From a virus: a stretch of 64,000 bases of DNA. The notes below the pieces were generated by a model that did not search any database, was not told the DNA's origin, and saw only the letters and a list, made by a program, of their open reading frames with translations. How positions within the stretch are numbered: the first letter of the stretch is position 1; every line of letters begins with the position of its first letter. Shown piece by piece: positions 1 through 64,000 of the stretch. The position numbers were made by a program, and so were the translations under genes. The DNA lies in the IMG/VR virus record IMGVR_UViG_3300035691_000003, positions 1-64,000 of that record. One strand, given 5' to 3'.

Positions 1-132
1 CGCCGACGACGTGTTTGGACTGGTGATCATGGTTGCGATTGTACTCATCGCCTTTAGTTTTATGGATAGTTGCACAGCACGTAGACGCTATCTCGATCTG
101 CGGGATCGTCTGGAACGAATCGAACAGAAGCG

Positions 133-267
133 ATGAGCCTGCTAATCTCCATTGCCATCTTCCTCGTCGGCTTCCTCGTCGGCTATCTCTGGGCGTTGTT
201 TGAGGTGTGGGTGGATGGGCGGGAGAGGGCCGAGCGCAAACAGGAGGCTGCTGATGATGATGATTGA
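133..267 (+). CDS. Small membrane protein (44 aa)
   Basis: Manual translation MSLLISIAIFLVGFLVGYLWALFEVWVDG...; ATGA overlap with the upstream partial ORF. Confidence 0.55.
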   Translation: MSLLISIAIFLVGFLVGYLWALFEVWVDGRERAERKQEAADDDD

Positions 268-517
268 ATTTGCCGATGACGACGGCCCGGCTGCCACTCT
301 CGCCGCACTGGAGCGGGAGGTGGTGGAGGCGGCAGTCGGCTTACATGAAGCAGGCAAGCAACAAGGGTCAGGTGACACGGAATGGTTCAGTGAGGACGTA
401 ACAGCGCGGCGGCGTTCAGGTGCCGAGGCGATTTTGAATAACGCGGTAGACACCCTCCTCGCCGCCCGCGCCGCACAATCTCCTCCCGCCGACAGTAAGG
501 AAGACAGGTTTCAGTGA
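254..517 (+). CDS. Hypothetical protein
   Basis: GGAGG at 243-247 precedes ATG 254, inside ORF 152..517. Confidence 0.6.
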   Translation: MMMIEFADDDGPAATLAALEREVVEAAVGLHEAGKQQGSGDTEWFSEDVTARRRSGAEAILNNAVDTLLAARAAQSPPADSKEDRFQ

Positions 518-606
518 TCACTATCATCTTCATACTGGTGGTTTTTATCTTGGGCGTTATTCTCGCCGTGGCTCTATCGGACGACGCTGACGGGGATAGT
601 TTTTAA
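514..606 (+). CDS. Small hydrophobic peptide (30 aa)
   Basis: GTGA overlap with previous stop; MITIIFILVVFILGVILAVALSDDADGDSF. Confidence 0.4.
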   Translation: MITIIFILVVFILGVILAVALSDDADGDSF

Positions 607-639
607 GCAGGTGCAGTGAACTCGTGATACCATGCGCCG

Positions 640-2082
640 ATGGGAGGACCGGTTGTGCAAACTGAAGACGACATCCGCCGCCGCCGTGCATTTCAAGACG
701 CGCTGAACCGTGGGTTACAGGCACCAGCGTTGAAGCAGCCATCACCAACATCGTCCTTCATGCCCGGCGAATCGGCAGGTATTCCAACCGGCATCAAGCT
801 GGGTGGCATATCAAAACTCCCCGACCCACGCAACCTCGGCCTGTCGCTGCCGCAACCAGCCACCCCGCCCATCAACCTCGAAGATATGCAGCCGCCGACG
901 CCGAACGAACCAGTCGCCCCCGCCTCCAGCCCGCGCATCGGCTACTCGACCGCCGGGCTGACCGGGACCGACGCGCTGATTCAACGTCGCCGGGCACTGG
1001 AGGAGGCCGACCCTGAATCACAGGTGACAGCAGCCGGGGAAATCCTCCCACCCCGCAAGACCGGCCATCTGCGCGGTCTGGGCCAAGGTGCGCTCATCGG
1101 CCTCGGCACTGGCGACCCCGACCGGCCTCTCTACTCGCTGGGCCAGATGATAGGCGGCGCAGTCACCGGCGCAGTCTCCCCGCGCTCCGTCGCCAAGATG
1201 CAGCGGCGCTTTGACCTGGGCCAACTCGACACCGACCTGGCACGGGGGCTGAAGCTGGAGGGACTGGAGCAGGAGGTCCGTGGACCGAAGTGGGGCCAGA
1301 CCTCCACGCGGGTAGTGCGGGAAGGTGAGTATCCCGGTATCGAAGCAGGCACGGAGATTCGCGTGCGCGTCGATCCGCGTACCGGCTCCGTCACCGACAT
1401 CGTCGGACCAAACCAGAAGCCCGTCATCAGCGACCTTGCCAAGCGTCCGTCTGCTGGAGCGCCCCACTACGAGAAAGATGCTGACGGCTATATGGTGACA
1501 ATCCAGGGCGGACAGTCGAAGCGCGTGGTGGACGAGAACGGCAAGCCGCTGCAAATCAAACGTGGCAAGGACGACGAGGAGTATGTCGAAGTGACGGTCA
1601 ATGGCCGCACGTTGAAGGTCAGTCCATCGCAGGCGCTCACCTACTACGGTCAAATCGGCGCGCAGGAAACGAAGCTCACCACTGAGCAGGCGGAGCGCAA
1701 GGCGAAGGCTGAGGCGGCGCAACAGGAACTGGAGTCGTTGGAGACGGCGGAAGAAGCGGCGCGCGTGGAGAAGGACCGGGCCTATCAGACACTCGACGCC
1801 ATGCGCAAAGACCCCAATCTCGCCAAAGAAGACATCGCGCAGGCCGAAGCGGCAGCCAAGGCGGCGGACACTCAGTATCAGTCCTTCGGTGAAAAGAAAC
1901 GCGATGCCAAGCGGCGGATTACGGAGAATACAGTGGCGACACCGCCTCCAGTCTCCGCCGCCCAGCCCTACGCTGGACGGACGATGTCACGGGCCGATCT
2001 GGAACGGTACGCGAAGGACAAGGGGTTGAGTATCGAGGAAGCCGAGAAGCAGGTTCGCGCACAGGGGGTGCAGGTTCAGTGA
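640..2082 (+). CDS. Putative internal virion/ejection protein (480 aa)
   Basis: Pro-rich N-terminus, Gly-rich hydrophobic segment, coiled-coil C-terminus; lies just upstream of the large SLT-bearing protein. Confidence 0.55.
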   Translation: MGGPVVQTEDDIRRRRAFQDALNRGLQAPALKQPSPTSSFMPGESAGIPTGIKLGGISKLPDPRNLGLSLPQPATPPINLEDMQPPTPNEPVAPASSPRIGYSTAGLTGTDALIQRRRALEEADPESQVTAAGEILPPRKTGHLRGLGQGALIGLGTGDPDRPLYSLGQMIGGAVTGAVSPRSVAKMQRRFDLGQLDTDLARGLKLEGLEQEVRGPKWGQTSTRVVREGEYPGIEAGTEIRVRVDPRTGSVTDIVGPNQKPVISDLAKRPSAGAPHYEKDADGYMVTIQGGQSKRVVDENGKPLQIKRGKDDEEYVEVTVNGRTLKVSPSQALTYYGQIGAQETKLTTEQAERKAKAEAAQQELESLETAEEAARVEKDRAYQTLDAMRKDPNLAKEDIAQAEAAAKAADTQYQSFGEKKRDAKRRITENTVATPPPVSAAQPYAGRTMSRADLERYAKDKGLSIEEAEKQVRAQGVQVQ

Positions 2083-2288
2083 CATACAATCTCAGCAGTG
2101 AAGAGATGGGCTGCGCGATTGTCCACTATCTACGTGATGAAAAGAAGGTGGACGTGGACTATAAGAACATCTTCATTAACTGGAACGTGGACAATCAAGG
2201 TATCGTGACGACAACTATCCGCGTCGAGGAACAGGAACAGGTGCGGGCGCAGCGGGAAGTCGAAGCGCAGGGGGTGAGAGTGCAGTGA
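2079..2288 (+). CDS. Hypothetical protein (69 aa), possible insertion
   Basis: GTGA coupling to upstream gene; C-terminus AQGVRVQ copies upstream AQGVQVQ. Confidence 0.55.
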   Translation: MTYNLSSEEMGCAIVHYLRDEKKVDVDYKNIFINWNVDNQGIVTTTIRVEEQEQVRAQREVEAQGVRVQ

Positions 2289-2479
2289 GATGTCATCGGC
2301 TTATTCCGAACATACATTTGCATCCTGCGACTGGTGAGGCCGTTGAGGTAGGTTATGAATGCGTGGACTGCGACTTGGAAGATGACGGCCAGTGGGTTCA
2401 GGCGCAGAGCGGTGAGTATGTTTACGTGACACTCGACGCGGTGCCTACTCAGGTTTACCGAACGCGATGGGAGATGTGA
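2285..2479 (+). CDS. Hypothetical protein with CxxC (64 aa)
   Basis: Coupled ORF filling the gap; CVDC motif. Confidence 0.5.
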   Translation: MRCHRLIPNIHLHPATGEAVEVGYECVDCDLEDDGQWVQAQSGEYVYVTLDAVPTQVYRTRWEM

Positions 2480-5400
2480 GTGCCCGACAACGATCTCGAC
2501 GCTTATCTCAACCCGCTCACCGCTCCCCGCTCCCCCCGTGAGCGCGTCCACTCCATCGCCTCCCGCATCGGCCTCGACCCATCCATTGCCGACGACTACC
2601 TGAGACTTACCCGTATCGAATCCGGTCAGAATATCAACGTCCGCGACTCGCCCAAGGGAGCTAAAGGTTTCGGCCAGGTGATGCCCGACCGCCCCGGCTT
2701 GTCCACCCGCACCATCGGCAACAGGCGTTACAACCTGCGTGACCCGGATGAGAACGTCGAAGCTGGGCTGCGACTGTTTCAAGCCGGTGGCAGCGACCCG
2801 GTAGCGCGTCGGTTGGAATACTTTGGCGGCGCAGGCGCGCGACGGCAGTACCAGCGCACCGGACGCATTCCAAATATCTCCGACGGCAATATGACCGCCG
2901 CGCAATATGTCCGCGCTACCGGCGCGCAGCAATTACAGTCCCCAACCTCCGACCTCGACTCCTATCTCGACCCCGTGGAGCAGACCCCGCCTGTCAGCAG
3001 CCAGAAACGAGTTGTTCAGAATCCCCCAGCATCCCCCAAACAATCCACGACACAGTCTGCTCCACGTACTACCCCCAGCTATCGCCAGCCGTTCGCCCCG
3101 GTGTCGCCTGAGACGCAGGCTGCCATTCGCGCTGGCATCGCCGACGCCGAACGCCCACCCATCGCCCCTCCGCCCGGTCGCGCCGCCGCTCTGCTGCGCC
3201 AGTACGGGCAGACGAAGGGCGTGGAGAATGTCGTACAGCAACGTGAAGCGCAGACCCGTGCGGCAGTGGAGCAGGAGTATCGCGCGCGACGTGGGCCATA
3301 TGGCAGTCCGACTCCGACAGGGGCGCTTCACCTGATTGCTAACCCAATCGAGTCCCTCACCGGCCTGTTTCGTTCCGACGAGGAGAATATCAACCGGGAG
3401 ACGCAGGAGCGGTTGAAGCAGCAGCAGGTAGCCACTGAGCCGGAAGTCGAGTCGATTCGCAAAGAGTACGGGCAGATGTCCGCACCGGTGCGGTCGGTGG
3501 TTGCGCCACTGGCGAGAGGCGGGGCGTCACTGCTCAGCATTGCTGGAGGCTTGGCTAACCTTGGCGGAATGTTGCCGAAGGGTACTCTTCCGCCGTTGGA
3601 CAAACTCCACGACTGGGCGAAGAAGAGGGCGGCGATTATCGAGACTGGAGCATCGCTCCCGCCGCTCGCCGAGGAGCGCGGGCTAAGTTCTCTAATCACA
3701 GGTAACGCAAAGCTAAAGGAAGTCGAACGTGGCATCCCCGAGAAAGTCGCCACCGGGTTGGCCGACCTCGGCGTTGGGTTGGGCCAAATCATCCTGCTGA
3801 AGAAGGCGACGAACTTACCCTTCAACCAGCTCCTCGCCCTGGAAGCAGCGGCGAAATCAAGCGATTCACCAATCGACCAACAGCTTGGCAAAGCGGCTGA
3901 AGGGTATGCGCTTGGCTCGGCACTGGAATCAAACCTCAGTCGTGGTACAAACGCCGCCCTCTTCGGCCTCCCTACTGCCGCGCAAACTGGCTACGAAGTC
4001 AGCCAGGGCCGCATGTTGCCGCTCGACGCTGCAATTCAAACCGGCATTCAGGCGGGGGCCGGGGCAGTGTTGACGCCGTCGCGAAGAGGCAGGCCGAGCG
4101 AGGTGGCACAGGTTGAGTTGCGACCTGAGCCGCGCGTTGAAACATCGCAAAGAGACACGCAGGATACCGGTCGTCAGTTTAGGACTCTAGCTGACGTACT
4201 GGACCATGAGCGCTCGCTTCCCAAGGTGGAGCAGGATGCCTTTCGGGATGCACTGGCCGCTGATCCGGCAGTCGAAAAGGCAAACGCTGCATGGCTTGCC
4301 GGGGCTGATATGTCAGTTTTAGGCGAGGCGCACCGACGGTTTGCTGAGCGTTATTTCAACCAGAAGCCGGATACGGCAATCGAAAGGTACTTAGATGGGC
4401 CCCCAGTTCAAACCCAGCCGCCAGTGGAAACGGAACGCGCGCCGGTTGAGCCAGCCGCAATGGCGGAATCTTTGGCTCGTCCTGTTCAATCCGTGGACAG
4501 GACGGTTGGAGAGGTGGCCGCGCCCGAAGCTCCGGCCCGCTTCTTCCACCGCGACTACGGCGAAGTAATCGAATCCCCCAACCAGCGCGGCGTCAGCAAA
4601 GGTCGAGTGCGTGTTACTGCTGAGGACGGTACTGAGCACGTCATCAAGCGCAGCGCAATGACCGGTGCAGGCAATCAGCGCGCAGTGCCGATTCGCCCGG
4701 AGCCAGTTGCCGAATCTGCTCAGGCGGAATCAGCAATATCACCTGAGCGGAAAGCGCAATCCGCTCCAGTGGAAATCGAAAAGCGGTCGGAACCGGCGGC
4801 GGAATCTTCTACCACCGCCGTCAAAAACGCCGCGATGGCCTCCGACCGCGCCGCTCGCGATCTCCCCGAACTCGTCGCCGCCGAACCCCGTCGCGCCGCC
4901 GAAGTCCACCAACGCGCCCTCGACGCGAACACTCGCGACCCGCGCAGCGTGGATCGTCTCGTCGCTCAGTCTCTCACCGGCGACAAGAACCTCACCGACG
5001 TGGAAACCGCGCAACTTCGCCTCCGCGCGCAGGAGATTAAGAACCGCGAAGGTGAGCTGCTCGACGAACTCAACTCCGCCACCGACCCGCAAACCATCCG
5101 CGAGAAGCGCACTGAACTCGACTCGCTCACCGAGGAGTTCGACCAGCTTAGCCAGGCGACCAGGAAAGCAGGGACCGAGTGGGGGAGGGCCGGAGTTGCG
5201 CGCCAACAGGCCATCGACCAAGACTTCTCCCTCGTGGCAATGAAGGCGCGGCTGAAGGCGGCGAAAAGGGACGTGCTGACAGCGGCTGAGAACGCACGAG
5301 TCGAAGAACTGGAACGCAAACTTCGAGCGGCGGAGAAACGTGCCGAAGAAGCTGAACGGCAGGCAACGCAGCAAGAGTCAGCCAGCGCCGCCGACAAGTA

Positions 5401-8236
5401 CGTCAAAGAGCAGCGGGTCAAGGTGCGCAGCCAGACACGGCGCACGAAGGAGCAGTTGATTGCTGAGCGTTCGGCGCTGAAAAGCGAACTTTCAGCGTTG
5501 ATTGAAGCGCCTTCGGTGAAGGAGTTTTTACGTAATGAGAAAGGTGAGCTTGACCCCGAAAAGGCTGGGGAGCTGACACGTGTCCTGCGCGATCTTGCCC
5601 GCAACTACATCGAGGACGGAGTAACGAAAGCCGAAGAACTGGTGGATAGAATCCATGAGCATGTAAAGGATGTCAGCGACCTGACAAAGCGTGAAGTAAG
5701 CGATCTGATCTCCGGCTACGGCACAATACGTCGCGCAACCCAGAACCCGGTTGAGAGAAAACTGAATGAGATCAAGGCCATTCTTGCAGCGACTTCAGGC
5801 AGGGCTGACGTACTGGAAGAATCAATCCGCCCACTGCGTCGTGGACAGCAGCGCGAGAAACCTACCGAAGACCAACGCCGCGCGCTGCGGGAACTCAACG
5901 AGGCGATGCGTGAGCACGGCCCGGAACTGGCGCGCGAACCCTACGATCCGACAACCCGACAGGCAACTCCGCTCGACAAGGCAAAGACCACCACTCGAAA
6001 TCGCATCGAGCAACTCAACCGCTGGATCGCCGAAGGGAAACGTGAGACGCAGACCCGCACGGAAATTATTCCCGACGCAGAGCTTATTCGACTTCGCGCC
6101 GAGCGTGACGCTCTGGAGCAAACTGCGTCGCTCCTGGAAGATCCAAAGGCTGACGATCGCGCTATTGAGCAACGGGTGAAAGCGCTGGAAAAGTCACTGA
6201 CCGAGGTTCGTCAGCGGGTACAAAGCGGTCAGGTTGAGCCGAGACTGAAGACCGGCGCAAAGCAACTCTGGTCCGAAGAGATCGGGCGACTAACCAAGGA
6301 GAGGGAAGTGCTTAACGGCGTTCTCTCCGACATGCGTGCCGAGGCTAAACGTAAGGGGCGTCAGGCTACCCAGCCAGCTGAGGTCTACGGCCAGCGCATG
6401 TCATGGCAGGAGTTTGAGAAGGCGGCTCAGCGTGAGCTTAATCGACGCAAGGATCTGGACAAGCGGGCAATGGAGTACGAGCGCCGTATTCGTGAGCGGG
6501 ACTTTGCCGACAAACCAAAAGTCAAGCCGCAGTATACGCGAGAGACGATTGCGCGTACCAAGGAAGTTGATGCGCTAAAAGCCGAATACAACAAGCTGCG
6601 CTATCAGGCCACCCGCTCCTTCGGCGGCAAGCTCATCGACACCGGCGTCGGCGTTGGCAACATCCCCAAGACCCTGCTGAGCATGGCGGATGTTTCAGCA
6701 CTGCTTCGTCAGGGCGGCATCGGCTACGTGCAACACCCCGTTCTCTCCACCCGCGCCGCTCGCGACATGCTCACCGCCTTCACCAGCCACGGGTTCGCCA
6801 ACGTGGAAGAGGCCATCAAGTCCAACCCGAAATTCGACCTCGCCCGGCGCTCCGGCGTCGAGTTCACCGGCGTGGATCGCAACGACCCGCACCTGAACCG
6901 TCGCGAGGAGGGCTATCTCGGCTCCGGGGCGATTGACACACTCGCCAAGGGCCGCGCCAACCCGCTGCGTGCCATCAAAGCCGTCAAAGACTTCTCCGAA
7001 CGCACCTTCGTCTCCTTCCTCGACTCACAGCGCATGCGCATCTTCGAGCAACAAGCCCAGGCGCTGCGCGACATGGGTCTCACCGGCAAGGAGTTAGATA
7101 CAGCACTCAAGTCCCAGGCCAAATACATTAACATCATCACCGGACGCGGCTCGCTCGGCACTGAAGGCAACAAGTACGCCCCCGCGCTCAACCTCGCCAT
7201 GTTCTCTCCCCGGCTGGTGGCCTCCCGCTTCCAGTTTTTGAACAAGATGCTGAACCCGGTCGCGTGGGCCAGGATGCCCTCCGGCGCGCGTAAGCTCCAG
7301 ATGACCGACAACGTCAAATTCCTCGTCGGCACGGCGGCGGTGTTGGGACTGGCAAAAGCAGCGGGCGCAAACGTCAATCTCGACCCCGACGACGCGGACT
7401 TTCTGAAAATCAAAGTCGGCAACACTCGCTTCGACACCCTCACCGGTCTCCAGCAGCCCTTACGCTTCACCCTTCGCATGGCAAAGGCGATTCGCGGCGG
7501 CAAGACCTACAGCGGCGACCCCAAGGGCGACATTCTCGCCGACTTTGCGCGCTCCAAGGCATCCCCGGAAATCGGCCTTGGCTGGGACTTTTTCGCCGGT
7601 CAGAACCGCCTCAGCGGCAAGCGTTTCGAGCCATCCGACGTTGGCCGCAACCTCATCCCGCTGCCGCTGCAAGACTTCGCCGAATCCATCAAGGAGGACG
7701 GCGCACTGCGCGGCTCGGTCGAAGCGCTCCCCTCGCTCCTCGGCGTCGGCGTGCAGACCTACAAGGGCGCGGCGGAGAAGCCGACGACGGAGGCGGAGAA
7801 ACTGGCCCGGCGATTCCTTCGCAACAAACTGCCGGACGAAGCACGCGATCAGGAGCAAATCGACCTCGACACAAAGAAGTCGGAACTACGCGCTCGTGCG
7901 CGCCGAGGTGAGGACGTAACCAGTGATCTCGCGACACTCAAGGGCAAAATTACCGACCGCCAAGCCAAAGCCATCCTCGCCGCGCGTAATCGCACCCGGC
8001 TTCAGGAGGACGTCAACCGGCTGGGTATCAAGGACGCGCTCTTGGTCTACTCAGTGGCGAACCCGCAACAGCGGGCCGAGTTGCGTGACTTGCTCACCAA
8101 GAAAGCGCCACTAGCCGACGTGTTGCCACCCGACGAGCAGGCCAAGGTGCGCGCCAAACTGGTCGACTACGGTATCAGCGGCGGTCGCCCCGCCCGTCCA
8201 TTACGCCAATCCCGTCCGTCCCGAGCCGAGCGATGA
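2480..8236 (+). CDS. Large virion ejection protein with N-terminal SLT-type lytic transglycosylase (1918 aa)
   Basis: IESG catalytic Glu motif, SPKGAKGFGQVMP, DPDENVEAG; long helical/coiled-coil body; C-terminal DPDDADFLKIKVG segment resembling phage large polyvalent proteins. Confidence 0.8.
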   Translation: MPDNDLDAYLNPLTAPRSPRERVHSIASRIGLDPSIADDYLRLTRIESGQNINVRDSPKGAKGFGQVMPDRPGLSTRTIGNRRYNLRDPDENVEAGLRLFQAGGSDPVARRLEYFGGAGARRQYQRTGRIPNISDGNMTAAQYVRATGAQQLQSPTSDLDSYLDPVEQTPPVSSQKRVVQNPPASPKQSTTQSAPRTTPSYRQPFAPVSPETQAAIRAGIADAERPPIAPPPGRAAALLRQYGQTKGVENVVQQREAQTRAAVEQEYRARRGPYGSPTPTGALHLIANPIESLTGLFRSDEENINRETQERLKQQQVATEPEVESIRKEYGQMSAPVRSVVAPLARGGASLLSIAGGLANLGGMLPKGTLPPLDKLHDWAKKRAAIIETGASLPPLAEERGLSSLITGNAKLKEVERGIPEKVATGLADLGVGLGQIILLKKATNLPFNQLLALEAAAKSSDSPIDQQLGKAAEGYALGSALESNLSRGTNAALFGLPTAAQTGYEVSQGRMLPLDAAIQTGIQAGAGAVLTPSRRGRPSEVAQVELRPEPRVETSQRDTQDTGRQFRTLADVLDHERSLPKVEQDAFRDALAADPAVEKANAAWLAGADMSVLGEAHRRFAERYFNQKPDTAIERYLDGPPVQTQPPVETERAPVEPAAMAESLARPVQSVDRTVGEVAAPEAPARFFHRDYGEVIESPNQRGVSKGRVRVTAEDGTEHVIKRSAMTGAGNQRAVPIRPEPVAESAQAESAISPERKAQSAPVEIEKRSEPAAESSTTAVKNAAMASDRAARDLPELVAAEPRRAAEVHQRALDANTRDPRSVDRLVAQSLTGDKNLTDVETAQLRLRAQEIKNREGELLDELNSATDPQTIREKRTELDSLTEEFDQLSQATRKAGTEWGRAGVARQQAIDQDFSLVAMKARLKAAKRDVLTAAENARVEELERKLRAAEKRAEEAERQATQQESASAADKYVKEQRVKVRSQTRRTKEQLIAERSALKSELSALIEAPSVKEFLRNEKGELDPEKAGELTRVLRDLARNYIEDGVTKAEELVDRIHEHVKDVSDLTKREVSDLISGYGTIRRATQNPVERKLNEIKAILAATSGRADVLEESIRPLRRGQQREKPTEDQRRALRELNEAMREHGPELAREPYDPTTRQATPLDKAKTTTRNRIEQLNRWIAEGKRETQTRTEIIPDAELIRLRAERDALEQTASLLEDPKADDRAIEQRVKALEKSLTEVRQRVQSGQVEPRLKTGAKQLWSEEIGRLTKEREVLNGVLSDMRAEAKRKGRQATQPAEVYGQRMSWQEFEKAAQRELNRRKDLDKRAMEYERRIRERDFADKPKVKPQYTRETIARTKEVDALKAEYNKLRYQATRSFGGKLIDTGVGVGNIPKTLLSMADVSALLRQGGIGYVQHPVLSTRAARDMLTAFTSHGFANVEEAIKSNPKFDLARRSGVEFTGVDRNDPHLNRREEGYLGSGAIDTLAKGRANPLRAIKAVKDFSERTFVSFLDSQRMRIFEQQAQALRDMGLTGKELDTALKSQAKYINIITGRGSLGTEGNKYAPALNLAMFSPRLVASRFQFLNKMLNPVAWARMPSGARKLQMTDNVKFLVGTAAVLGLAKAAGANVNLDPDDADFLKIKVGNTRFDTLTGLQQPLRFTLRMAKAIRGGKTYSGDPKGDILADFARSKASPEIGLGWDFFAGQNRLSGKRFEPSDVGRNLIPLPLQDFAESIKEDGALRGSVEALPSLLGVGVQTYKGAAEKPTTEAEKLARRFLRNKLPDEARDQEQIDLDTKKSELRARARRGEDVTSDLATLKGKITDRQAKAILAARNRTRLQEDVNRLGIKDALLVYSVANPQQRAELRDLLTKKAPLADVLPPDEQAKVRAKLVDYGISGGRPARPLRQSRPSRAER

Positions 8237-10281
8237 GTCTCATCCCTGAACTAACCCCGGAGCTACAGGCGGAGTTCGGCGTCACCACCTTCGGTGAAGC
8301 GCTCCAGAAGATGCTGCCGCATCTCGGCAAGAAGTACCAGAAACAGGCGTGGCAGTTTGAGCAGGCTGTTCGTCAGCACTTCGCCCTCTCGCCTGATGAA
8401 ATCGAATCCCAAGGCGGCTGTGCCTGGGCCAAGAAGTTCTTCCCGCAATCCTTCACTCGCGACTTCACCAGCTACCAGTCCGACTTCTGGAAGTGGGGCT
8501 GGGACATCCAACCCGATGTTTACTATCGCCCGCGCGTGGAGTGCGAGCCGCGTGGGGTGGGTAAGTCAACGACGGCAGAAACCTGGCTGGTCAGCATCCT
8601 GGCCCGCAAGCGCCGCCGCACCGTCGGCTACATCTCCGGCACCGACGCCAAAGCCACCCAGCACTTCGGCGGCGTCAAACGCAAGTTGGAAAACGCCGAC
8701 CTGCTCAAAACCTATCCCCACCTCAAGCCGCAGGTGCAAAAGTATCGCAACGCCTTCAACTCCTGGTCACAGGATCGGCTCGTCACCGACGGGGGCCAGA
8801 CCATCATCCCCATCACCTTGCAAGGCTCCAATCGCGGCTTCAAGTCAGAAGATGACATCCGCTTCGACCTGCTCATCTTCGACGACATCGACTCGCTTGG
8901 TGAGAGCATCGACGTGATCATGAAGAACATCGAGCTAATCAAGTCGGAAATCATCCTCGCCGGTTACGCCAACACGCTCAGCGTCGTCTTCCAGAACCTC
9001 ATCCACCGCGATTCCATCGTCACGCAGATTATGGACCATCGGGCTGACGTGTTGAACGACCGCGACTTCCACGGCCCCTACCCGCTGATGAAGTGGTACG
9101 ACGCCGAACGGCTGGACCTCCCTGATGGGGGTAAGCGCTGGACCATCACGGCGGGAGAACCCTACGACCCGGCTATCTCCAAGGAATACGCGGAATCGAT
9201 CCTCAACCAAATCGGCAAAGACCTGTTCGACCGTGAGTGCCAGCAGGATGTCTACAAGGTCGCCGAGGACAAGGACTTTCGCGAGTGGGACGAGGTCTAT
9301 CACATCATCACCCAGTCGGAGATGGTGCGTGGGTTTGCGCAGGTGAAACTCCGCGACGAGAACGGGTTCTTCATCCCTTCCCGCTGGCATGTAGGCCGGG
9401 GATTTGATTTTGGTACGACGAGAGGACACCCATCAGCGATAGCCTATGTCACGCGACCCGATCAGACATGTCCCCTCGATGACTGCCACTTCGTCTTCGC
9501 TGAAGTTGTCGCACCAAAGTTTCCTTTTGATCCCTCACTGGCAAGTGAAGTGGTCAGCCCTGGTCGCGTGGCCCATGCGCTGAAAGTCACCGAGCGCAAC
9601 TTCCGCATCCACTCGTCGCAAATCGAGCAGTCGAAGATGTCGCACGAGGCGAGTGCTGCAAAAAATACCCTGATGCTCGACCTTCCCGAAGAACTCACCA
9701 CCTTCTTTAATAAGTGGAAGGCGGCGAAAGGCTCCGGCGTCCCGCAAATCCAGAACATGCTGGAAATCGACCGGACGAAGCCGCACCCCTTCCGCGTCTA
9801 CCCCGCTGGTCATAAACATGCCGGGATGCCGCTGATGGGCCGTCCGCGCCTCTACTTCGTAGTCGCCGACAATCAGGGCGAACTCTACTGCGACGGTGAC
9901 GGCAAGGTGCGCGTGCGCGGGGCGACTGACTCCGCCGGACTGGCCCGTTGTCGTTACGAGATGCCGCTCTACTCGCACCGCAACACCGGCAAGAAGAAGA
10001 TTGATGATGACTTCGTGGACGGGTTGCGCGGGCTGATGTCCACCTTTGGCGTTCACGCTGACGCACTCACCGAGCAGGAGGAAGTCGTCGCCGCGACCCC
10101 GGAGAAGTATCGCGCGGAGAACGTGTTTGGCGAGCACTACACGCAGGAGAAGGAGATGGCTTACAACTACGCCACCGCCGTTATCAAGCAGCGTCTGCAA
10201 ACCCCGCGTGTCATCACCTTTGATGAATTCAACCAACCTACCACGCGGGAAAATGATGAACTTGCCGAGTCGCTGTGGTAG
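8233..10281 (+). CDS. terL: Terminase large subunit
   Basis: Walker A PRGVGKST, Walker B LLIFDDID, FDRECQQ, RNase H-like GFDFG motif and late DDFVDG. Confidence 0.9.
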   Translation: MSLIPELTPELQAEFGVTTFGEALQKMLPHLGKKYQKQAWQFEQAVRQHFALSPDEIESQGGCAWAKKFFPQSFTRDFTSYQSDFWKWGWDIQPDVYYRPRVECEPRGVGKSTTAETWLVSILARKRRRTVGYISGTDAKATQHFGGVKRKLENADLLKTYPHLKPQVQKYRNAFNSWSQDRLVTDGGQTIIPITLQGSNRGFKSEDDIRFDLLIFDDIDSLGESIDVIMKNIELIKSEIILAGYANTLSVVFQNLIHRDSIVTQIMDHRADVLNDRDFHGPYPLMKWYDAERLDLPDGGKRWTITAGEPYDPAISKEYAESILNQIGKDLFDRECQQDVYKVAEDKDFREWDEVYHIITQSEMVRGFAQVKLRDENGFFIPSRWHVGRGFDFGTTRGHPSAIAYVTRPDQTCPLDDCHFVFAEVVAPKFPFDPSLASEVVSPGRVAHALKVTERNFRIHSSQIEQSKMSHEASAAKNTLMLDLPEELTTFFNKWKAAKGSGVPQIQNMLEIDRTKPHPFRVYPAGHKHAGMPLMGRPRLYFVVADNQGELYCDGDGKVRVRGATDSAGLARCRYEMPLYSHRNTGKKKIDDDFVDGLRGLMSTFGVHADALTEQEEVVAATPEKYRAENVFGEHYTQEKEMAYNYATAVIKQRLQTPRVITFDEFNQPTTRENDELAESLW

Positions 10282-10282
10282 G

Positions 10283-10555
10283 ATGCTGGACGTGGCGGTA
10301 CAGTTCAGCAACATCAACGACCTGAAACAGCAACCGGCGCAGACTCGTTCCCGGCGGCATCGCGTGCAGTATCCGCGCCCGGACAAAGCGGAAACCGACC
10401 GGCTGGTTCGTCAGGGTGAGACGGCCTACAAGAAGCGCGGCTATAGCGACGCCGGGGCTGAGGCCGAAGCCGAGAAGGATTTTCAACTGGCGGAGATACT
10501 ACGCAAGCGCCGCCGCTTCCCAAAGGACTTGGACAACCTTGGCACGCCGAACTAA
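10283..10555 (+). CDS. Hypothetical basic protein
   Basis: ATG 2 nt after terL stop, within ORF 10046..10555. Confidence 0.6.
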   Translation: MLDVAVQFSNINDLKQQPAQTRSRRHRVQYPRPDKAETDRLVRQGETAYKKRGYSDAGAEAEAEKDFQLAEILRKRRRFPKDLDNLGTPN

Positions 10556-10616
10556 CGCCGCGCAGACCTTCGGTAGCTTCCCGCAGCCGATGCGAAAACA
10601 GATGGAGGGTGGGCCG

Positions 10617-10799
10617 ATGCCTGCGACCAGCAAGAAGCAGTTCCGGTTTATGCACGCAGTAGCGAGTGGTTCGATTAAGAAGCCGGGACTATCGGCGTCG
10701 GAAGCGGCGGAGTTTGTCAGCGGGCAGTCACCCAAGAAGCTACCGGAGAAAGCCCGACGCCACAAAGTCAAATACCCATCACCAAAGAAACCCAAGTAG
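10617..10799 (+). CDS. Small basic phage protein (MPATSKKQFRFM type, DUF3008-like)
   Basis: GGAGG RBS; N-terminal MPAxSxxQ motif common in phage head modules. Confidence 0.7.
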   Translation: MPATSKKQFRFMHAVASGSIKKPGLSASEAAEFVSGQSPKKLPEKARRHKVKYPSPKKPK

Positions 10800-10814
10800 G
10801 AGGACTTAGCACCA

Positions 10815-11060
10815 ATGTCGCAATTAAGCTTTGATGTGGACTTCAACTCCGATGCCGCCATCGCACCTATCGCCGCCGCTGCCTGGGACAAGGTACGCGG
10901 CAAGGACGACGCAACCTTTAAGTCGGCAGTAGGAGATTTCCAGCTTACCCTGCTCAACCACTGCCGGAGCGCGTTGAGGACCGGCGCACTGAAGGGCGGC
11001 ACCGCTTTGGCTCGTTTTGAACAGGAAGTGGTCCAGCTTCAGGACCGCGCCAGGAAGTAA
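10815..11060 (+). CDS. Hypothetical protein
   Basis: AGGAGG RBS, 81 aa ORF in operon. Confidence 0.75.
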   Translation: MSQLSFDVDFNSDAAIAPIAAAAWDKVRGKDDATFKSAVGDFQLTLLNHCRSALRTGALKGGTALARFEQEVVQLQDRARK

Positions 11061-11072
11061 AGGAGAATCGCT

Positions 11073-11429
11073 ATGGCCCAACTAGCCGGACTGCACTTTG
11101 ACGCCCAGCAACTCTCGGAACAGCAAATCGGCGGTGCCTGCAAGGGCGCACTGGCCGCTTACGCTGCTCCGCCATTTCTAACCGATGTCTCCATCGCCGC
11201 CGCGAACACAAATGCGGGATTGCAGGCTGCGGTCACTGCCGCTGCCGCCACTCGGCACGCCGACGAGCGCCCGATGGCCCCGCGTATCAATCTCGGCATC
11301 ACGCTGGGTTTATATTCGACGGAGTTAAGCGACTCGCGCATCAATGCGCTAACTACCGGCGCAGGGCTGGTGGGTTTAACCTACGCCGACCCGCTGGTGG
11401 TGGCGGGTAGCGCGTACCCGCCGGAATAA
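11073..11429 (+). CDS. Hypothetical Ala-rich protein, possibly structural
   Basis: AAGGAG RBS, 118 aa. Confidence 0.75.
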   Translation: MAQLAGLHFDAQQLSEQQIGGACKGALAAYAAPPFLTDVSIAAANTNAGLQAAVTAAAATRHADERPMAPRINLGITLGLYSTELSDSRINALTTGAGLVGLTYADPLVVAGSAYPPE

Positions 11430-11545
11430 TATCAATCCGGGTGGTTCGTTTTCGCCGACGACGCAAGCCGCTTGGGGGCAGGTGGGCCACTCGTTGCTTA
11501 GCCTGATGCCACTGTTTGCTCTAGCAAGTGTGAACGATAATTGAC

Positions 11546-11697
11546 ATTGAACGGTTTAGGGGCCGCGATTCGTGCCCCGAGTTACTTTGAGTATGCCGAT
11601 CTAACATAGAGTTTAGGAAACTCGTAAGGCCACTGGACTACGAATCCGATCTGTGGCAGGTAGGTGCCCAAGAACCCTATCACCAGAGCCGTTCAAT
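11546..11697 (+). ncRNA. Candidate multi-branched structured RNA
   Basis: 12-bp closing stem ATTGAACGGTTT/GAGCCGTTCAAT (2 G-U pairs valid only on +) enclosing four hairpins; no ORF in the track. Confidence 0.6.
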
Positions 11698-11707
11698 TTA
11701 ACTGATC

Positions 11708-12085
11708 ATGTGGATCACCCGTCGTGAACTGGCCCGATTGGAGCGTGAGCTTAAAGCCGCGCGCCAGCGAGCTGACGACGCCGAACGACGGCTGGCCTCG
11801 GAACGCGCGTCAAAAGACTGGGTCATCCTGCAACTAACCAGCCGGTTCGTCACCAAACAGGGGCTGTACGGGTTGGACCACGAGCCACCAACCTCACCAC
11901 CACCTGACCCACGTGGTTTTACCCGCCAGCCGACCGCTGAGGATGAGGCCAAGCGCGACTACTACATCAAGTGCTATCGCGAGGCGGGACGAAGCGAGGA
12001 GGACGCGGTAGCGCTCTGGGAGGCGGAGATGCGCAACGAGCCGGTGGTTTATCCTTACGAACAGGAGTCGCAGTCCGAGCAATGA
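11708..12085 (+). CDS. Hypothetical coiled-coil protein upstream of portal
   Basis: 125 aa ORF, stop 3 nt before portal start. Confidence 0.75.
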   Translation: MWITRRELARLERELKAARQRADDAERRLASERASKDWVILQLTSRFVTKQGLYGLDHEPPTSPPPDPRGFTRQPTAEDEAKRDYYIKCYREAGRSEEDAVALWEAEMRNEPVVYPYEQESQSEQ

Positions 12086-12088
12086 TGA

Positions 12089-14710
12089 ATGGCCGCTAAC
12101 CTAGTCCCATCCCCTGCTCAGCAGCCACCGACGCAAAACCGCGCGCCGCTCAAACCCCTCGTCGAACTCAAGCGTGGGGGTAAGAAACCGGCCTCTTACA
12201 TCGCCAAGGCCATCAAGGAGCGCTTCGACCACTTCCATCGCAAAGACCGCGAAGTCTTCCGTGAAATCATCAACGTCGGCTGGCTGGTCAATCTCTTCGT
12301 CAACGGCCAGCAGTTCCCGGTACGCAACCCTGTCACCGGCTCTTGGGGTGCTCTCCCGCTCACCGGCAACGCCAACTCCGACCAGCGCGCACTCAACATC
12401 ATGCGCAATGTCGTCACCAACCTGCTGGGCAAGTGGGAAAACTCCAGCCCCGACATCATCATCCGCCCCGGTCGCAACCTCGATACCTGCGTCTCCGCTG
12501 CCAAGGCCGCCGATACCATTAACAACTTCTACGAGCGCCAGTTTTACAACCACTGGTTCACACAACAAGAAGGGTTGATGGGGATGACTTTCGGCACCTA
12601 CGTCGACCGCTACAGGTATGACGAGTCGAAAGTTTCAATGTCAGTGGTTCAGGACATCTTTGAGACCCGAGACACGCAATTCGGCGGTGGGTTCGGCTAC
12701 TGTGCTGATTGTGAGCATATAGGCAACGACGCCGAGTTCGCGGGCGCTCCATCCGGCGACGGCCCTCTCAGCCGTCCCAAATGTCCCCAGTGTCAGTCCA
12801 CTGCCGTCGAAGTGCTCAACGCTCCCGCTGGTCAACTCAGCAGCGTCTCCCAACAGCGTCAGAAACAACTCGGCGACCTCGTCTGCGAACTGCTCCCCAT
12901 GCCCGCGTGCCGTTGGGACTTGTCGAAGCGCCCGGAAGACTCCGGCTGGTTCATCTATCGCCAGACGATTCCAAAGGGTGCAATCACCCGCGTGCTGGGC
13001 AATGTCCTCCTTCCCGAAGGCAACACTGACACCGACTACGGACTGGAAACCCTGCGCGCCCTCGGCCACCAGGGCAGCGCCATGACCGGATTCTCGGCCT
13101 ACGGCACCCAGCGCAGCCGTCGTGATGATGAGATACGCGATTCAGCTACCTTCGATGAGATGTGGTTGTCGCCCGATGACTATGCCGACATTACACTGAG
13201 AGGCGACGAGGAAGCAGTCGAAGGACCGCCACTACCCAAGGGCAAGTTGACCGATGTCTTCCCCGATGGACTCTGCGCTGTGGGCCTGAACGGCATGTCG
13301 GTCGTCCTTGCTCTCTATCCCGAGCGACACCAGAAGCACATCGTCTCCGGCACGTGGTTCATGCAAGCTGCCACCGGTGCAGGCCGGGGTCTCGCCGACT
13401 CAGTGGAGGTACAGAAACAGTTCAATACCGGCAACAACCAAGCCGCCTCCTACATGACCTCCACCTACTCTCCGGCGATTGGCTACGACAACCAGCTCAT
13501 CTCCGGCAACAAGATGAAGTACATTGGCACGCCGCGCACCAACATCCCCTTCGACCTCACTAAGCTTCCCGAAGGCCGTTCGATGAAGGATGCTATTTTC
13601 CAGTTCGCCCCCACCGCCATGCCGAACCAGTTCTTCAACTACTTTCAGGACTTTCTCGGCTTTCTCATCAAGAAGACGAGCGGAGCGAGCGACTACGACC
13701 AGGGCGACCCCGGCATCGCGCCCGGCAATCCCACTGCCACCGCAGCGGAAATCGACCAAGGCAACGCCGACGCCTTCAACGAACCAATCTTTCTCATCAA
13801 AGGCGACTGCCGCAAACGCGGCGCGGAACTGACCATCGAGCTCTTCCGCCGGCACTTCCCCATGAAGCGCTACTTCGACCTCGGCGGCAAGTACGGTGAA
13901 CAGCAGGGCATTGAACTCTCCGCCGCCGACCTGCAAGCTGACCTTGCCTACGAGCTAGACAAGGGCAGCGTGATGCCGAAGGGGCCGTACACGCGGCGTA
14001 AGAATCTAATGGCCTTCTATAATGTCGTCGGAGGCATGGAAGGGGTGGTGATGGGCGAGCAGGCCAACCCCCGGCTGCTGAACAACACGGCGCAAGAGTT
14101 CGACGTAGACCTTGAAATCAACGACTACGACGCCGTCGCTGAACTCTGCCGCCGACGGCTGGAGCAGATGAAGCAGGCGCTGAAGGTCGGCGTCACCGAC
14201 CCGCAACTGCTCGTTACTGAAGCTATCCAGCCGCCTATCAGTGCCAAGGAACTCGACCTCGCGGCGAAGGGCAGGTGGTTTGCGGCGTGGCTCTCGACCG
14301 ACGAGGGGCTGAACTCCCCGGCTCCGCTGCGCGCGGCTGCTGAACTGCTCGTCGATGGACAAATCGGTGGTCAGACGCAGCAGGACGCGGAGACGGCGTT
14401 ACAGCAGGGTGTGGTAGCGGCGGCGTCACAGGCTCCGGCAGCCCTCGGTGGCGCGGCGCTGGAACAGTCAGCCCAGCAGCCAGAGTCGCAGGAACCGGAC
14501 GCCACCGCCAAGATGCAGTTTGAGCAGGAGTTGACGCAGCAGCAGCACGAAGCGCAGGAGTCCGCCGCTGATCGGCAACACGAATTGGCAGTGATTGATG
14601 CCGAGGGTAAGCGCGACAAGGACGTTTCAACCCACGATGCGCAGCAGAAGATTAAGATTGAGCGGGCTAAGCCGAGGCCGAAACCAGCGACAGGAGCGAA
14701 GAGGAAATGA
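12089..14710 (+). CDS. Portal protein (873 aa)
   Basis: Position between terL and scaffold; NIMRNVVTNLLGK...PDIII and TATAAEI motifs; Q/A-rich C-terminal barrel as in P22-like portals. Confidence 0.85.
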   Translation: MAANLVPSPAQQPPTQNRAPLKPLVELKRGGKKPASYIAKAIKERFDHFHRKDREVFREIINVGWLVNLFVNGQQFPVRNPVTGSWGALPLTGNANSDQRALNIMRNVVTNLLGKWENSSPDIIIRPGRNLDTCVSAAKAADTINNFYERQFYNHWFTQQEGLMGMTFGTYVDRYRYDESKVSMSVVQDIFETRDTQFGGGFGYCADCEHIGNDAEFAGAPSGDGPLSRPKCPQCQSTAVEVLNAPAGQLSSVSQQRQKQLGDLVCELLPMPACRWDLSKRPEDSGWFIYRQTIPKGAITRVLGNVLLPEGNTDTDYGLETLRALGHQGSAMTGFSAYGTQRSRRDDEIRDSATFDEMWLSPDDYADITLRGDEEAVEGPPLPKGKLTDVFPDGLCAVGLNGMSVVLALYPERHQKHIVSGTWFMQAATGAGRGLADSVEVQKQFNTGNNQAASYMTSTYSPAIGYDNQLISGNKMKYIGTPRTNIPFDLTKLPEGRSMKDAIFQFAPTAMPNQFFNYFQDFLGFLIKKTSGASDYDQGDPGIAPGNPTATAAEIDQGNADAFNEPIFLIKGDCRKRGAELTIELFRRHFPMKRYFDLGGKYGEQQGIELSAADLQADLAYELDKGSVMPKGPYTRRKNLMAFYNVVGGMEGVVMGEQANPRLLNNTAQEFDVDLEINDYDAVAELCRRRLEQMKQALKVGVTDPQLLVTEAIQPPISAKELDLAAKGRWFAAWLSTDEGLNSPAPLRAAAELLVDGQIGGQTQQDAETALQQGVVAAASQAPAALGGAALEQSAQQPESQEPDATAKMQFEQELTQQQHEAQESAADRQHELAVIDAEGKRDKDVSTHDAQQKIKIERAKPRPKPATGAKRK

Positions 14711-14925
14711 CCCCCACGGAAGCGATGAATAAATTGCACCTTCAGGCGTCTGGCTGGCCTGTAGAGCAGATTAAAGTTGTCAAACCATCACAACAATCTG
14801 CTATCATCCCCAGTCGTCGCGACGTTTTGCTTAAGCGCATCAACGACATGGAGACTGAGATTGGTCGCTTGGGTAAGTTGCTTGCAGAAGTAAGAGCAGA
14901 TGTTCTGCACCTGACAGTAAAGTAA
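14707..14925 (+). CDS. Hypothetical protein
   Basis: ATGA overlap with portal stop. Confidence 0.6.
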   Translation: MTPTEAMNKLHLQASGWPVEQIKVVKPSQQSAIIPSRRDVLLKRINDMETEIGRLGKLLAEVRADVLHLTVK

Positions 14926-14930
14926 ACACG

Positions 14931-15074
14931 ATGGCTAGAATTCCGGCAGTGGAACGTGGCTTAGTACCGCAAACTAACCACTGTCCAGCCTGCGGGGAAG
15001 CCTACGTCGTCCAGGGCGGCCATCAATGCCTTTCGTTTTGGCGACGACTGTACAGGTGGTTCACAACCGAATAG
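14931..15074 (+). CDS. Small Zn-finger-like peptide (47 aa)
   Basis: Manual translation MARIPAVERGLVPQTNHCPACGEAYVVQGGHQCLSFWRRLYRWFTTE. Confidence 0.5.
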   Translation: MARIPAVERGLVPQTNHCPACGEAYVVQGGHQCLSFWRRLYRWFTTE

Positions 15075-15098
15075 GCAACCGACGCCCCGCGCGTACTT

Positions 15099-15159
15099 GC
15101 CACTGATTGAGTTGATGCCGTCCTTGACTGGAACCATCAACTGAGTCAGTGGCTTTTCT
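15099..15159 (+). terminator. Long hairpin with U-tract upstream of scaffold gene (terminator or processing stem)
   Basis: GCCACTGATT-G-AGTTGATG pairs with CATCAACT-G-AGTCAGTGGC, followed by TTTTCT. Confidence 0.6.
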
Positions 15160-15182
15160 ACTTTAGGCCACCGGCGACCACT

Positions 15183-16646
15183 ATGGAAACCGAACTCCAA
15201 GACGTAGCTTCTACTCCTGAAGCAGCCTCAACCGAGGTAGTGGATTCGTCTACCACTGTGATGGAGACATCTGGTGAATCGCAAGGCAGCGTTACAGCCA
15301 CAGATGCAGCGCAACAAAGCACGCAGGCCGCACAAACCACGACGGAGACCGACCCCTTGGAAGGTGTTCCGTCGGAGGACGAGCTAAGCAAACTCGTCGA
15401 GCAGAAGGTGCCCTACTCGGAAGCGCTGGCGCGATTGCGTCCGGCTTACGAAGGGCTAAAAACTAAGCTCGCCGAGTACGAACCACTGGAGCCGTGGAAA
15501 GCGGTGGCGCAAGCCGTCCCTGACCCGGCCCTGGCCCAGTCGTCCTACGAACTCGTCAACGCTCTCTACACGCCATCTACAGAAAATCCCAGCGGGTTTG
15601 ACCCGCGACCGTTTCTGGAGCAGGTAGAGAAGGACAGTCCTGGCACTGTCGATCAACTGTTCGCCACCATCTGCTCGTTCCCGGTCAACGTGGACGGACA
15701 GGTGACGACGGTTGTCAGGGAGCTTTACAAGGCCCACGGGCTGAACCCTGACCGCATTGACGACTATCGCAACATCGACAACCTGCGCGCTTCGGGGATC
15801 GTCACCGAAGCCGATCTCGCCAAAATTCCCGAGAAGTACCACGAGGCGTTCAAGGCACTGCCCGAGGACGCCCGCACCGACATTCTCGCCCTGAAGGAAT
15901 CCAACCCGGCGCTGGCCGACCAGTACCTACGAAACGCCGAACGCTCAATGGCCTCGGAGAAATTCGAGTCCCAGCAGCGTGAACGTGAGCAGCAGGAACA
16001 ACAGCGGCAGGAGCAACAGTTGGCCCAGCAGGTTGAGAACGCAGTCACCCAGGGAGTCTACGGCAAGATCGAAACCTGGTCCGGTTCCATTCACCAAAGT
16101 CTCTCGTCGCAGTGGAAGCCTTCCACGGACGAAGCGATCAACGATCTGGAATACAGCAAGGTACTGGGGACGCTGGCGGCGCTGCAAAGCCCCGCTCCGG
16201 CCTACCGGGCCATTGCTGAGAAGGCGCTGTCTAAAGTCGGTGCATCAATCGACGGCTTCGACGACCTCGTTAATCAGTGGCAGGCAGCGTACTCCGCCGC
16301 CGTGACCTACGAGCAACTAGGTCAAAAAGACAGTATGCCAGCCCGGCGCGCGGCGGCTCAGGCGACTCAGGCCGAACAACGGCTCCTGATTAAACTGAAC
16401 GACTACGCGCTGAAACTGGCCCAGCCAACCTCTTCCAGAATCGCGGACGCTTCCACCCAACAGGCTTCTCAACTGGCGGCGGCATCGTCGCGGTTTGTCC
16501 CGGCAGGTAACGGCACCACGCAGCAGGGGTTCGAGAATCCCTACTCGCAAAACCCACACCCGGTCGGCTCCCCGGACTACTACGCATTCAATCGTAAGAT
16601 TGACCGCGAGTACAACCTGACAAACGCTTCGGTGTACGGCACCTAA
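15183..16646 (+). CDS. Capsid scaffolding protein
   Basis: Acidic low-complexity N-terminus, Q-rich coiled coil, immediately upstream of capsid gene. Confidence 0.75.
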   Translation: METELQDVASTPEAASTEVVDSSTTVMETSGESQGSVTATDAAQQSTQAAQTTTETDPLEGVPSEDELSKLVEQKVPYSEALARLRPAYEGLKTKLAEYEPLEPWKAVAQAVPDPALAQSSYELVNALYTPSTENPSGFDPRPFLEQVEKDSPGTVDQLFATICSFPVNVDGQVTTVVRELYKAHGLNPDRIDDYRNIDNLRASGIVTEADLAKIPEKYHEAFKALPEDARTDILALKESNPALADQYLRNAERSMASEKFESQQREREQQEQQRQEQQLAQQVENAVTQGVYGKIETWSGSIHQSLSSQWKPSTDEAINDLEYSKVLGTLAALQSPAPAYRAIAEKALSKVGASIDGFDDLVNQWQAAYSAAVTYEQLGQKDSMPARRAAAQATQAEQRLLIKLNDYALKLAQPTSSRIADASTQQASQLAAASSRFVPAGNGTTQQGFENPYSQNPHPVGSPDYYAFNRKIDREYNLTNASVYGT

Positions 16647-16659
16647 AAGGAGAAAGCGA

Positions 16660-17937
16660 ATGCCAGCCGTACAATTCAGTCAAATCACTGACCTGAAACG
16701 ACAGGCGGTGGAGAAGGACGTGCGCCAGTTCTACGAGAACAACGACCCCGGTATGCGCGCGTTTGGTAAGGCGGTGGATAAGCCCAAGCTCACCGAGAAG
16801 GGCTATCGCCTGCCGGATTACGCTCGCCGTCCCACGGGTATGACCTGGTTCACGCCCGACAACAGCGACTTCAACCAGGCCAACGGTCCCCAGACAGTCA
16901 GCATGTGGGTCTATCCGACCATGTCTGCGTGGCCGATGATCTGGGCCGGTTCCACCATCGAGTCAATGGAAAACGACACCGAGGACAATGTCCAGTCCTA
17001 CGATCAGGTGATGGTCCAATACACCGACGTGTTCCGCAAGCGCATGAACCAGTACTTCTACAGCACTGGCAACGGCGCAGTGGCTTACTCGGCGTCAAAT
17101 ATCACCGCCCTCGGCTCCCAGACCCTCGCTGGCACCACCACCGCCGCCACCACTCCCGGCCAGACCAAGGGAACAATGTGGCTGTGGGAGGCGGAGACCT
17201 ATCAAGCCATCAACGCCTCCACCGGCGCGGTGCGGGGCACGTTCACTGTCACCACCGCAGGCACAACTTCCTGCACTATCAACGTCCTGAGCGGCACCAT
17301 CTCGTCAGGCGACCCAATCGTCATCCAGGGCAGCTACCAACTTGCCATGCGCGGGCTTTACTGGCTCATCAGCGACCAGAACCGTGTATTGCAGGGGCTG
17401 GATACGAGCGTGTATCCCGACCTCAACGTGCCCACTGTCGATCTCGCCGGTGCGCTGCTAACCCCAGCCGCCATCGAGAATGGCAAAGCGCTGTTGCAAA
17501 CCCGCAACAACCAGGTCGAGGCTAAGAACAACCTGACGGCCTTCATCACTCCGGGCCAGTACTCCACGATCCGCAAGCAGGGCTACAACCTTGGCTACTA
17601 CCTTCGTGAAGACGCCGGTTCGGACACCATGAAGGGCGTGCAGGGTGACTACACCGATGGCGACACCCGTTTCATTCTCGACGCCGACAACGACGAGGAC
17701 CGTGTGCCACTGACCAAAACGTCCGACTACAAGATCTACGAGATGAAGCCGTTTGGTCCGTATAAGCGCGACGGTCTTGACATGCGTATGCTGCTGGGTG
17801 CGAATCAGACTGGTTCGGACAACTGGCAGAAGGCGGTAGGCTGGAAGGGCAACCCGGCGACACTCAGTGGCCGTGGTTCGGCGCTCATCAAACGGGCGCA
17901 GTTGGCCTACGCAACCCAAGTCACGGCAGGGCTATAA
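16660..17937 (+). CDS. Major capsid protein (425 aa)
   Basis: AAGGAG RBS, size and position after scaffold, FYSTGNG and MRGLYWLISD motifs typical of HK97-fold capsid proteins with an insertion domain. Confidence 0.8.
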   Translation: MPAVQFSQITDLKRQAVEKDVRQFYENNDPGMRAFGKAVDKPKLTEKGYRLPDYARRPTGMTWFTPDNSDFNQANGPQTVSMWVYPTMSAWPMIWAGSTIESMENDTEDNVQSYDQVMVQYTDVFRKRMNQYFYSTGNGAVAYSASNITALGSQTLAGTTTAATTPGQTKGTMWLWEAETYQAINASTGAVRGTFTVTTAGTTSCTINVLSGTISSGDPIVIQGSYQLAMRGLYWLISDQNRVLQGLDTSVYPDLNVPTVDLAGALLTPAAIENGKALLQTRNNQVEAKNNLTAFITPGQYSTIRKQGYNLGYYLREDAGSDTMKGVQGDYTDGDTRFILDADNDEDRVPLTKTSDYKIYEMKPFGPYKRDGLDMRMLLGANQTGSDNWQKAVGWKGNPATLSGRGSALIKRAQLAYATQVTAGL

Positions 17938-17949
17938 AGGAGGGCATAA

Positions 17950-18288
17950 ATGAATAACCAGACATCACCTTCCTTTATCTCCGACAACATCAGTTCCACC
18001 AACGCGGTGAAGGTTAATCCCACTGCCGCGTATACGGTGGGGCCAAACGACAACTACATTGTCTGCGGGGGTAACTCGCTGGCAATCACGCTGGATTCAA
18101 CCAGCAATTCACCTGTCTACATCACGTCCATCGACGGCACCACGCAACGTACGGGCTGCACTGTCAAGATAGTTATTCCGGCAGGCACCCAGGACTTTGT
18201 GATTGCCGACGGAGGATGTGCAGCCAAGTGCATCCGTCTCGGCAGCGGGCCGGAATGGATTGTAATTGGAGCCAAGACCGCTTCGTAG
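17950..18288 (+). CDS. Small structural/decoration protein, paralog 1
   Basis: YTVGPNDNYIVCG...SNSPVY...GAKTA shared with the next gene. Confidence 0.65.
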   Translation: MNNQTSPSFISDNISSTNAVKVNPTAAYTVGPNDNYIVCGGNSLAITLDSTSNSPVYITSIDGTTQRTGCTVKIVIPAGTQDFVIADGGCAAKCIRLGSGPEWIVIGAKTAS

Positions 18289-18301
18289 TTGAAGCATTGA
18301 T

Positions 18302-18336
18302 GGGAAGCGGGTGGGCTTACAACCTGCTCGCTTCTC
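18302..18336 (+). promoter_or_regulatory. Intergenic RNA hairpin between the paralogs
   Basis: GGGAAGCGGGTGGG/CCTGCTCGCTTCTC, 14 bp with G-U pairs on +. Confidence 0.5.
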
Positions 18337-18348
18337 GGAGAACGGTAA

Positions 18349-18684
18349 ATGCCAAATAACATCACCCAGCCCGTTCGTCTCAGCGATGGAGCGGCAAACA
18401 AGGCGGCGGGGCAGGTAATCACAGGTGCGACCTACACGGTTGGCCCGAACGACAACTTTATCATCTGCGGTGAAGATAACACGGTGGTCACGCTGGACGC
18501 CGACAGTAACTCTCCGGTTTATGTCAGCACCATCGAGGGAACGACTGCCCACACAGGCTGCACGGTCACGGACGGTGTCGTGGCCTTTACGGTTGCTGAT
18601 TCAGGCTGTGCCGTTGAGTGCGTTCGCTTTGGCCCGACACAGGAATGGGTCGTCGTAGGCGCAAAAACAGCCGCCGCCGTATAG
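18349..18684 (+). CDS. Small structural/decoration protein, paralog 2
   Basis: YTVGPNDNFIICG...SNSPVY...GAKTA. Confidence 0.65.
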   Translation: MPNNITQPVRLSDGAANKAAGQVITGATYTVGPNDNFIICGEDNTVVTLDADSNSPVYVSTIEGTTAHTGCTVTDGVVAFTVADSGCAVECVRFGPTQEWVVVGAKTAAAV

Positions 18685-18697
18685 GTATCGAAGCAAA

Positions 18698-19636
18698 GTG
18701 ACCGATTCACCGTATAACGACCAGAAACGATGGGCTGAGGCTGGCATCTTCAAGGCTCCGCTGTTTGACGCTCCGTCTTTCCAGCGGCAGATCGACAGGA
18801 TTGTCGGCCTCAGCCCGTCAGGTCAACCTATCGTCCGTCTGCTCTGGGCTTGGGACGCGCGTCGCTGGGAGAACGTCGCCTGGGACCAGTGGGGTAATGC
18901 CACGGCAGGCGAGTGGCGGCAGAAATACCGCGCCCTGACCATCGACATCGGCAACGACGACTACGTGGACATTGCACCGCCGAGGTGGGTGCTGGAGGAG
19001 CGGTACGAACCGCAGGCCGTGGCCGAGTCATGGGAACTGACCCGCTACCGGTTGAAGATAGTCGAGCCAGTCCCTATCGCCTGCCGCTACTGCAAGTCAC
19101 CGGGGCGCTTCTATAGTATCGACGAGCTAATCTCAATCTTCGCCCGCTGGGACATCAGTCAGGTTCATGACGGCAAGGTATTCGTCCACTGGGTTGATAC
19201 CGACCGCTCCGAAGGCCATCTGCTCGCCTGTCGCTTCTGCAACAATGACACCGAACTTCGCACCGTGCGGCAGGATGTTTGGGGCGAGGTGCCGCGTGAT
19301 GGGTGGTACAACCTGTTACCACACATCGGCATCATCGCCGAGCACTCCCACGGGTGCTGCAAGCGCGCGGCGGAGGAGTTTGGCGAGGTCTGCTACGGCA
19401 CGTACAAGGAGCCTGATGGACGGGAGCTGAAGCGGCTGAAGAAGGCCATTAGCAAGCGCAACCAGGAAGCAGCCACCAACCCGCACATCCGCCCCGAGCT
19501 GGACGCCGTCGCATTGGAACAAGCCAAGCGCTGGGGCTTGCAGATGATGGCCGACCGGGAAGTGAAGAAGCGGGGAGAACTGGCGGAGATTCGCCGGGCG
19601 CATCGGCCCAATAACAATGTTGTTTATTCAATTTGA
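18698..19636 (+). CDS. Hypothetical protein with two CxxC motifs
   Basis: 312 aa; CRYC and CRFC. Confidence 0.75.
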   Translation: MTDSPYNDQKRWAEAGIFKAPLFDAPSFQRQIDRIVGLSPSGQPIVRLLWAWDARRWENVAWDQWGNATAGEWRQKYRALTIDIGNDDYVDIAPPRWVLEERYEPQAVAESWELTRYRLKIVEPVPIACRYCKSPGRFYSIDELISIFARWDISQVHDGKVFVHWVDTDRSEGHLLACRFCNNDTELRTVRQDVWGEVPRDGWYNLLPHIGIIAEHSHGCCKRAAEEFGEVCYGTYKEPDGRELKRLKKAISKRNQEAATNPHIRPELDAVALEQAKRWGLQMMADREVKKRGELAEIRRAHRPNNNVVYSI

Positions 19637-19646
19637 AGGAGGCGCG

Positions 19647-19784
19647 ATGACCACGAGTGAGCTTGAGCGAATAGAGTCTTGGGGCTGGGCGGTTATCCGC
19701 TTCCCTGATGGGCACTTTGAAGCCAAGATGGGTAATGCTTGGATAAGTGGCCTGATAGAAACTGAAAACGAGGAATCAAAATGA
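19647..19784 (+). CDS. Hypothetical peptide (45 aa)
   Basis: AAGGAGG RBS; ATGA overlap with next gene. Confidence 0.55.
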   Translation: MTTSELERIESWGWAVIRFPDGHFEAKMGNAWISGLIETENEESK

Positions 19785-20893
19785 GCGCAGTCTTAGACCA
19801 ACCAAAACCGCAAATCTTCGAGGCCGTCAACTACTTCGACAAGCGCGTGCTTGGCTCAAACGTGAAGCGCTGGGTTTGGTTTCCCGGTGACTTAATCGTC
19901 CCGGCGCGCAAGTCGGAAATCGACTGGCTGAAGGTGGGCGGCGAAGAAACCACCTCCCCCTGCCTGCAACGCTACGGGCGCGGGTTTGTACCGCGCGGAT
20001 TGGCGGCCCTACTGGAACTCGGCGGTGAGCCAATCCCTATGCGTCACCTCGGTGACTTGCAGGCCGTCGCGTGGCAGGGCATCCCACTCAACGAGAACGC
20101 AGTGAAGAACAACTTCGGCTTTGTGCCGGTCTACCCCGGTGACGGGTTGCGTGTGCTGCGCCGCTACTCACTCAACGATGGCGGCATTCGCAAAGGGCTG
20201 GACGAAGACACCGCGCTGGTGGGCAAGGAATGGGACGAGTGTCACAACGAAGAGAGCACCGGCATTCTCGACGTAATCGAACAGGCGATGTACGGCGATG
20301 GTATGTCCCCGACCCTTAGCGGACTGGAAGACCAGATTCGCTTCGCCCGCACCGACGATTCCCGCGTGGACCTCGGCAAGATGAAGGCCGACCGCCTGCG
20401 CATGTGCGACGAATTTCGTAACTGGGCCTCGCGCAAAATCGCCTACGAGCACGGGCTGCTCAAGTCCGGCACCGTGGCGATTGCTACCGATGCGGTGGGA
20501 GCAGTCGGCGGGTGGTCCTACTCCTACTCCCCTATCACCGAAATGCTGCTCCAGCAACTTGACATTCCCCGGCAGGATCAGCCGTTGCAGGAGATGGCCC
20601 GGATGGTAGCGCAGGTCAGTCAGCAGCCTGCCGCTCAGCCGCAAGGCATCACTGCCGTAGACATGGAAATCTTCGAGCGTAAGATGGATGAGCGGTTGGC
20701 AAAGGCACGGGAAGCAGACGCCGCGCGGATTGCTGAACTGGAGGCGCAACTGGCAGGCGGCGAGAAGTCCGACGACGCGCCCAAGACCTACACCTGCGAG
20801 CACTGCGGCGACGTGGTGAAGGCTACAGGCAAGGGCATTCATCTAGGCGTCCACTGCCGCGTGCTCCACCCGAAGACCGAAACAACCGAGTGA
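19781..20893 (+). CDS. Hypothetical protein with C-terminal C2H2-like finger
   Basis: CEHC...HLGVH motif; 370 aa. Confidence 0.75.
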   Translation: MSAVLDQPKPQIFEAVNYFDKRVLGSNVKRWVWFPGDLIVPARKSEIDWLKVGGEETTSPCLQRYGRGFVPRGLAALLELGGEPIPMRHLGDLQAVAWQGIPLNENAVKNNFGFVPVYPGDGLRVLRRYSLNDGGIRKGLDEDTALVGKEWDECHNEESTGILDVIEQAMYGDGMSPTLSGLEDQIRFARTDDSRVDLGKMKADRLRMCDEFRNWASRKIAYEHGLLKSGTVAIATDAVGAVGGWSYSYSPITEMLLQQLDIPRQDQPLQEMARMVAQVSQQPAAQPQGITAVDMEIFERKMDERLAKAREADAARIAELEAQLAGGEKSDDAPKTYTCEHCGDVVKATGKGIHLGVHCRVLHPKTETTE

Positions 20894-20901
20894 GGTGATG
20901 C

Positions 20902-21666
20902 GTGCCGACACTCCAGCAGATATGCACCAACGTCAGGCTTCTCGCTGACGATCCGCTTCCGCAGAAGCCTTCGCTGCGGCGCATTCTGCTGGCCGTCACG
21001 CAATCCACTCAGTCGCTCTACAATCAACTGGAGAACACCGGCGCGGCATGGTCCATTAAACCCGACTACACACTGGCCGTCAGCTCCGGCACCTCCGACT
21101 ACCTGCTCGCCGTTGACTCGTCCTACGGCAAGCCGATTCAGGTGCTCACCTACTACCCGTCTAATCAAGCCTACATCCAGCGCTACGTTGACTTCGTCGA
21201 GATGCAGGACTTGAACTTCGACTGGCCCTACCCGGTCAACATGGCGAACTATGTGCTGAACGATGGGTCGAACTGCACTGCCATGCGGATGGGGTTCTAC
21301 TATCGCGACGACGGCAGCCGCTGGGTGCGGGTGCTGCCACGTCCCCAACTAACCGCCAGCTATCTCATCACCTTCGCCGGGGGCAACTGGACAGAGAACG
21401 CCGGGATTGAGGACTCGCCGGTGCTGAGCCAGTTCCACCCGTTGGTGGAGTACTGGGCCACTGAGTCGGTGCTGCCTTCATGTCAATGGACCAACGACCA
21501 GCGGTACAACATGGACCATCGTAAGGAACTGGCTATGGCGCTGAAGAATGACGAGGCACGTATCGCCGACGAGTTTCAGCGCTACTGTCGCAGTCTCGTT
21601 GACGACCGCATGAGCCAACGGATGTCATCGCTGGACGGGACGATAGATTATGGAGGCTGGTGGTAG
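20902..21666 (+). CDS. Putative head-tail adaptor
   Basis: TLQQICTNVR start, VRVLPRP and LSQFHPLVEYWA resemble adaptor-family motifs; position. Confidence 0.6.
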   Translation: MPTLQQICTNVRLLADDPLPQKPSLRRILLAVTQSTQSLYNQLENTGAAWSIKPDYTLAVSSGTSDYLLAVDSSYGKPIQVLTYYPSNQAYIQRYVDFVEMQDLNFDWPYPVNMANYVLNDGSNCTAMRMGFYYRDDGSRWVRVLPRPQLTASYLITFAGGNWTENAGIEDSPVLSQFHPLVEYWATESVLPSCQWTNDQRYNMDHRKELAMALKNDEARIADEFQRYCRSLVDDRMSQRMSSLDGTIDYGGWW

Positions 21667-22407
21667 ATGTCGCTGACCTACAACGATGTGTTACGCCAGC
21701 TCGCCCTGACCACTAACTCGTTTGGTGGGGCAACCACTCCCTCGACGTTGAACTCCACCTACAACACCACTCCGCTGACGATTGCTAACTTCAACGTCGC
21801 GACTGGTTCGTCCATCTTCAGTTTCACCTTCCTCAAGGAGAAGTTGCTCAACGCGCAGGAGGGGTTGTTCATGGCGTTGGCTTCTACGTCAACCAACCCG
21901 TTGCGTGTGGCGATTGAATCACAGACCGCGTCTCTCGCCTACGGCGCGCAGATACTGACCAATGCTGCCGGTCTGCCGGTAGTGGGAGCCTACGGCACGG
22001 TCCGCGACGCGAGCAATAGCCAGCCGCTGACGCTAAATGAAATCGAAGACATCCGCATCCGAGTGCAGTCGTCGTGGATGGTGCTCAACGTCTATCAGTA
22101 CGCGATTGTTGGAGACCGTATCTACCCAACGCGACCGGGGGTGATAGTCGATGTCTGCGGTTATGAACGCCCTGACGCTGACGCCTTGGACCTGACCACC
22201 GAAATCCTGCTCCCCGACATCCTTGGCTCAGCGATGGTCCAGGGGGCAATAGCTGAGTGTTACCGGGACGACGAGTATCTCCAGCAGTCAGGCCGGGCGG
22301 CGGAGTTTTATCAGGCATGGATCACGGCTCTGCGCTCAGGCATGGCGCAGATTCAGCCGCAGAGCAATCCCACTCCTGACGCACAAACAGCTTACGCAAA
22401 GGCTTAA
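21667..22407 (+). CDS. Putative adaptor-like structural protein
   Basis: TYNDVL start, YAIVGDRIYP and LLPDIL motifs; coupled. Confidence 0.5.
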   Translation: MSLTYNDVLRQLALTTNSFGGATTPSTLNSTYNTTPLTIANFNVATGSSIFSFTFLKEKLLNAQEGLFMALASTSTNPLRVAIESQTASLAYGAQILTNAAGLPVVGAYGTVRDASNSQPLTLNEIEDIRIRVQSSWMVLNVYQYAIVGDRIYPTRPGVIVDVCGYERPDADALDLTTEILLPDILGSAMVQGAIAECYRDDEYLQQSGRAAEFYQAWITALRSGMAQIQPQSNPTPDAQTAYAKA

Positions 22408-22410
22408 CCA

Positions 22411-22974
22411 ATGACCTACCAGGAAATCTGCGACCGCATCCTCCTTGAAGCCCAGCGTGGCGGCGAGAAGGCGGAGCTTGCCAACCTGAACACCCAGTCG
22501 GTCATTGAAGCCATCATGCCCAGCGTGTTGCAGGAGGTGACGCAGAAGTACGCAAACGGTGACTCGAATCAGCAGTCGCTACTGCGGCAGACGCACACCA
22601 TCTCACTCACCAGCGGCATCGGCACCATTCCCAACGAGGTGATGACCACTCTCGTCTGGGGGTCAAATGTTTACATCGACGATGAACCGGACATCGGCCC
22701 ACTGATGTCCTACTCACCGTGGATTTCTTTCATCAACCCGGCCAGCGACTTACTCGGCTACTACTCGATTCGCGGCAGTAATGAATTCTACTGGGCCGAT
22801 CCCGGCGAGAGTTACCCCGACCTGACACGCACGTCGGATGTCTCGCTGACCATCGCTACGGTACTGACCATCCCTACTGACCCCGACATCGACACCGGCT
22901 GGGGCAGCGAACCGGAGAGCGACGTTATCGACCGCGCTGCCGAATACTTGAGAGGAGCGAAGATAGCCGCCTGA
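22411..22974 (+). CDS. Putative adaptor-like structural protein
   Basis: MTYQEICDRI start similar to the two preceding genes. Confidence 0.5.
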   Translation: MTYQEICDRILLEAQRGGEKAELANLNTQSVIEAIMPSVLQEVTQKYANGDSNQQSLLRQTHTISLTSGIGTIPNEVMTTLVWGSNVYIDDEPDIGPLMSYSPWISFINPASDLLGYYSIRGSNEFYWADPGESYPDLTRTSDVSLTIATVLTIPTDPDIDTGWGSEPESDVIDRAAEYLRGAKIAA

Positions 22975-24698
22975 TGGGGGAACAACTTCAGCCACGGACA
23001 GTTCACGGTGGGGCGTTCATCCCAACCACCCCGCGCTCCGGCAACCAGGGCGACACCATCTTTCGCGTCGAGTCGATGGCCCTGCGCGGACGCGACGACC
23101 ACCAGTACTGGGAAGTGATTGCCTCCGAGCGCGACCTAGACGAAGACTCACCGCTCGTCGCCCTCACCGGCACCATCGACCTCGTCGCCAACGACCCCAC
23201 CATCCTCGGCACTGGAACGCTGTTTCTCAGCGAACTACACATCGGTCAATTCGTCGTGGTGGTTGACGCTGCACCAACCCAGGTGCTGGTAGTCAAGCGC
23301 ATCGTCTCCGATACCGAGTATGAAGCCTGGCGCGCGCCGTCAGCCTCGCTTTCAGCACAAACCGGCTATCGTATGTCCATCCTCGACACCGTCAACCAGG
23401 ACCACTACACAATGCTCTGGGGCAGTCTGGTGCGATTGGACAAAGGTTCGCTATTGAGCGCAGGCAACGGGGTGGTAAGAATCAACGGTTCCGCTGTGCC
23501 GGGGATGTCGTTAAGTGCCACGCCGGAGCCGCAGATCAGCATCTATGATTCAGCCACGGGCAACTTCTCCAACTATACGATGGGAATGAACGAGCCAACC
23601 GCTCCCACTCTCGCGGCAGTCGGCGGCGGCACCAAGGGGATGCAGGGAGGCAACTACTCGCTCGTCATCACGCCCAACCGCACCGCCACACAAGGCTATA
23701 ACAACCCCTCCCTGCGCGCCGATGTAACCATCGCCACCGGCGACATGATCGCAATCACCTTTCCGGCAATGGACCTTGTCAACGGGCAGGACTCGTGGGG
23801 CGTGTGGGTGACGACCTTTGCCGACACGCTCGGCGCGGACCTCAATTATCTCAACGGCCCGTGGCACTTCTACGTCATTGTCGATTCCACGCAGGTTAGC
23901 TCAGCGGGCGGTACCTTCAACATCGAGTACTACGACGCGGAAGTCGAGGCGAATGAAATCGTCAGCTTCAACAACGACCCGCCGCCACAGGCCAGTGGTA
24001 TTGAACTGCTGAACTTCACCCCGGTCTGGTGGGGTGGGCGTGGACCATCGTACACCCGTGGGGCGACGACCACCGTTGACCCTGCCCCAGGCCCATTCAT
24101 CATGCCCGCCAAGCCGAACAACATCGAAGCGGCACCGGCGGACATCCAGTTCGCCTCGTCGCCACCGGAGACCCTCATCGGCGCGGTATCGGCACAGGGC
24201 CGCATCTACCTGCTGACCCCTAACCATCTGGAAATCGCCCAGGCTACCCCCGACCAGCGTGTGCCTATCATCATCCGGCCCTTCTGGAAGGATGGGTTCA
24301 GCAACCCGTACCAACTGGTCTTCGTCAACGGCAATCTCTACGGGTTCACGTTGGCCGGACCAACCCGCTCGGTGGGTGACGGAGACGAAATCGAAGCGGA
24401 GAAAGCCTGGGCCGGAGACGTGAGTGAAATCACCGACCCGTGGGCCATGCTGACCGCCGGACACGTGCTGGTGGGGTACTCGCCGTCGAAGGATGCCATC
24501 TGCTTCTTCCACGCGGCAGATGAGCTAAACACCGACGGTTTCTGGACCACCAAAATGCTGATGTACGGGCTGCCGCAACAGCAGTGGATTGGCGCGCGCA
24601 CCATCAGCCGCTCGGCTGCCGACTCAATCGTCAGCGGAGTGACGACCGTCGGTGAAAAGATGCTATTAACCATGGGAGGCCGGGTAGCGGCACCGTAG
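22974..24698 (+). CDS. Putative tail nozzle/DNA-stabilisation protein, N-terminal (beta-propeller-like) part
   Basis: Beta-rich 574 aa after adaptors; GMNEPTAPT motif. Confidence 0.55.
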   Translation: MGEQLQPRTVHGGAFIPTTPRSGNQGDTIFRVESMALRGRDDHQYWEVIASERDLDEDSPLVALTGTIDLVANDPTILGTGTLFLSELHIGQFVVVVDAAPTQVLVVKRIVSDTEYEAWRAPSASLSAQTGYRMSILDTVNQDHYTMLWGSLVRLDKGSLLSAGNGVVRINGSAVPGMSLSATPEPQISIYDSATGNFSNYTMGMNEPTAPTLAAVGGGTKGMQGGNYSLVITPNRTATQGYNNPSLRADVTIATGDMIAITFPAMDLVNGQDSWGVWVTTFADTLGADLNYLNGPWHFYVIVDSTQVSSAGGTFNIEYYDAEVEANEIVSFNNDPPPQASGIELLNFTPVWWGGRGPSYTRGATTTVDPAPGPFIMPAKPNNIEAAPADIQFASSPPETLIGAVSAQGRIYLLTPNHLEIAQATPDQRVPIIIRPFWKDGFSNPYQLVFVNGNLYGFTLAGPTRSVGDGDEIEAEKAWAGDVSEITDPWAMLTAGHVLVGYSPSKDAICFFHAADELNTDGFWTTKMLMYGLPQQQWIGARTISRSAADSIVSGVTTVGEKMLLTMGGRVAAP

Positions 24699-24712
24699 GA
24701 AGGACTGGAAAG

Positions 24713-25870
24713 ATGCTCTTATTCGTAGATTCAATGTCCCATTACACCGACTCGTTCCTGACGGCGAAGTGGGACGTGCGCGAAGTGGCGGCGGGATTTG
24801 GCGGCAGTGTGGTCCAGTCGCTGACCAGTGGGCGGTTTGGCGGTGGCGGCATCACCTTCGTCACTCCCACCTCCGGCCTGCTCAACGACCACGGCTACTA
24901 CATCCAGAAGAACTACAACGGCGTCTCGACGATTATTTGCGGGCTGGCGGTACTGCAAACCACCACGCAGGTAGTGCGCGGGGGACGGCTAGTGACCTTC
25001 CTCGATGGCTCTACGACCCAGGTAGCAATCAACATCCTGCAATCGGGCCAACTGGCTGCCTATCGAGCCACCACCGCCGGGACGGGATTCATCCTTGCCC
25101 CCAGTGGCAGCTCGCCGCAAATCACCACCCTCGGCACATCCGTCAGCGCCATCGCCTCGTCATCCTACGACTTTCTGGAAATCAAGGTGGTCCACCATCC
25201 AACTACCGGCTCCATCGAGGTGAAGCGCAACGGCGCAGCCTTCTGGACATTGAGCAATGTCAACACGGCTATCTCCGGCACTAACCAGTCGGCCTCGGTG
25301 ATTGTCGGCGGTTACACGTCACTCAACGGCGGTGTTGGCGCGAACCTCGCGCTACAGGCCGTCATCAGCGACTTCCACCTGCTCAACACCACCGCCAACG
25401 GCAGTGACCCCAACGACCCGGTAAACTTCATCGGCGACCGCCACTGGGAGGTAGTGGCCCCAACCACGGACTCGACCCCGCTCGACTGGACCATCACCGG
25501 CTCGGCCAGTCACTTTGCCAACGTCGATGAGATTCCACCCAACACAACCGACTACAATTCCACCAGCGTCTTGAACGATCAGGACGCGCTCCTCTACACC
25601 GACATTACCGGCCCGGCGGCGGCAACGGTGCTGCTGAGTTATACGATGTATCTAGAGAAGGACACTGGCGGAGCGGTGGGGGTGAGCGGCCTGATGGTCT
25701 CCCCGGCAGGTGGGGCAGGGACGATTGGCAATGGCACGGAGTTCCAGGTGCCGAACCCCTTTGCCTTCCGGCAATCGTTTCTCTGTACTGACCCCGCCGC
25801 ACCCGGTACTGACGCGCTGACGGTGGCGACGGTCAACGCCGGGGCGCATGGCTACGAACGCACGAGCTAA
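24713..25870 (+). CDS. Beta-rich virion appendage protein (lectin-like)
   Basis: MLLFVDSMSHY start, FLEIKV...GSIEVKRNG, G/T/S-rich. Confidence 0.55.
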   Translation: MLLFVDSMSHYTDSFLTAKWDVREVAAGFGGSVVQSLTSGRFGGGGITFVTPTSGLLNDHGYYIQKNYNGVSTIICGLAVLQTTTQVVRGGRLVTFLDGSTTQVAINILQSGQLAAYRATTAGTGFILAPSGSSPQITTLGTSVSAIASSSYDFLEIKVVHHPTTGSIEVKRNGAAFWTLSNVNTAISGTNQSASVIVGGYTSLNGGVGANLALQAVISDFHLLNTTANGSDPNDPVNFIGDRHWEVVAPTTDSTPLDWTITGSASHFANVDEIPPNTTDYNSTSVLNDQDALLYTDITGPAAATVLLSYTMYLEKDTGGAVGVSGLMVSPAGGAGTIGNGTEFQVPNPFAFRQSFLCTDPAAPGTDALTVATVNAGAHGYERTS

Positions 25871-25875
25871 TAGAT

Positions 25876-26490
25876 GTGGCAGACACTTCTTCCATCTCGC
25901 AGGCGATTGTCGAAGCGGCGGCAGATGACGCGACGACATCCGTCTCTCAGGCAGTGGTGGAGGCAGGTGTTGACGATGCTGCGACTAATACCAGTCAGGC
26001 GGTACTGGAAGCGGCTGCCGCTGACGCCACTGTTTCCGTCAGTCAGGTCGTCATTGAGTTTTCGTTAGGAGAAGAAATACCGCCATCGCCGCCAGAGCCA
26101 ATAACCGGGACATTTGCGTTCGACGAAGGCGGAGGCGTGGAGTGGTGGATCGTGCCACAACTGACGGATAGCGGGGTGGAATTGAGAGACAAGGTGATTA
26201 AAGCCGTGCGAGTGACGGGGTTAGTAACCAGCGCCAATGTCAAGGTCTACACCTACGGCCCCAGCGACCCGGTAGTGGTGGCTGATTTGGAGGACGGGAC
26301 GAACTCGGTGACAGGTGCAGTATCACTGCCCAACACCACCAACGTGGCTCAGTCGCCCCGGCTGCCGGTCGATTGTAAGAACGCCATGCTTAGTACCGTG
26401 CGGGTGGCTGGCACTTGGGACGGCACCAATCCGCGCAATCGTATTGATGAGATTCTCTACGAGTTGGCCCGACAGGGGGTGCGACGATGA
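25876..26490 (+). CDS. Protein with four 16-aa SQAxVEA repeats fused to a nozzle-type C-terminal domain
   Basis: SQAIVEA/SQAVVEA/SQAVLEA/SQVVIEF repeats, then WWIVPQLTDSG...DKVIKAVRV. Confidence 0.55.
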   Translation: MADTSSISQAIVEAAADDATTSVSQAVVEAGVDDAATNTSQAVLEAAAADATVSVSQVVIEFSLGEEIPPSPPEPITGTFAFDEGGGVEWWIVPQLTDSGVELRDKVIKAVRVTGLVTSANVKVYTYGPSDPVVVADLEDGTNSVTGAVSLPNTTNVAQSPRLPVDCKNAMLSTVRVAGTWDGTNPRNRIDEILYELARQGVRR

Positions 26491-26813
26491 TCCGCTTTCA
26501 TATCACCAAGGATGACGCAACCTCCACCACCGACTGGCAGGAAGAACCCCTGCGCAGCGGCTCCTCGGCAACTGCCATGGTGCGGATGGCGGAACTGCGT
26601 GCGACACATGGACCAGCGGCACGTATTAGCATTGAACGTGATATTGTCCCGCCGCGCGCGCCGCAAGAGTGGGTCAGGTTCAGCGTGAAGGAGAAGGATG
26701 GGGCGATCAGGTTCAGCAACTCGGTACTGAAGTCGCAGGCGGACGAGTTCGAGGCAGAGATTCGCCGCGATTATCCCAAGGCGGAAATCGCCCGGCAGGA
26801 GTGGACGGTATAG
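26487..26813 (+). CDS. Hypothetical protein
   Basis: ATGA-coupled 108 aa ORF. Confidence 0.7.
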   Translation: MIRFHITKDDATSTTDWQEEPLRSGSSATAMVRMAELRATHGPAARISIERDIVPPRAPQEWVRFSVKEKDGAIRFSNSVLKSQADEFEAEIRRDYPKAEIARQEWTV

Positions 26814-27410
26814 ATGGCTTACGACCTCTACAACGTAGACCTCGACCCAAACACAATCTACTACAACGTCTACTCCTCGACGCTGGTTCAGCCAACCATC
26901 ACCACCAACATCAGCGGCGACGTAATTACCATCACCACCATCAACGGTGGTGGCGGTGGTCAAGCGACAGGGCCGCAAATCACCATCAGCGGCGGCTTGA
27001 CGGGTATGAACTTTGTCGCCAGCGGCAATACCATCGCACTGGAAGGGACGTTGATTATCGCCAACGGCGGCACCGGGGCAACCACCGCAGCAGGCGCGCG
27101 CACTAACCTCGGCCTCGGAACAATCGCCACACAGGATGCCAGCAACGTCACCATCACCGGCGGCTCCATTACCGGCATTACTGACCTGGCTATCGCAGAC
27201 GGCGGCACTGGGGCTTCAACTGCCGCAGCGGCGCGCACGAATCTTAGCGTCCCACGAATCCATACCGCAGCGGTTGCTCCCGCCGTAACCGACGACGGAG
27301 CGGCAGGTTTTCCCACTGGAACACTCTGGGTGGATACCGCGCTGGACGACGCCTATATCTCGGTCGATGACGCCACAGGCGCGGCGGTCTGGAAGAAGAT
27401 AACGCCATGA
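26814..27410 (+). CDS. Tail fibre-like protein
   Basis: Repeated IA(N/D)GGTGA(T/S)TAA(G/A)ARTNL fibre motif; APAVTDD...G..W C-terminal motif. Confidence 0.75.
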   Translation: MAYDLYNVDLDPNTIYYNVYSSTLVQPTITTNISGDVITITTINGGGGGQATGPQITISGGLTGMNFVASGNTIALEGTLIIANGGTGATTAAGARTNLGLGTIATQDASNVTITGGSITGITDLAIADGGTGASTAAAARTNLSVPRIHTAAVAPAVTDDGAAGFPTGTLWVDTALDDAYISVDDATGAAVWKKITP

Positions 27411-27901
27411 TGCGACGGCTGGGTATCAACGATGCTGACGTACTGCGCGAGGCGTGGGGCTGGGACGAAGGCCGCCCGGCGTGGTACAGGCAGGCTGACC
27501 GGGTGTTTAATCGCGGGACAGTGGGGGATTTCGTCGCTCAACTGGCCGACACCCAGCGCGTCTTTCTCGGCGTGTGGGGCGAGCGATTAGAAGCGGTCAT
27601 CTTGGCCCACCACCACGGGAGCGGCATCGTCGAGGGCCATCTACTCGCTCGACGCCAAGCCGACACAGCCCTGATTGCCGTAGCAGGCCGACACATCATC
27701 TACGAGCTTCTTGACTACGGCTTGACCCACGCTATCGTCTGGGTGGCAGAAAGAAACATTGGCGTGCGGCGGCTCTGTGTTAATATCGGCCTTGAACCGG
27801 ACGGCGTGGTAATGTGGCGCGGTTCGTACCACGGGCGGGTAATCAAATGGGTCAGACATTCGATTCGACGTAAGCAGTTACTAATGGACGTAGCAGCCTG
27901 A
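27407..27901 (+). CDS. GNAT-like acetyltransferase (virion module)
   Basis: VAERNIGVRRLCVNIGLEPDG matches GNAT motif B; typical position before pilot protein. Confidence 0.65.
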   Translation: MMRRLGINDADVLREAWGWDEGRPAWYRQADRVFNRGTVGDFVAQLADTQRVFLGVWGERLEAVILAHHHGSGIVEGHLLARRQADTALIAVAGRHIIYELLDYGLTHAIVWVAERNIGVRRLCVNIGLEPDGVVMWRGSYHGRVIKWVRHSIRRKQLLMDVAA

Positions 27902-27911
27902 GTCCCCTGAG

Positions 27912-28406
27912 ATGCCAAAGAACACCAGCAACACCACCACTTCCGGCTCCACCAGCCAGCAATACGGCAACACTGCCACCTACGGGCAGATCCAACCCGA
28001 ATCGAACAAGTATATTGATGAGTTTGCGAACTTCCGGCCCCAGACCGATCCGACGATAGGGTTCCGCGCCGGGGACGCGAAGCGGCGGTTGGCGTCGCAG
28101 TTTGCCAACCCAACCGGCGGCTTCATCACTCCCGCCATGCGCGACGCAATCATGCGCTCCGAAAGCCGGGGTATCGATCAGGATGCCGCGCAACAGTTCC
28201 GCGCCGGGACTTACGACACCAACCAGCAACGAATGGGCCAGCTTGGCTCACTGGCAGCGTTGATGGCCCCGAGACTCGTGCAGACCGGCTCATCGGGCAC
28301 GTCCAGCGGAACGTCCAGCGGCACGCAGAACACTGAAGCGGGAAGAAACCTGTTTGGCAACATACTCGACGTAGGCATGGGAGCCGCGTCGATGGCGCTG
28401 ATGTAG
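27912..28406 (+). CDS. Putative DNA pilot/small ejection protein
   Basis: S/T/Q-rich with Gly/Ala hydrophobic C-terminus, after GNAT gene. Confidence 0.55.
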   Translation: MPKNTSNTTTSGSTSQQYGNTATYGQIQPESNKYIDEFANFRPQTDPTIGFRAGDAKRRLASQFANPTGGFITPAMRDAIMRSESRGIDQDAAQQFRAGTYDTNQQRMGQLGSLAALMAPRLVQTGSSGTSSGTSSGTQNTEAGRNLFGNILDVGMGAASMALM

Positions 28407-28409
28407 GCG

Positions 28410-29063
28410 ATGCTCAACCTGCCACAAATCATTGGTGAAGTGCTTGACGCAGCGCGCAACCCGGCACTGCTCTGCTCCTTCGGCAGCGACTCGACGCTAC
28501 TCCTGCACTTCGCCCGACAGGTGAAACGCGACATCCCCGTCTACTACTTCGGCGATTCACTTCCCAGGCTCGCGCAACAACTGGTCATCGACGACGACCT
28601 GATGGTGCTGGGTTACGCTCCCGCTGATCGTTATCTCGTGCCGCAAGGTGACGGAGTAGCACTCGTCGAGGAATACGACATCAACGGGCAGCGGGTGCCG
28701 ATGGTGTCGCCAGTGAAGGTTTCACGGGAAACATGTACAGCAGAGAGTAGCTGGGGGCACACTCCATCCTTCCACTTCCCCCACGACATCGTTCTCTGGG
28801 GTTATAAGCGCACCGACCGCCACCCGCTCATTCCCGCCACTTTCGCGCGTGAAATCCAACTGGGCCATACGAAGTTTGTCGCCCCACTGTACGATTTAAC
28901 CGACCAGCAGGTGGGTGATGCACTTACAGCCCTCGGCCTCGACTACGTGCGTGAGGATGCAGCGGAGTTCTGCGATGAGTGCCTGAACTCGATAATCAAC
29001 AGCAACTGGGACAGAGACGCGGCCTTAGCGGGTTTCCGCAGCCGATTCCACTTCAGTAACTAA
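28410..29063 (+). CDS. PAPS-reductase/PP-loop family-like protein (degenerate)
   Basis: CSFGSDSTLLLH (SxGxDS loop), WGYKRTD, PLYDLTDQQV. Confidence 0.65.
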   Translation: MLNLPQIIGEVLDAARNPALLCSFGSDSTLLLHFARQVKRDIPVYYFGDSLPRLAQQLVIDDDLMVLGYAPADRYLVPQGDGVALVEEYDINGQRVPMVSPVKVSRETCTAESSWGHTPSFHFPHDIVLWGYKRTDRHPLIPATFAREIQLGHTKFVAPLYDLTDQQVGDALTALGLDYVREDAAEFCDECLNSIINSNWDRDAALAGFRSRFHFSN

Positions 29064-29075
29064 AGGAGACTCGCA

Positions 29076-29666
29076 ATGTCGATTGACAACATTACCCGGC
29101 AGGCCATCACCAAGAACGTCAGCTCGGCCTATACGGCGCAGTTGGAAGACAACCAGATCATCGGCGACTGCACCAGCGCGGGCTTTACCGTGACGCTCTA
29201 CCAGGTTGACGACGGAGCAATTCATCGGCTGATTGTAGCGGTTGACCCTGCCGACTCTTCGGGTAACACGCTGACCATCACCGACGGCACCTTTTCGACG
29301 ACTTTGAGCGCGGCAGGCGCGGCAGTCACATTGGAAACGCAATATGACGGCAGTTGGATGATTGTCGGTGAGTACCCGGTGACCAGCACGGCAACCGCGA
29401 CATCCTCGGCGACATCCGCCGGGCTGGCAGCATCGGTGGCGGATTCTGCGGCTGTCTCCGCAGCGGCAGGTGGCACCGGAGCCTCCACCGCAACCTCGGT
29501 GGCAACGTCGCAGAACACGACCCAGAGCACAACCATCTCGCAGAACCTGTCCACCACCAATAGCGCAGTTCTCAGTGGCGTGTCAGGGACGGCGAGCGTG
29601 GCAACTTCGCAAAATGTTTCCCAGAGCGCAACCGTGAGCGTGGCGCAGAGCACGGCAGCGAGCTAA
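29076..29666 (+). CDS. Structural protein with Ser/Thr/Ala-rich tail
   Basis: AAGGAG RBS; N-terminal AYT...DN..I motif like 17950/18349; C-terminal SVATSQN repeats. Confidence 0.7.
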   Translation: MSIDNITRQAITKNVSSAYTAQLEDNQIIGDCTSAGFTVTLYQVDDGAIHRLIVAVDPADSSGNTLTITDGTFSTTLSAAGAAVTLETQYDGSWMIVGEYPVTSTATATSSATSAGLAASVADSAAVSAAAGGTGASTATSVATSQNTTQSTTISQNLSTTNSAVLSGVSGTASVATSQNVSQSATVSVAQSTAAS

Positions 29667-29675
29667 AGCAACCGA

Positions 29676-30653
29676 GTGAAGATCGGCCATATTTCAGCCT
29701 ATAACGGCAGCGGAATGCACCGCGTCGCGGAGTCGTTGGTAAAAGCCGAATGCGCCCTCGGCCTCGATTCACGACTGGTCAACATGCATGAGACAAACGC
29801 AGCGGAGTTGGATGAAGTCGCCACCTGCGACATCTTTGTGCCGCACACGCACTTTCCCAACGAGATTAAACGCCGCCTGACCAAGCCGCTGAAGATGGTG
29901 TTTATCTCGCACGGCACGCCCGAGTACATCGTGCAAAGCGCGTTCGAGGCCGGAAAGCACGGCTACGGGCATGGCGACGGGCTAATGCTCTGGATGCACT
30001 GGATGAAGACGGCGGATGCGGTTTGTACTTTCTGGCCCCGGCATCAGGCAATCATGCAGTCAATGTGCGATAAGGCCACCAAGGTTCACCTGCTCCCACT
30101 CGGCATGGACCACGATTTCTGGAAGGCGGGACCAAGCAAGGGGAAATTTGCTGGTAATCCATCGGTGATGACTTCAGAGAACAGCCACTTTATGAAATGG
30201 GCCTATGACCTGTTCATCGCGTGGCCCTGGGTTTACGACCAAGTCCCCGACGCCTGCTTGCACGCCACCTACGTCCCCACGGACCAGCATCGCTACTGGT
30301 TTCCGATTGTTAATCGCAACGGGGCCAGCTACGGGGCGCATATCAGCCCGCTGACATGGCAACATGACGAACTGCGAGGTATTCTCAAATCCATCGACTA
30401 CTACTGCAATCTCGTCCGCTACGGCGACTTCAACCATATGGGCTTGCAAGCGGCACTTTGCGGCGCGAAGGTCATCAGCTATCGCGGCAACCCTTTCGCC
30501 GACTACTGGCTTGATGAAGGAGACCAGCGGGACATGGCCCGGCAGCTTATCGCCATCTTCAAGGGTGAAGTGGAGCGGCGGGAGAAAGCGCCGATACCGC
30601 AGTTGAGCGAGATGGGGCAGGCGACGAAGGAGATCTACGAAAGGATTGCATGA
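29676..30653 (+). CDS. Glycosyltransferase (GT-B, GT4-like)
   Basis: MKIGHIS...SGMHRVAESL; HGTPE; GDFNHMGLQAALCGAKVISY resembles the E-x7-E region with D/Q substitutions. Confidence 0.75.
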   Translation: MKIGHISAYNGSGMHRVAESLVKAECALGLDSRLVNMHETNAAELDEVATCDIFVPHTHFPNEIKRRLTKPLKMVFISHGTPEYIVQSAFEAGKHGYGHGDGLMLWMHWMKTADAVCTFWPRHQAIMQSMCDKATKVHLLPLGMDHDFWKAGPSKGKFAGNPSVMTSENSHFMKWAYDLFIAWPWVYDQVPDACLHATYVPTDQHRYWFPIVNRNGASYGAHISPLTWQHDELRGILKSIDYYCNLVRYGDFNHMGLQAALCGAKVISYRGNPFADYWLDEGDQRDMARQLIAIFKGEVERREKAPIPQLSEMGQATKEIYERIA

Positions 30654-31159
30654 ATCAGTTCACCAACGGTGCATTTAACTTCATCGACACCTCCGCAAAG
30701 ATCGGCGAAGATTCGACCATCTGGCACTATGCCGTCATCCTGGCCGATGTCGTCATCGGCAACAACTGCTCCATCGGCTCCCGCGCCGAAATAGGCCGGG
30801 GGACGAAGATTGGCGACAACTCGCGGATTGGTTCCGGCGTATTCCTGCCACCCAACTCATCCATCGGCAAAAACGTGTTCATCGGGCCGGGGACAGTGGC
30901 AACCGACGACCGTCACCCCTTCGCCGGGAATGCAAGCTATGTCGCTGAACCGCCGATATTCGACGACTTTTGCTCAGTAGGCGCGGGTTGCGTGCTGCTG
31001 CCGGGGGTGAGAATCGGCAAGAAGGCGATGGTAGGAGCCGGAGCCATCGTCACCAAGGACGTTCCCGCCGGGGCCGTGGTCTACGGCAAAGCAGCGGAGG
31101 TGCGACAGCGGACTTTTAACCACCTGCGGCGTGAATACGACTGGATAGGAGGAGCGTGA
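30650..31159 (+). CDS. Hexapeptide-repeat (left-handed beta-helix) acetyltransferase, sugar N-acyltransferase-like
   Basis: IGxxxx repeats, IWHY, FIGPG, VGAGAIVTKDVP. Confidence 0.9.
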   Translation: MNQFTNGAFNFIDTSAKIGEDSTIWHYAVILADVVIGNNCSIGSRAEIGRGTKIGDNSRIGSGVFLPPNSSIGKNVFIGPGTVATDDRHPFAGNASYVAEPPIFDDFCSVGAGCVLLPGVRIGKKAMVGAGAIVTKDVPAGAVVYGKAAEVRQRTFNHLRREYDWIGGA

Positions 31160-31506
31160 TGGCACTGGCACAGGCTGGCGGAACAGGCTACTTCAACGCG
31201 GCGGTCAGCGAGACTAAGGTCTCCGTCGTCGCCGGGTCGGTGTTGCTGTTCAATATCCTTGGCTTTAATACTGGCGCAGCGGCAAGCTATCTTCAGTTCT
31301 TTGACGCGCTGGCGGCGGACGTTACAGTAGGCACCACCACGCCAAGGTTTGTCATCCCGCTGCCTATCGCCGGTGGTCTCAGTGACACCTACACGCTGCC
31401 GGAGGCGTTTCGCACGGGCATCGTCATCGCCTGTACCGTCACACCAACCGGAGCCGGAGCGCCCGGCGCGGCGGCGCTGGTGAAGCTCAGCTACGTCGGA
31501 GGATGA
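31156..31506 (+). CDS. Small beta-rich virion protein
   Basis: YLQFFDA...VTVGTTTP...FRTGIVIA motif seen in phage structural modules. Confidence 0.65.
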   Translation: MMALAQAGGTGYFNAAVSETKVSVVAGSVLLFNILGFNTGAAASYLQFFDALAADVTVGTTTPRFVIPLPIAGGLSDTYTLPEAFRTGIVIACTVTPTGAGAPGAAALVKLSYVGG

Positions 31507-31510
31507 ACCA

Positions 31511-31753
31511 ATGGCGTTCTTTGGCGGCGGCAGTGGAGGAGGTGGCTCGGTGGCTATAGGACTGGAAACCGCTACGCCTGCGGTGGGTGACGGCATAGAG
31601 ACCCAGTTTGTCTTCGTCGGTACTCCCGTACTGGTGATGTGCAACGGGGTGGTCTATAGCCCGGACAACTGCACGGTGGCAGGTACAACGGCAACCATTC
31701 CGGTGCCGCCTGAAATTGGACGGCAGATAACAGCGCTGACGACCACAGGGTAA
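31511..31753 (+). CDS. Small beta-rich protein
   Basis: GDGIETQF, NGV motifs. Confidence 0.6.
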   Translation: MAFFGGGSGGGGSVAIGLETATPAVGDGIETQFVFVGTPVLVMCNGVVYSPDNCTVAGTTATIPVPPEIGRQITALTTTG

Positions 31754-31765
31754 GGGAGGGTTGAG

Positions 31766-32617
31766 ATGCCGAGAATACAACCGGAGCAACTAAAGGTGGG
31801 AGCTGGTCCATGGCATACCGTGCCCAAGTACGGCGTCGGGCCTCCTTACGAACTGGAAGCGTCGCGTATCACCGACGACGGTACGGACATCAGCCTGCCT
31901 ACCCTGAGCTTCCAGGTCGGCGATCTCCAACTGGACAGTAACGGCACGCGAATCCGGCTGACGGATGTAAGCAAGCTCATCGAGCTTTACGTGAACCGGA
32001 ATGACGCCGAACACCGATCCACGTTCGCCATGGGCGGTTCTCCGGGTATCGCGACGCTGGAAGCCAGTGATGGAACGGTAGTCGCTGAACTGTCCCTGGC
32101 TCCGGCGTCCTCCGAGGTTCGATTGGGGTTCACCGCCGCTGTCGGCGTTCTCCGACTGAACGCGGCCACGACCTACCTGCCATCCAGCACGACAAACATC
32201 GGGACGGACGCGAATTCGCAAACGGCCATCGTGGGGACCGTGACACGTAATGGAGTACCGCTGGGGACCGCATCCTACGTGCAGCAGTTGGCGCAGATTG
32301 CAAGTATCAGTCCGACTGACATTCTAATCGGCGGCGCGTCGCTCGGCGCGGGTCTGTACCGCCTCTCCTACTACCTCGTAACCACCGTCGCAGGCACATC
32401 CGGCACGGTGAAGGCGACGTTTGACTGGACTGACGCGGGAGCCGCGCGGGTAGTAGACTCAGCAACCATCACCTTCGGCACATTGGCCGACCCATCCTCG
32501 GGAACGCTAATCATCCAGCTAACTGGCGCAGACCCGATTCGTTACTCAACCACCGTGGCTGCCGCCGTCGGCGATCCACAATACGCGCTGTACATAGCAC
32601 TGGAGCGATTGCAGTAA
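31766..32617 (+). CDS. Putative fibre/appendage protein
   Basis: SRITDDGT motif; C-terminal AGLYRLSYY beta-sandwich. Confidence 0.6.
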   Translation: MPRIQPEQLKVGAGPWHTVPKYGVGPPYELEASRITDDGTDISLPTLSFQVGDLQLDSNGTRIRLTDVSKLIELYVNRNDAEHRSTFAMGGSPGIATLEASDGTVVAELSLAPASSEVRLGFTAAVGVLRLNAATTYLPSSTTNIGTDANSQTAIVGTVTRNGVPLGTASYVQQLAQIASISPTDILIGGASLGAGLYRLSYYLVTTVAGTSGTVKATFDWTDAGAARVVDSATITFGTLADPSSGTLIIQLTGADPIRYSTTVAAAVGDPQYALYIALERLQ

Positions 32618-32662
32618 GGACTCGATACACCGCCCGAAGGCGGGCAAGGCAAGGAAGAAGGG

Positions 32663-33148
32663 ATGGTTGAAATGGATAAAAAGATTGCAGCGAGTCAGTT
32701 ACAGCAAGATGGAGCAATGACCGTGCTTAGCGCAACGGTTGAACTTACTGACACACAGTTCAAGGCGCTACCCACCACGGTCGCGGAAATCGTACCCAAC
32801 AGTGAGGCAGGCAAGGTCGTGCTGTTCCTCAGTGCCGTGCTGCTAGCAAACGTTACCGGCGGCGCTTATGGAAACATCACCGATCGGCAGTTTGAATTCA
32901 CCTGGGGGAGCGGCAACGAAGGAATAGCCGTCAGCGACAGGTTCGACATGGGAGTAGCGCTTAGCGGCAATATCGGCACTCCGACACTAAGTACCGTGAC
33001 GCCGATAACCGCCTCGGTGCAGGCGCTGGAAGACGTAGAAGCGCGGTCTATCGTGTTGCGCGTGGTGTCAGGCGCAGGCGACTTCACTGACGGTGACTCC
33101 ACGAACACTGTCAGTGTCACTGTTCTGTACGTGATCCTTGACGTATAA
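32663..33148 (+). CDS. Putative structural beta-sandwich protein (start uncertain)
   Basis: ORF in operon, beta-rich. Confidence 0.6.
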   Translation: MVEMDKKIAASQLQQDGAMTVLSATVELTDTQFKALPTTVAEIVPNSEAGKVVLFLSAVLLANVTGGAYGNITDRQFEFTWGSGNEGIAVSDRFDMGVALSGNIGTPTLSTVTPITASVQALEDVEARSIVLRVVSGAGDFTDGDSTNTVSVTVLYVILDV

Positions 33149-33154
33149 CCAGCG

Positions 33155-35212
33155 ATGAGCGACCTGACTATCTCCGCAGCCGGATTTACCATCCAGCCAC
33201 TCGTTGACGAGAGGGATGGTCCAGCGGAGATACGCTGGTACTACAACCGCGCCTTTCTCGATTCAGTAAACACACAGGTGCAGTGGGGGACCGGGACTAC
33301 CGGCTTCTGGGTGACGACACCCTGCTCGGTGGCTGCGGGGCTAGTGACGGTGGACCAGGACACGCTGCTCTGGACCACCGACGATGCCCAAGATCCAAAC
33401 CCCGGCTCAATCCTCCTCAGCGCCGGGCTGTATTCATCACGCGGCAAACTGGTCCAGCAGCTAACCATTATCGGCAAGTCGCAGTGGATTGTACCGTCCT
33501 CGCAAGCTCCAACTACCACCTGGGCCAACTTCGTCGCCTATAATTCCGCCGCCTTTCTCGCCAATCCACCACAGGTGTTTTACACCGCCGCGCAGGTGGA
33601 CGCGCTGGTGGACCGCTCCTTTGACGAACATCCAGCCACCGACGGCGACCTCGGCTCCGTGCTGCTGTCGGTCCCCGCTACCGTACCTGCTCAGCCAGTC
33701 GTCTGGGGCGCGAACGATCCGTTAGTCAGAGACGCGCTAAAGATTCAAGGCGTGGACGTGGTTAGCACCACCCCACTCGACACACAGGTGCTGGCCTATA
33801 ACCAGTCCAATAACCAGTGGGAACCGTCGAATCAAGCTGCGGGAACCGGGAATGTCGTCAGCAACGAGATTATCTCAGTCGATGGTGAGATTACGCTGTT
33901 TAGCGGGACCGGTGGGAAGACAATCAAGCGGGGTGGGTTCACCGGGCTGCTCAAGGCGCTGGCAGGAGTGGTATCAGCGGCAGTCGCAGCAGTGGATTAC
34001 GTTGTGCCGGGAGTGATTACCGGGAGCGGACTGACACAGGCCACCGCGCGCCTGTTGGGCCGCACAACGGCGTCTTCGGGAGCAGTGGAGGAAATCTCCG
34101 TCGGCACCGGGTTGCAACTCGCCGCCGGGGTACTGTCAAATACTGCTGCCGATACAGGTATCACGCAACTTACCGGAAACGTAACCGCTGGACCTGGAAG
34201 CGGCAGTCAGGTAGCGACAATTCCCAGTGACACCGTGATCTACGCAATGATGCAAAATGTCTCAGCAGCGGATAAGTTGCTCGGTCGCGGTAACAGCGGA
34301 GCCGGTGACGTGCAGGAGATTACACTCGGCACGAATCTCGCCATGAGCGGTACAACGCTCAATGCTTCAGCGGGTACTGGGACAGTCGGCAACGTCGGCA
34401 CGCTGACTACAAACCAAGTCATCCTTGGTGCGGGCGGCACCGACATTACCGCGCTTGGCTCACTAGGCACGACGGTGACGGTGCTGCATGGAAATGCCGC
34501 CGGTGCGCCGACCTTTGCGGTCGTGACCCCGGCAGACGCGGCGGGGAATACCAGCGGCTCGGGAAACTTTGCACTGGTTACGTCGCCAGTGTTTACCACC
34601 CCAACGCTCGGTGCAGCCACGGCCACATCCGTCAACGGCCTGACTATCACTTCGTCTACCGGCACGCTGACAATTACCAATGCCAAAGTGGTCAGCTTTA
34701 ACCACTCGCTGACCTTTGCAGGCACCGACTCGACAACGATGACGTTTCCCTCAACGTCGCAAACGATTGTCGGTCTTACTGCTACCCAGACACTTACCTC
34801 AAAGATTATCAGCCTGACGGCAGCCCACGGCACGGACGACACCTGTGAGGGGTTGCAGGTTACCGGCCTGAACGCCGGAGCGACAATTGCCCAATGGGAA
34901 ACTGTTTACCTTGACGGGTCATCGACGTGGCAACTAGCAGACGCCAATGGCAGTAGCACCTACCCCGCGCGAGGATTGGCAACGGCTGCCTATGTCAGTA
35001 CCAACCCAGCGGCAATTCTTGTTCGTGGAACGGTACGAAACGACGCTTGGAACTGGACGCCGGGAGGAGCACTCTATCTCTCGGGAACACCGGGAGGGCT
35101 GACACAAACCGCCCCCTCCACGTCGGGCGACAAGGTTCAAGTAGTGGGTTTTGCACTCACCGCCGACATCGCCTTCTTCGACTTCAATAGCACTTACCTG
35201 ACAGTGACTTAA
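33155..35212 (+). CDS. Tail fibre-like protein (685 aa)
   Basis: G/T/A-rich with LLGR...G.VEEI repeats; C-terminal LADA...WTPGGALYLS...VGFA domain. Confidence 0.75.
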   Translation: MSDLTISAAGFTIQPLVDERDGPAEIRWYYNRAFLDSVNTQVQWGTGTTGFWVTTPCSVAAGLVTVDQDTLLWTTDDAQDPNPGSILLSAGLYSSRGKLVQQLTIIGKSQWIVPSSQAPTTTWANFVAYNSAAFLANPPQVFYTAAQVDALVDRSFDEHPATDGDLGSVLLSVPATVPAQPVVWGANDPLVRDALKIQGVDVVSTTPLDTQVLAYNQSNNQWEPSNQAAGTGNVVSNEIISVDGEITLFSGTGGKTIKRGGFTGLLKALAGVVSAAVAAVDYVVPGVITGSGLTQATARLLGRTTASSGAVEEISVGTGLQLAAGVLSNTAADTGITQLTGNVTAGPGSGSQVATIPSDTVIYAMMQNVSAADKLLGRGNSGAGDVQEITLGTNLAMSGTTLNASAGTGTVGNVGTLTTNQVILGAGGTDITALGSLGTTVTVLHGNAAGAPTFAVVTPADAAGNTSGSGNFALVTSPVFTTPTLGAATATSVNGLTITSSTGTLTITNAKVVSFNHSLTFAGTDSTTMTFPSTSQTIVGLTATQTLTSKIISLTAAHGTDDTCEGLQVTGLNAGATIAQWETVYLDGSSTWQLADANGSSTYPARGLATAAYVSTNPAAILVRGTVRNDAWNWTPGGALYLSGTPGGLTQTAPSTSGDKVQVVGFALTADIAFFDFNSTYLTVT

Positions 35213-35214
35213 AA

Positions 35215-36015
35215 ATGACAGTCAACGCAATCAACGGAGTCGCGCTCACTGCCCTCTCGGCAATCGACGGAGTGAGTCTGGCGATCCTGAACGCGGTGAG
35301 CGGGCAGACACTGGCAGCGACGACTGATCCGTTCTTCTCTAGCGTAGTACTACTCGTTCCGTGGAACGGCACTGATGGGCAGACTACGGCTACCGATCTC
35401 TCTAATGCGGCCCATACCTTATCGTTTCAAGCCAACGCGCAAATCGACACCGCGCAATCGTGGTTCGGAGGTTCGTCGCTGCTACTGGACGGCGACAGTG
35501 ACCGAGTAGAATCTGCCGATAGCGCCGATTGGACCATGGCGGCTGGTGACTGGACGATGGAGGCGTTCATCCGCGTCAACTCGTTTGCACTGGAGCCAAC
35601 CCAGACAATCTACAGTCACTACTCTTCAACCAGCAATCAACGCTCCTTCTGGTGGCGGTTTAACGCAACCACGATGGAGTTCATTTACTCCACCAACGGA
35701 ACCGCGACAACAACTATCTCCGGCTCGTTTACGTTTAACACCGGAACGTGGTACTACGTGGCGGCGAAGAGATCAACTACGTCGCTGATCCTGTATGCCG
35801 CAGTTGCCAGTGACCCAACAACTACCGTGATTCAAACCGGGGCCGTAGCGACGGACTCCTTCTTCAATTCCACTACCGTGCTTAGAATCGGCTCGGCCCA
35901 GTCTGCCGGAGTGAATGCCGCCGAACTGAATGGCTGGATGAACCAGACACGAATTACCAAAGGCGTTGCGCGTGATGTAAGCAACGTGCCGACTGCTCCA
36001 TTTCCGACATCATGA
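35215..36015 (+). CDS. LamG/concanavalin-like domain protein
   Basis: [44 protein letters not shown]. Confidence 0.8.
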
Positions 36016-36022
36016 GACAATT

Positions 36023-37642
36023 ATGAAAACCCTGCTACTCATCCTACTGCTCCCCGCCGCGCTGCTGGCCCAGTCGGCCAACACCTTTCGCCAAGTCACC
36101 TTTGCCAACCTCGGCGTGCCGAACGATAACAACGTGCGCTACGTGACGGACGGCGGGGTTGATTCAGTGACCGGCAACTGTACCAGCGGCGGGTTTGGAG
36201 CCTATGCCTTCCGGGTGCAGACCGGCGCGACGACTTTTGTCTGGCGCTGCTCGGTGTTTGTGCCGGGTGGTGGAGGCACCGGGAATGGCGACGTGTCCAG
36301 CGATACGGCTACCGCATCAGTCGGCCAAGCGGCGGTCTTCTCCAACACCACCGGCAAGCAGATTGGCCGGTTTACTTCGTCGGGCTGGGTCAAAGCAACC
36401 GGCGGAGTGTTGACGACGGTGGCGAGTGTCAGCCTGGCGTCGGATGTCACCGGCAATCTCCCTGTGGTGAACTTGAACTCTGGCACTAACGCATCATCCG
36501 GCACCTTCTGGCGCGGCGACGGGCAGTGGGCTACACCGGTGGGTGCTGGTGATGTCAGCTCCAACACTGCCGTCTCAGTCAACGACGAGTTGGTCCTGTT
36601 CAACAGCACCAGCGGCAAGTCGATTAAGCGCGCGACGAGCAGCGGGCTGGTGAAGCTCACCTCGGGCGTGGCGTCAACTGTCGCTGCTCCAACCGGCACT
36701 ATCGTCGGCACGACGGATGCGCAACCACTGACCAACAAAACGATTGACGGCAGCCTGAACACGATTACCAACGTGTCGCTGGCAACCGGCGTAACCAGCA
36801 ACCTGCCAGTGACCCGGCTCAACTCCGGCACCGGGGCAAGTGGCTCAACCTTCTGGCGCGGCGATGGGACGTGGGCGACTCCCGCCGGGGCGGGCACCGT
36901 GACGAGTGTCGGCTTAGCACTGCCCAATATCTTCTCCGTCAGCGGCACACCGGTGATATCGTCAGGGACGCTAACTGCAACCCTCGCCACTCAGACGGCC
37001 AATACCGTGTTCAGTGGGCCAACCACCGGCAGCGCCGCCACGCCCACCTTCCGCGCGCTGGTGGCAGCCGACATCCCGGCGCTGGGCGCGTCGAAGATTA
37101 CCTCGGAGACAATGGCAACTGCTCGGCTGGGTAGTGGCGCGGCATCGTCGTCAACCTTCCTGCGCGGCGACCAGACCTGGGCTACCCCAACCGCCGGGGC
37201 GGGAGGCTCGACCACCCAATTTCAGTTCAACCTCACCGGCGCACTGGCAGGAGCGTCCAACTTCCTCTTCACCCCAGCCACCGGGCAGATGACGGCCAAT
37301 CAGGCAGGTAATGGCAACAACGTCTTCTACGGCAAGCGCGTGACCGACACCGGTCCTACCGGCAACTTCTTCCTGTTCCAGAACCAGGCAGGCACGGTGG
37401 ACTTGTTCAAGGTGGACGTGACTGGGGCGGTGATACTGAATTCAGCTACTGGCATACAGGATGTGCTGACGGTGCAGAAGGGGGTGCAGCTCACCACCGG
37501 CACGAGACCGACGTGCGACTCGACGACGCGCGGGACGTTCTGGTACGTGGCTGGAAGTGCCGGGGTGGCCGACACCGTGGCGGTGTGCGCCAAGAATTCT
37601 AGTGATGTTTTTTCGTGGGTTAGTATCGCCGCGATTCCATAA
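36023..37642 (+). CDS. Fibre-repeat protein with N-terminal signal peptide
   Basis: [17 protein letters not shown]; three TF(W/L)RGDxxWATP repeats; GTVTSVGL; [12 protein letters not shown]. Confidence 0.75.
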
Positions 37643-37649
37643 GAGAACT

Positions 37650-40568
37650 ATGAGACCTTTAATTCTACTTGCCCTACTCGCCCTCCCCGTCGCCGCCCAA
37701 ACACCGCCCGGCACCCACATCACCCTCGACGGTTCATCTCAGTACCTGAGCGGCACTACTCCAACTGGGACGAGGCAGTTGCGCGAAGTGTCATCACGCA
37801 TGACCAGCGCGCGGATTGGTCACACCACCGACCAAGTGCTATTCGACTGGACCGGCGTAGGGACGCTGTATATCAAGGCGGTGAGCGGCACCACCACCAA
37901 CCTGCAATTTGTTCCCGCCACCGGCACCGGCACCACCACGGTAAACATCAGCGCCTTCACCACCGGATTCATCTATCGCTTCGCCTATGACGACATCGGG
38001 CCGAATATGGCCTACCTGTTGCAAGCGTGGGATGCGCGGGGTGATCCAAAGACGGTGGTCTCAGCAGTGCAAACCGCCTCGGTCTCATCTATCGACCCCA
38101 ACAACCGCGCCTTTCGCATCGGAGCGAAGCTCGACGGCACGCTCCACCTGCAAGCCGACATCGACTTCTGGCGCTGGCACGACCAATGGATTCCCCAATA
38201 CCCACAGGCCAGTGCGCCGGGATTACAGCTCCCCTACCCGACGTTTGCCGAGAACTGGCTGGCCTGCCACTCGATTAACGGGAATGAGAACTGGGTTGAT
38301 TATCGGTTTGAGAATGACCTGACGAACTCCGGCACTCTGACCATGCCGCTGACCGCGACAGGCGCACCGACATTCGCGGCCAATTCCAACACCCGCCCAA
38401 CTGCTTATGGCGAGGATCTAACCGGCGTAGCCAAAGGCCGTCTCCCGCTCAATGGCACCTTCTCTTATGACTACGACTCCAGCGGGCTGGTGCCGACGAA
38501 TCTCTCCGATACCCTGTCCACCAACTGGACCTGCGTGTCGGCTCCCGGCGCGGGCTGTGGGGCGCTAACTATCCGCCAGCCAACCCGGCTGTTTACCTGG
38601 GCCGATGGCGGCACGACTGTCGGCACCTACACGTTTACCTTCAGCGTCTCTGACGGCTCGTCAACTGACACCGACACCGTAACCATCCAGGTCGGGGCTG
38701 TCACCGCCTCAGTCGGCACCACCACCTGCTTCATCGATGAGCCATGCTTCATTGACGCATCCGCATCAACCAACTGGGACTCCATCAACGTGGATTTCGG
38801 CGAGAGCATTCCCGGCTCCTCGCTCCACTACGCAATGAGCATTCCCAAGGGCGTGCATCGCTATCACGCGGCGGGGGACTATACGGTGACGGTCTCAGCA
38901 CGGGATGCGCAACCGTCTCCGGTGACGGCCACCGCAACCACCACCATCACAGTCAGCGCCCGCGCAGAAGCCGACGCCGCCAACACTGAAGACCTAACCA
39001 ACCCACTCAACGCCAACTACATCTCCCCGGCTAATTGCACTGGGGACGCAGCCGGGAATCTCACCAAGGTGCAGGCAGCACTGGACATCGCCAAGAGCCG
39101 TAATACCGTGGCGCAGAAGGTGGTCCTGCCTGCCGGGTGTCGGGCCGATGGGCAACTCACCGCCAAGGTGCCGGTTGGTAGTGCGTATATCACGGTGATT
39201 AGCTCCGGCACGCTGCCGCCATCACACAAGCGCATCACCCCCGGCGACATTGCTCAGATGTTCACTGTGCGTGGGACGACGAACAACCTCTCGCCTCTCA
39301 TCAGCGACCTGGCGGGTACGTCGCACCATTACAAGTTTCGAGGGATCGTGTTCGAGACCAGCGTCCAGCAGTTTGCGATTGTCGAACTGGGCGCACCGTC
39401 AGTTGAAGATTCAGCAGCGGAAATCTCGCACCACTTCATCATTCAGCACTGCATCATTCGCCCGACCGATGAGTTCTCGGTCAATATCCAGAACGGGATT
39501 CTCTACAACGCCAATGACGTAGCGATCATCGACAGCTACATCTACCCGATGTCTTCATCCGGCATCGAATCCCACAACCTGCTCACCTATTCAGCCGAGG
39601 GCCGTCACGCGATTGATAACAATTTCCTCGGCGGCTCATCCATCAACTACTTCGTCGGCGGTGCAACCACTATTGTGCGCGGCATGGTGCCGTCTTATAT
39701 CGAGTTCAACGAGAACTATCTGACTCACCCACTGACGTGGCAGCCTTCTAACCCAGCCTGGGACGGCAAGACGCGCGGGGTGAAGAACCTGTGGGAGCTG
39801 AAGACCGGGAGCTATGTATCAGCACGGGGCAATAAGATTGAGAACAACTGGACTGATGCGCAGCAGGGTATCGGCGCGTTCTTCCAAGCTACCTGCGACT
39901 CCGGCAATTGGGCCACGGCGAATTACATCGACTGGGGCTACAACTGGCTGTACAACATCGAGAAGGGAGTGGAGTTTCGCGGGTCTGAGTATCGCGGCAC
40001 CGTGCAGTCGCGCAAGGTGTGGTTCTCAAATATCCTAATGGAAGCGCTGACGAACCGCGCGATTACCTTTATCCAGGCGTGGGAGCCACGTATTAACCAT
40101 GTCACCATGCTGGCGGTCACTAACCACTCGGCGGTGATGGACGGCGAGATGCGCGGGCCGGGGTTTATGTACGAGAACTCGATTGCTTATGAAGGGGCGT
40201 TTGGCTGGTTCGGCTCCGGGTTCTCCACCGGCACGCCGAGTTTGAACATCTACTTCCCTGGGTTTATATTCACCAGCTCGTTGCAGGTGGGTGGGTCGGC
40301 GGGGAGTTACTCTGCACCTATCACAGCTATGCAGTTCCCGGCCAGTCAGGCAGCGGTGGGGTTTACCGACCCAGCTAGCGGCAACTGGAGCTTGGCGGCG
40401 AGTTCGCCGTACAAGGGCGACGCCAACGACGGCACCGACCCAGGCGTCAACTGGGTGGACCTGCAAGCCCACTTGCTCAACACCGTCAGCGGCAACTGGA
40501 CGACGGTACGCGGGGCTGGAATGAGTGGAAAAGCGACAATTAGCGGCAAGGGGGTGGTAGTTCAGTGA
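37650..40568 (+). CDS. Secreted-type multidomain protein: LamG-like, PKD/Ig-like and right-handed beta-helix (possible depolymerase/adhesin)
   Basis: Likely start MRPLILLALLALPVAAQ; VDFGE...HRYHAAGDYTVTV PKD motif; Asn-ladder beta-helix with KNLWELK. Confidence 0.75.
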   Translation: MRPLILLALLALPVAAQTPPGTHITLDGSSQYLSGTTPTGTRQLREVSSRMTSARIGHTTDQVLFDWTGVGTLYIKAVSGTTTNLQFVPATGTGTTTVNISAFTTGFIYRFAYDDIGPNMAYLLQAWDARGDPKTVVSAVQTASVSSIDPNNRAFRIGAKLDGTLHLQADIDFWRWHDQWIPQYPQASAPGLQLPYPTFAENWLACHSINGNENWVDYRFENDLTNSGTLTMPLTATGAPTFAANSNTRPTAYGEDLTGVAKGRLPLNGTFSYDYDSSGLVPTNLSDTLSTNWTCVSAPGAGCGALTIRQPTRLFTWADGGTTVGTYTFTFSVSDGSSTDTDTVTIQVGAVTASVGTTTCFIDEPCFIDASASTNWDSINVDFGESIPGSSLHYAMSIPKGVHRYHAAGDYTVTVSARDAQPSPVTATATTTITVSARAEADAANTEDLTNPLNANYISPANCTGDAAGNLTKVQAALDIAKSRNTVAQKVVLPAGCRADGQLTAKVPVGSAYITVISSGTLPPSHKRITPGDIAQMFTVRGTTNNLSPLISDLAGTSHHYKFRGIVFETSVQQFAIVELGAPSVEDSAAEISHHFIIQHCIIRPTDEFSVNIQNGILYNANDVAIIDSYIYPMSSSGIESHNLLTYSAEGRHAIDNNFLGGSSINYFVGGATTIVRGMVPSYIEFNENYLTHPLTWQPSNPAWDGKTRGVKNLWELKTGSYVSARGNKIENNWTDAQQGIGAFFQATCDSGNWATANYIDWGYNWLYNIEKGVEFRGSEYRGTVQSRKVWFSNILMEALTNRAITFIQAWEPRINHVTMLAVTNHSAVMDGEMRGPGFMYENSIAYEGAFGWFGSGFSTGTPSLNIYFPGFIFTSSLQVGGSAGSYSAPITAMQFPASQAAVGFTDPASGNWSLAASSPYKGDANDGTDPGVNWVDLQAHLLNTVSGNWTTVRGAGMSGKATISGKGVVVQ

Positions 40569-40637
40569 CGGGGGCCAACTTTCCCCGTTACAGGTTTGCG
40601 AGGGTCTGATACACTGCTGGGGTAGGAGGACCACTGG

Positions 40638-41138
40638 ATGAATAGACGACAGTTCACATGGCGCGGGATTCTTACCTTCTTAGTCCTCGGATTCGCTGGC
40701 AGCGCTTTCAAGTGCGACTCCGATAAGGTATCAATCTACGTACTGACCATCACCAACTTTCTCAAACAGATTTCCTCTATCATGCCGCAGTGGGCGGCGA
40801 CAATTACCAAGATTCTGGCAGTCGCAACCGACTTCGATGCCGCCTACAAGCATGGCGACTTCTCCAGCGCCGACAACCTGTTCAACACGCTCGACGAGAA
40901 CATCCTAACGCTGACCAAAGACTTGGGCGTCAACCTCAGCGACCATGTGAAAATGCTGCTGGCGGTGATTGGGGCGACGGTGCAGACGGTGGCTGTGTTG
41001 CTGCATGAGCAGATTATGAAGCAACCGGCGTCGGCTATCGCAGCGGCCCGCGCGGCGAAGTCCAGCAACGCAGTGGAACGGTTGTCGGCCCCAGCGGCGG
41101 TCAATGCAACCTTTGAAACGGCTAAACTGAAGCCGTAA
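40638..41138 (+). CDS. Putative Tat-exported (lipo)protein
   Basis: AGGAGG RBS; MNRRQF twin-arginine motif, hydrophobic stretch, Cys at 26. Confidence 0.6.
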   Translation: MNRRQFTWRGILTFLVLGFAGSAFKCDSDKVSIYVLTITNFLKQISSIMPQWAATITKILAVATDFDAAYKHGDFSSADNLFNTLDENILTLTKDLGVNLSDHVKMLLAVIGATVQTVAVLLHEQIMKQPASAIAAARAAKSSNAVERLSAPAAVNATFETAKLKP

Positions 41139-41139
41139 G

Positions 41140-41269
41140 TTTCGGAACGTCTCGGTGGCTAGTAACGAGCACGATGATGAGACGGTGACATGGAAAGAAG
41201 GAAGGTACATTCGAGGCGTTCGCAACTGTTGAATCAAGCAGGTAGACCACGGCACGGGACGTTCCGAGA
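41140..41269 (+). ncRNA. Candidate stem-closed structured RNA
   Basis: 15-bp stem TTTCGGAACGTCTCG/CGGGACGTTCCGAGA with 2 G-U pairs on +; fills the intergenic gap. Confidence 0.55.
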
Positions 41270-41293
41270 TTAGCAGCACATGGAGCGGCTGTA

Positions 41294-41899
41294 ATGTTCG
41301 ACTGGTTGTGGAAGATGACCAAGACCAAAGATGAGAGACAGTTTGAAATCCTCGACCAGCGGCTAATCGACATTCAGGGCAGGTTGAAGAAACTGCGCGT
41401 GGAGATCGACCAGCAAGCCAATAGCAACCAAGGAAAGTTTGACAATCTTACAAAGTTAGTAGTGGCCGAGACAGAACAGATCCTTAAGGCCATTCAGGCA
41501 ATCCAACCGGCCCCGGTGCCGAATAAATCTCTGGAGGTAACATTCGTGTTTAAAGTAGCAAACGATCATCAGGACGAACCGTATTCCATCGCCATCGGCA
41601 GCGTGACGGACGCGGAAGGCGAGACGCTTCCCGACACCAGAGGACTGACCGTGGAAGTCACGTCAAGCGATGATACGGTTGTAAGCCCCGGCTTCGACTC
41701 GGCGACGAATTCCGGCATCGCCCACTTCGGTAAATCCGGCGTTGCGTCACTGAACGCAGTCGTGAAGAACGCCAAGGGTGACATTCTCGGCAGCGGCGCG
41801 GCGGATTTTACTGTGACCACCGGCGATCCCGCAGCGGTGAGCGATGTCAAGATCTCGTTTGGCGGACTGACTGAAGAAGCACCGCCAGTGGAGGGCTAA
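41294..41899 (+). CDS. Coiled-coil plus Ig-like domain protein
   Basis: N-terminal heptads; C-terminal VTSSDDTVV Ig-like motif. Confidence 0.7.
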   Translation: MFDWLWKMTKTKDERQFEILDQRLIDIQGRLKKLRVEIDQQANSNQGKFDNLTKLVVAETEQILKAIQAIQPAPVPNKSLEVTFVFKVANDHQDEPYSIAIGSVTDAEGETLPDTRGLTVEVTSSDDTVVSPGFDSATNSGIAHFGKSGVASLNAVVKNAKGDILGSGAADFTVTTGDPAAVSDVKISFGGLTEEAPPVEG

Positions 41900-41902
41900 C
41901 CA

Positions 41903-42076
41903 ATGCCACTCGCATACATCTTCTGGCTGCTCATCATCCTCTGGGCCATCTTTGGGTTGGGTTATCCCTTCGTTGTGGAGACGCCCAACCGGAGGATTAT
42001 CAGCGGCGGCAATCTGCTACTGTTCGTGCTCATCGTCCTGCTGGGTTGGCAGGTGTTTGGGAGTGCAGTGAAGTAG
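41903..42076 (+). CDS. Two-TM small membrane protein (holin candidate, 57 aa)
   Basis: Manual translation MPLAYIFWLLIILWAIFGLGYPFVVETPNRRIISGGNLLLFVLIVLLGWQVFGSAVK; GGAGG RBS. Confidence 0.65.
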   Translation: MPLAYIFWLLIILWAIFGLGYPFVVETPNRRIISGGNLLLFVLIVLLGWQVFGSAVK

Positions 42077-42100
42077 TCACACCAACAGGAGACATCGTGC

Positions 42101-42688
42101 TTGCCCGGAAACAGCCGACAGGGAATAGGCGTAGACGCAATGGGTGGGCCGGTAATCGACCCAACCAAGAACGTTCTCGACTTAACCAACGCGGCCAACA
42201 AGCGGCAAGACGACCTCCGCGAGATGTACAACCGCTTCATCGAAGCGTCGATTCGGCGGTTAGATGAAACGGTCAGACGGGTTGAGCAGATAGCGGACCT
42301 AAGAGCACAGCACGCGCACGATGTCAGCATGATCCATCAGGCCCATGACCGTGAAATTCACAAGATGGAGCAGGACAAACTGGCGGCATTTCGGGCCAGC
42401 GATGAGATGGCGAGGATCACCGAGGCGAATCGTAGTCTCGCGGCAATCCAGGTGGTTGAGCGAACATTGAACTCCACGGCAACCGCACTGGCAAGCCAGA
42501 ACGCCGAGAACAATGTGGAAGTTAATCGACGACTGGCAGCACTTGAGAAGTCCAGCTACGAAGGCGCAGGTAAGGGGACGGGAGCCAAGAATACCGTCAC
42601 CTACGTGGTGCTGGCAGTCGGCATGGTAATGTCGCTAATAACAATCGGCTCGGTAATAGTAGCAATCGCTTTCGCAATCAGACATTAG
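42101..42688 (+). CDS. Coiled-coil protein with C-terminal TM
   Basis: Helical body and hydrophobic C-terminus. Confidence 0.75.
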   Translation: MPGNSRQGIGVDAMGGPVIDPTKNVLDLTNAANKRQDDLREMYNRFIEASIRRLDETVRRVEQIADLRAQHAHDVSMIHQAHDREIHKMEQDKLAAFRASDEMARITEANRSLAAIQVVERTLNSTATALASQNAENNVEVNRRLAALEKSSYEGAGKGTGAKNTVTYVVLAVGMVMSLITIGSVIVAIAFAIRH

Positions 42689-42708
42689 AACAAGGAGCAA
42701 TCGCCCAG

Positions 42709-42876
42709 ATGAGTAGCAAACATGAACAAGACCACCCAGCACCGCAAGGACTGCCGGATGAGACTCCACCGACAACCAAGCCGGTTGGACCACCGGATAA
42801 ACCCGGCCCACTCGGCGACGTTCCCATCCCGCCTGAGCCGCCCAAGCCGCCTGACCCTCCCGGTGGAGGCAACTGA
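42709..42876 (+). CDS. Proline-rich peptide (55 aa)
   Basis: AAGGAG RBS; MSSKHEQDHPAPQGLPDETPPTTKPVGPPDKPGPLGDVPIPPEPPKPPDPPGGGN. Confidence 0.55.
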   Translation: MSSKHEQDHPAPQGLPDETPPTTKPVGPPDKPGPLGDVPIPPEPPKPPDPPGGGN

Positions 42877-42881
42877 ATCAA

Positions 42882-43349
42882 ATGAGCGCCCGTCCGCTGC
42901 CGCAGGTAGATGACACGATCTACACCGTCTCACTATGGAAAGACGAACTCGACTCAACTTACAAGTGGTGGCAGAAGGCGTTCTATCGGTTCCTCTACCT
43001 GCCCTTCAATGAGTTCTCGCTGAAGGTCATCAAGATACCCAAGGCGACAGAGATTGAACGCGAGGGCGATAAGGTCCGCTTTCGTATCTGGGAAATCATC
43101 GGCCACTACGGTTCACCCGACGAGGCGGACATCACCTGCACGACTCCTCGGCACTGTTACAAAGACTATCCCTACGGGCGGCGCTTCCCTGACATCAGCG
43201 GACAGATAGGCCATGGCCCGGTCTTCCCTCGCGCTAAAGACCCTCGTAAGCGTATCCAGCCAATCATGGACACGACGTTTCTACCGCGCCGTGAAGTAAG
43301 CCAAATGAGAAATGAAATCGCCCGGCTGAATCAGGTACTGGACCAATGA
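42882..43349 (+). CDS. Hypothetical protein
   Basis: 155 aa ORF in operon. Confidence 0.7.
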   Translation: MSARPLPQVDDTIYTVSLWKDELDSTYKWWQKAFYRFLYLPFNEFSLKVIKIPKATEIEREGDKVRFRIWEIIGHYGSPDEADITCTTPRHCYKDYPYGRRFPDISGQIGHGPVFPRAKDPRKRIQPIMDTTFLPRREVSQMRNEIARLNQVLDQ

Positions 43350-43355
43350 TCGACC

Positions 43356-43832
43356 ATGCAAGAGAACCCGACAGTTCCTCATGTTCTAATACTGGTCTCG
43401 AACTTCATTACAGCAATCCTTTCAATTGGCGGAACCCTAACCGCTCTATGGTTTAAGGGGAGACGCGAGCCTGCCGAGGTAAGGCGCATAGACGCCGAGA
43501 CCCATAACCTGCAAGTCACCACAGAAATTGCCCCGATAGGAATCAGTCTCGAATTACTGCGAGAACTCCAGGCAGTCAGAAAGAAAGCTGAGGACCGTGC
43601 TGAGCAGTCGCTATTGAAGGAAGACCAGATGCGCGGGCAGATCCTCTTCTGGCGCAACAAGGCTGAAGAGTTGGATGGACAGTTGATTGAGTCTAAGGAA
43701 GAGGCCGCTCAGCTACAGACCCGCTATAACCTGAAAAAAGCCGAACTGGAAAAGGCGATGGGCCTACTGCAAATAAAGCACGTCAGCTACGGTGACGCGG
43801 ACCAGCCGAAAGATCGCAGCGGAGAAAAATAG
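43356..43832 (+). CDS. N-terminal TM plus coiled-coil protein (lysis-module type)
   Basis: Hydrophobic residues about 9-32 followed by heptads. Confidence 0.7.
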   Translation: MQENPTVPHVLILVSNFITAILSIGGTLTALWFKGRREPAEVRRIDAETHNLQVTTEIAPIGISLELLRELQAVRKKAEDRAEQSLLKEDQMRGQILFWRNKAEELDGQLIESKEEAAQLQTRYNLKKAELEKAMGLLQIKHVSYGDADQPKDRSGEK

Positions 43833-44054
43833 AGGCAGCACCCGCCTCCCACAGCCAGCACCACCTCGTCGTAAAAGGAGAACAATCTCGGAAACTTAGT
43901 CGTTCCGTTGGCTGGAAGTGTAGCACAGGTGGAGCGGGCGAGCAGATAGAAAGACGACGCCAGTCACCCGACGCCGCCTCCCATTCCAAAGTGGTCTAGG
44001 TCTGTAGATTTTTGCCTGGTTGTCTCCTCCTTTCAATTGATGGATTACGAACAC

Positions 44055-44426
44055 TGGTTGATTGCGTCGTGGATTCAAACCACGTTTGGGACTTCAGTAG
44101 TCAGGCACAGTCCCACCGTCAATAGGACAGATGCTGCTATCCACGCGAGCATGGTCGCCTGGGGTCCAACTCGGCCCGTTGCTTGCCGATTTTCACAGCA
44201 GTTCTCCCCACCTCAAGAAGTCTCTGGTCTCGCCGAATGGGCTTAGCGTGCTCCAGTAGGATTACTCCACTGGTCCACGGTACTAACGAGCCGCCGTGAA
44301 AGGTTGTACTAAGTGCTTAACACCGGAGGATCGTTACCTACCTCCCAGCCTTTCCCTCGTGCTCTCCCGCTGCACTCCTGAGTTCCTGTCACTTCCGAGC
44401 GCTTTCGTCAGAGCGCCACCGCAATC
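44055..44426 (-). ncRNA. 372-nt tRNA-like-ended large structured RNA
   Basis: GATTGCG/CGCAATC acceptor-like stem, D-like arm, T-arm CGTGG-TTTGAAT-CCACG, 3' ACCA, TATAAT 5 nt upstream. Confidence 0.75.
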
Positions 44427-44431
44427 AAAGA

Positions 44432-44437
44432 ATTATA
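44432..44437 (-). promoter_or_regulatory. -10 box for the 372-nt RNA
   Basis: Exact TATAAT; no good -35 at 17 bp. Confidence 0.5.
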
Positions 44438-44531
44438 ACGTGGACCACTCCCTCCGGCTTTCACGGAGCAGCGCCAAGGATTCCGATGACAAGGCACGCG
44501 CTTATCGCGCCAGTGGCCCACGAGATTCAGC

Positions 44532-44783
44532 CTAGTTCACAATCGGGCAACCATGGGCTTCCATGCACCCCTTGTAAATACCGGCGGCGTGCGTCACGCA
44601 TCCCTTGAACTGGTCTGGGGTTATATCGTCTCCGTAGACTATTACACAGCTGAGCATGTCGGCGTCGGCAAGGCCCTCACATGCGGCGTTAGCCTGATCG
44701 CAGGGAATAAACGCAGCCGATCCAGTGGGCGTGACTAGCAGCCCTATGGTGAGCAATGCCAGTATGATTAGTTTTCGTCTCAT
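44532..44783 (-). CDS. Small secreted Cys-rich protein
   Basis: AGGAG RBS; signal peptide MRRKLIILALLTIGLLVTPTGSAA; six Cys. Confidence 0.75.
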   Translation of the reverse strand: MRRKLIILALLTIGLLVTPTGSAAFIPCDQANAACEGLADADMLSCVIVYGDDITPDQFKGCVTHAAGIYKGCMEAHGCPIVN

Positions 44784-44821
44784 TAGTCTCTCCTGTCTAA
44801 AGGGTTAATGGTCAGGCAGTC

Positions 44822-45824
44822 TCTCAACCCACCAGTTCCGCCGTCACCGCACTCTACATTGTCACGTCTCCCGAATCGGCGACAGCCACCTCTACGCGGT
44901 GGGTTGAGAAGGGGGATTGCGCGGCCCCCGCAGGCGGTGGGTTCGACACGTTACGACCACCTCTCCCCGGTCTGTCCTCTCGTGCCAGAGTAAGCCGCGC
45001 AAACTTGATTCAATTGTCAATTCAACCTTGGACCACCGCCGCCACCTTTTCAGACGGCTTGGGGTTCATCGCCAAAGATGCCGTAACCGAGTGGCCCAAG
45101 GGTCGGTCGAGTAGGATGATTTCAAACCGCAAGTCCGAAGACCTACGATGAAGCAGGTGTTACCACTCTGCTCCATCCTACTCGACTGCGATTGCGCGGG
45201 GCCGGGCTTGATACCGGCTACGGCATGTCGAGTGGCGTTCTGCCGTGTTGTCACGGCTCTTAGCTAGCATCTTCGGAACCTGCCATGCCTTCCTATCCGA
45301 ATACTCAGTAGCGTTTCCTTCAACGCCGTCCGCGCAAATTCAGTTGTCAATGGCCGTTTGCAGTGGCTCAGGTCGCTCGGCGTCCTCGTTCTCGTGCCTA
45401 CCTCGCAGTTGACTCTACTGCTTCAGGCTTGTTTTTCCGAGATAAGGCAGATGGAGACGAGAGTCTTTACAGCCTCGCTCCACAGTCGTTTACCGTGGCT
45501 TTTACCGCCCTCAATGACCACTGCAAACATCTGATGCGGGACTTGTCTGGAGCGCCTTCGTTCTCCCCGCTGGTGTTACCAGCCAGCGAGTCCCGCGCAA
45601 CTATGCCGCGACTTGTATTAACGGCGCTCGCGGCCAACGACGAGCGGTTCAACGTAGCCGCCACCGTCGGGTTCTCCGTTCCCGCTATCTGGTCATCCTG
45701 TCAATTCAGGCGGTTGACGGGAGCACTTTAATTACATCGTCCTCCCCAGATCACTGGTGCCCCACCCATCGTTCAGTGTCCGCTTGCGCGGTGAATGCTC
45801 AGTCTATTGACGAGCGAGTGGGGC
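44822..45824 (-). ncRNA. Tandem array of stem-closed structured RNAs, some tRNA-like
   Basis: Successive inverted-repeat-bounded units: 44822-44909, 44917-45002, 45026-45101, 45106-45186, 45192-45337, 45356-45528, 45536-45596, 45759-45824; most diagnostic G-U pairs favour - strand. Confidence 0.7.
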
Positions 45825-45829
45825 GTGAT

Positions 45830-45982
45830 TCAAATATCCATCGCGCACTCGTGTGTACACTCAGCGCAACAGTCGCAAAAGTCATCGCTGTCATTGTCGT
45901 TTATCTCAACCGCGTAAGGACAGCTATGGGATTCGTCCGTTGCTTCATTTTGGCAGCCCGCTCGACCTGTGCATTTAGCCAT
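45830..45982 (-). CDS. Small acidic Cys-rich protein (50 aa)
   Basis: Manual translation MAKCTGRAGCQNEATDESHSCPYAVEINDNDSDDFCDCCAECTHECAMDI. Confidence 0.65.
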   Translation of the reverse strand: MAKCTGRAGCQNEATDESHSCPYAVEINDNDSDDFCDCCAECTHECAMDI

Positions 45983-45988
45983 GGTAGC

Positions 45989-46348
45989 TCACCTTACCTC
46001 CGCACCCTGCACCGCCCGCCGCACCCCACGCCGCACCTCCCAGTCGTCCCGCTCCCTCGTCCCTGGCAATCCCGGCACAGTGAGTCGCTCAGCGTCGGGT
46101 AGAGTGCCCAGTGCCACCACCAGCGCCGCCAGTAGTCGGGCATTCTGCCGTTCAGTAAACAGGGCACTGATTAACGAACCTTGCCGTGCTTCGCGATACA
46201 GCAGCAGCGCTTGTCGCAGTCCAATCTTCACCGGCTCACATAAGTCGCAGAAGACGAGAGCGACGAGGTGGGTGGATGGTAGGGTTAGTGGTCGAGGTTG
46301 CGGCCTCTGGGCCAGCGCGACCAGTAGAGCGAGTTCAGCGACTATCAT
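45989..46348 (-). CDS. Hypothetical protein
   Basis: GGAGG upstream of internal Met MIVAEL. Confidence 0.5.
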   Translation of the reverse strand: MIVAELALLVALAQRPQPRPLTLPSTHLVALVFCDLCEPVKIGLRQALLLYREARQGSLISALFTERQNARLLAALVVALGTLPDAERLTVPGLPGTRERDDWEVRRGVRRAVQGAEVR

Positions 46349-46873
46349 CGTCGTCGTCCTCCCGCTTCCCATTCAACTCATCAATCGCTAGTGCTAACTC
46401 TCGCTCATGCTCCGGCATATTCCCCGGCCAGTTGGGCTGCACCTCAGCACGCCAGCGACGGGCGGCGGTGAGCAGGCGGGTGGTGGCGTCAGTGGTTAAC
46501 TCGGGCATCTGGCATCTCCTTTCGCTTTCACCTGTCGCAGCCGCTTACGATCACCGATGAACATCCCCTGTGCGGCAATCTCGCTGAACGCTACAGCTTT
46601 ACGGTCTGGCTCCAACCGCTCCAACAATTCCTCCCGGCGAAACTCACAGAAGAGGCAATAGTCGTCGTAGTGGATGGTGCCACAACAGCGGCATTCACTC
46701 ATCGGTCGCCTCCCCCACTGTACACAACGGCCCTGGTTCTCCATCAGGATCGCCGTCCCAGCACAGCCAGCAGCGACGTGGATCGTGGTCCTCTGTCTTG
46801 GTCGCATTGCAGTGACGACAAGTTACAGGCTCGCACTCATACGGGTGCATGTCCTCGGCGGTACAGGCGAAGC

Positions 46874-47155
46874 TCATATCAGCACCTCCGGTTCCGCGCA
46901 AAGAAAGCAGGCGACATAACTGCCGTCGGGAAGCGGTAGGAACCCGTCTTCACAGCAGTGTTCACTATCATCAAATAGCCAGCCATCGCCACGGCAGGTA
47001 GAACATCCATCTCCATCAGCCTGTTCCCCGGTCCCGCTACAGTCGCGACAAACTACTTCGGCAGGCAGCAGGAATTCAAACGGCCAGTCAGCGGGAAAGT
47101 CGAACGATTGCGGGTAAGGGTCGCGAATGTCAGTGTCGTCGATGGCGGGAATCAT
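46874..47155 (-). CDS. DnaJ-type Zn-finger small protein
   Basis: CRDCSGTG and CSTCRGDG motifs. Confidence 0.7.
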   Translation of the reverse strand: MIPAIDDTDIRDPYPQSFDFPADWPFEFLLPAEVVCRDCSGTGEQADGDGCSTCRGDGWLFDDSEHCCEDGFLPLPDGSYVACFLCAEPEVLI

Positions 47156-47306
47156 TGGGTGGCTCCTGTCTCGTCTTCATTGCAAAGTAAATTACCCTGA
47201 ATATGGTCAGCGATTGCCCGCAGACGCTCCACGCCGTCACCAAACTCCTGAGCGCTGGCCGGGTCGGCCATTTCCTGCACCTGTCGCAATAGTTCGTGGG
47301 GTTCCA

Positions 47307-47579
47307 TCAGTCGCCTCCTTCCGGCAGCGCTTGCAGAGGATTCGCGCCAACTATTAGATCCACTTCCTCTTTGCGAAGCACCGACGCACAGGAAGCCAGT
47401 GAAGTAGCAATCAGCAACGACAGGCCCGCAGTGTACCGAGCAGCGTCTTGCAGTGCCTCGATTTCAGACTTCCCCTGGCCGATGATATGGAAATCCTCGA
47501 ACCACACGTCCCAGGGATCGTCAGCGCCCTTCGTCTCGGTTACGTAGATTGTACCCACGTCGCTCTTGTATTTGCTCAT
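47307..47579 (-). CDS. Hypothetical protein (HicB-like N-terminal motif)
   Basis: GGAGG RBS; GQGKSEIEALQDA. Confidence 0.55.
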   Translation of the reverse strand: MSKYKSDVGTIYVTETKGADDPWDVWFEDFHIIGQGKSEIEALQDAARYTAGLSLLIATSLASCASVLRKEEVDLIVGANPLQALPEGGD

Positions 47580-47580
47580 C

Positions 47581-48081
47581 TCAACCTCCCGTGCTCGCAG
47601 CCTGTGTCGGAGCGACGAACTCATGATAGTTCACATACCCCAGTGTCACATCGTGAATCCCGTCGTTCTCCAGTCCCTTGCACACCTTGCTGTCAATCTC
47701 AAAGGCACACTTGTCACCGTTGCTCATCAGCATCTGTAATCGCCCACTAACATCGGTGGAGAACTGGTGCTGGCTATCCCCGTCACCGTGGTCCCCGTCG
47801 TCTGGGTCGGTGCTGCCACAGATGGCGCACATGGGTTTGCGCTGCTGGGCCAGATTCTTGTTAAGTGTCGCTGCCAGCCCGGTGGCACGCGCCGATCTGT
47901 TGCCAGTGGCGCGGGTGCGCTTCTTGACGCCCTTGCCGGTTCCCTTTGTCGGCTGCAACGACTCGACCAGGAGATCGCGCTCACTGTCGGACAGCCCGCG
48001 CAAGGTGGCCAGCAACGCGGATTCGTCGTCGCTGAACTGACGTTGTAGACTGTAGACTTTAAGCACGTTTCGCAGATTCAC
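47581..48081 (-). CDS. Hypothetical protein with Cys/His motifs
   Basis: AAGGAG RBS, 166 aa. Confidence 0.65.
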   Translation of the reverse strand: MNLRNVLKVYSLQRQFSDDESALLATLRGLSDSERDLLVESLQPTKGTGKGVKKRTRATGNRSARATGLAATLNKNLAQQRKPMCAICGSTDPDDGDHGDGDSQHQFSTDVSGRLQMLMSNGDKCAFEIDSKVCKGLENDGIHDVTLGYVNYHEFVAPTQAASTGG

Positions 48082-48296
48082 AATAATTGCTCCTTCCTTT
48101 GCTTGTTAGCGGCCCATTGTAAGAACGTCTCAAACTTCCAGTCAGTCAGGCTCTCAGGGCCAAATGTTACTGAATGACCGCGCGTTTCCATCTCAGCTAG
48201 AAACTCTTTCATCAGCGCGCGGAGGTAGTCTAAGTCGGCGGCAATACCCACTCGTGATGGAAACTGGCGCAGATTGGATTGGGCAGGGGTGGTCAT
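48078..48296 (-). CDS. Hypothetical protein
   Basis: GAGG RBS; GTGA coupling to next gene. Confidence 0.55.
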   Translation of the reverse strand: MTTPAQSNLRQFPSRVGIAADLDYLRALMKEFLAEMETRGHSVTFGPESLTDWKFETFLQWAANKQRKEQLL

Positions 48297-48417
48297 AGAT
48301 CGTCGTCCTCGCAGCACTTACAGCAGGTAGCGCACTTGCGACAGTCGGCGCATTGATAAACTTCGCAGTCACAGCCGTAAGGTGATCCCTCTGACAGGCC
48401 ACAGCAGTAGCACTCGT

Positions 48418-48924
48418 TCATCCCATTCTCCGCTCATTCAAATCCGGCCCTGCTCGCCGAAGGTATTCGCAGGCTGTCATCAGGCGTTGTAGGTCATCTC
48501 CTAACATCCCCAACGCTCTATTGCAGGTGTCGCAAAGCAGCCCGCGAACATACCCCGTCTCATGGTCGTGGTCTACGACAAGGCGAGACTTAGATGCCTG
48601 CTTCTCCGGTAACTGCCCACAGGTCGCGCAACGTCCGTTTTGCTGCTTCAGAAGAACAAAGTAATCCTCGACGGTTAATCCGTATTCCTTTAGATAATTC
48701 CGGAATCGCCACAAGCGCCGTTGGGTCAATGTTTGCTCGTCAGTATATCTTCGCCGCTCAGCGCAGCGCTGACATAGACCATCTTTAGTGAACCGCGCTC
48801 GATCAGGACAACAAGATGCTCGTGGCAGAAATGGCTCTCGGTCTTTTACGTAACAGCCACTACATAGGCCCCGTGCCTTTAGTCGTCGTTCGGGATGACA
48901 GGTTGCTGCTCTCATTGATCGCAA
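48418..48924 (-). CDS. Endonuclease VII domain protein
   Basis: YGLT...Q.GRCATC...LVVDHDHETGYVRGLLCDTCNRALG. Confidence 0.9.
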   Translation of the reverse strand: MRSMRAATCHPERRLKARGLCSGCYVKDREPFLPRASCCPDRARFTKDGLCQRCAERRRYTDEQTLTQRRLWRFRNYLKEYGLTVEDYFVLLKQQNGRCATCGQLPEKQASKSRLVVDHDHETGYVRGLLCDTCNRALGMLGDDLQRLMTACEYLRRAGPDLNERRMG

Positions 48925-49421
48925 CCTTTTCCGGTCTGCCCGTAGTCAGCAGGAGACGTAAAATCCTTCCAATGAACCCAACGATCTTTGCAGTGAAAGC
49001 CCCAGTCGCGCGTTACCCGGCCCGTGACTACCAGTGTCCAGCATGGTAACGAGCCTCCACCCAGCAGCTTTGACAGTACGACCCGATGCGCGTGTCTGGC
49101 CCTGCGAAAAGCAATAGACGGAGCGCGACGAAACAGGAGGTCTTGGTCCACGGCATCCCCGACAATCTCGCGATACTCCCCTTTGAGCATCACCGATACA
49201 AACCACCACGGATGATCGTGCAGCGCTCGGTCCTCATCGTCGTGCAGGAACTTGTGCAGATAGACATTTAGCCACGGGTTGCGCGGAATGACGTACCAGC
49301 GCAGGAGGTAACGGTCGCCGATGATGAAGTGAGGCTTGAGCGACCACCAGCCGCGCGCCCACTGCACCACCGAGGCTCGCAAGCTGAATCCACTACCGCC
49401 GCTTCTAGTTCCATAAGCCAT
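48912..49421 (-). CDS. Conserved phage cupin-like protein
   Basis: YLLRW...LHKF..DD.DR.LHDHPW...HRV...WTLVVTG...WGF. Confidence 0.75.
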   Translation of the reverse strand: MAYGTRSGGSGFSLRASVVQWARGWWSLKPHFIIGDRYLLRWYVIPRNPWLNVYLHKFLHDDEDRALHDHPWWFVSVMLKGEYREIVGDAVDQDLLFRRAPSIAFRRARHAHRVVLSKLLGGGSLPCWTLVVTGRVTRDWGFHCKDRWVHWKDFTSPADYGQTGKGCDQ

Positions 49422-50193
49422 CTGTCGTCACTCCTCCACGCACTCCAACCCGGCTATTCGATCAGCAGGCCACCAACCGTCAGCCCCTTGGCCGACCTCC
49501 GAGTGAATATTCTCGTCGCCACGCGCGGGCCTTCGCTCAACTTCACTTCCAGAATGTTCCCCTTGCACCACTTCGCCTCCTTCACCGCCATCGGGTACGG
49601 GTAGCCGTCAACTTCCGCGAATACAAACAACCCACTGGCCCACGCCTTCTTGATCAACGCCGGGCCGAACTTCACGCCGCAGTGCGTAGTAGGCCAGCCT
49701 TCAACGCCGCCCTGGTGGCTGTAGTCGAACTCGTAGGACACCTCGGTCGGCGCACTTACCTCGAACTCGCCCGGTCCTTGACGATTAACCCAGTTCAGCC
49801 TTGGCACGTTGTTTCTCCACGTACTCCATCGCCGCGTCCCAGCCGGCACAGAATTCCTCCCGACCCAGCGTGGTTCGCAACGGCCACTCGCGGTCGTATT
49901 GGTCGGCGGCCACTTCACGCGCCAGCAGCGCCTGCTCGTTGGGTGATAGTTCCACGTCAGTAGCAATCCCTTCGACTGCCAAACTTGCGCTCGTAGTCGT
50001 CTTCGTATCGCCGTTGCTGTTTCTCTTGTCGCTGGCGGTGACGATTACCGGCCATGAAGCCTGCGACGAAGATCCGCTGGTCCGTAGTGCTGTAAGTTCC
50101 CTTGGCGAAGTCCAACCACGCGGCTTGGGCCGCCGCTGTTAACGGGTCGATGGTGCTTGAGTCAGTCATTCTCTCTCCCTCTATCCTCCCCAA

Positions 50194-50260
50194 CCACCCC
50201 TCCCTTACCGCACTCCCGGCAGTCTCCTCTATTCCACCGGAGCACGGGGAGGAGGGGTGG
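50194..50260 (-). promoter_or_regulatory. Intergenic long hairpin
   Basis: CCACCCCTCC/GGAGGGGTGG outer stem; inner CCGTGCTCCGG/CCGGGAGTGCGG with G-U on -. Confidence 0.5.
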
Positions 50261-50268
50261 GTGGAGCT

Positions 50269-50736
50269 TTAAGTCGTCGTCGCTGTCGTCGCTGTCGTCG
50301 CTGTCATCGTCTTCACCATCACCCTCTCCCGGACGACGACTTCAACCTTCTCCTCTGTCGAATCCACTGCATCCCATGAACCAGCGCGAACCAGGAAGTC
50401 ATTAAATCCACATTTCTCCGCAATTGTATCGATAGTTAGCTTCAGTAGGTTGGCGACATCGAACACTCGCGGTTTCCCGTTCTTGTAGTGAAACGGGAAG
50501 TGGTAAGTGGCATGGATCTCCACTGATGAATCTTGAGCCACTTTGAACCTTGGTACATATCGCTTTGATTCCGACTTCCATCGATAACACTCAGGGCGCA
50601 AAAACACTTCCCTAGTTGAATACCGGATCTGATACAGGCTATTAACCGTGACAGGGAGCGACGGGAGAGTGAAGCGGACCTCGTTGGCCGTTACCGCTTC
50701 TATTGCCCTCTCTATCTCTCCTATCGCTCTCTCCAT
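50269..50736 (-). CDS. RusA-like Holliday junction resolvase
   Basis: LPVTVNSLY, DVANLLKLTIDTI...GFNDFLV. Confidence 0.8.
   Translation of the reverse strand: MERAIGEIERAIEAVTANEVRFTLPSLPVTVNSLYQIRYSTREVFLRPECYRWKSESKRYVPRFKVAQDSSVEIHATYHFPFHYKNGKPRVFDVANLLKLTIDTIAEKCGFNDFLVRAGSWDAVDSTEEKVEVVVRERVMVKTMTATTATTATTT
50273..50310 (+). repeat. 9-bp tandem repeat (GTCGTCGCT)n
   Basis: About four copies, encoding TATTATTAT at the end of the RusA-like ORF. Confidence 0.8.
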
Positions 50737-50752
50737 CACCCCACGTCCCCCT

Positions 50753-51319
50753 CTACGCGGATTCACCACCGTCGGCGGATCGAAAGTTAGTCAACTCGTT
50801 CTTAAAGTCCCCGGTTCCCTCGTATTTCCCGTTGACCTTCGTTTTGATCTCCCGCCGTTTGATGTCGGCGATGAACTCACGGCCCAATAGAGAGCCGAGG
50901 AACTCGTCGTTCACCCGCACGTTGGTGACATCTTCGCCCATCGCTTTGAGAAACTGCTTCGTCGGAAAACGGGCTTCGTTCTGCCACCAGGGGGATTTGA
51001 AAGCGTCGGGGAAGTCGCGACTGTTGAAGGTCAGTACTAGCTCGGGGAACAGAACCTTCTTCGCGTATTTCCCTTCACCGTCCACTCCCTCGGGACCGAC
51101 CTGCGCCTCCACTACCAGCCGCTTCACCATCCAGGTCTTCGTGTCTTTGTCTTCGGCGGTCCTCACACTGGCCTTCTTGATCGAAAAGTGGACCTTAGCC
51201 GCCGGTTCCAGCACCCCTCCCTGCTGGTCGGATAAATCACCGACATCAACCTCATCGGTCACGTTGAACGGCACCGTTCCGTTGTCGTCTTCAACTGTTC
51301 CGTAGTCCAATTCAGGCAT
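50753..51319 (-). CDS. Putative single-stranded DNA-binding protein (DUF669-like)
   Basis: Follows AAA NTPase; GKYAKKVLF, LLGREF, KNELTNF motifs. Confidence 0.6.
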   Translation of the reverse strand: MPELDYGTVEDDNGTVPFNVTDEVDVGDLSDQQGGVLEPAAKVHFSIKKASVRTAEDKDTKTWMVKRLVVEAQVGPEGVDGEGKYAKKVLFPELVLTFNSRDFPDAFKSPWWQNEARFPTKQFLKAMGEDVTNVRVNDEFLGSLLGREFIADIKRREIKTKVNGKYEGTGDFKNELTNFRSADGGESA

Positions 51320-51396
51320 GGCTGTATCCTCGCTTCTGTGGTTAGTTGTTTAGATTGTCAAAGCTCACATGTAAGCTTCGGTTAGAGCAATCGGGT

Positions 51397-52281
51397 TTAC
51401 GACGATGCTGGTTTAGTCGCCGCCGCTGGGGCAGGCGGTGTCGCCACCGCTTTCGACTGACCGTTCCTCGCTGTCGCCGTAAGAATGTCGTAAAAACTCT
51501 TGTTCGTGATGTCGATCTTCGCCGGCAGTCCGTACTTGTTCTTCGCCTGGATGATCGTCTGCATCGCCGGGGTCTTCTGACAGTAGGCCCAGTAGTTGAG
51601 GGTTTGATTCCCTTTGTCGTCTTTGGCGACCTTATGCTCAAGGTAGATCACGGCACCGGGAAGTCCGTCGATAGTGTTCCTGAACGAGCCGATGATACGA
51701 GGCGCAATGTCGCTGTCCTTCACCGTTTTCTTCTCCATCGCCTCATCGCTCTCCCGTTGAATATGACAGGTCATTACGACATTAAGCCTGAGTCGGGTTG
51801 CCATCGTCAGAAAGTCGGCGCGAATGAACTCGTTCAGAAAGATCGACAACGCCTCAAACGCCGCAAACTTATTCGTCTCGTTCGCCGGGTTCGCTTTGAT
51901 CTGCGCCCACTTCATTTGCATGAAGAAGGTCAGACCATCGAGCGTAATGGTTTTGACTCGACCCTCTGTCGCTAACTGTTTCGCGTGAGCCAGTATGCCG
52001 TAGATCGACGACCGCTCGTTCGGGTCTTTGGTACGCTTAAACGCATCTTTCAACTCGCTCGACTGTTCGCTATTGAACTCTTCCAAATGGACCAAGTTCT
52101 TCGCCAGTTGAACCGACCGGGGCCGTTGGAGCTTTAGAAACTCCAACCCCACCGGGTCGCAGGCGATAACATAGTTATCGGGAAAGGTTAGCGCCAGGTC
52201 TGTTTTACCTGCGTCCGGTGGCCCGTTGACCAGCAGGATGTAGATTGGGTTTGATTTTAGAAACTCTTCAGCGGTTGGCAT
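51397..52281 (-). CDS. AAA-family NTPase (Sak4-like recombination protein)
   Basis: Walker A GPPDAGKT, TITLDGLT, VVMTCH, AKNKYGLP. Confidence 0.8.
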   Translation of the reverse strand: MPTAEEFLKSNPIYILLVNGPPDAGKTDLALTFPDNYVIACDPVGLEFLKLQRPRSVQLAKNLVHLEEFNSEQSSELKDAFKRTKDPNERSSIYGILAHAKQLATEGRVKTITLDGLTFFMQMKWAQIKANPANETNKFAAFEALSIFLNEFIRADFLTMATRLRLNVVMTCHIQRESDEAMEKKTVKDSDIAPRIIGSFRNTIDGLPGAVIYLEHKVAKDDKGNQTLNYWAYCQKTPAMQTIIQAKNKYGLPAKIDITNKSFYDILTATARNGQSKAVATPPAPAAATKPASS

Positions 52282-52316
52282 TGGTCCCTCTTACGATGAT
52301 TATAATTGCCGGTTGT

Positions 52317-53255
52317 TTAGACTTCGACCACCACTTCCATCGGCGCGTCGAACAGCGTCACTGGACTACAGGAGCCGTCGTGGCCCTGGTCCAATACGCA
52401 TCGCCTCAATTCATCGGTCATCTGATTACAGATCCTCCGGTATTGGACTTCGATTAGCTCACTATCCTGTGGGTAGCTCCACCCGGCACCGCAGATGGCT
52501 TTATACGAACACCATCGACACGAGTTAGTGTTAATACGCCAAATCTCCGTTTGGCGACTGCGTTCTATATCCGCTATCCAGTCGGTCTCTGACGCTTGCT
52601 CAATAGCTAACTGCTCACCGTTGCGATTGAACATCTGCCGCTCGAACGCATTCCAGAACCCGGCAGGCTCTCCCTTGTAAGCATGTTGACGAAAACGAAA
52701 GCTTAAGGCGTTGATATAGAACCCGTCACATTCCCCGTACCGCTCCTTGATAAACTTGTAATAACCTGTGATTTGACTATTCGGGTTGAACTGACTCCAG
52801 TAGTCGGCGTTGAGATACTTCCCAGTGGTCTTGTGGTCGAACCCGTAGATGCCGCCTTGTTCTAAATTCTCCATCACGAGGTCTAAGTGGACCACGTGGC
52901 CGTCGTCGCGGGAATCGGCCTTCTCGCAACTTATCACCTTCCACTTGCGATCCTCGTCCCGCCAGCGACGAGCATAAGCCGCCAGGGCGACGACGCCGTT
53001 CTCCCTGGTTTTTGCCAGATCTGTCGGGTCCAACTGAACCGGGTAGATGGAGAGAAACGCCTCTTGCGCTGATTTTAAACTGCCGCCCAAGTAGAGGTGT
53101 CGTAGCCCTTCGTGAATCGCCTCGCCGAATCGTAGATGGTGATCCGACGATTCGTCACCACGCTTCCGTAAGCCGACCTCATACTCGTAGAAGTAGCGAA
53201 GAGGACAGAGCTTGTAGCTGTCGAGCTGACTATGGGAGTAGGAATAGGTCGTCAC
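52317..53255 (-). CDS. PD-(D/E)XK (Cas4/RecB-like) exonuclease
   Basis: SHSQLDSYKLCP, FGEAIH, LDL...DHKT, Q...Y, CRWCSYKAIC. Confidence 0.85.
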   Translation of the reverse strand: MTTYSYSHSQLDSYKLCPLRYFYEYEVGLRKRGDESSDHHLRFGEAIHEGLRHLYLGGSLKSAQEAFLSIYPVQLDPTDLAKTRENGVVALAAYARRWRDEDRKWKVISCEKADSRDDGHVVHLDLVMENLEQGGIYGFDHKTTGKYLNADYWSQFNPNSQITGYYKFIKERYGECDGFYINALSFRFRQHAYKGEPAGFWNAFERQMFNRNGEQLAIEQASETDWIADIERSRQTEIWRINTNSCRWCSYKAICGAGWSYPQDSELIEVQYRRICNQMTDELRRCVLDQGHDGSCSPVTLFDAPMEVVVEV

Positions 53256-53401
53256 GGCTTCTTCTTTCCTGTCTTATCCCACGAGTATGACTTACAACGC
53301 GGGCAAACAACCGGGCGCGCCATCAACGACAGCCATCTGTGACCACAGTTGGGTCGCCGGCATTGATGTTCAAACATTTCCATTGAAGCTTTCCGTTTCA
53401 T
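53252..53401 (-). CDS. Small Zn-ribbon protein (49 aa), probably leaderless
   Basis: MKRKASMEMFEHQCRRPNCGHRW...CPRCKSYSWDK; GTGA coupling to the nuclease. Confidence 0.7.
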   Translation of the reverse strand: MKRKASMEMFEHQCRRPNCGHRWLSLMARPVVCPRCKSYSWDKTGKKKP

Positions 53402-53409
53402 GGGCGGAC

Positions 53410-53438
53410 AATCTACTACTACGTGGTTAAGGTGTCAA
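53410..53438 (-). promoter_or_regulatory. Sigma70-type promoter
   Basis: TTGACA-17 bp-TAGATT. Confidence 0.75.
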
Positions 53439-53462
53439 TAGTCAAAGTGACCGATCCTCCGG

Positions 53463-54842
53463 TTAAATCCACCGGACTACTCGCGGGTCAATCTTGCATC
53501 GAGTGGCTAACAGCTCCGGCGTACCGACGATCCTCAGCCCCTCTGGCGCACGACAACGACTGACCGCCACGTAGGTCATCGCCGGCGTGCCGAAGAAGAA
53601 GTTACGCAGGTCGAGTTGAACGCGATCCAGGGTCAACCCCTGAGACTTGTGAACAGTGGAAGCCCACGCTAACCGGAGGGGTAGGTACTCCACTGCGCCG
53701 ATCACGTACTTCTCCGCCTGTTCGTCAAAGTACGGCTGTCCCCAGGTGGCCGACGATCCGATCGCCCCGCACTCGTCAGGGTCCACCGTATGCACCTTCC
53801 TCGTAATCACCCCGACATTCACCACCGAGTCGTTGCGCGCCAACCGTACCTGGATATGCTGACTGTCACGACCAACGATCAACCCGCAGTCACCGTTCGC
53901 GTAGGTAAACCCCTTCGTATCGTTGGCGAGAATCATCACGTAGGCACCGATCTTGAGTTCAATCTTGGGCGGAATATGGGACCATTCACCAGGAGGGCGG
54001 TTGACGTGCCAGCGCTTCGAGTTCACGGCAAACTTCTCCCCGCGCACCCGTTGCAGCGCCTGCCAGTTGAACCGATCCACTTCGTCGTTCTTTGCCATGA
54101 TGGTAGTGCCGGGGAAGTGGAGGTCGAGGGCGGAGGAGAAGTCAGCGGTGGTCGAAGCCAGGAGTTCGGCTCCAGCCACGCCTTCACCGGCTCGTAGATA
54201 GTTAATCGCTGCCAAAAAGTCCCCATCCCCCTGTCGCCAGTTCTTCTCCAGTCGTTCGGTGCCGCCATCGAACTCCGGCCAGCACTCGGCCCCGAAGATC
54301 CATCGCGCTTTAATCGGCGGCAGTTGACAGAGGTCGCCAACGAGCACTAACCCAATCCCTTCCGGGTTTTTTGACTTCAGCACTGCCTTCCGCTGATTCG
54401 CCTCCCGACAGGCTTGATATAAGGTGTCCAACTGTTCCGCTGGCATCATTGACACCTCGTCAACGTAGAGGTTGCGGGCTGATTGCGCCAGCTTCGCCAG
54501 TCTCGTGACCAGCCGCCCGCTGACGAACGCGTTGATCAGCGACTCGGTATCGAAGTAGCGAAGGAGAGAGTTGATCGTCACTGTGCCGAGGTTCACACCC
54601 GCGATCCCCGTAGTGGCACACAGCACCCCTTCGCGTGGATCGTCATGAATCGCCTCTCGCACCTGGTACGTCTTACCTGTTCCAGCGGCCCCGGTAATGA
54701 AACGACAACGGGGCGGTGGCGTGTCGTCGGTCAGATCGAGGTCAAATCCACCATCGTCGTCGGTAGTGACGGTAGTGTCGGTAGTACTGTCAGTTGTCGT
54801 AGTCGCTGTGGGCCGTAGCTGATCCAAGTCTTCATTTACCAT
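53463..54842 (-). CDS. Pif1/RecD-like SF1B helicase
   Basis: TGAAGTGKT, ATTGIAG, DEVSM, GDLCQLPP, WRQ, TVHKSQGLTLD, YVAVSRC. Confidence 0.92.
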   Translation of the reverse strand: MVNEDLDQLRPTATTTTDSTTDTTVTTDDDGGFDLDLTDDTPPPRCRFITGAAGTGKTYQVREAIHDDPREGVLCATTGIAGVNLGTVTINSLLRYFDTESLINAFVSGRLVTRLAKLAQSARNLYVDEVSMMPAEQLDTLYQACREANQRKAVLKSKNPEGIGLVLVGDLCQLPPIKARWIFGAECWPEFDGGTERLEKNWRQGDGDFLAAINYLRAGEGVAGAELLASTTADFSSALDLHFPGTTIMAKNDEVDRFNWQALQRVRGEKFAVNSKRWHVNRPPGEWSHIPPKIELKIGAYVMILANDTKGFTYANGDCGLIVGRDSQHIQVRLARNDSVVNVGVITRKVHTVDPDECGAIGSSATWGQPYFDEQAEKYVIGAVEYLPLRLAWASTVHKSQGLTLDRVQLDLRNFFFGTPAMTYVAVSRCRAPEGLRIVGTPELLATRCKIDPRVVRWI

Positions 54843-55042
54843 CTGTCGTCGTCCTCCTATCCCCAAACTCCCCCGCGATAATCTCAGTCAACACCCGGCT
54901 CTCATCAACCGACAAAGGCTGACAGCAAGCTGTGCGGTACTCGCTGAACCTGGTTAGAACCCGCCGCGCTCGTTCGACCGTGTCGGTGGTCGTCAGCCTT
55001 CATTACTTACACCGCCTTTCTTACCGTGTTGGGCCAAGTTAG

Positions 55043-55318
55043 TCACAGTTCCTCGCAAGGTCGTTTGTGACCCACGTCATAAATGTCGATTGCGTCCAGT
55101 AGCGGACCAATGCGATAGGCGAATTCATCCTTACGTTCATAGCCGACACGTCGCCATTCAACGGCGGCATCAACGACCGCTTGCAGCCGGTCAATCTCAG
55201 CGATGAGAGCGAGGATGAGCGACGGCGAAACATCCACCACGACGCGGCTATCGTCCTTGGCGTCTTGCACCTGCTTCCTTAGGCGCTCCATCCATTCCTT
55301 CAGCTCATCAGTTGGCAT
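55043..55318 (-). CDS. Hypothetical protein
   Basis: PSLILALIAEIDRL motif typical of phage Ead/Ea22-like small proteins. Confidence 0.6.
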   Translation of the reverse strand: MPTDELKEWMERLRKQVQDAKDDSRVVVDVSPSLILALIAEIDRLQAVVDAAVEWRRVGYERKDEFAYRIGPLLDAIDIYDVGHKRPCEEL

Positions 55319-57605
55319 ATCTACTGCTCCGTTTCCAGCACCTTTACACCTTCAAGCGACTCATGGTGATCACACGGGTCTTCTTCAGGGCAGCAATCCG
55401 TAATGCCGATTCGTTTACCTTCGGTGTTTAAGCAGGGCTTCAACCAAACGCGTTCGCCTTCATGGTTGGTGATCATCATGTCCTCTTTCCAGCGGAGCCC
55501 CTCAAGCAGCCGCTTTGCCTGTCGCTGTTCAGGTGTTAGAACTAGATCGTCGTCAGTTGGCATTGGAATCCTCTGGTCAGTAACCCTCAAACTCCGGCAG
55601 CGCTTCATACGCCTTGCGATTCATCTTTCCCGTTGTGATCGTTAGCGTGATCGGCTTATCGTCCTTGCTCCAGTTCTCAAGCTCGCTGCGCATGTCATCA
55701 AGGACGCCCTCGATCGTGTCCTGCGTTGGGCCGCCCATGCCGTCGTTATCGAATCGGTAAACGGCTATGTCGGGTTCGTTCTCACCACACATTTTGGAAT
55801 CCTCACTTATCAATGCGGAGTTTCGAGTAGAGTGCGCGGGCGCGTTCGCAGTCCAGTGTGTGATCCGGACTGCCGGCGTTGGGCGGCAATGCGCACCAGC
55901 AGCATTCTCCAGAAGGAAAACTAACTACCAGCCCACGCAGCACTTCGCGGACTTCTGCAAGTTCAGCGTCGATCAGGTCTTCGTATTCAGTAGTTTCAAG
56001 CGCGACCAGCATGCCGTCACCTTGATCGATCTTCTCTAGTAGTTCGGCGGCTAATTCACTTGCCATCAGCGCTCCCCTTCCGGCGGTGTGTACTTCTCTG
56101 CCAACTTGTTCCACGTAAAGCAAGCCTGTGAACAAAGGACGTTAGCGCAATTGGCAAACGCGGGCTTGTGTTTCGCTTCGACATGGTAGGAAAACGCGGT
56201 TTCCTTTAACAGTGCCGCCGTGGCTCGTAGATGCCGCGCCAGCACGTCTCGTTCTCTTTCCAGGTCAGCGTGAGAGGAGAATGATTCCGGCGTGATCGGA
56301 CCAAAGAACTCGCCGACCGATACGCTCGTCGGATCTGGTTCAGCAACGGAGTAGAACAAGCCGTCTCTTACCTCAACGATTTCGGGCGCGTAGGTCTGAT
56401 CGTAACGCCACCAATAGACGCCATTGGCGTCAGGCTTAGCCCATCGCCGTTCCCCTGTCTTGCGCTCTTGAGAAGATTTAGTCATAGCCCTCAACGTGGT
56501 ACTTATTGCAATGCGCAATCGTAGCTTCGTGATCGTGGTTCAGGTCTGCAACGTGGTTCCGTAGTTGCCTTATTTCGTCGATGAGCAGTTGCACGACCGG
56601 CGGTTTAACCAGTGCGTTAAAATCTTCCATCGCGGCGAAGCGCCGAAAGATAGTGGCGCGGAGCGCCCGGTGCGTTACGCGCTCGACCTCCGCGATTACA
56701 GAATCGATATCCCGCGCTGTATTGGTCATTCAAGTACCCTCGTTTCAATCCACCTTGCAGAAAAAGCAACTTCCCGCTTCGGTTGATTCACAATCCGCAC
56801 AACGCTGATCGTCTTCAATTTCGATCCGCGCGGTTCGTTCCACCGTCTCCTGTTCGCCTGTAGAAGGATCAATAGGCGTCGAAGCAATCATGTCGATTGA
56901 ATCCTTTCTGGGTTGCGCAAGCCTGCTGGCAGACGGAACAAATCAGCATCCGCCTGCGCCGAAGATAATGCACTGGATTACAACCGCTGCAAGCTTGCGG
57001 CTGAGAACTATCAGGATGATCGTCCGGCTCCCACGTTTCTCCCACAGGACACCAGCGGACAAGTGTTGATTCAGCCCGTCGCTCACCTGTAGAAGAAGTT
57101 GATTTACAACACTTGCTGTAATCGTTAGCGCATTCCAACTCGTCGCAATCGAAGAAGTAAAAACAGTTCGGGCAATTGTGGCGATGGGTCGTCTTCACTG
57201 TCTCAGTAGCCATTCCTATGCAGTCTCCTGATTATTCCCCATACACCGGTCGTCTCGGATAGTTGTGCGGCGGGTGTTGGAGTTGGGTGATTCGCAATAG
57301 GACCGCATCGAGAAAGCGGCCTCGCAGTTCGGTCTGCTCGTCGCTTTCATCCAACCAGAACAGCCACGGCATCGAACACTGAAACCCAACTGGGGTTGTG
57401 CTTGGATCACCTGCGTCCAGCACGTCGGCTATGGCAGCGCGCACTGTCGCTGCATCAGCCCAGAGGGGTGGTGGTTGCTGGTCCTGGCGCTTATCATCAT
57501 CGCTGTGGGTCAGCTCATGACAGGGACACTCGGGGATGGAGCACTCACCGGTCGGCTGCGCACCCACCCGCCATTCGTCGTTGGGTTTGATGTGGGTCAT
57601 AGGTA

Positions 57606-57980
57606 CTATCCGTCCTCTCGAAGCAACTCAGCCAAAGTGTCGGCGTAGTTCGCGACCTCGCTAAAGCCTGACGAATGACCCTCTTGCCACGCAATGCGAT
57701 ATAGAGCGTCAAACTTTGGGTGTCCTTCGAGCCTTAGCGCCCTAGCCAGCTCGGTCTTAAACCACTGCTCGGCTTCCGTTTGACCGTCTTCCCACGCACG
57801 GCGCTGAGCTGTTACGGCCTCTTTCGCGTCCTCGTAGTCACCAACGGCTCTACCGTATTCTCGTCCAGTTTTGTAGTCCTCGCGTTTTGGAGCTTTTGGC
57901 ATTTCGGGGTACGAGAACGACCAAGCACGTCTCTCGGCCTCTTCAGCTACGTCCCAGGCCGTTTGCAATTCAGTCGTCAT
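57606..57980 (-). CDS. Hypothetical protein
   Basis: AWQEGHSSGFSEV motif common in phage small proteins. Confidence 0.7.
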   Translation of the reverse strand: MTTELQTAWDVAEEAERRAWSFSYPEMPKAPKREDYKTGREYGRAVGDYEDAKEAVTAQRRAWEDGQTEAEQWFKTELARALRLEGHPKFDALYRIAWQEGHSSGFSEVANYADTLAELLREDG

Positions 57981-58184
57981 TACCTAACTCCCATCCATTC
58001 AAGTCTTCGTCATCTGATTCAATCTGACTAAAGCACTGCGAGCATGCGCCCTCTTCTAAGTCGGCTTCAGTAATCTTCCCGCCGCAGTTCTGACAATAGC
58101 CATCCCCAATGTCATACCCAGCATCCTCGGCCCGTTCCCGCAGCCGCGCAAGTGTCGCGTCGAAGTTGAAGGTGGCGGTGGTAG

Positions 58185-58484
58185 TCATCGCACGCTAGCC
58201 TCCATGTCGAGCTTCGTCATATCGTAGAATCCCAGCCGCTCACAAATCCGCATCATCTGATGAGGCGTTTCGCGCTTCTCGTTGAAAATGAGCGCACCGG
58301 CACAGTGGACCGAGTTTTCAGTTGCTTCGTAGCCGCCGTCTAGATCGTCGTCGTTCAGCTTTGCAGTCTTATGACAGGGGAACTCGCCTTGCGCGAACTC
58401 TCGTAGTCGTCGCATTGAGAATCCGTGTGCCATCGACTTGAGAAAAGGACACGCATCGCAAGGTGTTGTCATCGTATACTTCAT
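58185..58484 (-). CDS. Cys-rich hypothetical protein
   Basis: PCDACPF, FPCHKT, HCAGA. Confidence 0.75.
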   Translation of the reverse strand: MKYTMTTPCDACPFLKSMAHGFSMRRLREFAQGEFPCHKTAKLNDDDLDGGYEATENSVHCAGALIFNEKRETPHQMMRICERLGFYDMTKLDMEASVR

Positions 58485-58725
58485 TGGCCCATCACTCCCC
58501 TCCCGCTCGCGTGGTGGCGTACCTCATCAGCGCCACGCCGCGCACGACGCCCATGTGCCACCATTGATAAGCCAACTGCTTCGCCAGTTGCAGGTCGGCT
58601 TCGGCTATGTCGCGCGGTGCGTCCGACAGCCATTCCAGCCAGCGCTTCTCAAACCCGTTATCACCGCGCACTATTGCGTCTGCTGCGTCAATAATCGCCA
58701 TCACTCACCTCGTTGTTGGGATTGG

Positions 58726-59124
58726 TCACTGGGCCTCTTCGTCGATTAGCTTCTGAATCCGAGCGGCGGCATCGTACGGCGTCTCAAGACTCCAGTCGTG
58801 AAATAGACCATAGGCTGCATTGCCAGACTCTCTCTGATAGTTTAGGCCAAGCTCTTTCGCCGCCCTCGCAAGCGGACTTTTTACCACACGCCCCGAAGGG
58901 TCGATAAAATCAAAGTCAAGCACGCTGGACCTTTCATCTTCCGGTCTTAACTGCCGCTTGTAACCAGCCAGATCCAATGTATGTCCAGCAATGCACATGA
59001 CTGAGCCGCAGTCTGACTTCACGGCAATCACGTTCATGTGAAAGTGCTCAGGATGCCGCATTCGCATGAACCGCGTCTTCAACCGCTTCAATAGCTCGAT
59101 GTTCAATTTAGTTTTCGCCATCAT
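58726..59124 (-). CDS. Hypothetical protein
   Basis: AAGGAG RBS; CGSVMCIAGH motif. Confidence 0.7.
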   Translation of the reverse strand: MMAKTKLNIELLKRLKTRFMRMRHPEHFHMNVIAVKSDCGSVMCIAGHTLDLAGYKRQLRPEDERSSVLDFDFIDPSGRVVKSPLARAAKELGLNYQRESGNAAYGLFHDWSLETPYDAAARIQKLIDEEAQ

Positions 59125-59362
59125 TCACTCCTTCGCTTGTTATTCTTCAGCAGACGCAGTGGTTAGTAAGCGCCATCATCGACGCCTGTCGATACCGGTC
59201 ACGTTCCTCGTCGGTTGTAATCACCACGTCTGCCGGATGCACGTAGACCTCCAGTCAGCCGTTGCGCCACTCGGTAGTAACCTGCCCGCCGGTTTTCTCG
59301 GCTCGATACTTAATCGAGTTGAGACTGCAATAGTTGCAAGGTGTTAGTTCGCTCATCGGTCG

Positions 59363-59632
59363 TCACTCCCGCTCGAACACATGCCAGACGAATGGGCTTT
59401 GCTGGACCGTGGCAATGTAACGCCGTCTGATGTCGCCGCCGCTAACCACTGGGCCACCTGTGCCGATAGTCTCGAACACTCGCTCGTCGGTTGGTGGTAG
59501 GTCAAGGTTCACAATGGCCCACAGGTAAACTTCGTCTCGTTGAACTTGTACGGTCAAGACTTCCGCGCCTGCCGGTAGCCAGAGGGTTTGCAGGTCAGTT
59601 ATCTGTAGTGGGTACTTGTAAATTGTCTGCAC
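59363..59632 (-). CDS. Conserved phage hypothetical protein
   Basis: IYKYPL...LWAIV...GTG...FVWHVFE. Confidence 0.75.
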   Translation of the reverse strand: MQTIYKYPLQITDLQTLWLPAGAEVLTVQVQRDEVYLWAIVNLDLPPTDERVFETIGTGGPVVSGGDIRRRYIATVQQSPFVWHVFERE

Positions 59633-60164
59633 CGTGTCACTCCTTCACTCGTTATCCGCCCGGCAGCACCGATAACACAGGTCGCCATAGGTCGCATCGC
59701 GCGTAGTCGGCTTACCGCACTTGCAACAGGGAACATGCATCGGTTTGCCGTCGTTAAGGTCATCATCTGTCGCCATCATCCATCACTCCTTTTTCAACTG
59801 GTGGGGGAAGGGTTGGTTAGGTATTACTCCCCTCTGCTCAGTCTCGCGAGCTTTTCTGGTGACAAACCGAGCGGCTTCTTGCACGGCCACTAAATCCGGG
59901 CGATCAAAGAAGTCCTTGGCATCCGTAGTCGTATCCGCCAGCGCGTTCACAAGTTCGCGATAAAACGTGAGTTCTGTTCGCTCACAAGTCTGAGCGAGAC
60001 TCAATGACCATCCTGAATCCATCGAGGAATTCCGCTCTGCGTCTTCCGCGTTCGCCGCCAGCCGCCGCTTCCACGACTCAAGGTCGAATGTTGTCATTGT
60101 CTCCGTCATTTGCCCTGTGCCTCCATCCATCATTTTCCCTGACGTTGCGGAGTCTAGCGTGCGT

Positions 60165-60599
60165 CTAGCGGGTTCCCGCCGCCTTCCTTGCCGCTGCTAG
60201 GACTTCGTTCAAGTTGGCCATCTTTCGCTCAACATGCAGCAGCGCATCCCGCACCGCGCGGTTAGGGTCTTTGAATTGAGCGCACCTGCTCGGCGTCCAC
60301 ATTGCCAGCCCGCCCGGACTACCCTTTACCCTGTCGCCAATCATGCACCAAAACTTCGTCCCACCGTCTGTCGGGTATACCTGCACCGGCCCAGATACCG
60401 CCCGCCAGTGCCAGCCCATGTTTTCAAAGACCAGCGGCTTCCAGCCGGTCCCGCGCAGCCGCTTAACCAGCGCAGCGGCATTCGCCACGGCGGCATCGTA
60501 CTCAGCTCGCGTACAACCCCGGCCACAAGCGGGCGCGCAGTACCTCGTCCCGTTGGCTTTTGGCCTCCATGATGGCGTTCGTTGCTTGGTCTGTTTCAT
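60165..60599 (-). CDS. Hypothetical protein, first gene of leftward operon
   Basis: ATG 10 nt after the -10 box. Confidence 0.75.
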   Translation of the reverse strand: MKQTKQRTPSWRPKANGTRYCAPACGRGCTRAEYDAAVANAAALVKRLRGTGWKPLVFENMGWHWRAVSGPVQVYPTDGGTKFWCMIGDRVKGSPGGLAMWTPSRCAQFKDPNRAVRDALLHVERKMANLNEVLAAARKAAGTR

Positions 60600-60608
60600 A
60601 ACGAGCGC

Positions 60609-60637
60609 ATCCTAGCACCGCCTGTTATGCTTGTCAA
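60609..60637 (-). promoter_or_regulatory. Leftward sigma70 promoter
   Basis: TTGACA-17 bp-TAGGAT with extended TG. Confidence 0.8.
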
Positions 60638-60652
60638 CGATTATTTTTCCAC

Positions 60653-60682
60653 TTGACAGAAAAATCTGATTGCTGTTACCCT
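60653..60682 (+). promoter_or_regulatory. Rightward sigma70 promoter
   Basis: TTGACA-18 bp-TACCCT with extended TG. Confidence 0.65.
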
Positions 60683-60690
60683 GCGACACT

Positions 60691-60894
60691 ATGGGACGAC
60701 TGAAACAGAAACAAACCAAGGCGCAGATAGCGGCGCGGGTATCTCCTTTGGTGAAGATTGCCATTGAGTCGGTCGCCAAGGAGGAACGGCGCACCGAGTC
60801 GCAGACTATCGAAATCCTGCTGGAGGAATCGCCGCGCATCAGAGCGAAACTCAGCCCGTCCAACGGAACACGCAAGCAACCAGTCTCGGTCTAA
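60691..60894 (+). CDS. Ribbon-helix-helix-like DNA-binding regulator
   Basis: QIAARV...IESVAKEERRTESQTIEILL pattern. Confidence 0.65.
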   Translation: MGRLKQKQTKAQIAARVSPLVKIAIESVAKEERRTESQTIEILLEESPRIRAKLSPSNGTRKQPVSV

Positions 60895-60903
60895 TAGCCA
60901 GCG

Positions 60904-61890
60904 GTGTCCTACTTTGAAGAAGACATACCCCGCAGGCCGGAGATTGTGTCTGGCCTGTTCAGGGAAGGGCAGATTATTACCTTTGCTGGCCCTTTCAATG
61001 TTGGCAAGACGCCCTTGCTGGCTGATTTGGCCGTGCATGTTGCGTCGGGGACCAAGTGGTGCGGGCGCGAGGTAGTAAAGCGCCCAGTCATCCATTTTGA
61101 CTTTGAGTCATCCGATCCAGACTTTCGCCGCACCTACCGAAACATCGCCAACCGACTTGGAATCAACCTGAAAGTCCCAAAGGACATTGCCCCGTTTCTC
61201 CTTAACAGCACGATAGAAGACCCGCGCACGAAAGCGCTGCTGAACGTAAAAAACAGCGCCACGATGGTCAAGCTACTGGACGCGCTATTAACCAAGGCTC
61301 CTGACAGTCTCATCCTATTCGACCCGGTTGAGATGGCCTTTCCCATTGACGTACTGAAGAAGGCCTCCGTCTTGGCTCTTTACCGCCTCCTGCGTGAGCT
61401 TCTCGGCAAGTTTCCCCGTTCGGCAGTTCTGAACACGCACAATCTCCGTAAGGACATGCGCCGCCCAGGGCCACAGCCGGATCTAATGCTCAACCCTCAC
61501 GACTGGCTACAGGAAGTCGCCGGGTCACTCGACCTGATTAACCGCAGCGACGTGAGACTGGGTGTTAACCGGCATTCCGACAACGTGGTGGTGGTAAACG
61601 GCGCGCGGCGGGGTGAGGACATGTTTCCCATGCTGCTGGCTCCGGTTGATGACGATCCTGATGAACTGGCCGGATTCAAGCCAATAGCCTCATCTAAACA
61701 AGACCTCCACGAACTCCTGTCACACGCTCAAATCGGCTACTGGAAAGAGCTTCCTGAAAAGTTCCGCTTCATCGACCACGCCAACAACGGTATCCCCAAA
61801 AGCAGTCTCTCCCGGCTGATAAAGCGCTGTAGTTCCTTAGGTTTACTGACCACCGATGGCTCGTGGTTTACTAAGATTCCCCTCAAATAG
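60904..61890 (+). CDS. RepA-type (AAA_25) replicative helicase-like ATPase
   Basis: GQIITFAGPFNVGKT, VIHFDFE, ILFDP, HNLRK, AGS motifs; possible C-terminal winged helix. Confidence 0.8.
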   Translation: MSYFEEDIPRRPEIVSGLFREGQIITFAGPFNVGKTPLLADLAVHVASGTKWCGREVVKRPVIHFDFESSDPDFRRTYRNIANRLGINLKVPKDIAPFLLNSTIEDPRTKALLNVKNSATMVKLLDALLTKAPDSLILFDPVEMAFPIDVLKKASVLALYRLLRELLGKFPRSAVLNTHNLRKDMRRPGPQPDLMLNPHDWLQEVAGSLDLINRSDVRLGVNRHSDNVVVVNGARRGEDMFPMLLAPVDDDPDELAGFKPIASSKQDLHELLSHAQIGYWKELPEKFRFIDHANNGIPKSSLSRLIKRCSSLGLLTTDGSWFTKIPLK

Positions 61891-61913
61891 CCAATTCTCC
61901 ACGCACGCAGATA

Positions 61914-62062
61914 ACTGGAACCAATGGAACAACTCTTTTACTGGCAATTACTTAGTCACTGGAACCAGCACTGGAACTAACTGGAACTTGGTTCCGGTGA
62001 GGTTCCACCCTTGGTTCCATTACGTAACTACAACAAACTACTGGACTTAGGTCATTGGTTCC
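61914..62062. repeat. Iteron-like direct and inverted repeats (probable replication origin)
   Basis: TGGAAC at 61916, 61925, 61960, 61972, 61982 and GGTTCC at 61990, 62001, 62013, 62057. Confidence 0.7.
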
Positions 62063-62499
62063 ACAATGGGGTATGCGTAGAGGTTTTTTGGGGGCAAAAA
62101 TCCAGCAAAATCGACTATTTTGGCCTTGGTCTGAGCCGGTTCGCTATTTGTCTCCACCACCGCAGACCAGCATCCCCGTCGGTCGGCATGGCGATGACCA
62201 GTCTGAGCCTCCTCGTCGTGTCCTCATCCACCGGCCAGGACATGCGACTGGTCTGGTGCCGGGGTCTGACGGCGAGCAGTTGGTCAATGTCGGCCAGGTC
62301 GGTGGGAGTTAGAACTTTTCCCATCGTTCCTCCTCGTCAAGTAGTACCAGCCAACGGGAGAGCAACGCTGCTGCCTCGTCGTCGCCATGTTTCAGGCAGT
62401 AGACCATCGCGCTGAATACGTGCTCATAGGGAGTGCGCCGGTGGCGGCGGATGCGCGCGCGGGAGTCGTCGAGGCGTGGGCCGGGGATGTCGGCGGTTC

Positions 62500-63072
62500 T
62501 CACCGGCGCACTCCAGCGGCGGCGGCGTCAACCGCTTTACGCAGCTCGTCACGGCCCTTGATCAAACCCGGCGTGGTTAACGCGAATTCCGCGCGTTTGA
62601 TAAGTTCGGCAAGCAATCGCCTCAACTTCACTACTGCATTGTGGTCGGCGACGATTTGCTTCATTACCGCCCGGTCGTCAGTGTTCAGTTCACCGTTCGG
62701 GCCATGCGCTTCAACTCGCGCCATAAACCGAAGGTTACCAGTGCGGGTGACTGAGACGATTAGTCCCGACTCTCGCGCTTCCCATTCATGCCACTCCCCC
62801 AGGCCAGCATTCGGGGCGGGTTTAAGGATGTCGTCGGTGACGTATTCCACCCTCCCGCGCATGCCTCGCCCGGTGAATCCGCCAGTCGCAACGGGTCCGC
62901 AGCCGTCCTTCGGCCTGAACCCTGCCGCTTGTTCGGCGTTGACGAACTGCTCTTGTGTGACTTCCTGCCATTCAGTCTGATGGTCAGCTTTCAGGTAGTA
63001 GCGCTCATTCATCATCGTGTTCCTCTCACCGCGACTCAGCACAGCATTCTGATAGGGTTTATCGTTGAACAT
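62500..63072 (-). CDS. Hypothetical protein
   Basis: AAGGAG RBS, 190 aa. Confidence 0.65.
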   Translation of the reverse strand: MFNDKPYQNAVLSRGERNTMMNERYYLKADHQTEWQEVTQEQFVNAEQAAGFRPKDGCGPVATGGFTGRGMRGRVEYVTDDILKPAPNAGLGEWHEWEARESGLIVSVTRTGNLRFMARVEAHGPNGELNTDDRAVMKQIVADHNAVVKLRRLLAELIKRAEFALTTPGLIKGRDELRKAVDAAAAGVRR

Positions 63073-63078
63073 TGGTTG

Positions 63079-63306
63079 CTAATCTCCTTCCTCGTCTTCC
63101 GTTGCCGACTCCTGAATCTCGCGCACTACGTCGTCTTCGGCGTAAACAAAGTGCAGGTTCTGTTCGGCGTCGCGCCAGATTTCATCATAAACAGCCTGCT
63201 TAATGGCGACAGTATCCATGTCCCGGTAGTCTTCCGGGTCGATGTCGATGGATCTCGTTGTTCCCTGCCACTCCCATTGGTCAAGTTCGTATTCGACTTT
63301 CATCAT
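63079..63306 (-). CDS. Small acidic hypothetical protein
   Basis: GAGG RBS, D/E-rich. Confidence 0.7.
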   Translation of the reverse strand: MMKVEYELDQWEWQGTTRSIDIDPEDYRDMDTVAIKQAVYDEIWRDAEQNLHFVYAEDDVVREIQESATEDEEGD

Positions 63307-63512
63307 TGTCCTCGTCTCTGCTCAAATAAGCCTCTCTCAGCCGTTTTCCAAATCGGCAGTCTGATTTCACCTATCGCCACTTCCGACGCCTCCAGCCCGT
63401 TCTAATCGCTCGCCAGAGGCATCGTAGCAGCCTCTCACAGCCCGCAGGAGCCACGATTGGCCCCAGAGACGGCTTGCGCCTTGTCCGGCGGGATTCTGAC
63501 GCCCCCGCCGTC

Positions 63513-63797
63513 CTAAACTCGCCTCTCTCGCAATAGACGCCGCATAATTGCCACGTTGACGTTCATCCACTTGTCACCAAACGGGAAGAAGTACCAGTTA
63601 CGCCACAGAGCGATTTTCTTTTGCCGTGACCGAAACGGGTAAAAGTCAGGCAGGCGCATCCATTGCGGCATTGCAGCCATGTGCTCTGCCAGTGATTCCG
63701 AAAACCGTTTACGCCAGTTACGGCGATAGTTACTACGAGCCCATCCGAGAGCTTGTTGCTCACGTTCTGTCAGTGGTTGTTTCATTATCGCCATCAC
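63513..63797 (-). CDS. Hypothetical protein
   Basis: 94 aa ORF in the - strand cluster. Confidence 0.5.
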   Translation of the reverse strand: MMAIMKQPLTEREQQALGWARSNYRRNWRKRFSESLAEHMAAMPQWMRLPDFYPFRSRQKKIALWRNWYFFPFGDKWMNVNVAIMRRLLRERRV

Positions 63798-64000
63798 TTC
63801 CCGCCCCGCGCCTGCCTGAGCGCCTGTTCAATCTTATCCACGCTGATTGCAAATCCTTCGCGCAGATCATGGATGTCAAAGTCACGCGCCTTTTGCCAGG
63901 TTCGCAGGGCGGCAAGCTCATCCTCCAGCGCCCGGACGAGCGCGGCGTGAATCGGCACCGCCAGCGCGATTGCTTCTGCCGTAGTATCAGTTTTAATACC

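Follow-up and report, generated by a model that had tools for sequence, protein, structure and literature searches.

The locus lies in an IMG/VR virus record of 74,840 nt (G000), rated 100% complete by CheckV, the first 64 kb of which form the window, i.e. the whole stretch of DNA that was analysed. The plus strand carries mostly structural genes, reaching 43832, and genes on the minus strand run from about 64 kb down to 44532. The recognisable proteins are few: endonuclease VII, a PIF1-like helicase, a PD-(D/E)XK nuclease, an AAA_24 protein and PAPS reductase. As no integrase or resolvase is found in this record, the phage looks lytic. Both G000 and the other holders of the RNA described here come from soil or rhizosphere metagenomes. 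The RNA is the last unit of a ~1.8-kb RNA array, the preceding unit of which ends 14 nt upstream, and its parts and surroundings, in the direction of transcription, are the following.

44441 to 45829, minus strand: array of small RNA units, each closed by a stem, the lowest fold z-score being -8.65; no ARAGORN or Rfam match.
44532 to 44783, minus strand: 83-codon Cys-rich signal-peptide gene, the sole interruption of the array.
44432 to 44437, minus strand: TATAAT hexamer, doubtful as a promoter; it is not conserved in the homologue from a second phage (G002), and neither a -35 box nor a promoter call accompanies it.
44427 to 44431, minus strand: conserved leader TCTTT, identical in G000 and G002, everything further upstream being different; matching soil contigs reach 44431.
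44055 to 44428, minus strand: the RNA gene in its conserved extent; identity with both the soil contigs and the G002 homologue spans 44431 to 44055.
44426/44427 to 44055, minus strand: predicted mature RNA of 372-373 nt.
44420 to 44427, minus strand: acceptor-like 5' strand UGAUUGCG, pairing with 44059-44066 at a mean pair probability of 0.99 in both homologues; invariant.
44398 to 44417, minus strand: D-like hairpin GGCGCU-CUGACGAA-AGCGCU, conserved, the sole change being A>G in the loop, and lacking the G18G19 of tRNA.
44392 to 44397, minus strand: junction CGGAA(G), the end of the 5' conserved block; a possible 5' strand of an anticodon-stem analogue with CUACUG (44100-44095) as its partner, a pairing that is statistically unsupported.
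44121 to 44391, minus strand: variable insert, 271 nt in G000 and 161 nt in G002, largely unalignable; soil contigs skip 44257-44363 and similar blocks.
44345 to 44325 and 44298 to 44276, minus strand: hairpins with loops TAACGA and TCGTTA, as motifs read in the sequence.
44273 to 44253, minus strand: GUAA hairpin in the insert, likewise a motif read in the sequence.
44115 to 44120, minus strand: junction GACGGU, conserved with G002, which opens the 3' block.
44088 to 44114, minus strand: anticodon-arm-like hairpin GGGACU-15 nt-AGUCCC, with invariant stems and a hypervariable loop centre.
44068 to 44084, minus strand: T-arm CGUGG-UUUGAAU-CCACG, pair probability 0.95-0.97, invariant in G002 and the soil contigs listed.
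44059 to 44067, minus strand: an unpaired A (44067) and the acceptor 3' strand CGCAAUCA, between the T stem and the tail.
44055 to 44058, minus strand: encoded ACCA tail, directly after which conservation with G002 ends.
44026 to 44034, minus strand: Shine-Dalgarno-like GAAAGGAGG, about 20 nt past the CCA, with no start codon behind it in G000.
43952 to 43969, minus strand: terminator-like hairpin, which closes the leftward transcription unit ~85 nt past the RNA.

An earlier note on this DNA had read the RNA from a series of minus-strand motifs, all of which are present: TATAAT at 44437-44432, a 5-nt gap (TCTTT), GATTGCG and, ending at 44055, CGCAATC-A-ACCA. Its description of the termini as tRNA-like holds for the T-arm, the acceptor and the CCA, but it omitted the extra unpaired A at 44067, and an 8-bp acceptor register is needed. 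Only this register (UGAUUGCG/CGCAAUCA), in which the last T of the TCTTT leader is able to pair as the eighth acceptor pair, yields a proper N73-CCA tail; with 7 bp the remaining tail is AACCA. The G.U pair reported as missing from the acceptor stem is indeed absent in either register, the third pair being U-A (7-bp) or A-U (8-bp). A 2-nt linker, GT (GU in the RNA), separates the acceptor 5' strand from the D-like hairpin, which as DNA reads GGCGCT-CTGACGAA-AGCGCT (44417-44398). The T-loop keeps U54 and A58 and has U at position 56, where tRNAs have C. The core tRNA tertiary letters U8, A14, G18G19 and C56 are thus missing, and the candidate anticodon-type loop is of 15 nt, not 7.

A counterpart of 263 nt, with conserved ends, was found in G002 (IMGVR_UViG_3300005549_000023), a viral contig of 30.7 kb. 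Its 5' 36-41 nt, the 5 nt of leader included, are 97% identical to those of G000 and its 3' 66-69 nt are 91-92% identical, with identity stopping at the A of the CCA, while the middle (161 nt vs 271 nt) can mostly not be aligned. The RNA ends predicted beforehand, 44426-44428 and 44055, agree with the limits of sequence conservation, which delimits the locus as a discrete, bounded RNA gene of ~377 bp that begins 5 nt ahead of the acceptor strand and closes with the encoded CCA. The RNA is far better conserved than the surrounding proteins of the two phages: within 14 kb around the gene no significant protein similarity between G000 and G002 is found, and the neighbouring genes differ. The gene stands alone in G002, with neither the array nor the Cys-peptide gene. 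The same slot in G019, a relative of G002, is filled between two 40-nt anchors by 985 nt of unrelated small ORFs, compared with which the RNA gene in G002 truncates an ORF that starts in the first anchor. Judging from this comparison of slots, the gene behaves as an accessory cassette, and its presence in different settings in two phages that share almost no proteins shows that it travels as one.

Further variants are present in public soil data. Contigs of four soil runs, one of them an RNA library, match at 80-99% solely within 44055-44431, the flanks being unmatched. Of these contigs, 46 come from a single run, and in some the sequence joins across insert blocks of 107-163 nt; stretches that no soil contig covers prove nothing. 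The match from the RNA library is a single 195-nt contig of a relative, and may be DNA carry-over. Soil runs beyond these four contain small shares of the RNA's words, on which no claim about habitat is based. In the conserved ends, all substitutions seen in G002 and the soil contigs lie in predicted loops, i.e. the D-like loop, the 15-nt loop or the junction. The 15-nt loop is hypervariable at its centre: six of its seven central letters differ in G002 and soil variants occur at 44098, 44099, 44101 and 44107.

The extent to which the predicted structure exceeds chance was assessed part by part. A composite pattern was used that required a T stem of 5 bp with a TYNRANN loop, 0-1 nt, a closure of 7/8 bp lying 60-600 nt upstream, and NCCA. 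It matched only the G000 RNA and its G002 homologue in ~700 kb of related phage DNA; any match at all arose in 5 of 200 shuffles of the 75-kb genome. In both RNAs the acceptor and T-arm helices reach pair probabilities of 0.95-0.99, and the predicted acceptor/T-arm minihelix with its ACCA is robust. With only two full-length sequences to compare, none of the helices is backed by true covariation. The D-like stem of the earlier note survives as conserved sequence, but its pair probability is 0.00 in G000 (0.84 in G002), where the models indicate that the insert competes for its sequence. The GGGACU/AGUCCC hairpin has pair probabilities of 0.46 in G000 and 0.04 in G002.

The insert had been described as a structured cargo, yet on its own it folds no better than shuffled sequences (z = -0.67 in G000 and +0.62 in G002), and both its length and its sequence differ between the homologues; for the whole RNA, z = -1.59. 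The upstream array, by contrast, is predicted to be structured, with neighbouring units folding far better than shuffles (z = -8.65 for 45106-45186, -4.92 for 44822-44909 and -3.04 for 45026-45101). The proposed kissing loop finds no comparative support either, the 6-nt complementarity of TAACGA and TCGTTA not being kept in the same form in G002. Support beyond chance is thus confined to the minihelix and does not extend to the D-like and anticodon-like arms, the structured cargo, the kissing loop or the TATAAT promoter.

An alternative analogue of the anticodon stem, CGGAA(G)/(C)UACUG, is the one used in relaxed ARAGORN models and fits the layout of T5 RNA2. It scores no better than swapped partners or shuffles, and the same holds for an extension into the variable loop. 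The extended helix, which would link the beginning of the insert to that loop, looks compensatory by eye; it was rejected as evidence because swapped partners pair equally well and shuffles reach its score in 577 of 2000 cases (G000) and 52 of 2000 (G002). On steric reasoning alone, the two junction models cannot both form in full. The insert may stand in for the anticodon loop, or it may lie between a D arm and an anticodon-like arm. Two other candidates were set aside: an 8-letter word common to both inserts (CUCGUUAG), of which ~0.7 such matches are estimated to be expected by chance, and the likening of GAGGGAAAGG to the P4 strand of RNase P, for which there is neither Rfam support nor a complementary 3' strand. 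A coding reading was also rejected, as no sense-strand open frame crosses the RNA and antisense ORFs read the conserved blocks in different frames in G000 vs G002.

Searches for further members returned little. DNA patterns of the shell, both exact and degenerate, found only G002, under two names, in IMG/VR, the JGI metagenomes and 185,579 species genomes; three further matches, lacking T-stem pairing, are due to chance, and one pattern missed G002, apparently because the stored contig is cut inside the RNA. None of the 185,579 species genomes contains the T-arm/CCA pattern, and the terminase-like protein, used as a host probe, has no match in species genomes. There is no blastn match among cultured phages (50,697 phage records) or plasmids, no paralogue within the window and only a single copy of the RNA per genome. 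The 158-aa neighbour protein has 25 relatives and 6 IMG/VR loci, with the RNA at the syntenic place only in G000. Following the terminase from G002 gave no further copy within 3 kb at 79 loci, and neither BLAST nor a covariance model built on the 3' module finds one in the whole records of 49-50 related phages.

Known RNA families gave no match to the RNA either. ARAGORN finds no tRNA or tmRNA in the window and three related phage records. With Rfam 15 nothing reaches the gathering thresholds, and on the RNA itself no family, GOLLD and ROOL included, matches at E<=10. Searches of the whole phage for tmRNA, group I introns and tRNA were empty, while control genomes gave hits. G000 has no standard tRNA genes (ARAGORN on the window; RF00005 on the whole phage, with responding controls), and no SmpB, reverse transcriptase, Ro/TROVE protein or CCA-adding enzyme is encoded in G000 or G002. 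The RNA is neither a tmRNA nor a working tRNA. In the literature searched, no description of such large tRNA-like phage RNAs was found, and non-coding RNAs of more than 300 nt that fall outside every family are rare; this one has clear gene boundaries.

The preferred explanation, to which we give a probability of roughly 60%, is that this is a non-decoding, tRNA-shaped stable RNA, released by RNase P and trimmed to its CCA, in which the top half stabilises and the insert and hypervariable loop are active. Given that the TATAAT box is not conserved in G002, that no -35 was found and that the preceding unit lies only 14 nt upstream, the RNA is more likely to be cut from a long transcript ending at the terminator-like hairpin (43969-43952), there being no further terminator or promoter calls in 44400-46400. 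The whole array would be transcribed as one RNA, and host RNase P, whose minimal substrate is little beyond an acceptor/T minihelix with RCCA, would cut at the 5' end of the acceptor helix. The 3' trailer would then be trimmed to the CCA by host exonucleases, and the CCA end kept repaired by the CCA-adding enzyme. An RNA that lacks the tertiary core letters, and in which an additional A interrupts the acceptor/T stack, need not be recognised by RNase P or the CCA-adding enzyme. The tRNA-like top half may serve as a handle for processing and stability, perhaps also as bait for host tRNA-binding proteins, with the variable insert and the hypervariable 15-nt loop as the putative working part, conferring specificity through target pairing or protein binding.

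A more ambitious version of this explanation is speculative, and we regard it as unlikely. It would place the RNA in a new class of large modular phage RNAs, in which a CCA-ended tRNA minihelix, possibly charged or put to some other use by host tRNA enzymes, bears exchangeable domains. The hypervariable 15-nt loop, presented by an invariant hairpin next to the T-arm, would be a guide or decoy aimed at a host target, for instance a defence nuclease directed at tRNA, and the whole would move as a cassette among unrelated soil phages.

Alternatively, the locus could be a tRNA or tRNA-like gene in which the insert, a processed spacer or an intron of unknown type, is removed as an intervening sequence, leaving a product of ~85-100 nt in one or two pieces. 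The conserved ends total about 105 nt and the middle both varies and loses blocks, as such a gene would; moreover, ARAGORN, which with introns allowed makes no call at default thresholds, calls both RNAs intron-tRNAs at an 85% threshold, and G001, a relative, encodes an RNA ligase-like protein with a KxDG motif. The two calls conflict, however, being Gly-CCC with the insert at 35/36 in G002 and Val-GAC with the insert at 39/40 in G000, and because anticodons and insert positions disagree they are considered artefacts. A canonical anticodon loop and the core tertiary letters are missing from both models, and G000 has no homologue of the RNA ligase. Nor is this a tRNA with a group I intron, the Rfam group I core (RF00028) having no match at E<=10. 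To our knowledge, no group I intron is as small as 161-173 nt, and we know of no BHB splicing in bacteria. The nearest published oddity is that of the Lak megaphages, whose 'enigmatic' tRNA introns are unexplained (PMC6784885) and would lend this reading some precedent. Intron-bearing tRNA genes, whether of the group I type or those of the Lak phages, likewise have tRNA-type ends around a long foreign middle, but from the G000 RNA no decodable tRNA would remain after removal. We consider this explanation clearly improbable.

It is also rather improbable that the RNA is the structured 3' end of a long array/peptide transcript, acting in cis to protect or regulate its neighbours. Its position, 14 nt past the preceding unit and ~85 nt before the terminator, and the want of a convincing promoter of its own would suit such a role, as would the Shine-Dalgarno-like motif that follows in several phages: it is found after the RNA in G002, there with a 30-codon ORF, and at the syntenic place in G001 and L019. 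In G000, the region 44026 to 44034 gives a weak match to the Rfam family CC2171 (E 0.03, below the cut-off). Yet the copy in G002 is without array or Cys-peptide gene, conservation is limited to the unit itself, and the point at which it stops is precisely an encoded CCA, a hallmark of tRNA-type 3' ends that are released.

A selfish or relic origin is very unlikely. Under this heading the locus would be a MITE-like cassette with 9-bp terminal inverted repeats, a leftover att site that was copied from a tRNA-like gene of the host, or part of a coding gene. The termini TTGATTGCG/CGCAATCAA are indeed inverted repeats, the sites at which the gene lies in the two phages are unrelated, a small ORF of G002 is interrupted by it when compared with G019, one soil run yields numerous variant copies, and 26 nt of the 3' block are 92% identical to part of a D5-like primase ORF in G018. 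Against this, there is a single copy per genome and no flanking target duplication, G000, rated as complete, has no integrase or resolvase, and the T-arm/CCA pattern is absent from the 185,579 species genomes. Conservation that ends exactly at the CCA and changes that avoid stems also count against a relic; the primase match, with an E of about 0.025 after 49 records and the primase gene absent from G000 and G002, is judged to be chance.

That the RNA is a very divergent tmRNA, which would rescue or hijack stalled ribosomes using the insert as tag template, is extremely unlikely, in line with the earlier note, which had argued against a canonical tmRNA: it shares with tmRNA its size (~370 nt), an acceptor/T-arm domain, the discriminator A (A73-CCA) and conserved ends around a variable middle, but ARAGORN finds none at the locus even at a relaxed threshold of 60% (-ps60), RF00023 and its clan give no match at E<=10 while the controls respond in 14 of 14 genomes, the acceptor stem has no G3.U70 determinant, whichever register is taken, the RNA includes a D-like hairpin, the two inserts, translated in three frames, have no frame, peptide or stop context in common, and neither phage record encodes SmpB.

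The preferred reading, of a tRNA-shaped stable RNA that does not decode, is best set beside the RNAs that are already known. YrlA-type Y RNAs, non-coding RNAs with a tRNA-mimicking module, reportedly occur in phages too. The 5' and 3' ends of Y RNAs form a Ro-binding stem, not an acceptor stem with CCA, and the G000 RNA differs further in having no Rfam match to them and no Ro/TROVE gene in its genome.

The closest likeness is to stable RNAs of the phages T4 (AF158101) and T5 (AY543070), whose records place rnaC and rnaD (T4) and RNA1 and RNA2 (T5) inside the tRNA clusters and call them small or tRNA-like stable RNAs; T4 rnaC, the species 1 RNA, lies at 70908-71046, and T5 RNA2 (32959-33083) and RNA1 (30501-30644) are recorded as 'tRNA-like stable RNA with unknown functions'. 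Like rnaC, RNA1 and RNA2, the G000 RNA is phage-encoded among other small stable RNA genes. In these RNAs, as here, an acceptor-like terminal helix adjoins a 5-bp T-arm with a 7-nt loop, and non-tRNA sequence stands in place of the anticodon region. In the fold of T5 RNA2, a terminal helix of 8 bp is followed by a 2-nt linker, a D-type hairpin whose loop has 8 nt, a stem that closes an insert of ~50 nt, and a T-arm; the first three are matched in the layout of the G000 RNA. By contrast, the insert in G000 is 4-6 times longer (271 nt vs about 40-70) and varies between homologues, U occupies position 56 of the T-loop, the D-loop is without GG, an unpaired A separates the T and acceptor stems, the CCA is encoded and true tRNA genes are missing from the phage. 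In sequence, the RNA resembles neither the T4 nor the T5 RNAs (blastn, 50,697 phage records), so the likeness is one of layout alone.

The novelty claimed in the earlier note is therefore partial: the RNA matches no known family, but its layout, that of tRNA-like stable RNAs in T4 and T5, was known already, and what is new is the size of the insert and its modularity. The RNA looks like an outsized relative of these stable RNAs, and by analogy it would act like T5 RNA2 and RNA1 and T4 rnaC. A puzzle of 50 years' standing is thereby extended to a much larger, modular form, in phages without tRNAs, that recurs across several soil studies. Should the tRNA-shaped ends be a natural carrier of exchangeable RNA domains, they would show phages using host tRNA processing to produce stable effector RNAs. 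In the engineered 'tRNA scaffold', foreign RNA placed in the anticodon region is said to be processed and stabilised by the host. This scaffold is man-made and, unlike the G000 RNA, has a fully canonical tRNA body, but the mechanism is the same as that proposed here, and a natural carrier of this kind would be its counterpart in nature.

Immediately upstream of the 372-nt RNA, the minus strand carries a tRNA-cluster-like run of small units.

Window 44441-45829, minus strand: array of stem-closed units, ~1.4 kb, nearly ORF-free
Window 45106-45186, minus strand: 81-nt unit with a 13-bp closing helix lacking any mismatch
Window 44441-44519, minus strand: 79-nt unit closed by GGGCCAC/GUGGUCC

Several units have folds far better than those of shuffled sequences: z was -8.65 for the unit at 45106-45186, -4.92 for 44822-44909, -3.04 for 45026-45101 and -2.65 for 45190-45339 (all window, minus strand). 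The fold of the 44441-44519 unit is unexceptional by the same comparison (z -1.55); its closing stem contains a G3.U70-type wobble, followed by an A. Neither ARAGORN nor Rfam called any unit between 44441 and 45829, and no promoter or terminator was called within this interval. The 81-nt unit has a D-arm-like hairpin with the loop AGUGGUAACAC, a second hairpin capped by UUCG and an unpaired UUUGAAAU, similar to the 372-nt RNA's T-loop. Lacking a CCA end, the unit may be a mimic of the tRNA elbow.

ARAGORN detected no tRNA genes in the whole records of this phage (G000), the related phage G001 or G002, which carries the homologue of the RNA; two of these three records are rated complete (64-75 kb). 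A search of G000 with RF00005 also found none. Nevertheless, G000 contains a tRNA-cluster-like array of folded RNAs.

In four phages, a strong Shine-Dalgarno-like motif, GAAAGGAGG, is found 3' of the RNA or of the non-coding stretch at the syntenic place.

Window 44026-44034, minus strand: GAAAGGAGG, after the 372-nt RNA
L004 (G002) 1569-1585, L002 (G001) about 4530 and L019 (a further phage) about 4600: the motif in other phages

Only in G002 (30 codons) and L019 (4 codons), of the four, does a start codon follow. The window copy has a weak, sub-threshold Rfam match to the Caulobacter sRNA CC2171 (E 0.03). In G018, another soil phage, L107 1501-1525 (minus strand) is 92% identical to a 26-nt piece of the RNA's 3' block, comprising GGGACUGUGCCUGACUACUGAA and its surroundings. 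The matched codons encode GGLCLTTE in a D5-like primase/helicase, directly upstream of its Walker A motif; this is probably a chance match (E about 0.025 after 49 records).

Further features lie at or near corresponding places in related phages.

L023 2217-2678 (G002) versus L042 1621-2683 (G019, its relative): swap slot between two anchors of 36-42 nt, 97% identical
Window 44532-44783, minus strand: 83-codon gene within the array, encoding a Cys-rich peptide with a signal peptide
L002 about 5163-4889, minus strand: similar peptide gene at the syntenic place in G001
L002 4545-4862, minus strand: non-coding stretch of ~320-420 nt, syntenic to the 372-nt RNA and different from it
L002 about 6552-5940, minus strand: gene for a ~204-aa protein, ~1 kb upstream of that stretch

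The swap slot lies upstream of small and large terminase-like genes. In G002 it holds the RNA gene and a 30-codon ORF; in G019 it is filled by small Cys-rich ORFs spanning 985 nt. The 83-codon peptide has no match in PHROGs or Pfam. In G001, the non-coding stretch is flanked by the Cys-peptide gene and a convergent 158-aa gene. Its fold is better than that of shuffled sequences (z -2.59), and Rfam gave no match; it may be a second large RNA occupying the equivalent slot. The ~204-aa protein, for which tblastn found no homologue in G000, contains the sequence KIDGT, which fits the KxDG motif that typifies RNA/DNA ligases.

Follow-up and report, generated by a model that had tools for sequence, protein, structure and literature searches.

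Small immunity RNAs that are cut from longer transcripts by the tRNA-processing enzymes of the host, RNase P among them, are known from phages P1 and P7 (C4) and from P4 (CI). The closest described relatives in design of the locus presented here are RNAC (species 1, 139 nt) and RNAD (species 2, 119 nt) of phage T4 which, like the present array, are phage-encoded and non-coding and lie in a row of tRNA-sized genes. When folded, T4 rnaC has a canonical T arm adjoining its 3' end and a long insert. The function of RNAC and RNAD is still unknown (PMC3014915, PMC9697503). Soil metatranscriptomes contain allo-tRNAs as well as irregular tRNA-like sequences arranged in polycistrons (Mukai et al. 2017, PMC5389517). 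Given the precedents of the T4 RNAs (PMC3014915, PMC9697503) and of the soil polycistrons (PMC5389517), the proposal in the initial annotation that this locus is an undescribed system was too strong.

The array is found in an uncultured 75-kb phage from soil, of which a window of 64,000 nucleotides was analysed. It spans approximately 1.8 kb of the minus strand, from 45824 down to 44055, at the convergent junction of the rightward late operon with the leftward operon, and the minus strand is that of the flanking genes. About 10 separately folded RNA modules and one small secreted-protein gene make up the array. Its extent was originally given as 44822-45824. The units in that interval are confirmed, but the array continues below 44822, where the small secreted-protein gene, a cloverleaf-like unit and a 372-nt RNA with a CCA end are found. 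The features are as follows, with z values from folding compared to shuffled sequence.

45759..45824, minus strand: unit 8, a 66-nt RNA closed by GCCCCAC(UC)/(GG)GUGGGGC, with two inner hairpins (MFE -31.8; z -4.66 on the minus strand, -2.78 on the plus strand)
45536..45600, minus strand: unit 7, a 61-65-nt three-way junction that starts UUGCGCGGGACU, its first hairpin GUAA-capped, with GGTAAC at 45575-45580 on the minus strand (z -3.47 minus, -4.96 plus, the sole unit favouring plus)
45355..45529, minus strand: unit 6, a 175-nt multi-branched RNA with a 12-13 bp closing stem that includes 11-bp perfect arms (z -3.55 minus, -3.08 plus)
45188..45341, minus strand: unit 5, core 45337-45192, the tRNA-like family member, scored at 132 bits by covariance model R1 (z -2.6 minus)
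45106..45186, minus strand: unit 4, an 81-nt three-way junction closed by a perfect stem of 13 bp, with one hairpin capped by GUAA, another by UUCG, and a UUGAAAUC linker (z -8.65, from an MFE of -45.3 where the shuffle mean is -20.1)
45026..45101, minus strand: unit 3, a 76-nt RNA with a closing stem that contains GGGCCAC/GUGGUCC-A, which has a G3.U70-type pair followed by A (z -3.04 minus, -1.55 plus)
45006..45021, minus strand: leader motif AUUGACAAUUGAAUCA, 5' of unit 2
44917..45002, minus strand: unit 2, an 86-nt RNA closed by UUGCGCGGC/GCCGCGCAA, with a short hairpin (loop GGCACG) and a long hairpin whose loop contains UGUCGAAC (z -2.25 minus, -1.03 plus)
44822..44909, minus strand: unit 1, an 88-nt RNA with a perfect 12-bp closing stem (z -4.92 minus, -2.50 plus)
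44532..44783, minus strand: gene for an 83-aa Cys-rich protein with a signal peptide and an AGGAG ribosome-binding site, embedded in the array
44439..44522, minus strand: unit 0, an 84-nt cloverleaf-like RNA with an 11-bp closing stem that includes GGGCCACU/AGUGGUCC-A, and with three hairpins, of which CUCCG-UGAAAGC-CGGAG comes last; its MFE fold takes the form of a four-way junction (z -2.82 minus, -1.71 plus)
44055..44426, minus strand: the 372-nt RNA, read directly from the sequence and preceded by TATAAT
43952..43990, minus strand: leftward terminator, a 9-bp stem GGCGGCGUC/GGCGUCGUC followed by UUUCU

All eight of the inverted repeats initially reported between 44822 and 45824 are present at the positions given, with perfect arms of 13 bp (45106/45186), 12 bp (44822/44909), 11 bp (45356/45528) and 9 bp (44917/45002), and the first seven units are indeed separated by 4-23 nt. 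Each module is sealed by its own terminal helix of 7-13 bp, and unit 0 is closed by the same 7-bp stem as unit 3. The description of about 1 kb tiled by such units holds for the eight closed units, but not for the interval 45605-45750 between units 7 and 8, which is not significantly structured (z -0.18). The ORFs inside 44822-45824 lack the GC2-low/GC3-high pattern typical of the genes of this phage, in agreement with the view that none of them is convincing. No convincing internal promoter or terminator was found inside the array.

Folding against shuffled controls, the check that had been proposed, gave z values from -2.3 to -8.7 on the minus strand for all eight units (-4.9, -2.3, -3.0, -8.7, -2.6, -3.6, -3.5 and -4.7 for units 1 to 8), and the plus-strand folds are weaker for all of these save unit 7. 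With unit 0 included, the minus strand gives the better fold for eight of nine units, bearing out both the strand bias that had been noted and its single exception at 45536. Between 44800 and 45600 the minus strand contains six closed units with stems of at least 11 bp; dinucleotide shuffles have a mean of 0.29 and a maximum of 2 (n=200). Over the whole window such units occur at a background of 0.8 per kb. Stems of this length are approximately 20 times commoner in the array than in shuffled sequence. Closed units of at least 9 bp have a background of 7.7 per kb, which is uninformative, and the threshold was therefore set at 11 bp.

The window has 17 copies of the 8-mer CCGCGCAA or its complement against 4.8 expected, and 6 of the 17 fall inside a 900-nt stretch of the array. 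A loop motif had been described as common to two units; the 10-mer TGGTAACACC is present and forms a GUAA tetraloop in both, but this sharing, like a 12-of-13 match around TGGTAACACC, is at chance level by estimate and was set aside. A home-made acceptor/D/T descriptor was also discarded as too permissive, having hundreds of matches in the window. Leader motif AUUGACAAUUGAAUCA recurs at 45336-45351, 5' of unit 5, and in weaker form at 45826-45841, 5' of unit 8. These copies form direct repeat family D1, with 81% identity. The motif is not conserved upstream of the unit 5 family members in other phages.

Unit 5 belongs to a new, previously uncatalogued tRNA-like RNA family that comprises, besides unit 5 itself, 12 loci on phage or metagenome contigs, 13 in all. 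The neighbouring proteins are only about 40% identical in some of the phages with family members. From 5' to 3', unit 5 consists of a U-GCGCGG acceptor-like stem strand, a D-like hairpin with the loop GAAGGA, approximately 90 nt of variable cargo, a T-like hairpin with the loop UAUCAAGC and then CCGCGCA-A. Across the family, 98.3% of cells pair and 9 of 18 pairs change on both sides, which is reached by none of 500 shuffles, and sliding the partners lowers the pairing to 29-57%. The 5-bp D-like helix (loop GAAGGA(N), 1-2 nt past the 5' strand) has changes on both sides in all five pairs, with 98.5% of cells pairing. In the 5-bp T-like helix (loop U-R-U-C-R-A-R-Y, 0-1 nt before the 3' strand) three of five pairs change on both sides and 100% pair. 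By these counts of compensatory change, both helices of unit 5 covary across the 13 loci; covariation among homologous loci had been suggested as a check. The terminal helix, U-GCGCGG...CCGCGCA, is invariant in unit 5 and the 12 other loci; its pairing is without covariation support because it never varies and because most members were found with patterns that fix this stem. Five loci were found by the 3'-end pattern alone, and all have the 5' U-GCGCGG and the GAAGGA loop. The T-like loops resemble the T loop of tRNAs, and their UC could form pairs with GG in the D-like loop, as in the tRNA elbow.

Within the window, R1 scores unit 5 only. Units 2 and 7 share the UUGCGCGG 5' strand with unit 5 but fall outside the family by this model; unit 2 has the terminal helix in common with unit 5 but different loops, and unit 7 has a different 3' closing strand. 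No member was found with R1 in five related genomes (G001-G005, three of them close and two at approximately 40% identity), and there was no match in the T4 tRNA region. When the family pattern was searched for in bacterial genomes, none of the at least 119 matches listed passed the hairpin checks; in metagenomes three passed among the 120 matches listed, most of which are chance occurrences. The family may be phage-borne, for which the result in bacterial genomes is weak evidence. The structures proposed for units 1, 3, 4, 6, 7 and 8 are thermodynamic predictions, because no homologs of these units were detected; for unit 4 the closing-stem pattern had no matches in IMG/VR. A blastn search of the array against the INPHARED phages likewise gave no match.

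It had been expected that ARAGORN and Infernal with Rfam would return no canonical match. ARAGORN finds no tRNA genes in the window or in the rest of the genome, nothing reaches the gathering score in Rfam, and no unit matches the Rfam tRNA model even at E<=10. Relaxed ARAGORN searches (low thresholds; intron, tmRNA and metazoan-mitochondrial modes) produced scattered low-score calls on both strands, which were regarded as noise. An Rfam Mu-gpT-DE match at 44781-44817 (18 bits, where the gathering score is 49) and weak matches to mascRNA, inside a coding region, and to ylbH were dismissed. In the position of the anticodon arm, the predicted folds show a tetraloop, a 17-nt loop or multi-hairpin cargo, consistent with the earlier observation that no unit has a canonical one. 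There is no basis for the statement that the array sits where a tRNA cluster would normally be found, as the relatives carry no tRNAs. The initial reading as non-canonical structured RNAs on the minus strand stands: the locus is a non-coding row of individually folded modules that are not canonical tRNAs.

Units 5 and 0 and the 372-nt RNA have the outline of an acceptor stem next to a 5-bp T stem, with 1-3 nt between them; the T loop of unit 5 is 8 nt long. As no unit scores with ARAGORN or Infernal, the term tRNA-like refers here to layout and to loop motifs read by eye. Judged by this layout, these three RNAs use a tRNA-like chassis, and unit 2 less clearly so. The chassis has an acceptor-like stem, usually with a U just before the 5' G, a D-like hairpin 1-2 nt further on and a T-like hairpin that abuts the 3' strand; where a tRNA has its anticodon arm there is variable cargo, 15 to 300 nt long.

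The 372-nt RNA is composed of GAUUGCG, GU, a 6-bp hairpin, approximately 300 nt, a CGUGG-UUUGAAU-CCACG T arm, A, and CGCAAUC-AACCA. Its T arm is near-canonical and it is the only module in which CCA is encoded, with one extra A. Another phage contig has a homolog of about 260 nt, the ends of which are 97% and 91% identical and the middle different. Neither a tmRNA call by ARAGORN nor an Rfam match was obtained for this RNA. The 83-aa protein has a 68% identical homolog in relative L003 and no match in Pfam or PHROG; in L003 the same terminator motif is present 3' of the homologous gene. The terminator at 43952-43990 has three G.U pairs and can pair fully on the minus strand only. Its 9-bp stem is our own reading, because the terminator scan draws a shorter stem of 7 pairs at 43969-43952.

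A soil metatranscriptome from a study other than that of the source sample includes a 195-nt contig identical to 44830-45024, bridging units 2 and 1. This fits co-transcription of the two units, as a single contig from one run in which DNA carry-over is possible in principle. Over 41000-49000 the same RNA run (X2) covers nothing further except a 37-nt partial match at 44371-44407; this gap is given no weight, and with so small a share of the query words (0.10) no habitat is assigned from the run. At the junction occupied by the array, relatives whose neighbouring proteins are 88-94% identical carry protein genes or unstructured spacers; IMG/VR 3300049063_000065 and 3300049235_000005 are among the relatives without the array. 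Because these closest relatives are without it, the array is an accessory island rather than core phage machinery. Searches of IMG/VR for the locus with the 127-aa and 1003-aa neighbour proteins singly found no locus, look-ups by cluster yielded no host name, and a gene for an RNA-handling enzyme was not detected among the phage ORFs scanned.

It is somewhat probable that the array consists of tRNA-mimicking stable RNAs cut from the tail of the leftward operon, like RNAC and RNAD of T4. The region 45824-44055 would be the untranslated tail of this minus-strand operon, which would end at the minus-strand terminator. By analogy with the maturation of RNAC and RNAD, the transcript may be cut into stable small RNAs by host tRNA-maturation enzymes, with RNase P acting at the 5' ends and a 3' nuclease together with the CCA-adding enzyme at the opposite ones. 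The mature RNAs might then act as tRNA mimics, occupying host proteins that recognise the acceptor/elbow shape; alternatively, the chassis might simply stabilise and deliver the cargo. A function as decoys or protein sponges, as first suggested, would belong with this speculative part. A more specific form of this proposal is doubtful, though tentatively offered: that the invariant acceptor/elbow chassis (U-GCGCGG, the GAAGGA loop, the URUCRARY loop and CCGCGCA-A) feeds interchangeable cargo into host tRNA maturation, perhaps into charging, and that the phage battery, whose acceptor identities would differ and would include, in two cases, an alanine-like G3.U70/A73 stem, titrates tRNA-directed defence nucleases or tRNA-binding host enzymes.

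The modules could instead act in cis, as processing, stability or insulation elements of polycistronic mRNAs, with tRNA-like shapes recruiting RNase P/Z to separate messages, and helices shielding neighbouring mRNAs from exonucleases and blocking read-through at the convergent junction. The meeting of the rightward late and leftward operons at the array is in keeping with this, as is a similar closed module that separates the terminase gene from the portal gene. Elsewhere among phages, family members occur singly and often just 5' of an ORF (a single intergenic member 24-27 nt 5' of the ORF start in L011, L028, L162 and L166), an arrangement that a cis-acting role fits equally well. Ten modules in a row with one small gene are, however, far above what such a role needs, and the relatives handle the same junction with no modules. 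The 372-nt RNA has its own TATAAT and CCA end, and the conserved loop sequences imply recognition beyond the helix. A purely cis-acting role is accordingly considered rather unlikely.

Phage tRNA clusters are frequently gained and lost, and the acceptor-like, T-like or cloverleaf-like features kept in several units could be remnants of a former tRNA array, the units being functionless pseudogenes. Such decay would weaken the helices, yet the closing stems are perfect over 9-13 bp, with z values to -8.7. Across distant phages, the features of unit 5 that are not those of a tRNA (a 6-nt D loop, an 8-nt T loop and the cargo) persist, with compensatory changes. This origin is improbable also in view of the absence of any unit at E<=10 against the Rfam tRNA model and of any tRNAs at all in the relatives. 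Strand-switch junctions are common sites of origins, and the perfect inverted repeats of the array, which sits at such a junction, are able to pair in DNA too. A role in DNA, for example as a replication origin, as a recombination or packaging signal, or as extruded cruciforms or single-strand hairpins, is nevertheless very improbable: G.U pairs favour the minus-strand fold in eight of nine units, and the homologs retain their helices through G.U intermediates on one strand. Furthermore, there are no iterons and, with a GC content of 55-56%, no AT-rich stretch; the region is absent from relatives and the RNA-library contig matches the array.

As putative stable tRNA mimics, the modules can be compared with several described RNAs. 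The C4 RNAs of P1/P7 and the CI RNA of P4 are antisense to phage mRNAs, whereas the array has no above-chance complementarity to the rest of the genome (none of 16 nt or more, with counts for 13-15 nt near expectation). The 372-nt RNA is like tmRNA, which some phages also encode, in its size, paired 5' and 3' ends, T arm and terminal CCA. It differs in its GAUUGCG/CGCAAUC acceptor, where position 3 is U3-A70 and not G.U, and in that the acceptor strand is followed by a true hairpin of 6 bp; neither a tag reading frame nor pseudoknots were identified in it. YrlA Y RNAs, which are bound by Ro60/Rsr, are also modular small RNAs with a tRNA-mimic module, and some are encoded by phages and occur in arrays (Chen et al. 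2014, PMC4201824). The tRNA-like part of YrlA lies internally, its terminal helix being the stem that binds Ro (PMC4201824), whereas in the array it is the termini that are acceptor-like. There was no Rfam match to YrlA, and a Ro60/Rsr domain is present in none of the 46 ORFs, part of the ORF set, that were scanned against Pfam.

The allo-tRNAs and the array are both soil-derived, polycistronic and tRNA-shaped, with suspected non-translational roles, and both have acceptor stems longer than normal (8-9 bp) (PMC5389517). Allo-tRNAs keep the anticodon arm and the cloverleaf, and some can be aminoacylated (PMC5389517), whereas the array units are without an anticodon arm and are missed by tRNA finders. 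If the chassis loads arbitrary cargo into the tRNA pathway, it would be a natural counterpart of the engineered tRNA scaffolds that are used to express recombinant RNAs.

T4 RNAC is like the chassis units in that the T arm abuts the 3' end and a long insert replaces the anticodon region. There is no sequence or model similarity to RNAC and RNAD, as R1 finds nothing in the T4 region; it is the design alone that is shared, the present family having an 8-nt T loop and the D-like loop GAAGGA. In T4 the two RNAs end a cluster of eight real tRNAs, whereas the present genome has about 10 modules and is devoid of tRNA genes. For fifty years RNAC and RNAD have lacked a known function, and the present locus suggests that they are the tip of a widespread class of phage tRNA-shaped RNAs. 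The class is seen here in unusually clean form, with no real tRNAs, approximately ten modules and presence or absence that varies between close relatives. The close relatives with and without the array are natural phage pairs that could bear on a role in host takeover or counter-defence. One module is part of a family that has covariation support and invariant, recognition-like elements, and is as such a defined and testable object.

The inverted repeats that the initial annotation proposed as the closing stems of a set of small RNAs (units 1 to 8, from 44822 to 45824) are all present in the sequence, and units 1 to 7 are separated by 4–23 nt, as claimed. Stems of at least 11 bp seal six units on the minus strand of 44800–45600, against a mean of 0.29 in dinucleotide shuffles of this region (maximum 2 of 200) and a background of 0.8 per kb elsewhere in the window. 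Folded alone on the minus strand, units 1 to 8 have z-scores against shuffles of -4.9, -2.3, -3.0, -8.7, -2.6, -3.6, -3.5 and -4.7. The proposed preference for this strand is seen in all units except unit 7, the plus-strand fold being weaker. The 146 nt separating units 7 and 8 are unstructured (z -0.18). The absence of a convincing ORF also holds, as overlapping ORFs lack the GC2-low/GC3-high signature of the phage's genes and their translations are Arg/Ser/Pro-rich nonsense. The shared motif CCGCGCAA or its complement occurs 17 times in the window, where 4.8 are expected, with 6 copies inside the array. Scans for sigma-70 promoters and terminators within the array gave none that was convincing. 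The array is very probably a minus-strand set of structured non-coding RNAs.

The array is, however, larger than had been claimed. Four further parts are found below unit 1:

44783–44532, minus strand, gene for an 83-aa signal-peptide protein with a homolog in one relative
44522–44439, minus strand, unit 0, an 84-nt cloverleaf-like RNA (z -2.8)
44426–44055, minus strand, TATAAT box, then a 372-nt RNA, read from the sequence
about 43990–43952, minus strand, terminator (sequence and terminator scan), its stem fully paired on the minus strand alone, since 3 of its 9 pairs are G.U

Two small Cys-rich proteins are encoded within or beside the RNA island, one of 83 aa with a signal peptide (44532–44783, minus) and one of 50 aa without an obvious leader (45830–45982, minus).

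ARAGORN and Infernal call no unit a tRNA, as was expected, although a common layout recurs in several units. In unit 5 (core 45337–45192) UU-GCGCGG, 2 nt and a 5–6 bp hairpin with loop GAAGGAA are followed by further hairpins of ~90 nt, a hairpin of 5 bp (loop UAUCAAGC), 1 nt and CCGCGC-AA. The order in the 372-nt RNA is GAUUGCG, GU, a 6-bp hairpin, ~300 nt, the near-canonical T arm CGUGG-UUUGAAU-CCACG, A and CGCAAUC-AACCA. Unit 0 is a four-way junction with the closing stem GGGCCACU/AGUGGUCC-A. The GGGCCAC/GUGGUCC-A stem common to units 0 and 3 has G3.U70 plus A73, the established pattern of alanine tRNAs. Units 4 and 7 are three-way junctions, the first hairpin of each being capped by GUAA; of the 21 GGTAAC sites in the window, three are minus-strand sites inside the array.

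By BLAST, the 3' end of unit 5 is matched in L011, a phage with neighbouring proteins only ~40% identical. Further members of this UGCGCGG scaffold family came from pattern scans of IMG/VR and metagenomes, and 13 distinct members were left once both hairpins had to pair. The covariation for which the initial annotation had proposed to look is present: 98.3% of cells pair in a model-based alignment of the 13, with changes on both sides in 5 of 5 D-like and 3 of 5 T-like pairs. No shuffle reached the observed pairing or covariation values, and sliding the partners lowers pairing to 29–57%. The terminal helix is invariant, having been fixed in advance for most members by the search pattern. U-GCGCGG and the GAAGGA loop are truly invariant, because five loci found by a 3'-only pattern also carry both. 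The middle of the element, its cargo, is completely different from member to member, and the conserved ends are kept in minimum-energy folds. Likewise, the 372-nt RNA has a ~260-nt version in another phage contig, in which the first 39 nt are 97% and the last 69 nt, CCA end included, 91% identical and the middle is different. The 372-nt RNA and its shorter version repeat the pattern of conserved ends and variable cargo.

Rfam gave no match at any family-member locus, and there were no convincing bacterial copies among the matches listed in a genome scan. In other phages the element is solitary, intergenic and often 24–27 nt upstream of an ORF. The distant phage L162 has its copy directly before a large ORF, by eye a putative terminase large subunit. 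In L029 (8405–8655), a 74-kb IMG/VR contig, the scaffold RNA adjoins an opposite-strand, canonical tRNA-Ala(TGC) gene, a junction that may be a prophage–host boundary, and the cargo includes a T-arm-like GAGTTCAAATCC segment.

The virus record is 74,840 bp and is rated complete (CheckV). Plus-strand structural genes extend from the large terminase (8233–10281) to about 43832. The minus-strand block, from 64000 down to 44532, encodes a Dda-like helicase, PD-(D/E)XK nuclease, AAA_24 ATPase and endonuclease VII, and the array is at its downstream end, directly before convergence with the plus-strand block. The majority of the phage proteins have no PHROG or Pfam family match. ARAGORN found no tRNA or tmRNA genes in the whole genome, which also has no Rfam matches at gathering score. 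The terminase is preceded by an ORF of 1918 aa (2480–8236, plus), whose only match, weak and below threshold, is to SLT (lytic transglycosylase) close to the N-terminus; it may encode an ejected virion protein. A further stem-closed multi-branched RNA (12-bp closing stem, z -2.8) is present between the terminase and the next structural gene (11544–11699, plus). Beyond the window, a GIY-YIG/HTH homing-endonuclease-like gene (L012 4737–5282, plus; genome 68737–69282) precedes the gene of the small terminase by ~770 nt.

Relatives, close and distant, were found by a search with the AAA_24 protein, and their alignment gave ten IMG/VR loci. The array is missing from all three close relatives (88–94% protein identity). 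In one of these, L003, a second small secreted protein is encoded at the junction, beside an unstructured spacer of ~300 nt; in L004 two genes, of 345 aa and 165 aa, occupy it. When whole related genomes, five at a time and including the three close relatives, were searched by BLAST and with models, nothing matched except the small protein gene and the L011 element. Since the close relatives lack the array and these searches match nothing else, the array is an accessory, fast-turnover island. The L003 gene (16053–16323, plus) is an extra secreted Cys-rich paralog-like gene at the site of the RNAs; neither its product nor the small Cys-rich proteins of the island have a family match. A conserved protein of ~165–170 aa (MWQLSHRADPEA...) is encoded at the array-less L004 junction (18560–19057, plus) and, in phage L013 (6853–6341, minus), immediately upstream of the scaffold RNA. 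After the last leftward gene, L003 (16895–16960, plus) and L013 (6340–6270, minus) have a conserved non-coding stretch, GCGGCATGxCTTxATTG...GCGGGAAGCAGGxGGA, which is no more structured than shuffled sequence (z +0.4 and -0.1).

An index of public runs gave one rhizosphere metagenome, the likely source sample, and one soil metatranscriptome of another study, whose contigs were compared with 41000–49000. One 195-nt contig (mean word depth 4.4) is identical to 44830–45024, covering unit 2, the spacer that separates it from unit 3, and nearly all of unit 1. A second contig partially matches the 372-nt RNA over 37 nt in its 5' part and diverges beyond this stretch. The 195-nt contig hints at expression and at an unprocessed span over units 2 and 1; it is only a hint because strand and ends are not readable from contigs and DNA carry-over is possible.

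It is probable that the tRNA-like members would be released and stabilised by host tRNA-processing enzymes. This is favoured because an acceptor-like helix is stacked beside a T-like hairpin, GG of the D-like loop faces UC of the T-like loop, the predicted 5' end falls at a U/G junction, and the 372-nt RNA has CCA. In tRNAs such elements are read by RNase P and CCA-adding enzymes, and we infer that the same rule applies to the array RNAs. No phage RNA-handling enzyme was found among the ORFs scanned. The leading rival is a cis-acting role of the modules, in punctuation or stability. No antisense target for the array was found in the phage genome. That the RNAs are decoys, as initially suggested, is unlikely; the idea is retained because host-interaction or counter-defence cargo typically shows such a pattern, present in one phage and missing from its close relatives. 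The feature itself is real, and the first reading of it was right only in part.

Among described RNAs, T4 RNAC and RNAD come nearest, and both were folded from the annotated T4 region. In the RNAC fold a canonical T arm adjoins the 3' end and there is a long insert, the same design as in the tRNA-like RNAs of the array. However, RNAC and RNAD have no sequence or model similarity to the unit-5 family, and they trail eight real tRNAs, whereas the array phage has no tRNA genes. No role is yet known for either T4 RNA (PMC3014915, PMC9697503). Allo-tRNAs with 8–9 bp acceptor stems and irregular tRNA-like RNA polycistrons have been described from soil metatranscriptomes (Mukai et al., PMC5389517), but these retain anticodon arms, unlike the array units. 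The tmRNA, Y RNAs and P1/P4 immunity RNAs each have one trait in common with the array and fail on the others. The new aspects are that the array is in a tRNA-free setting, its size, and the scaffold family with its covariation support.
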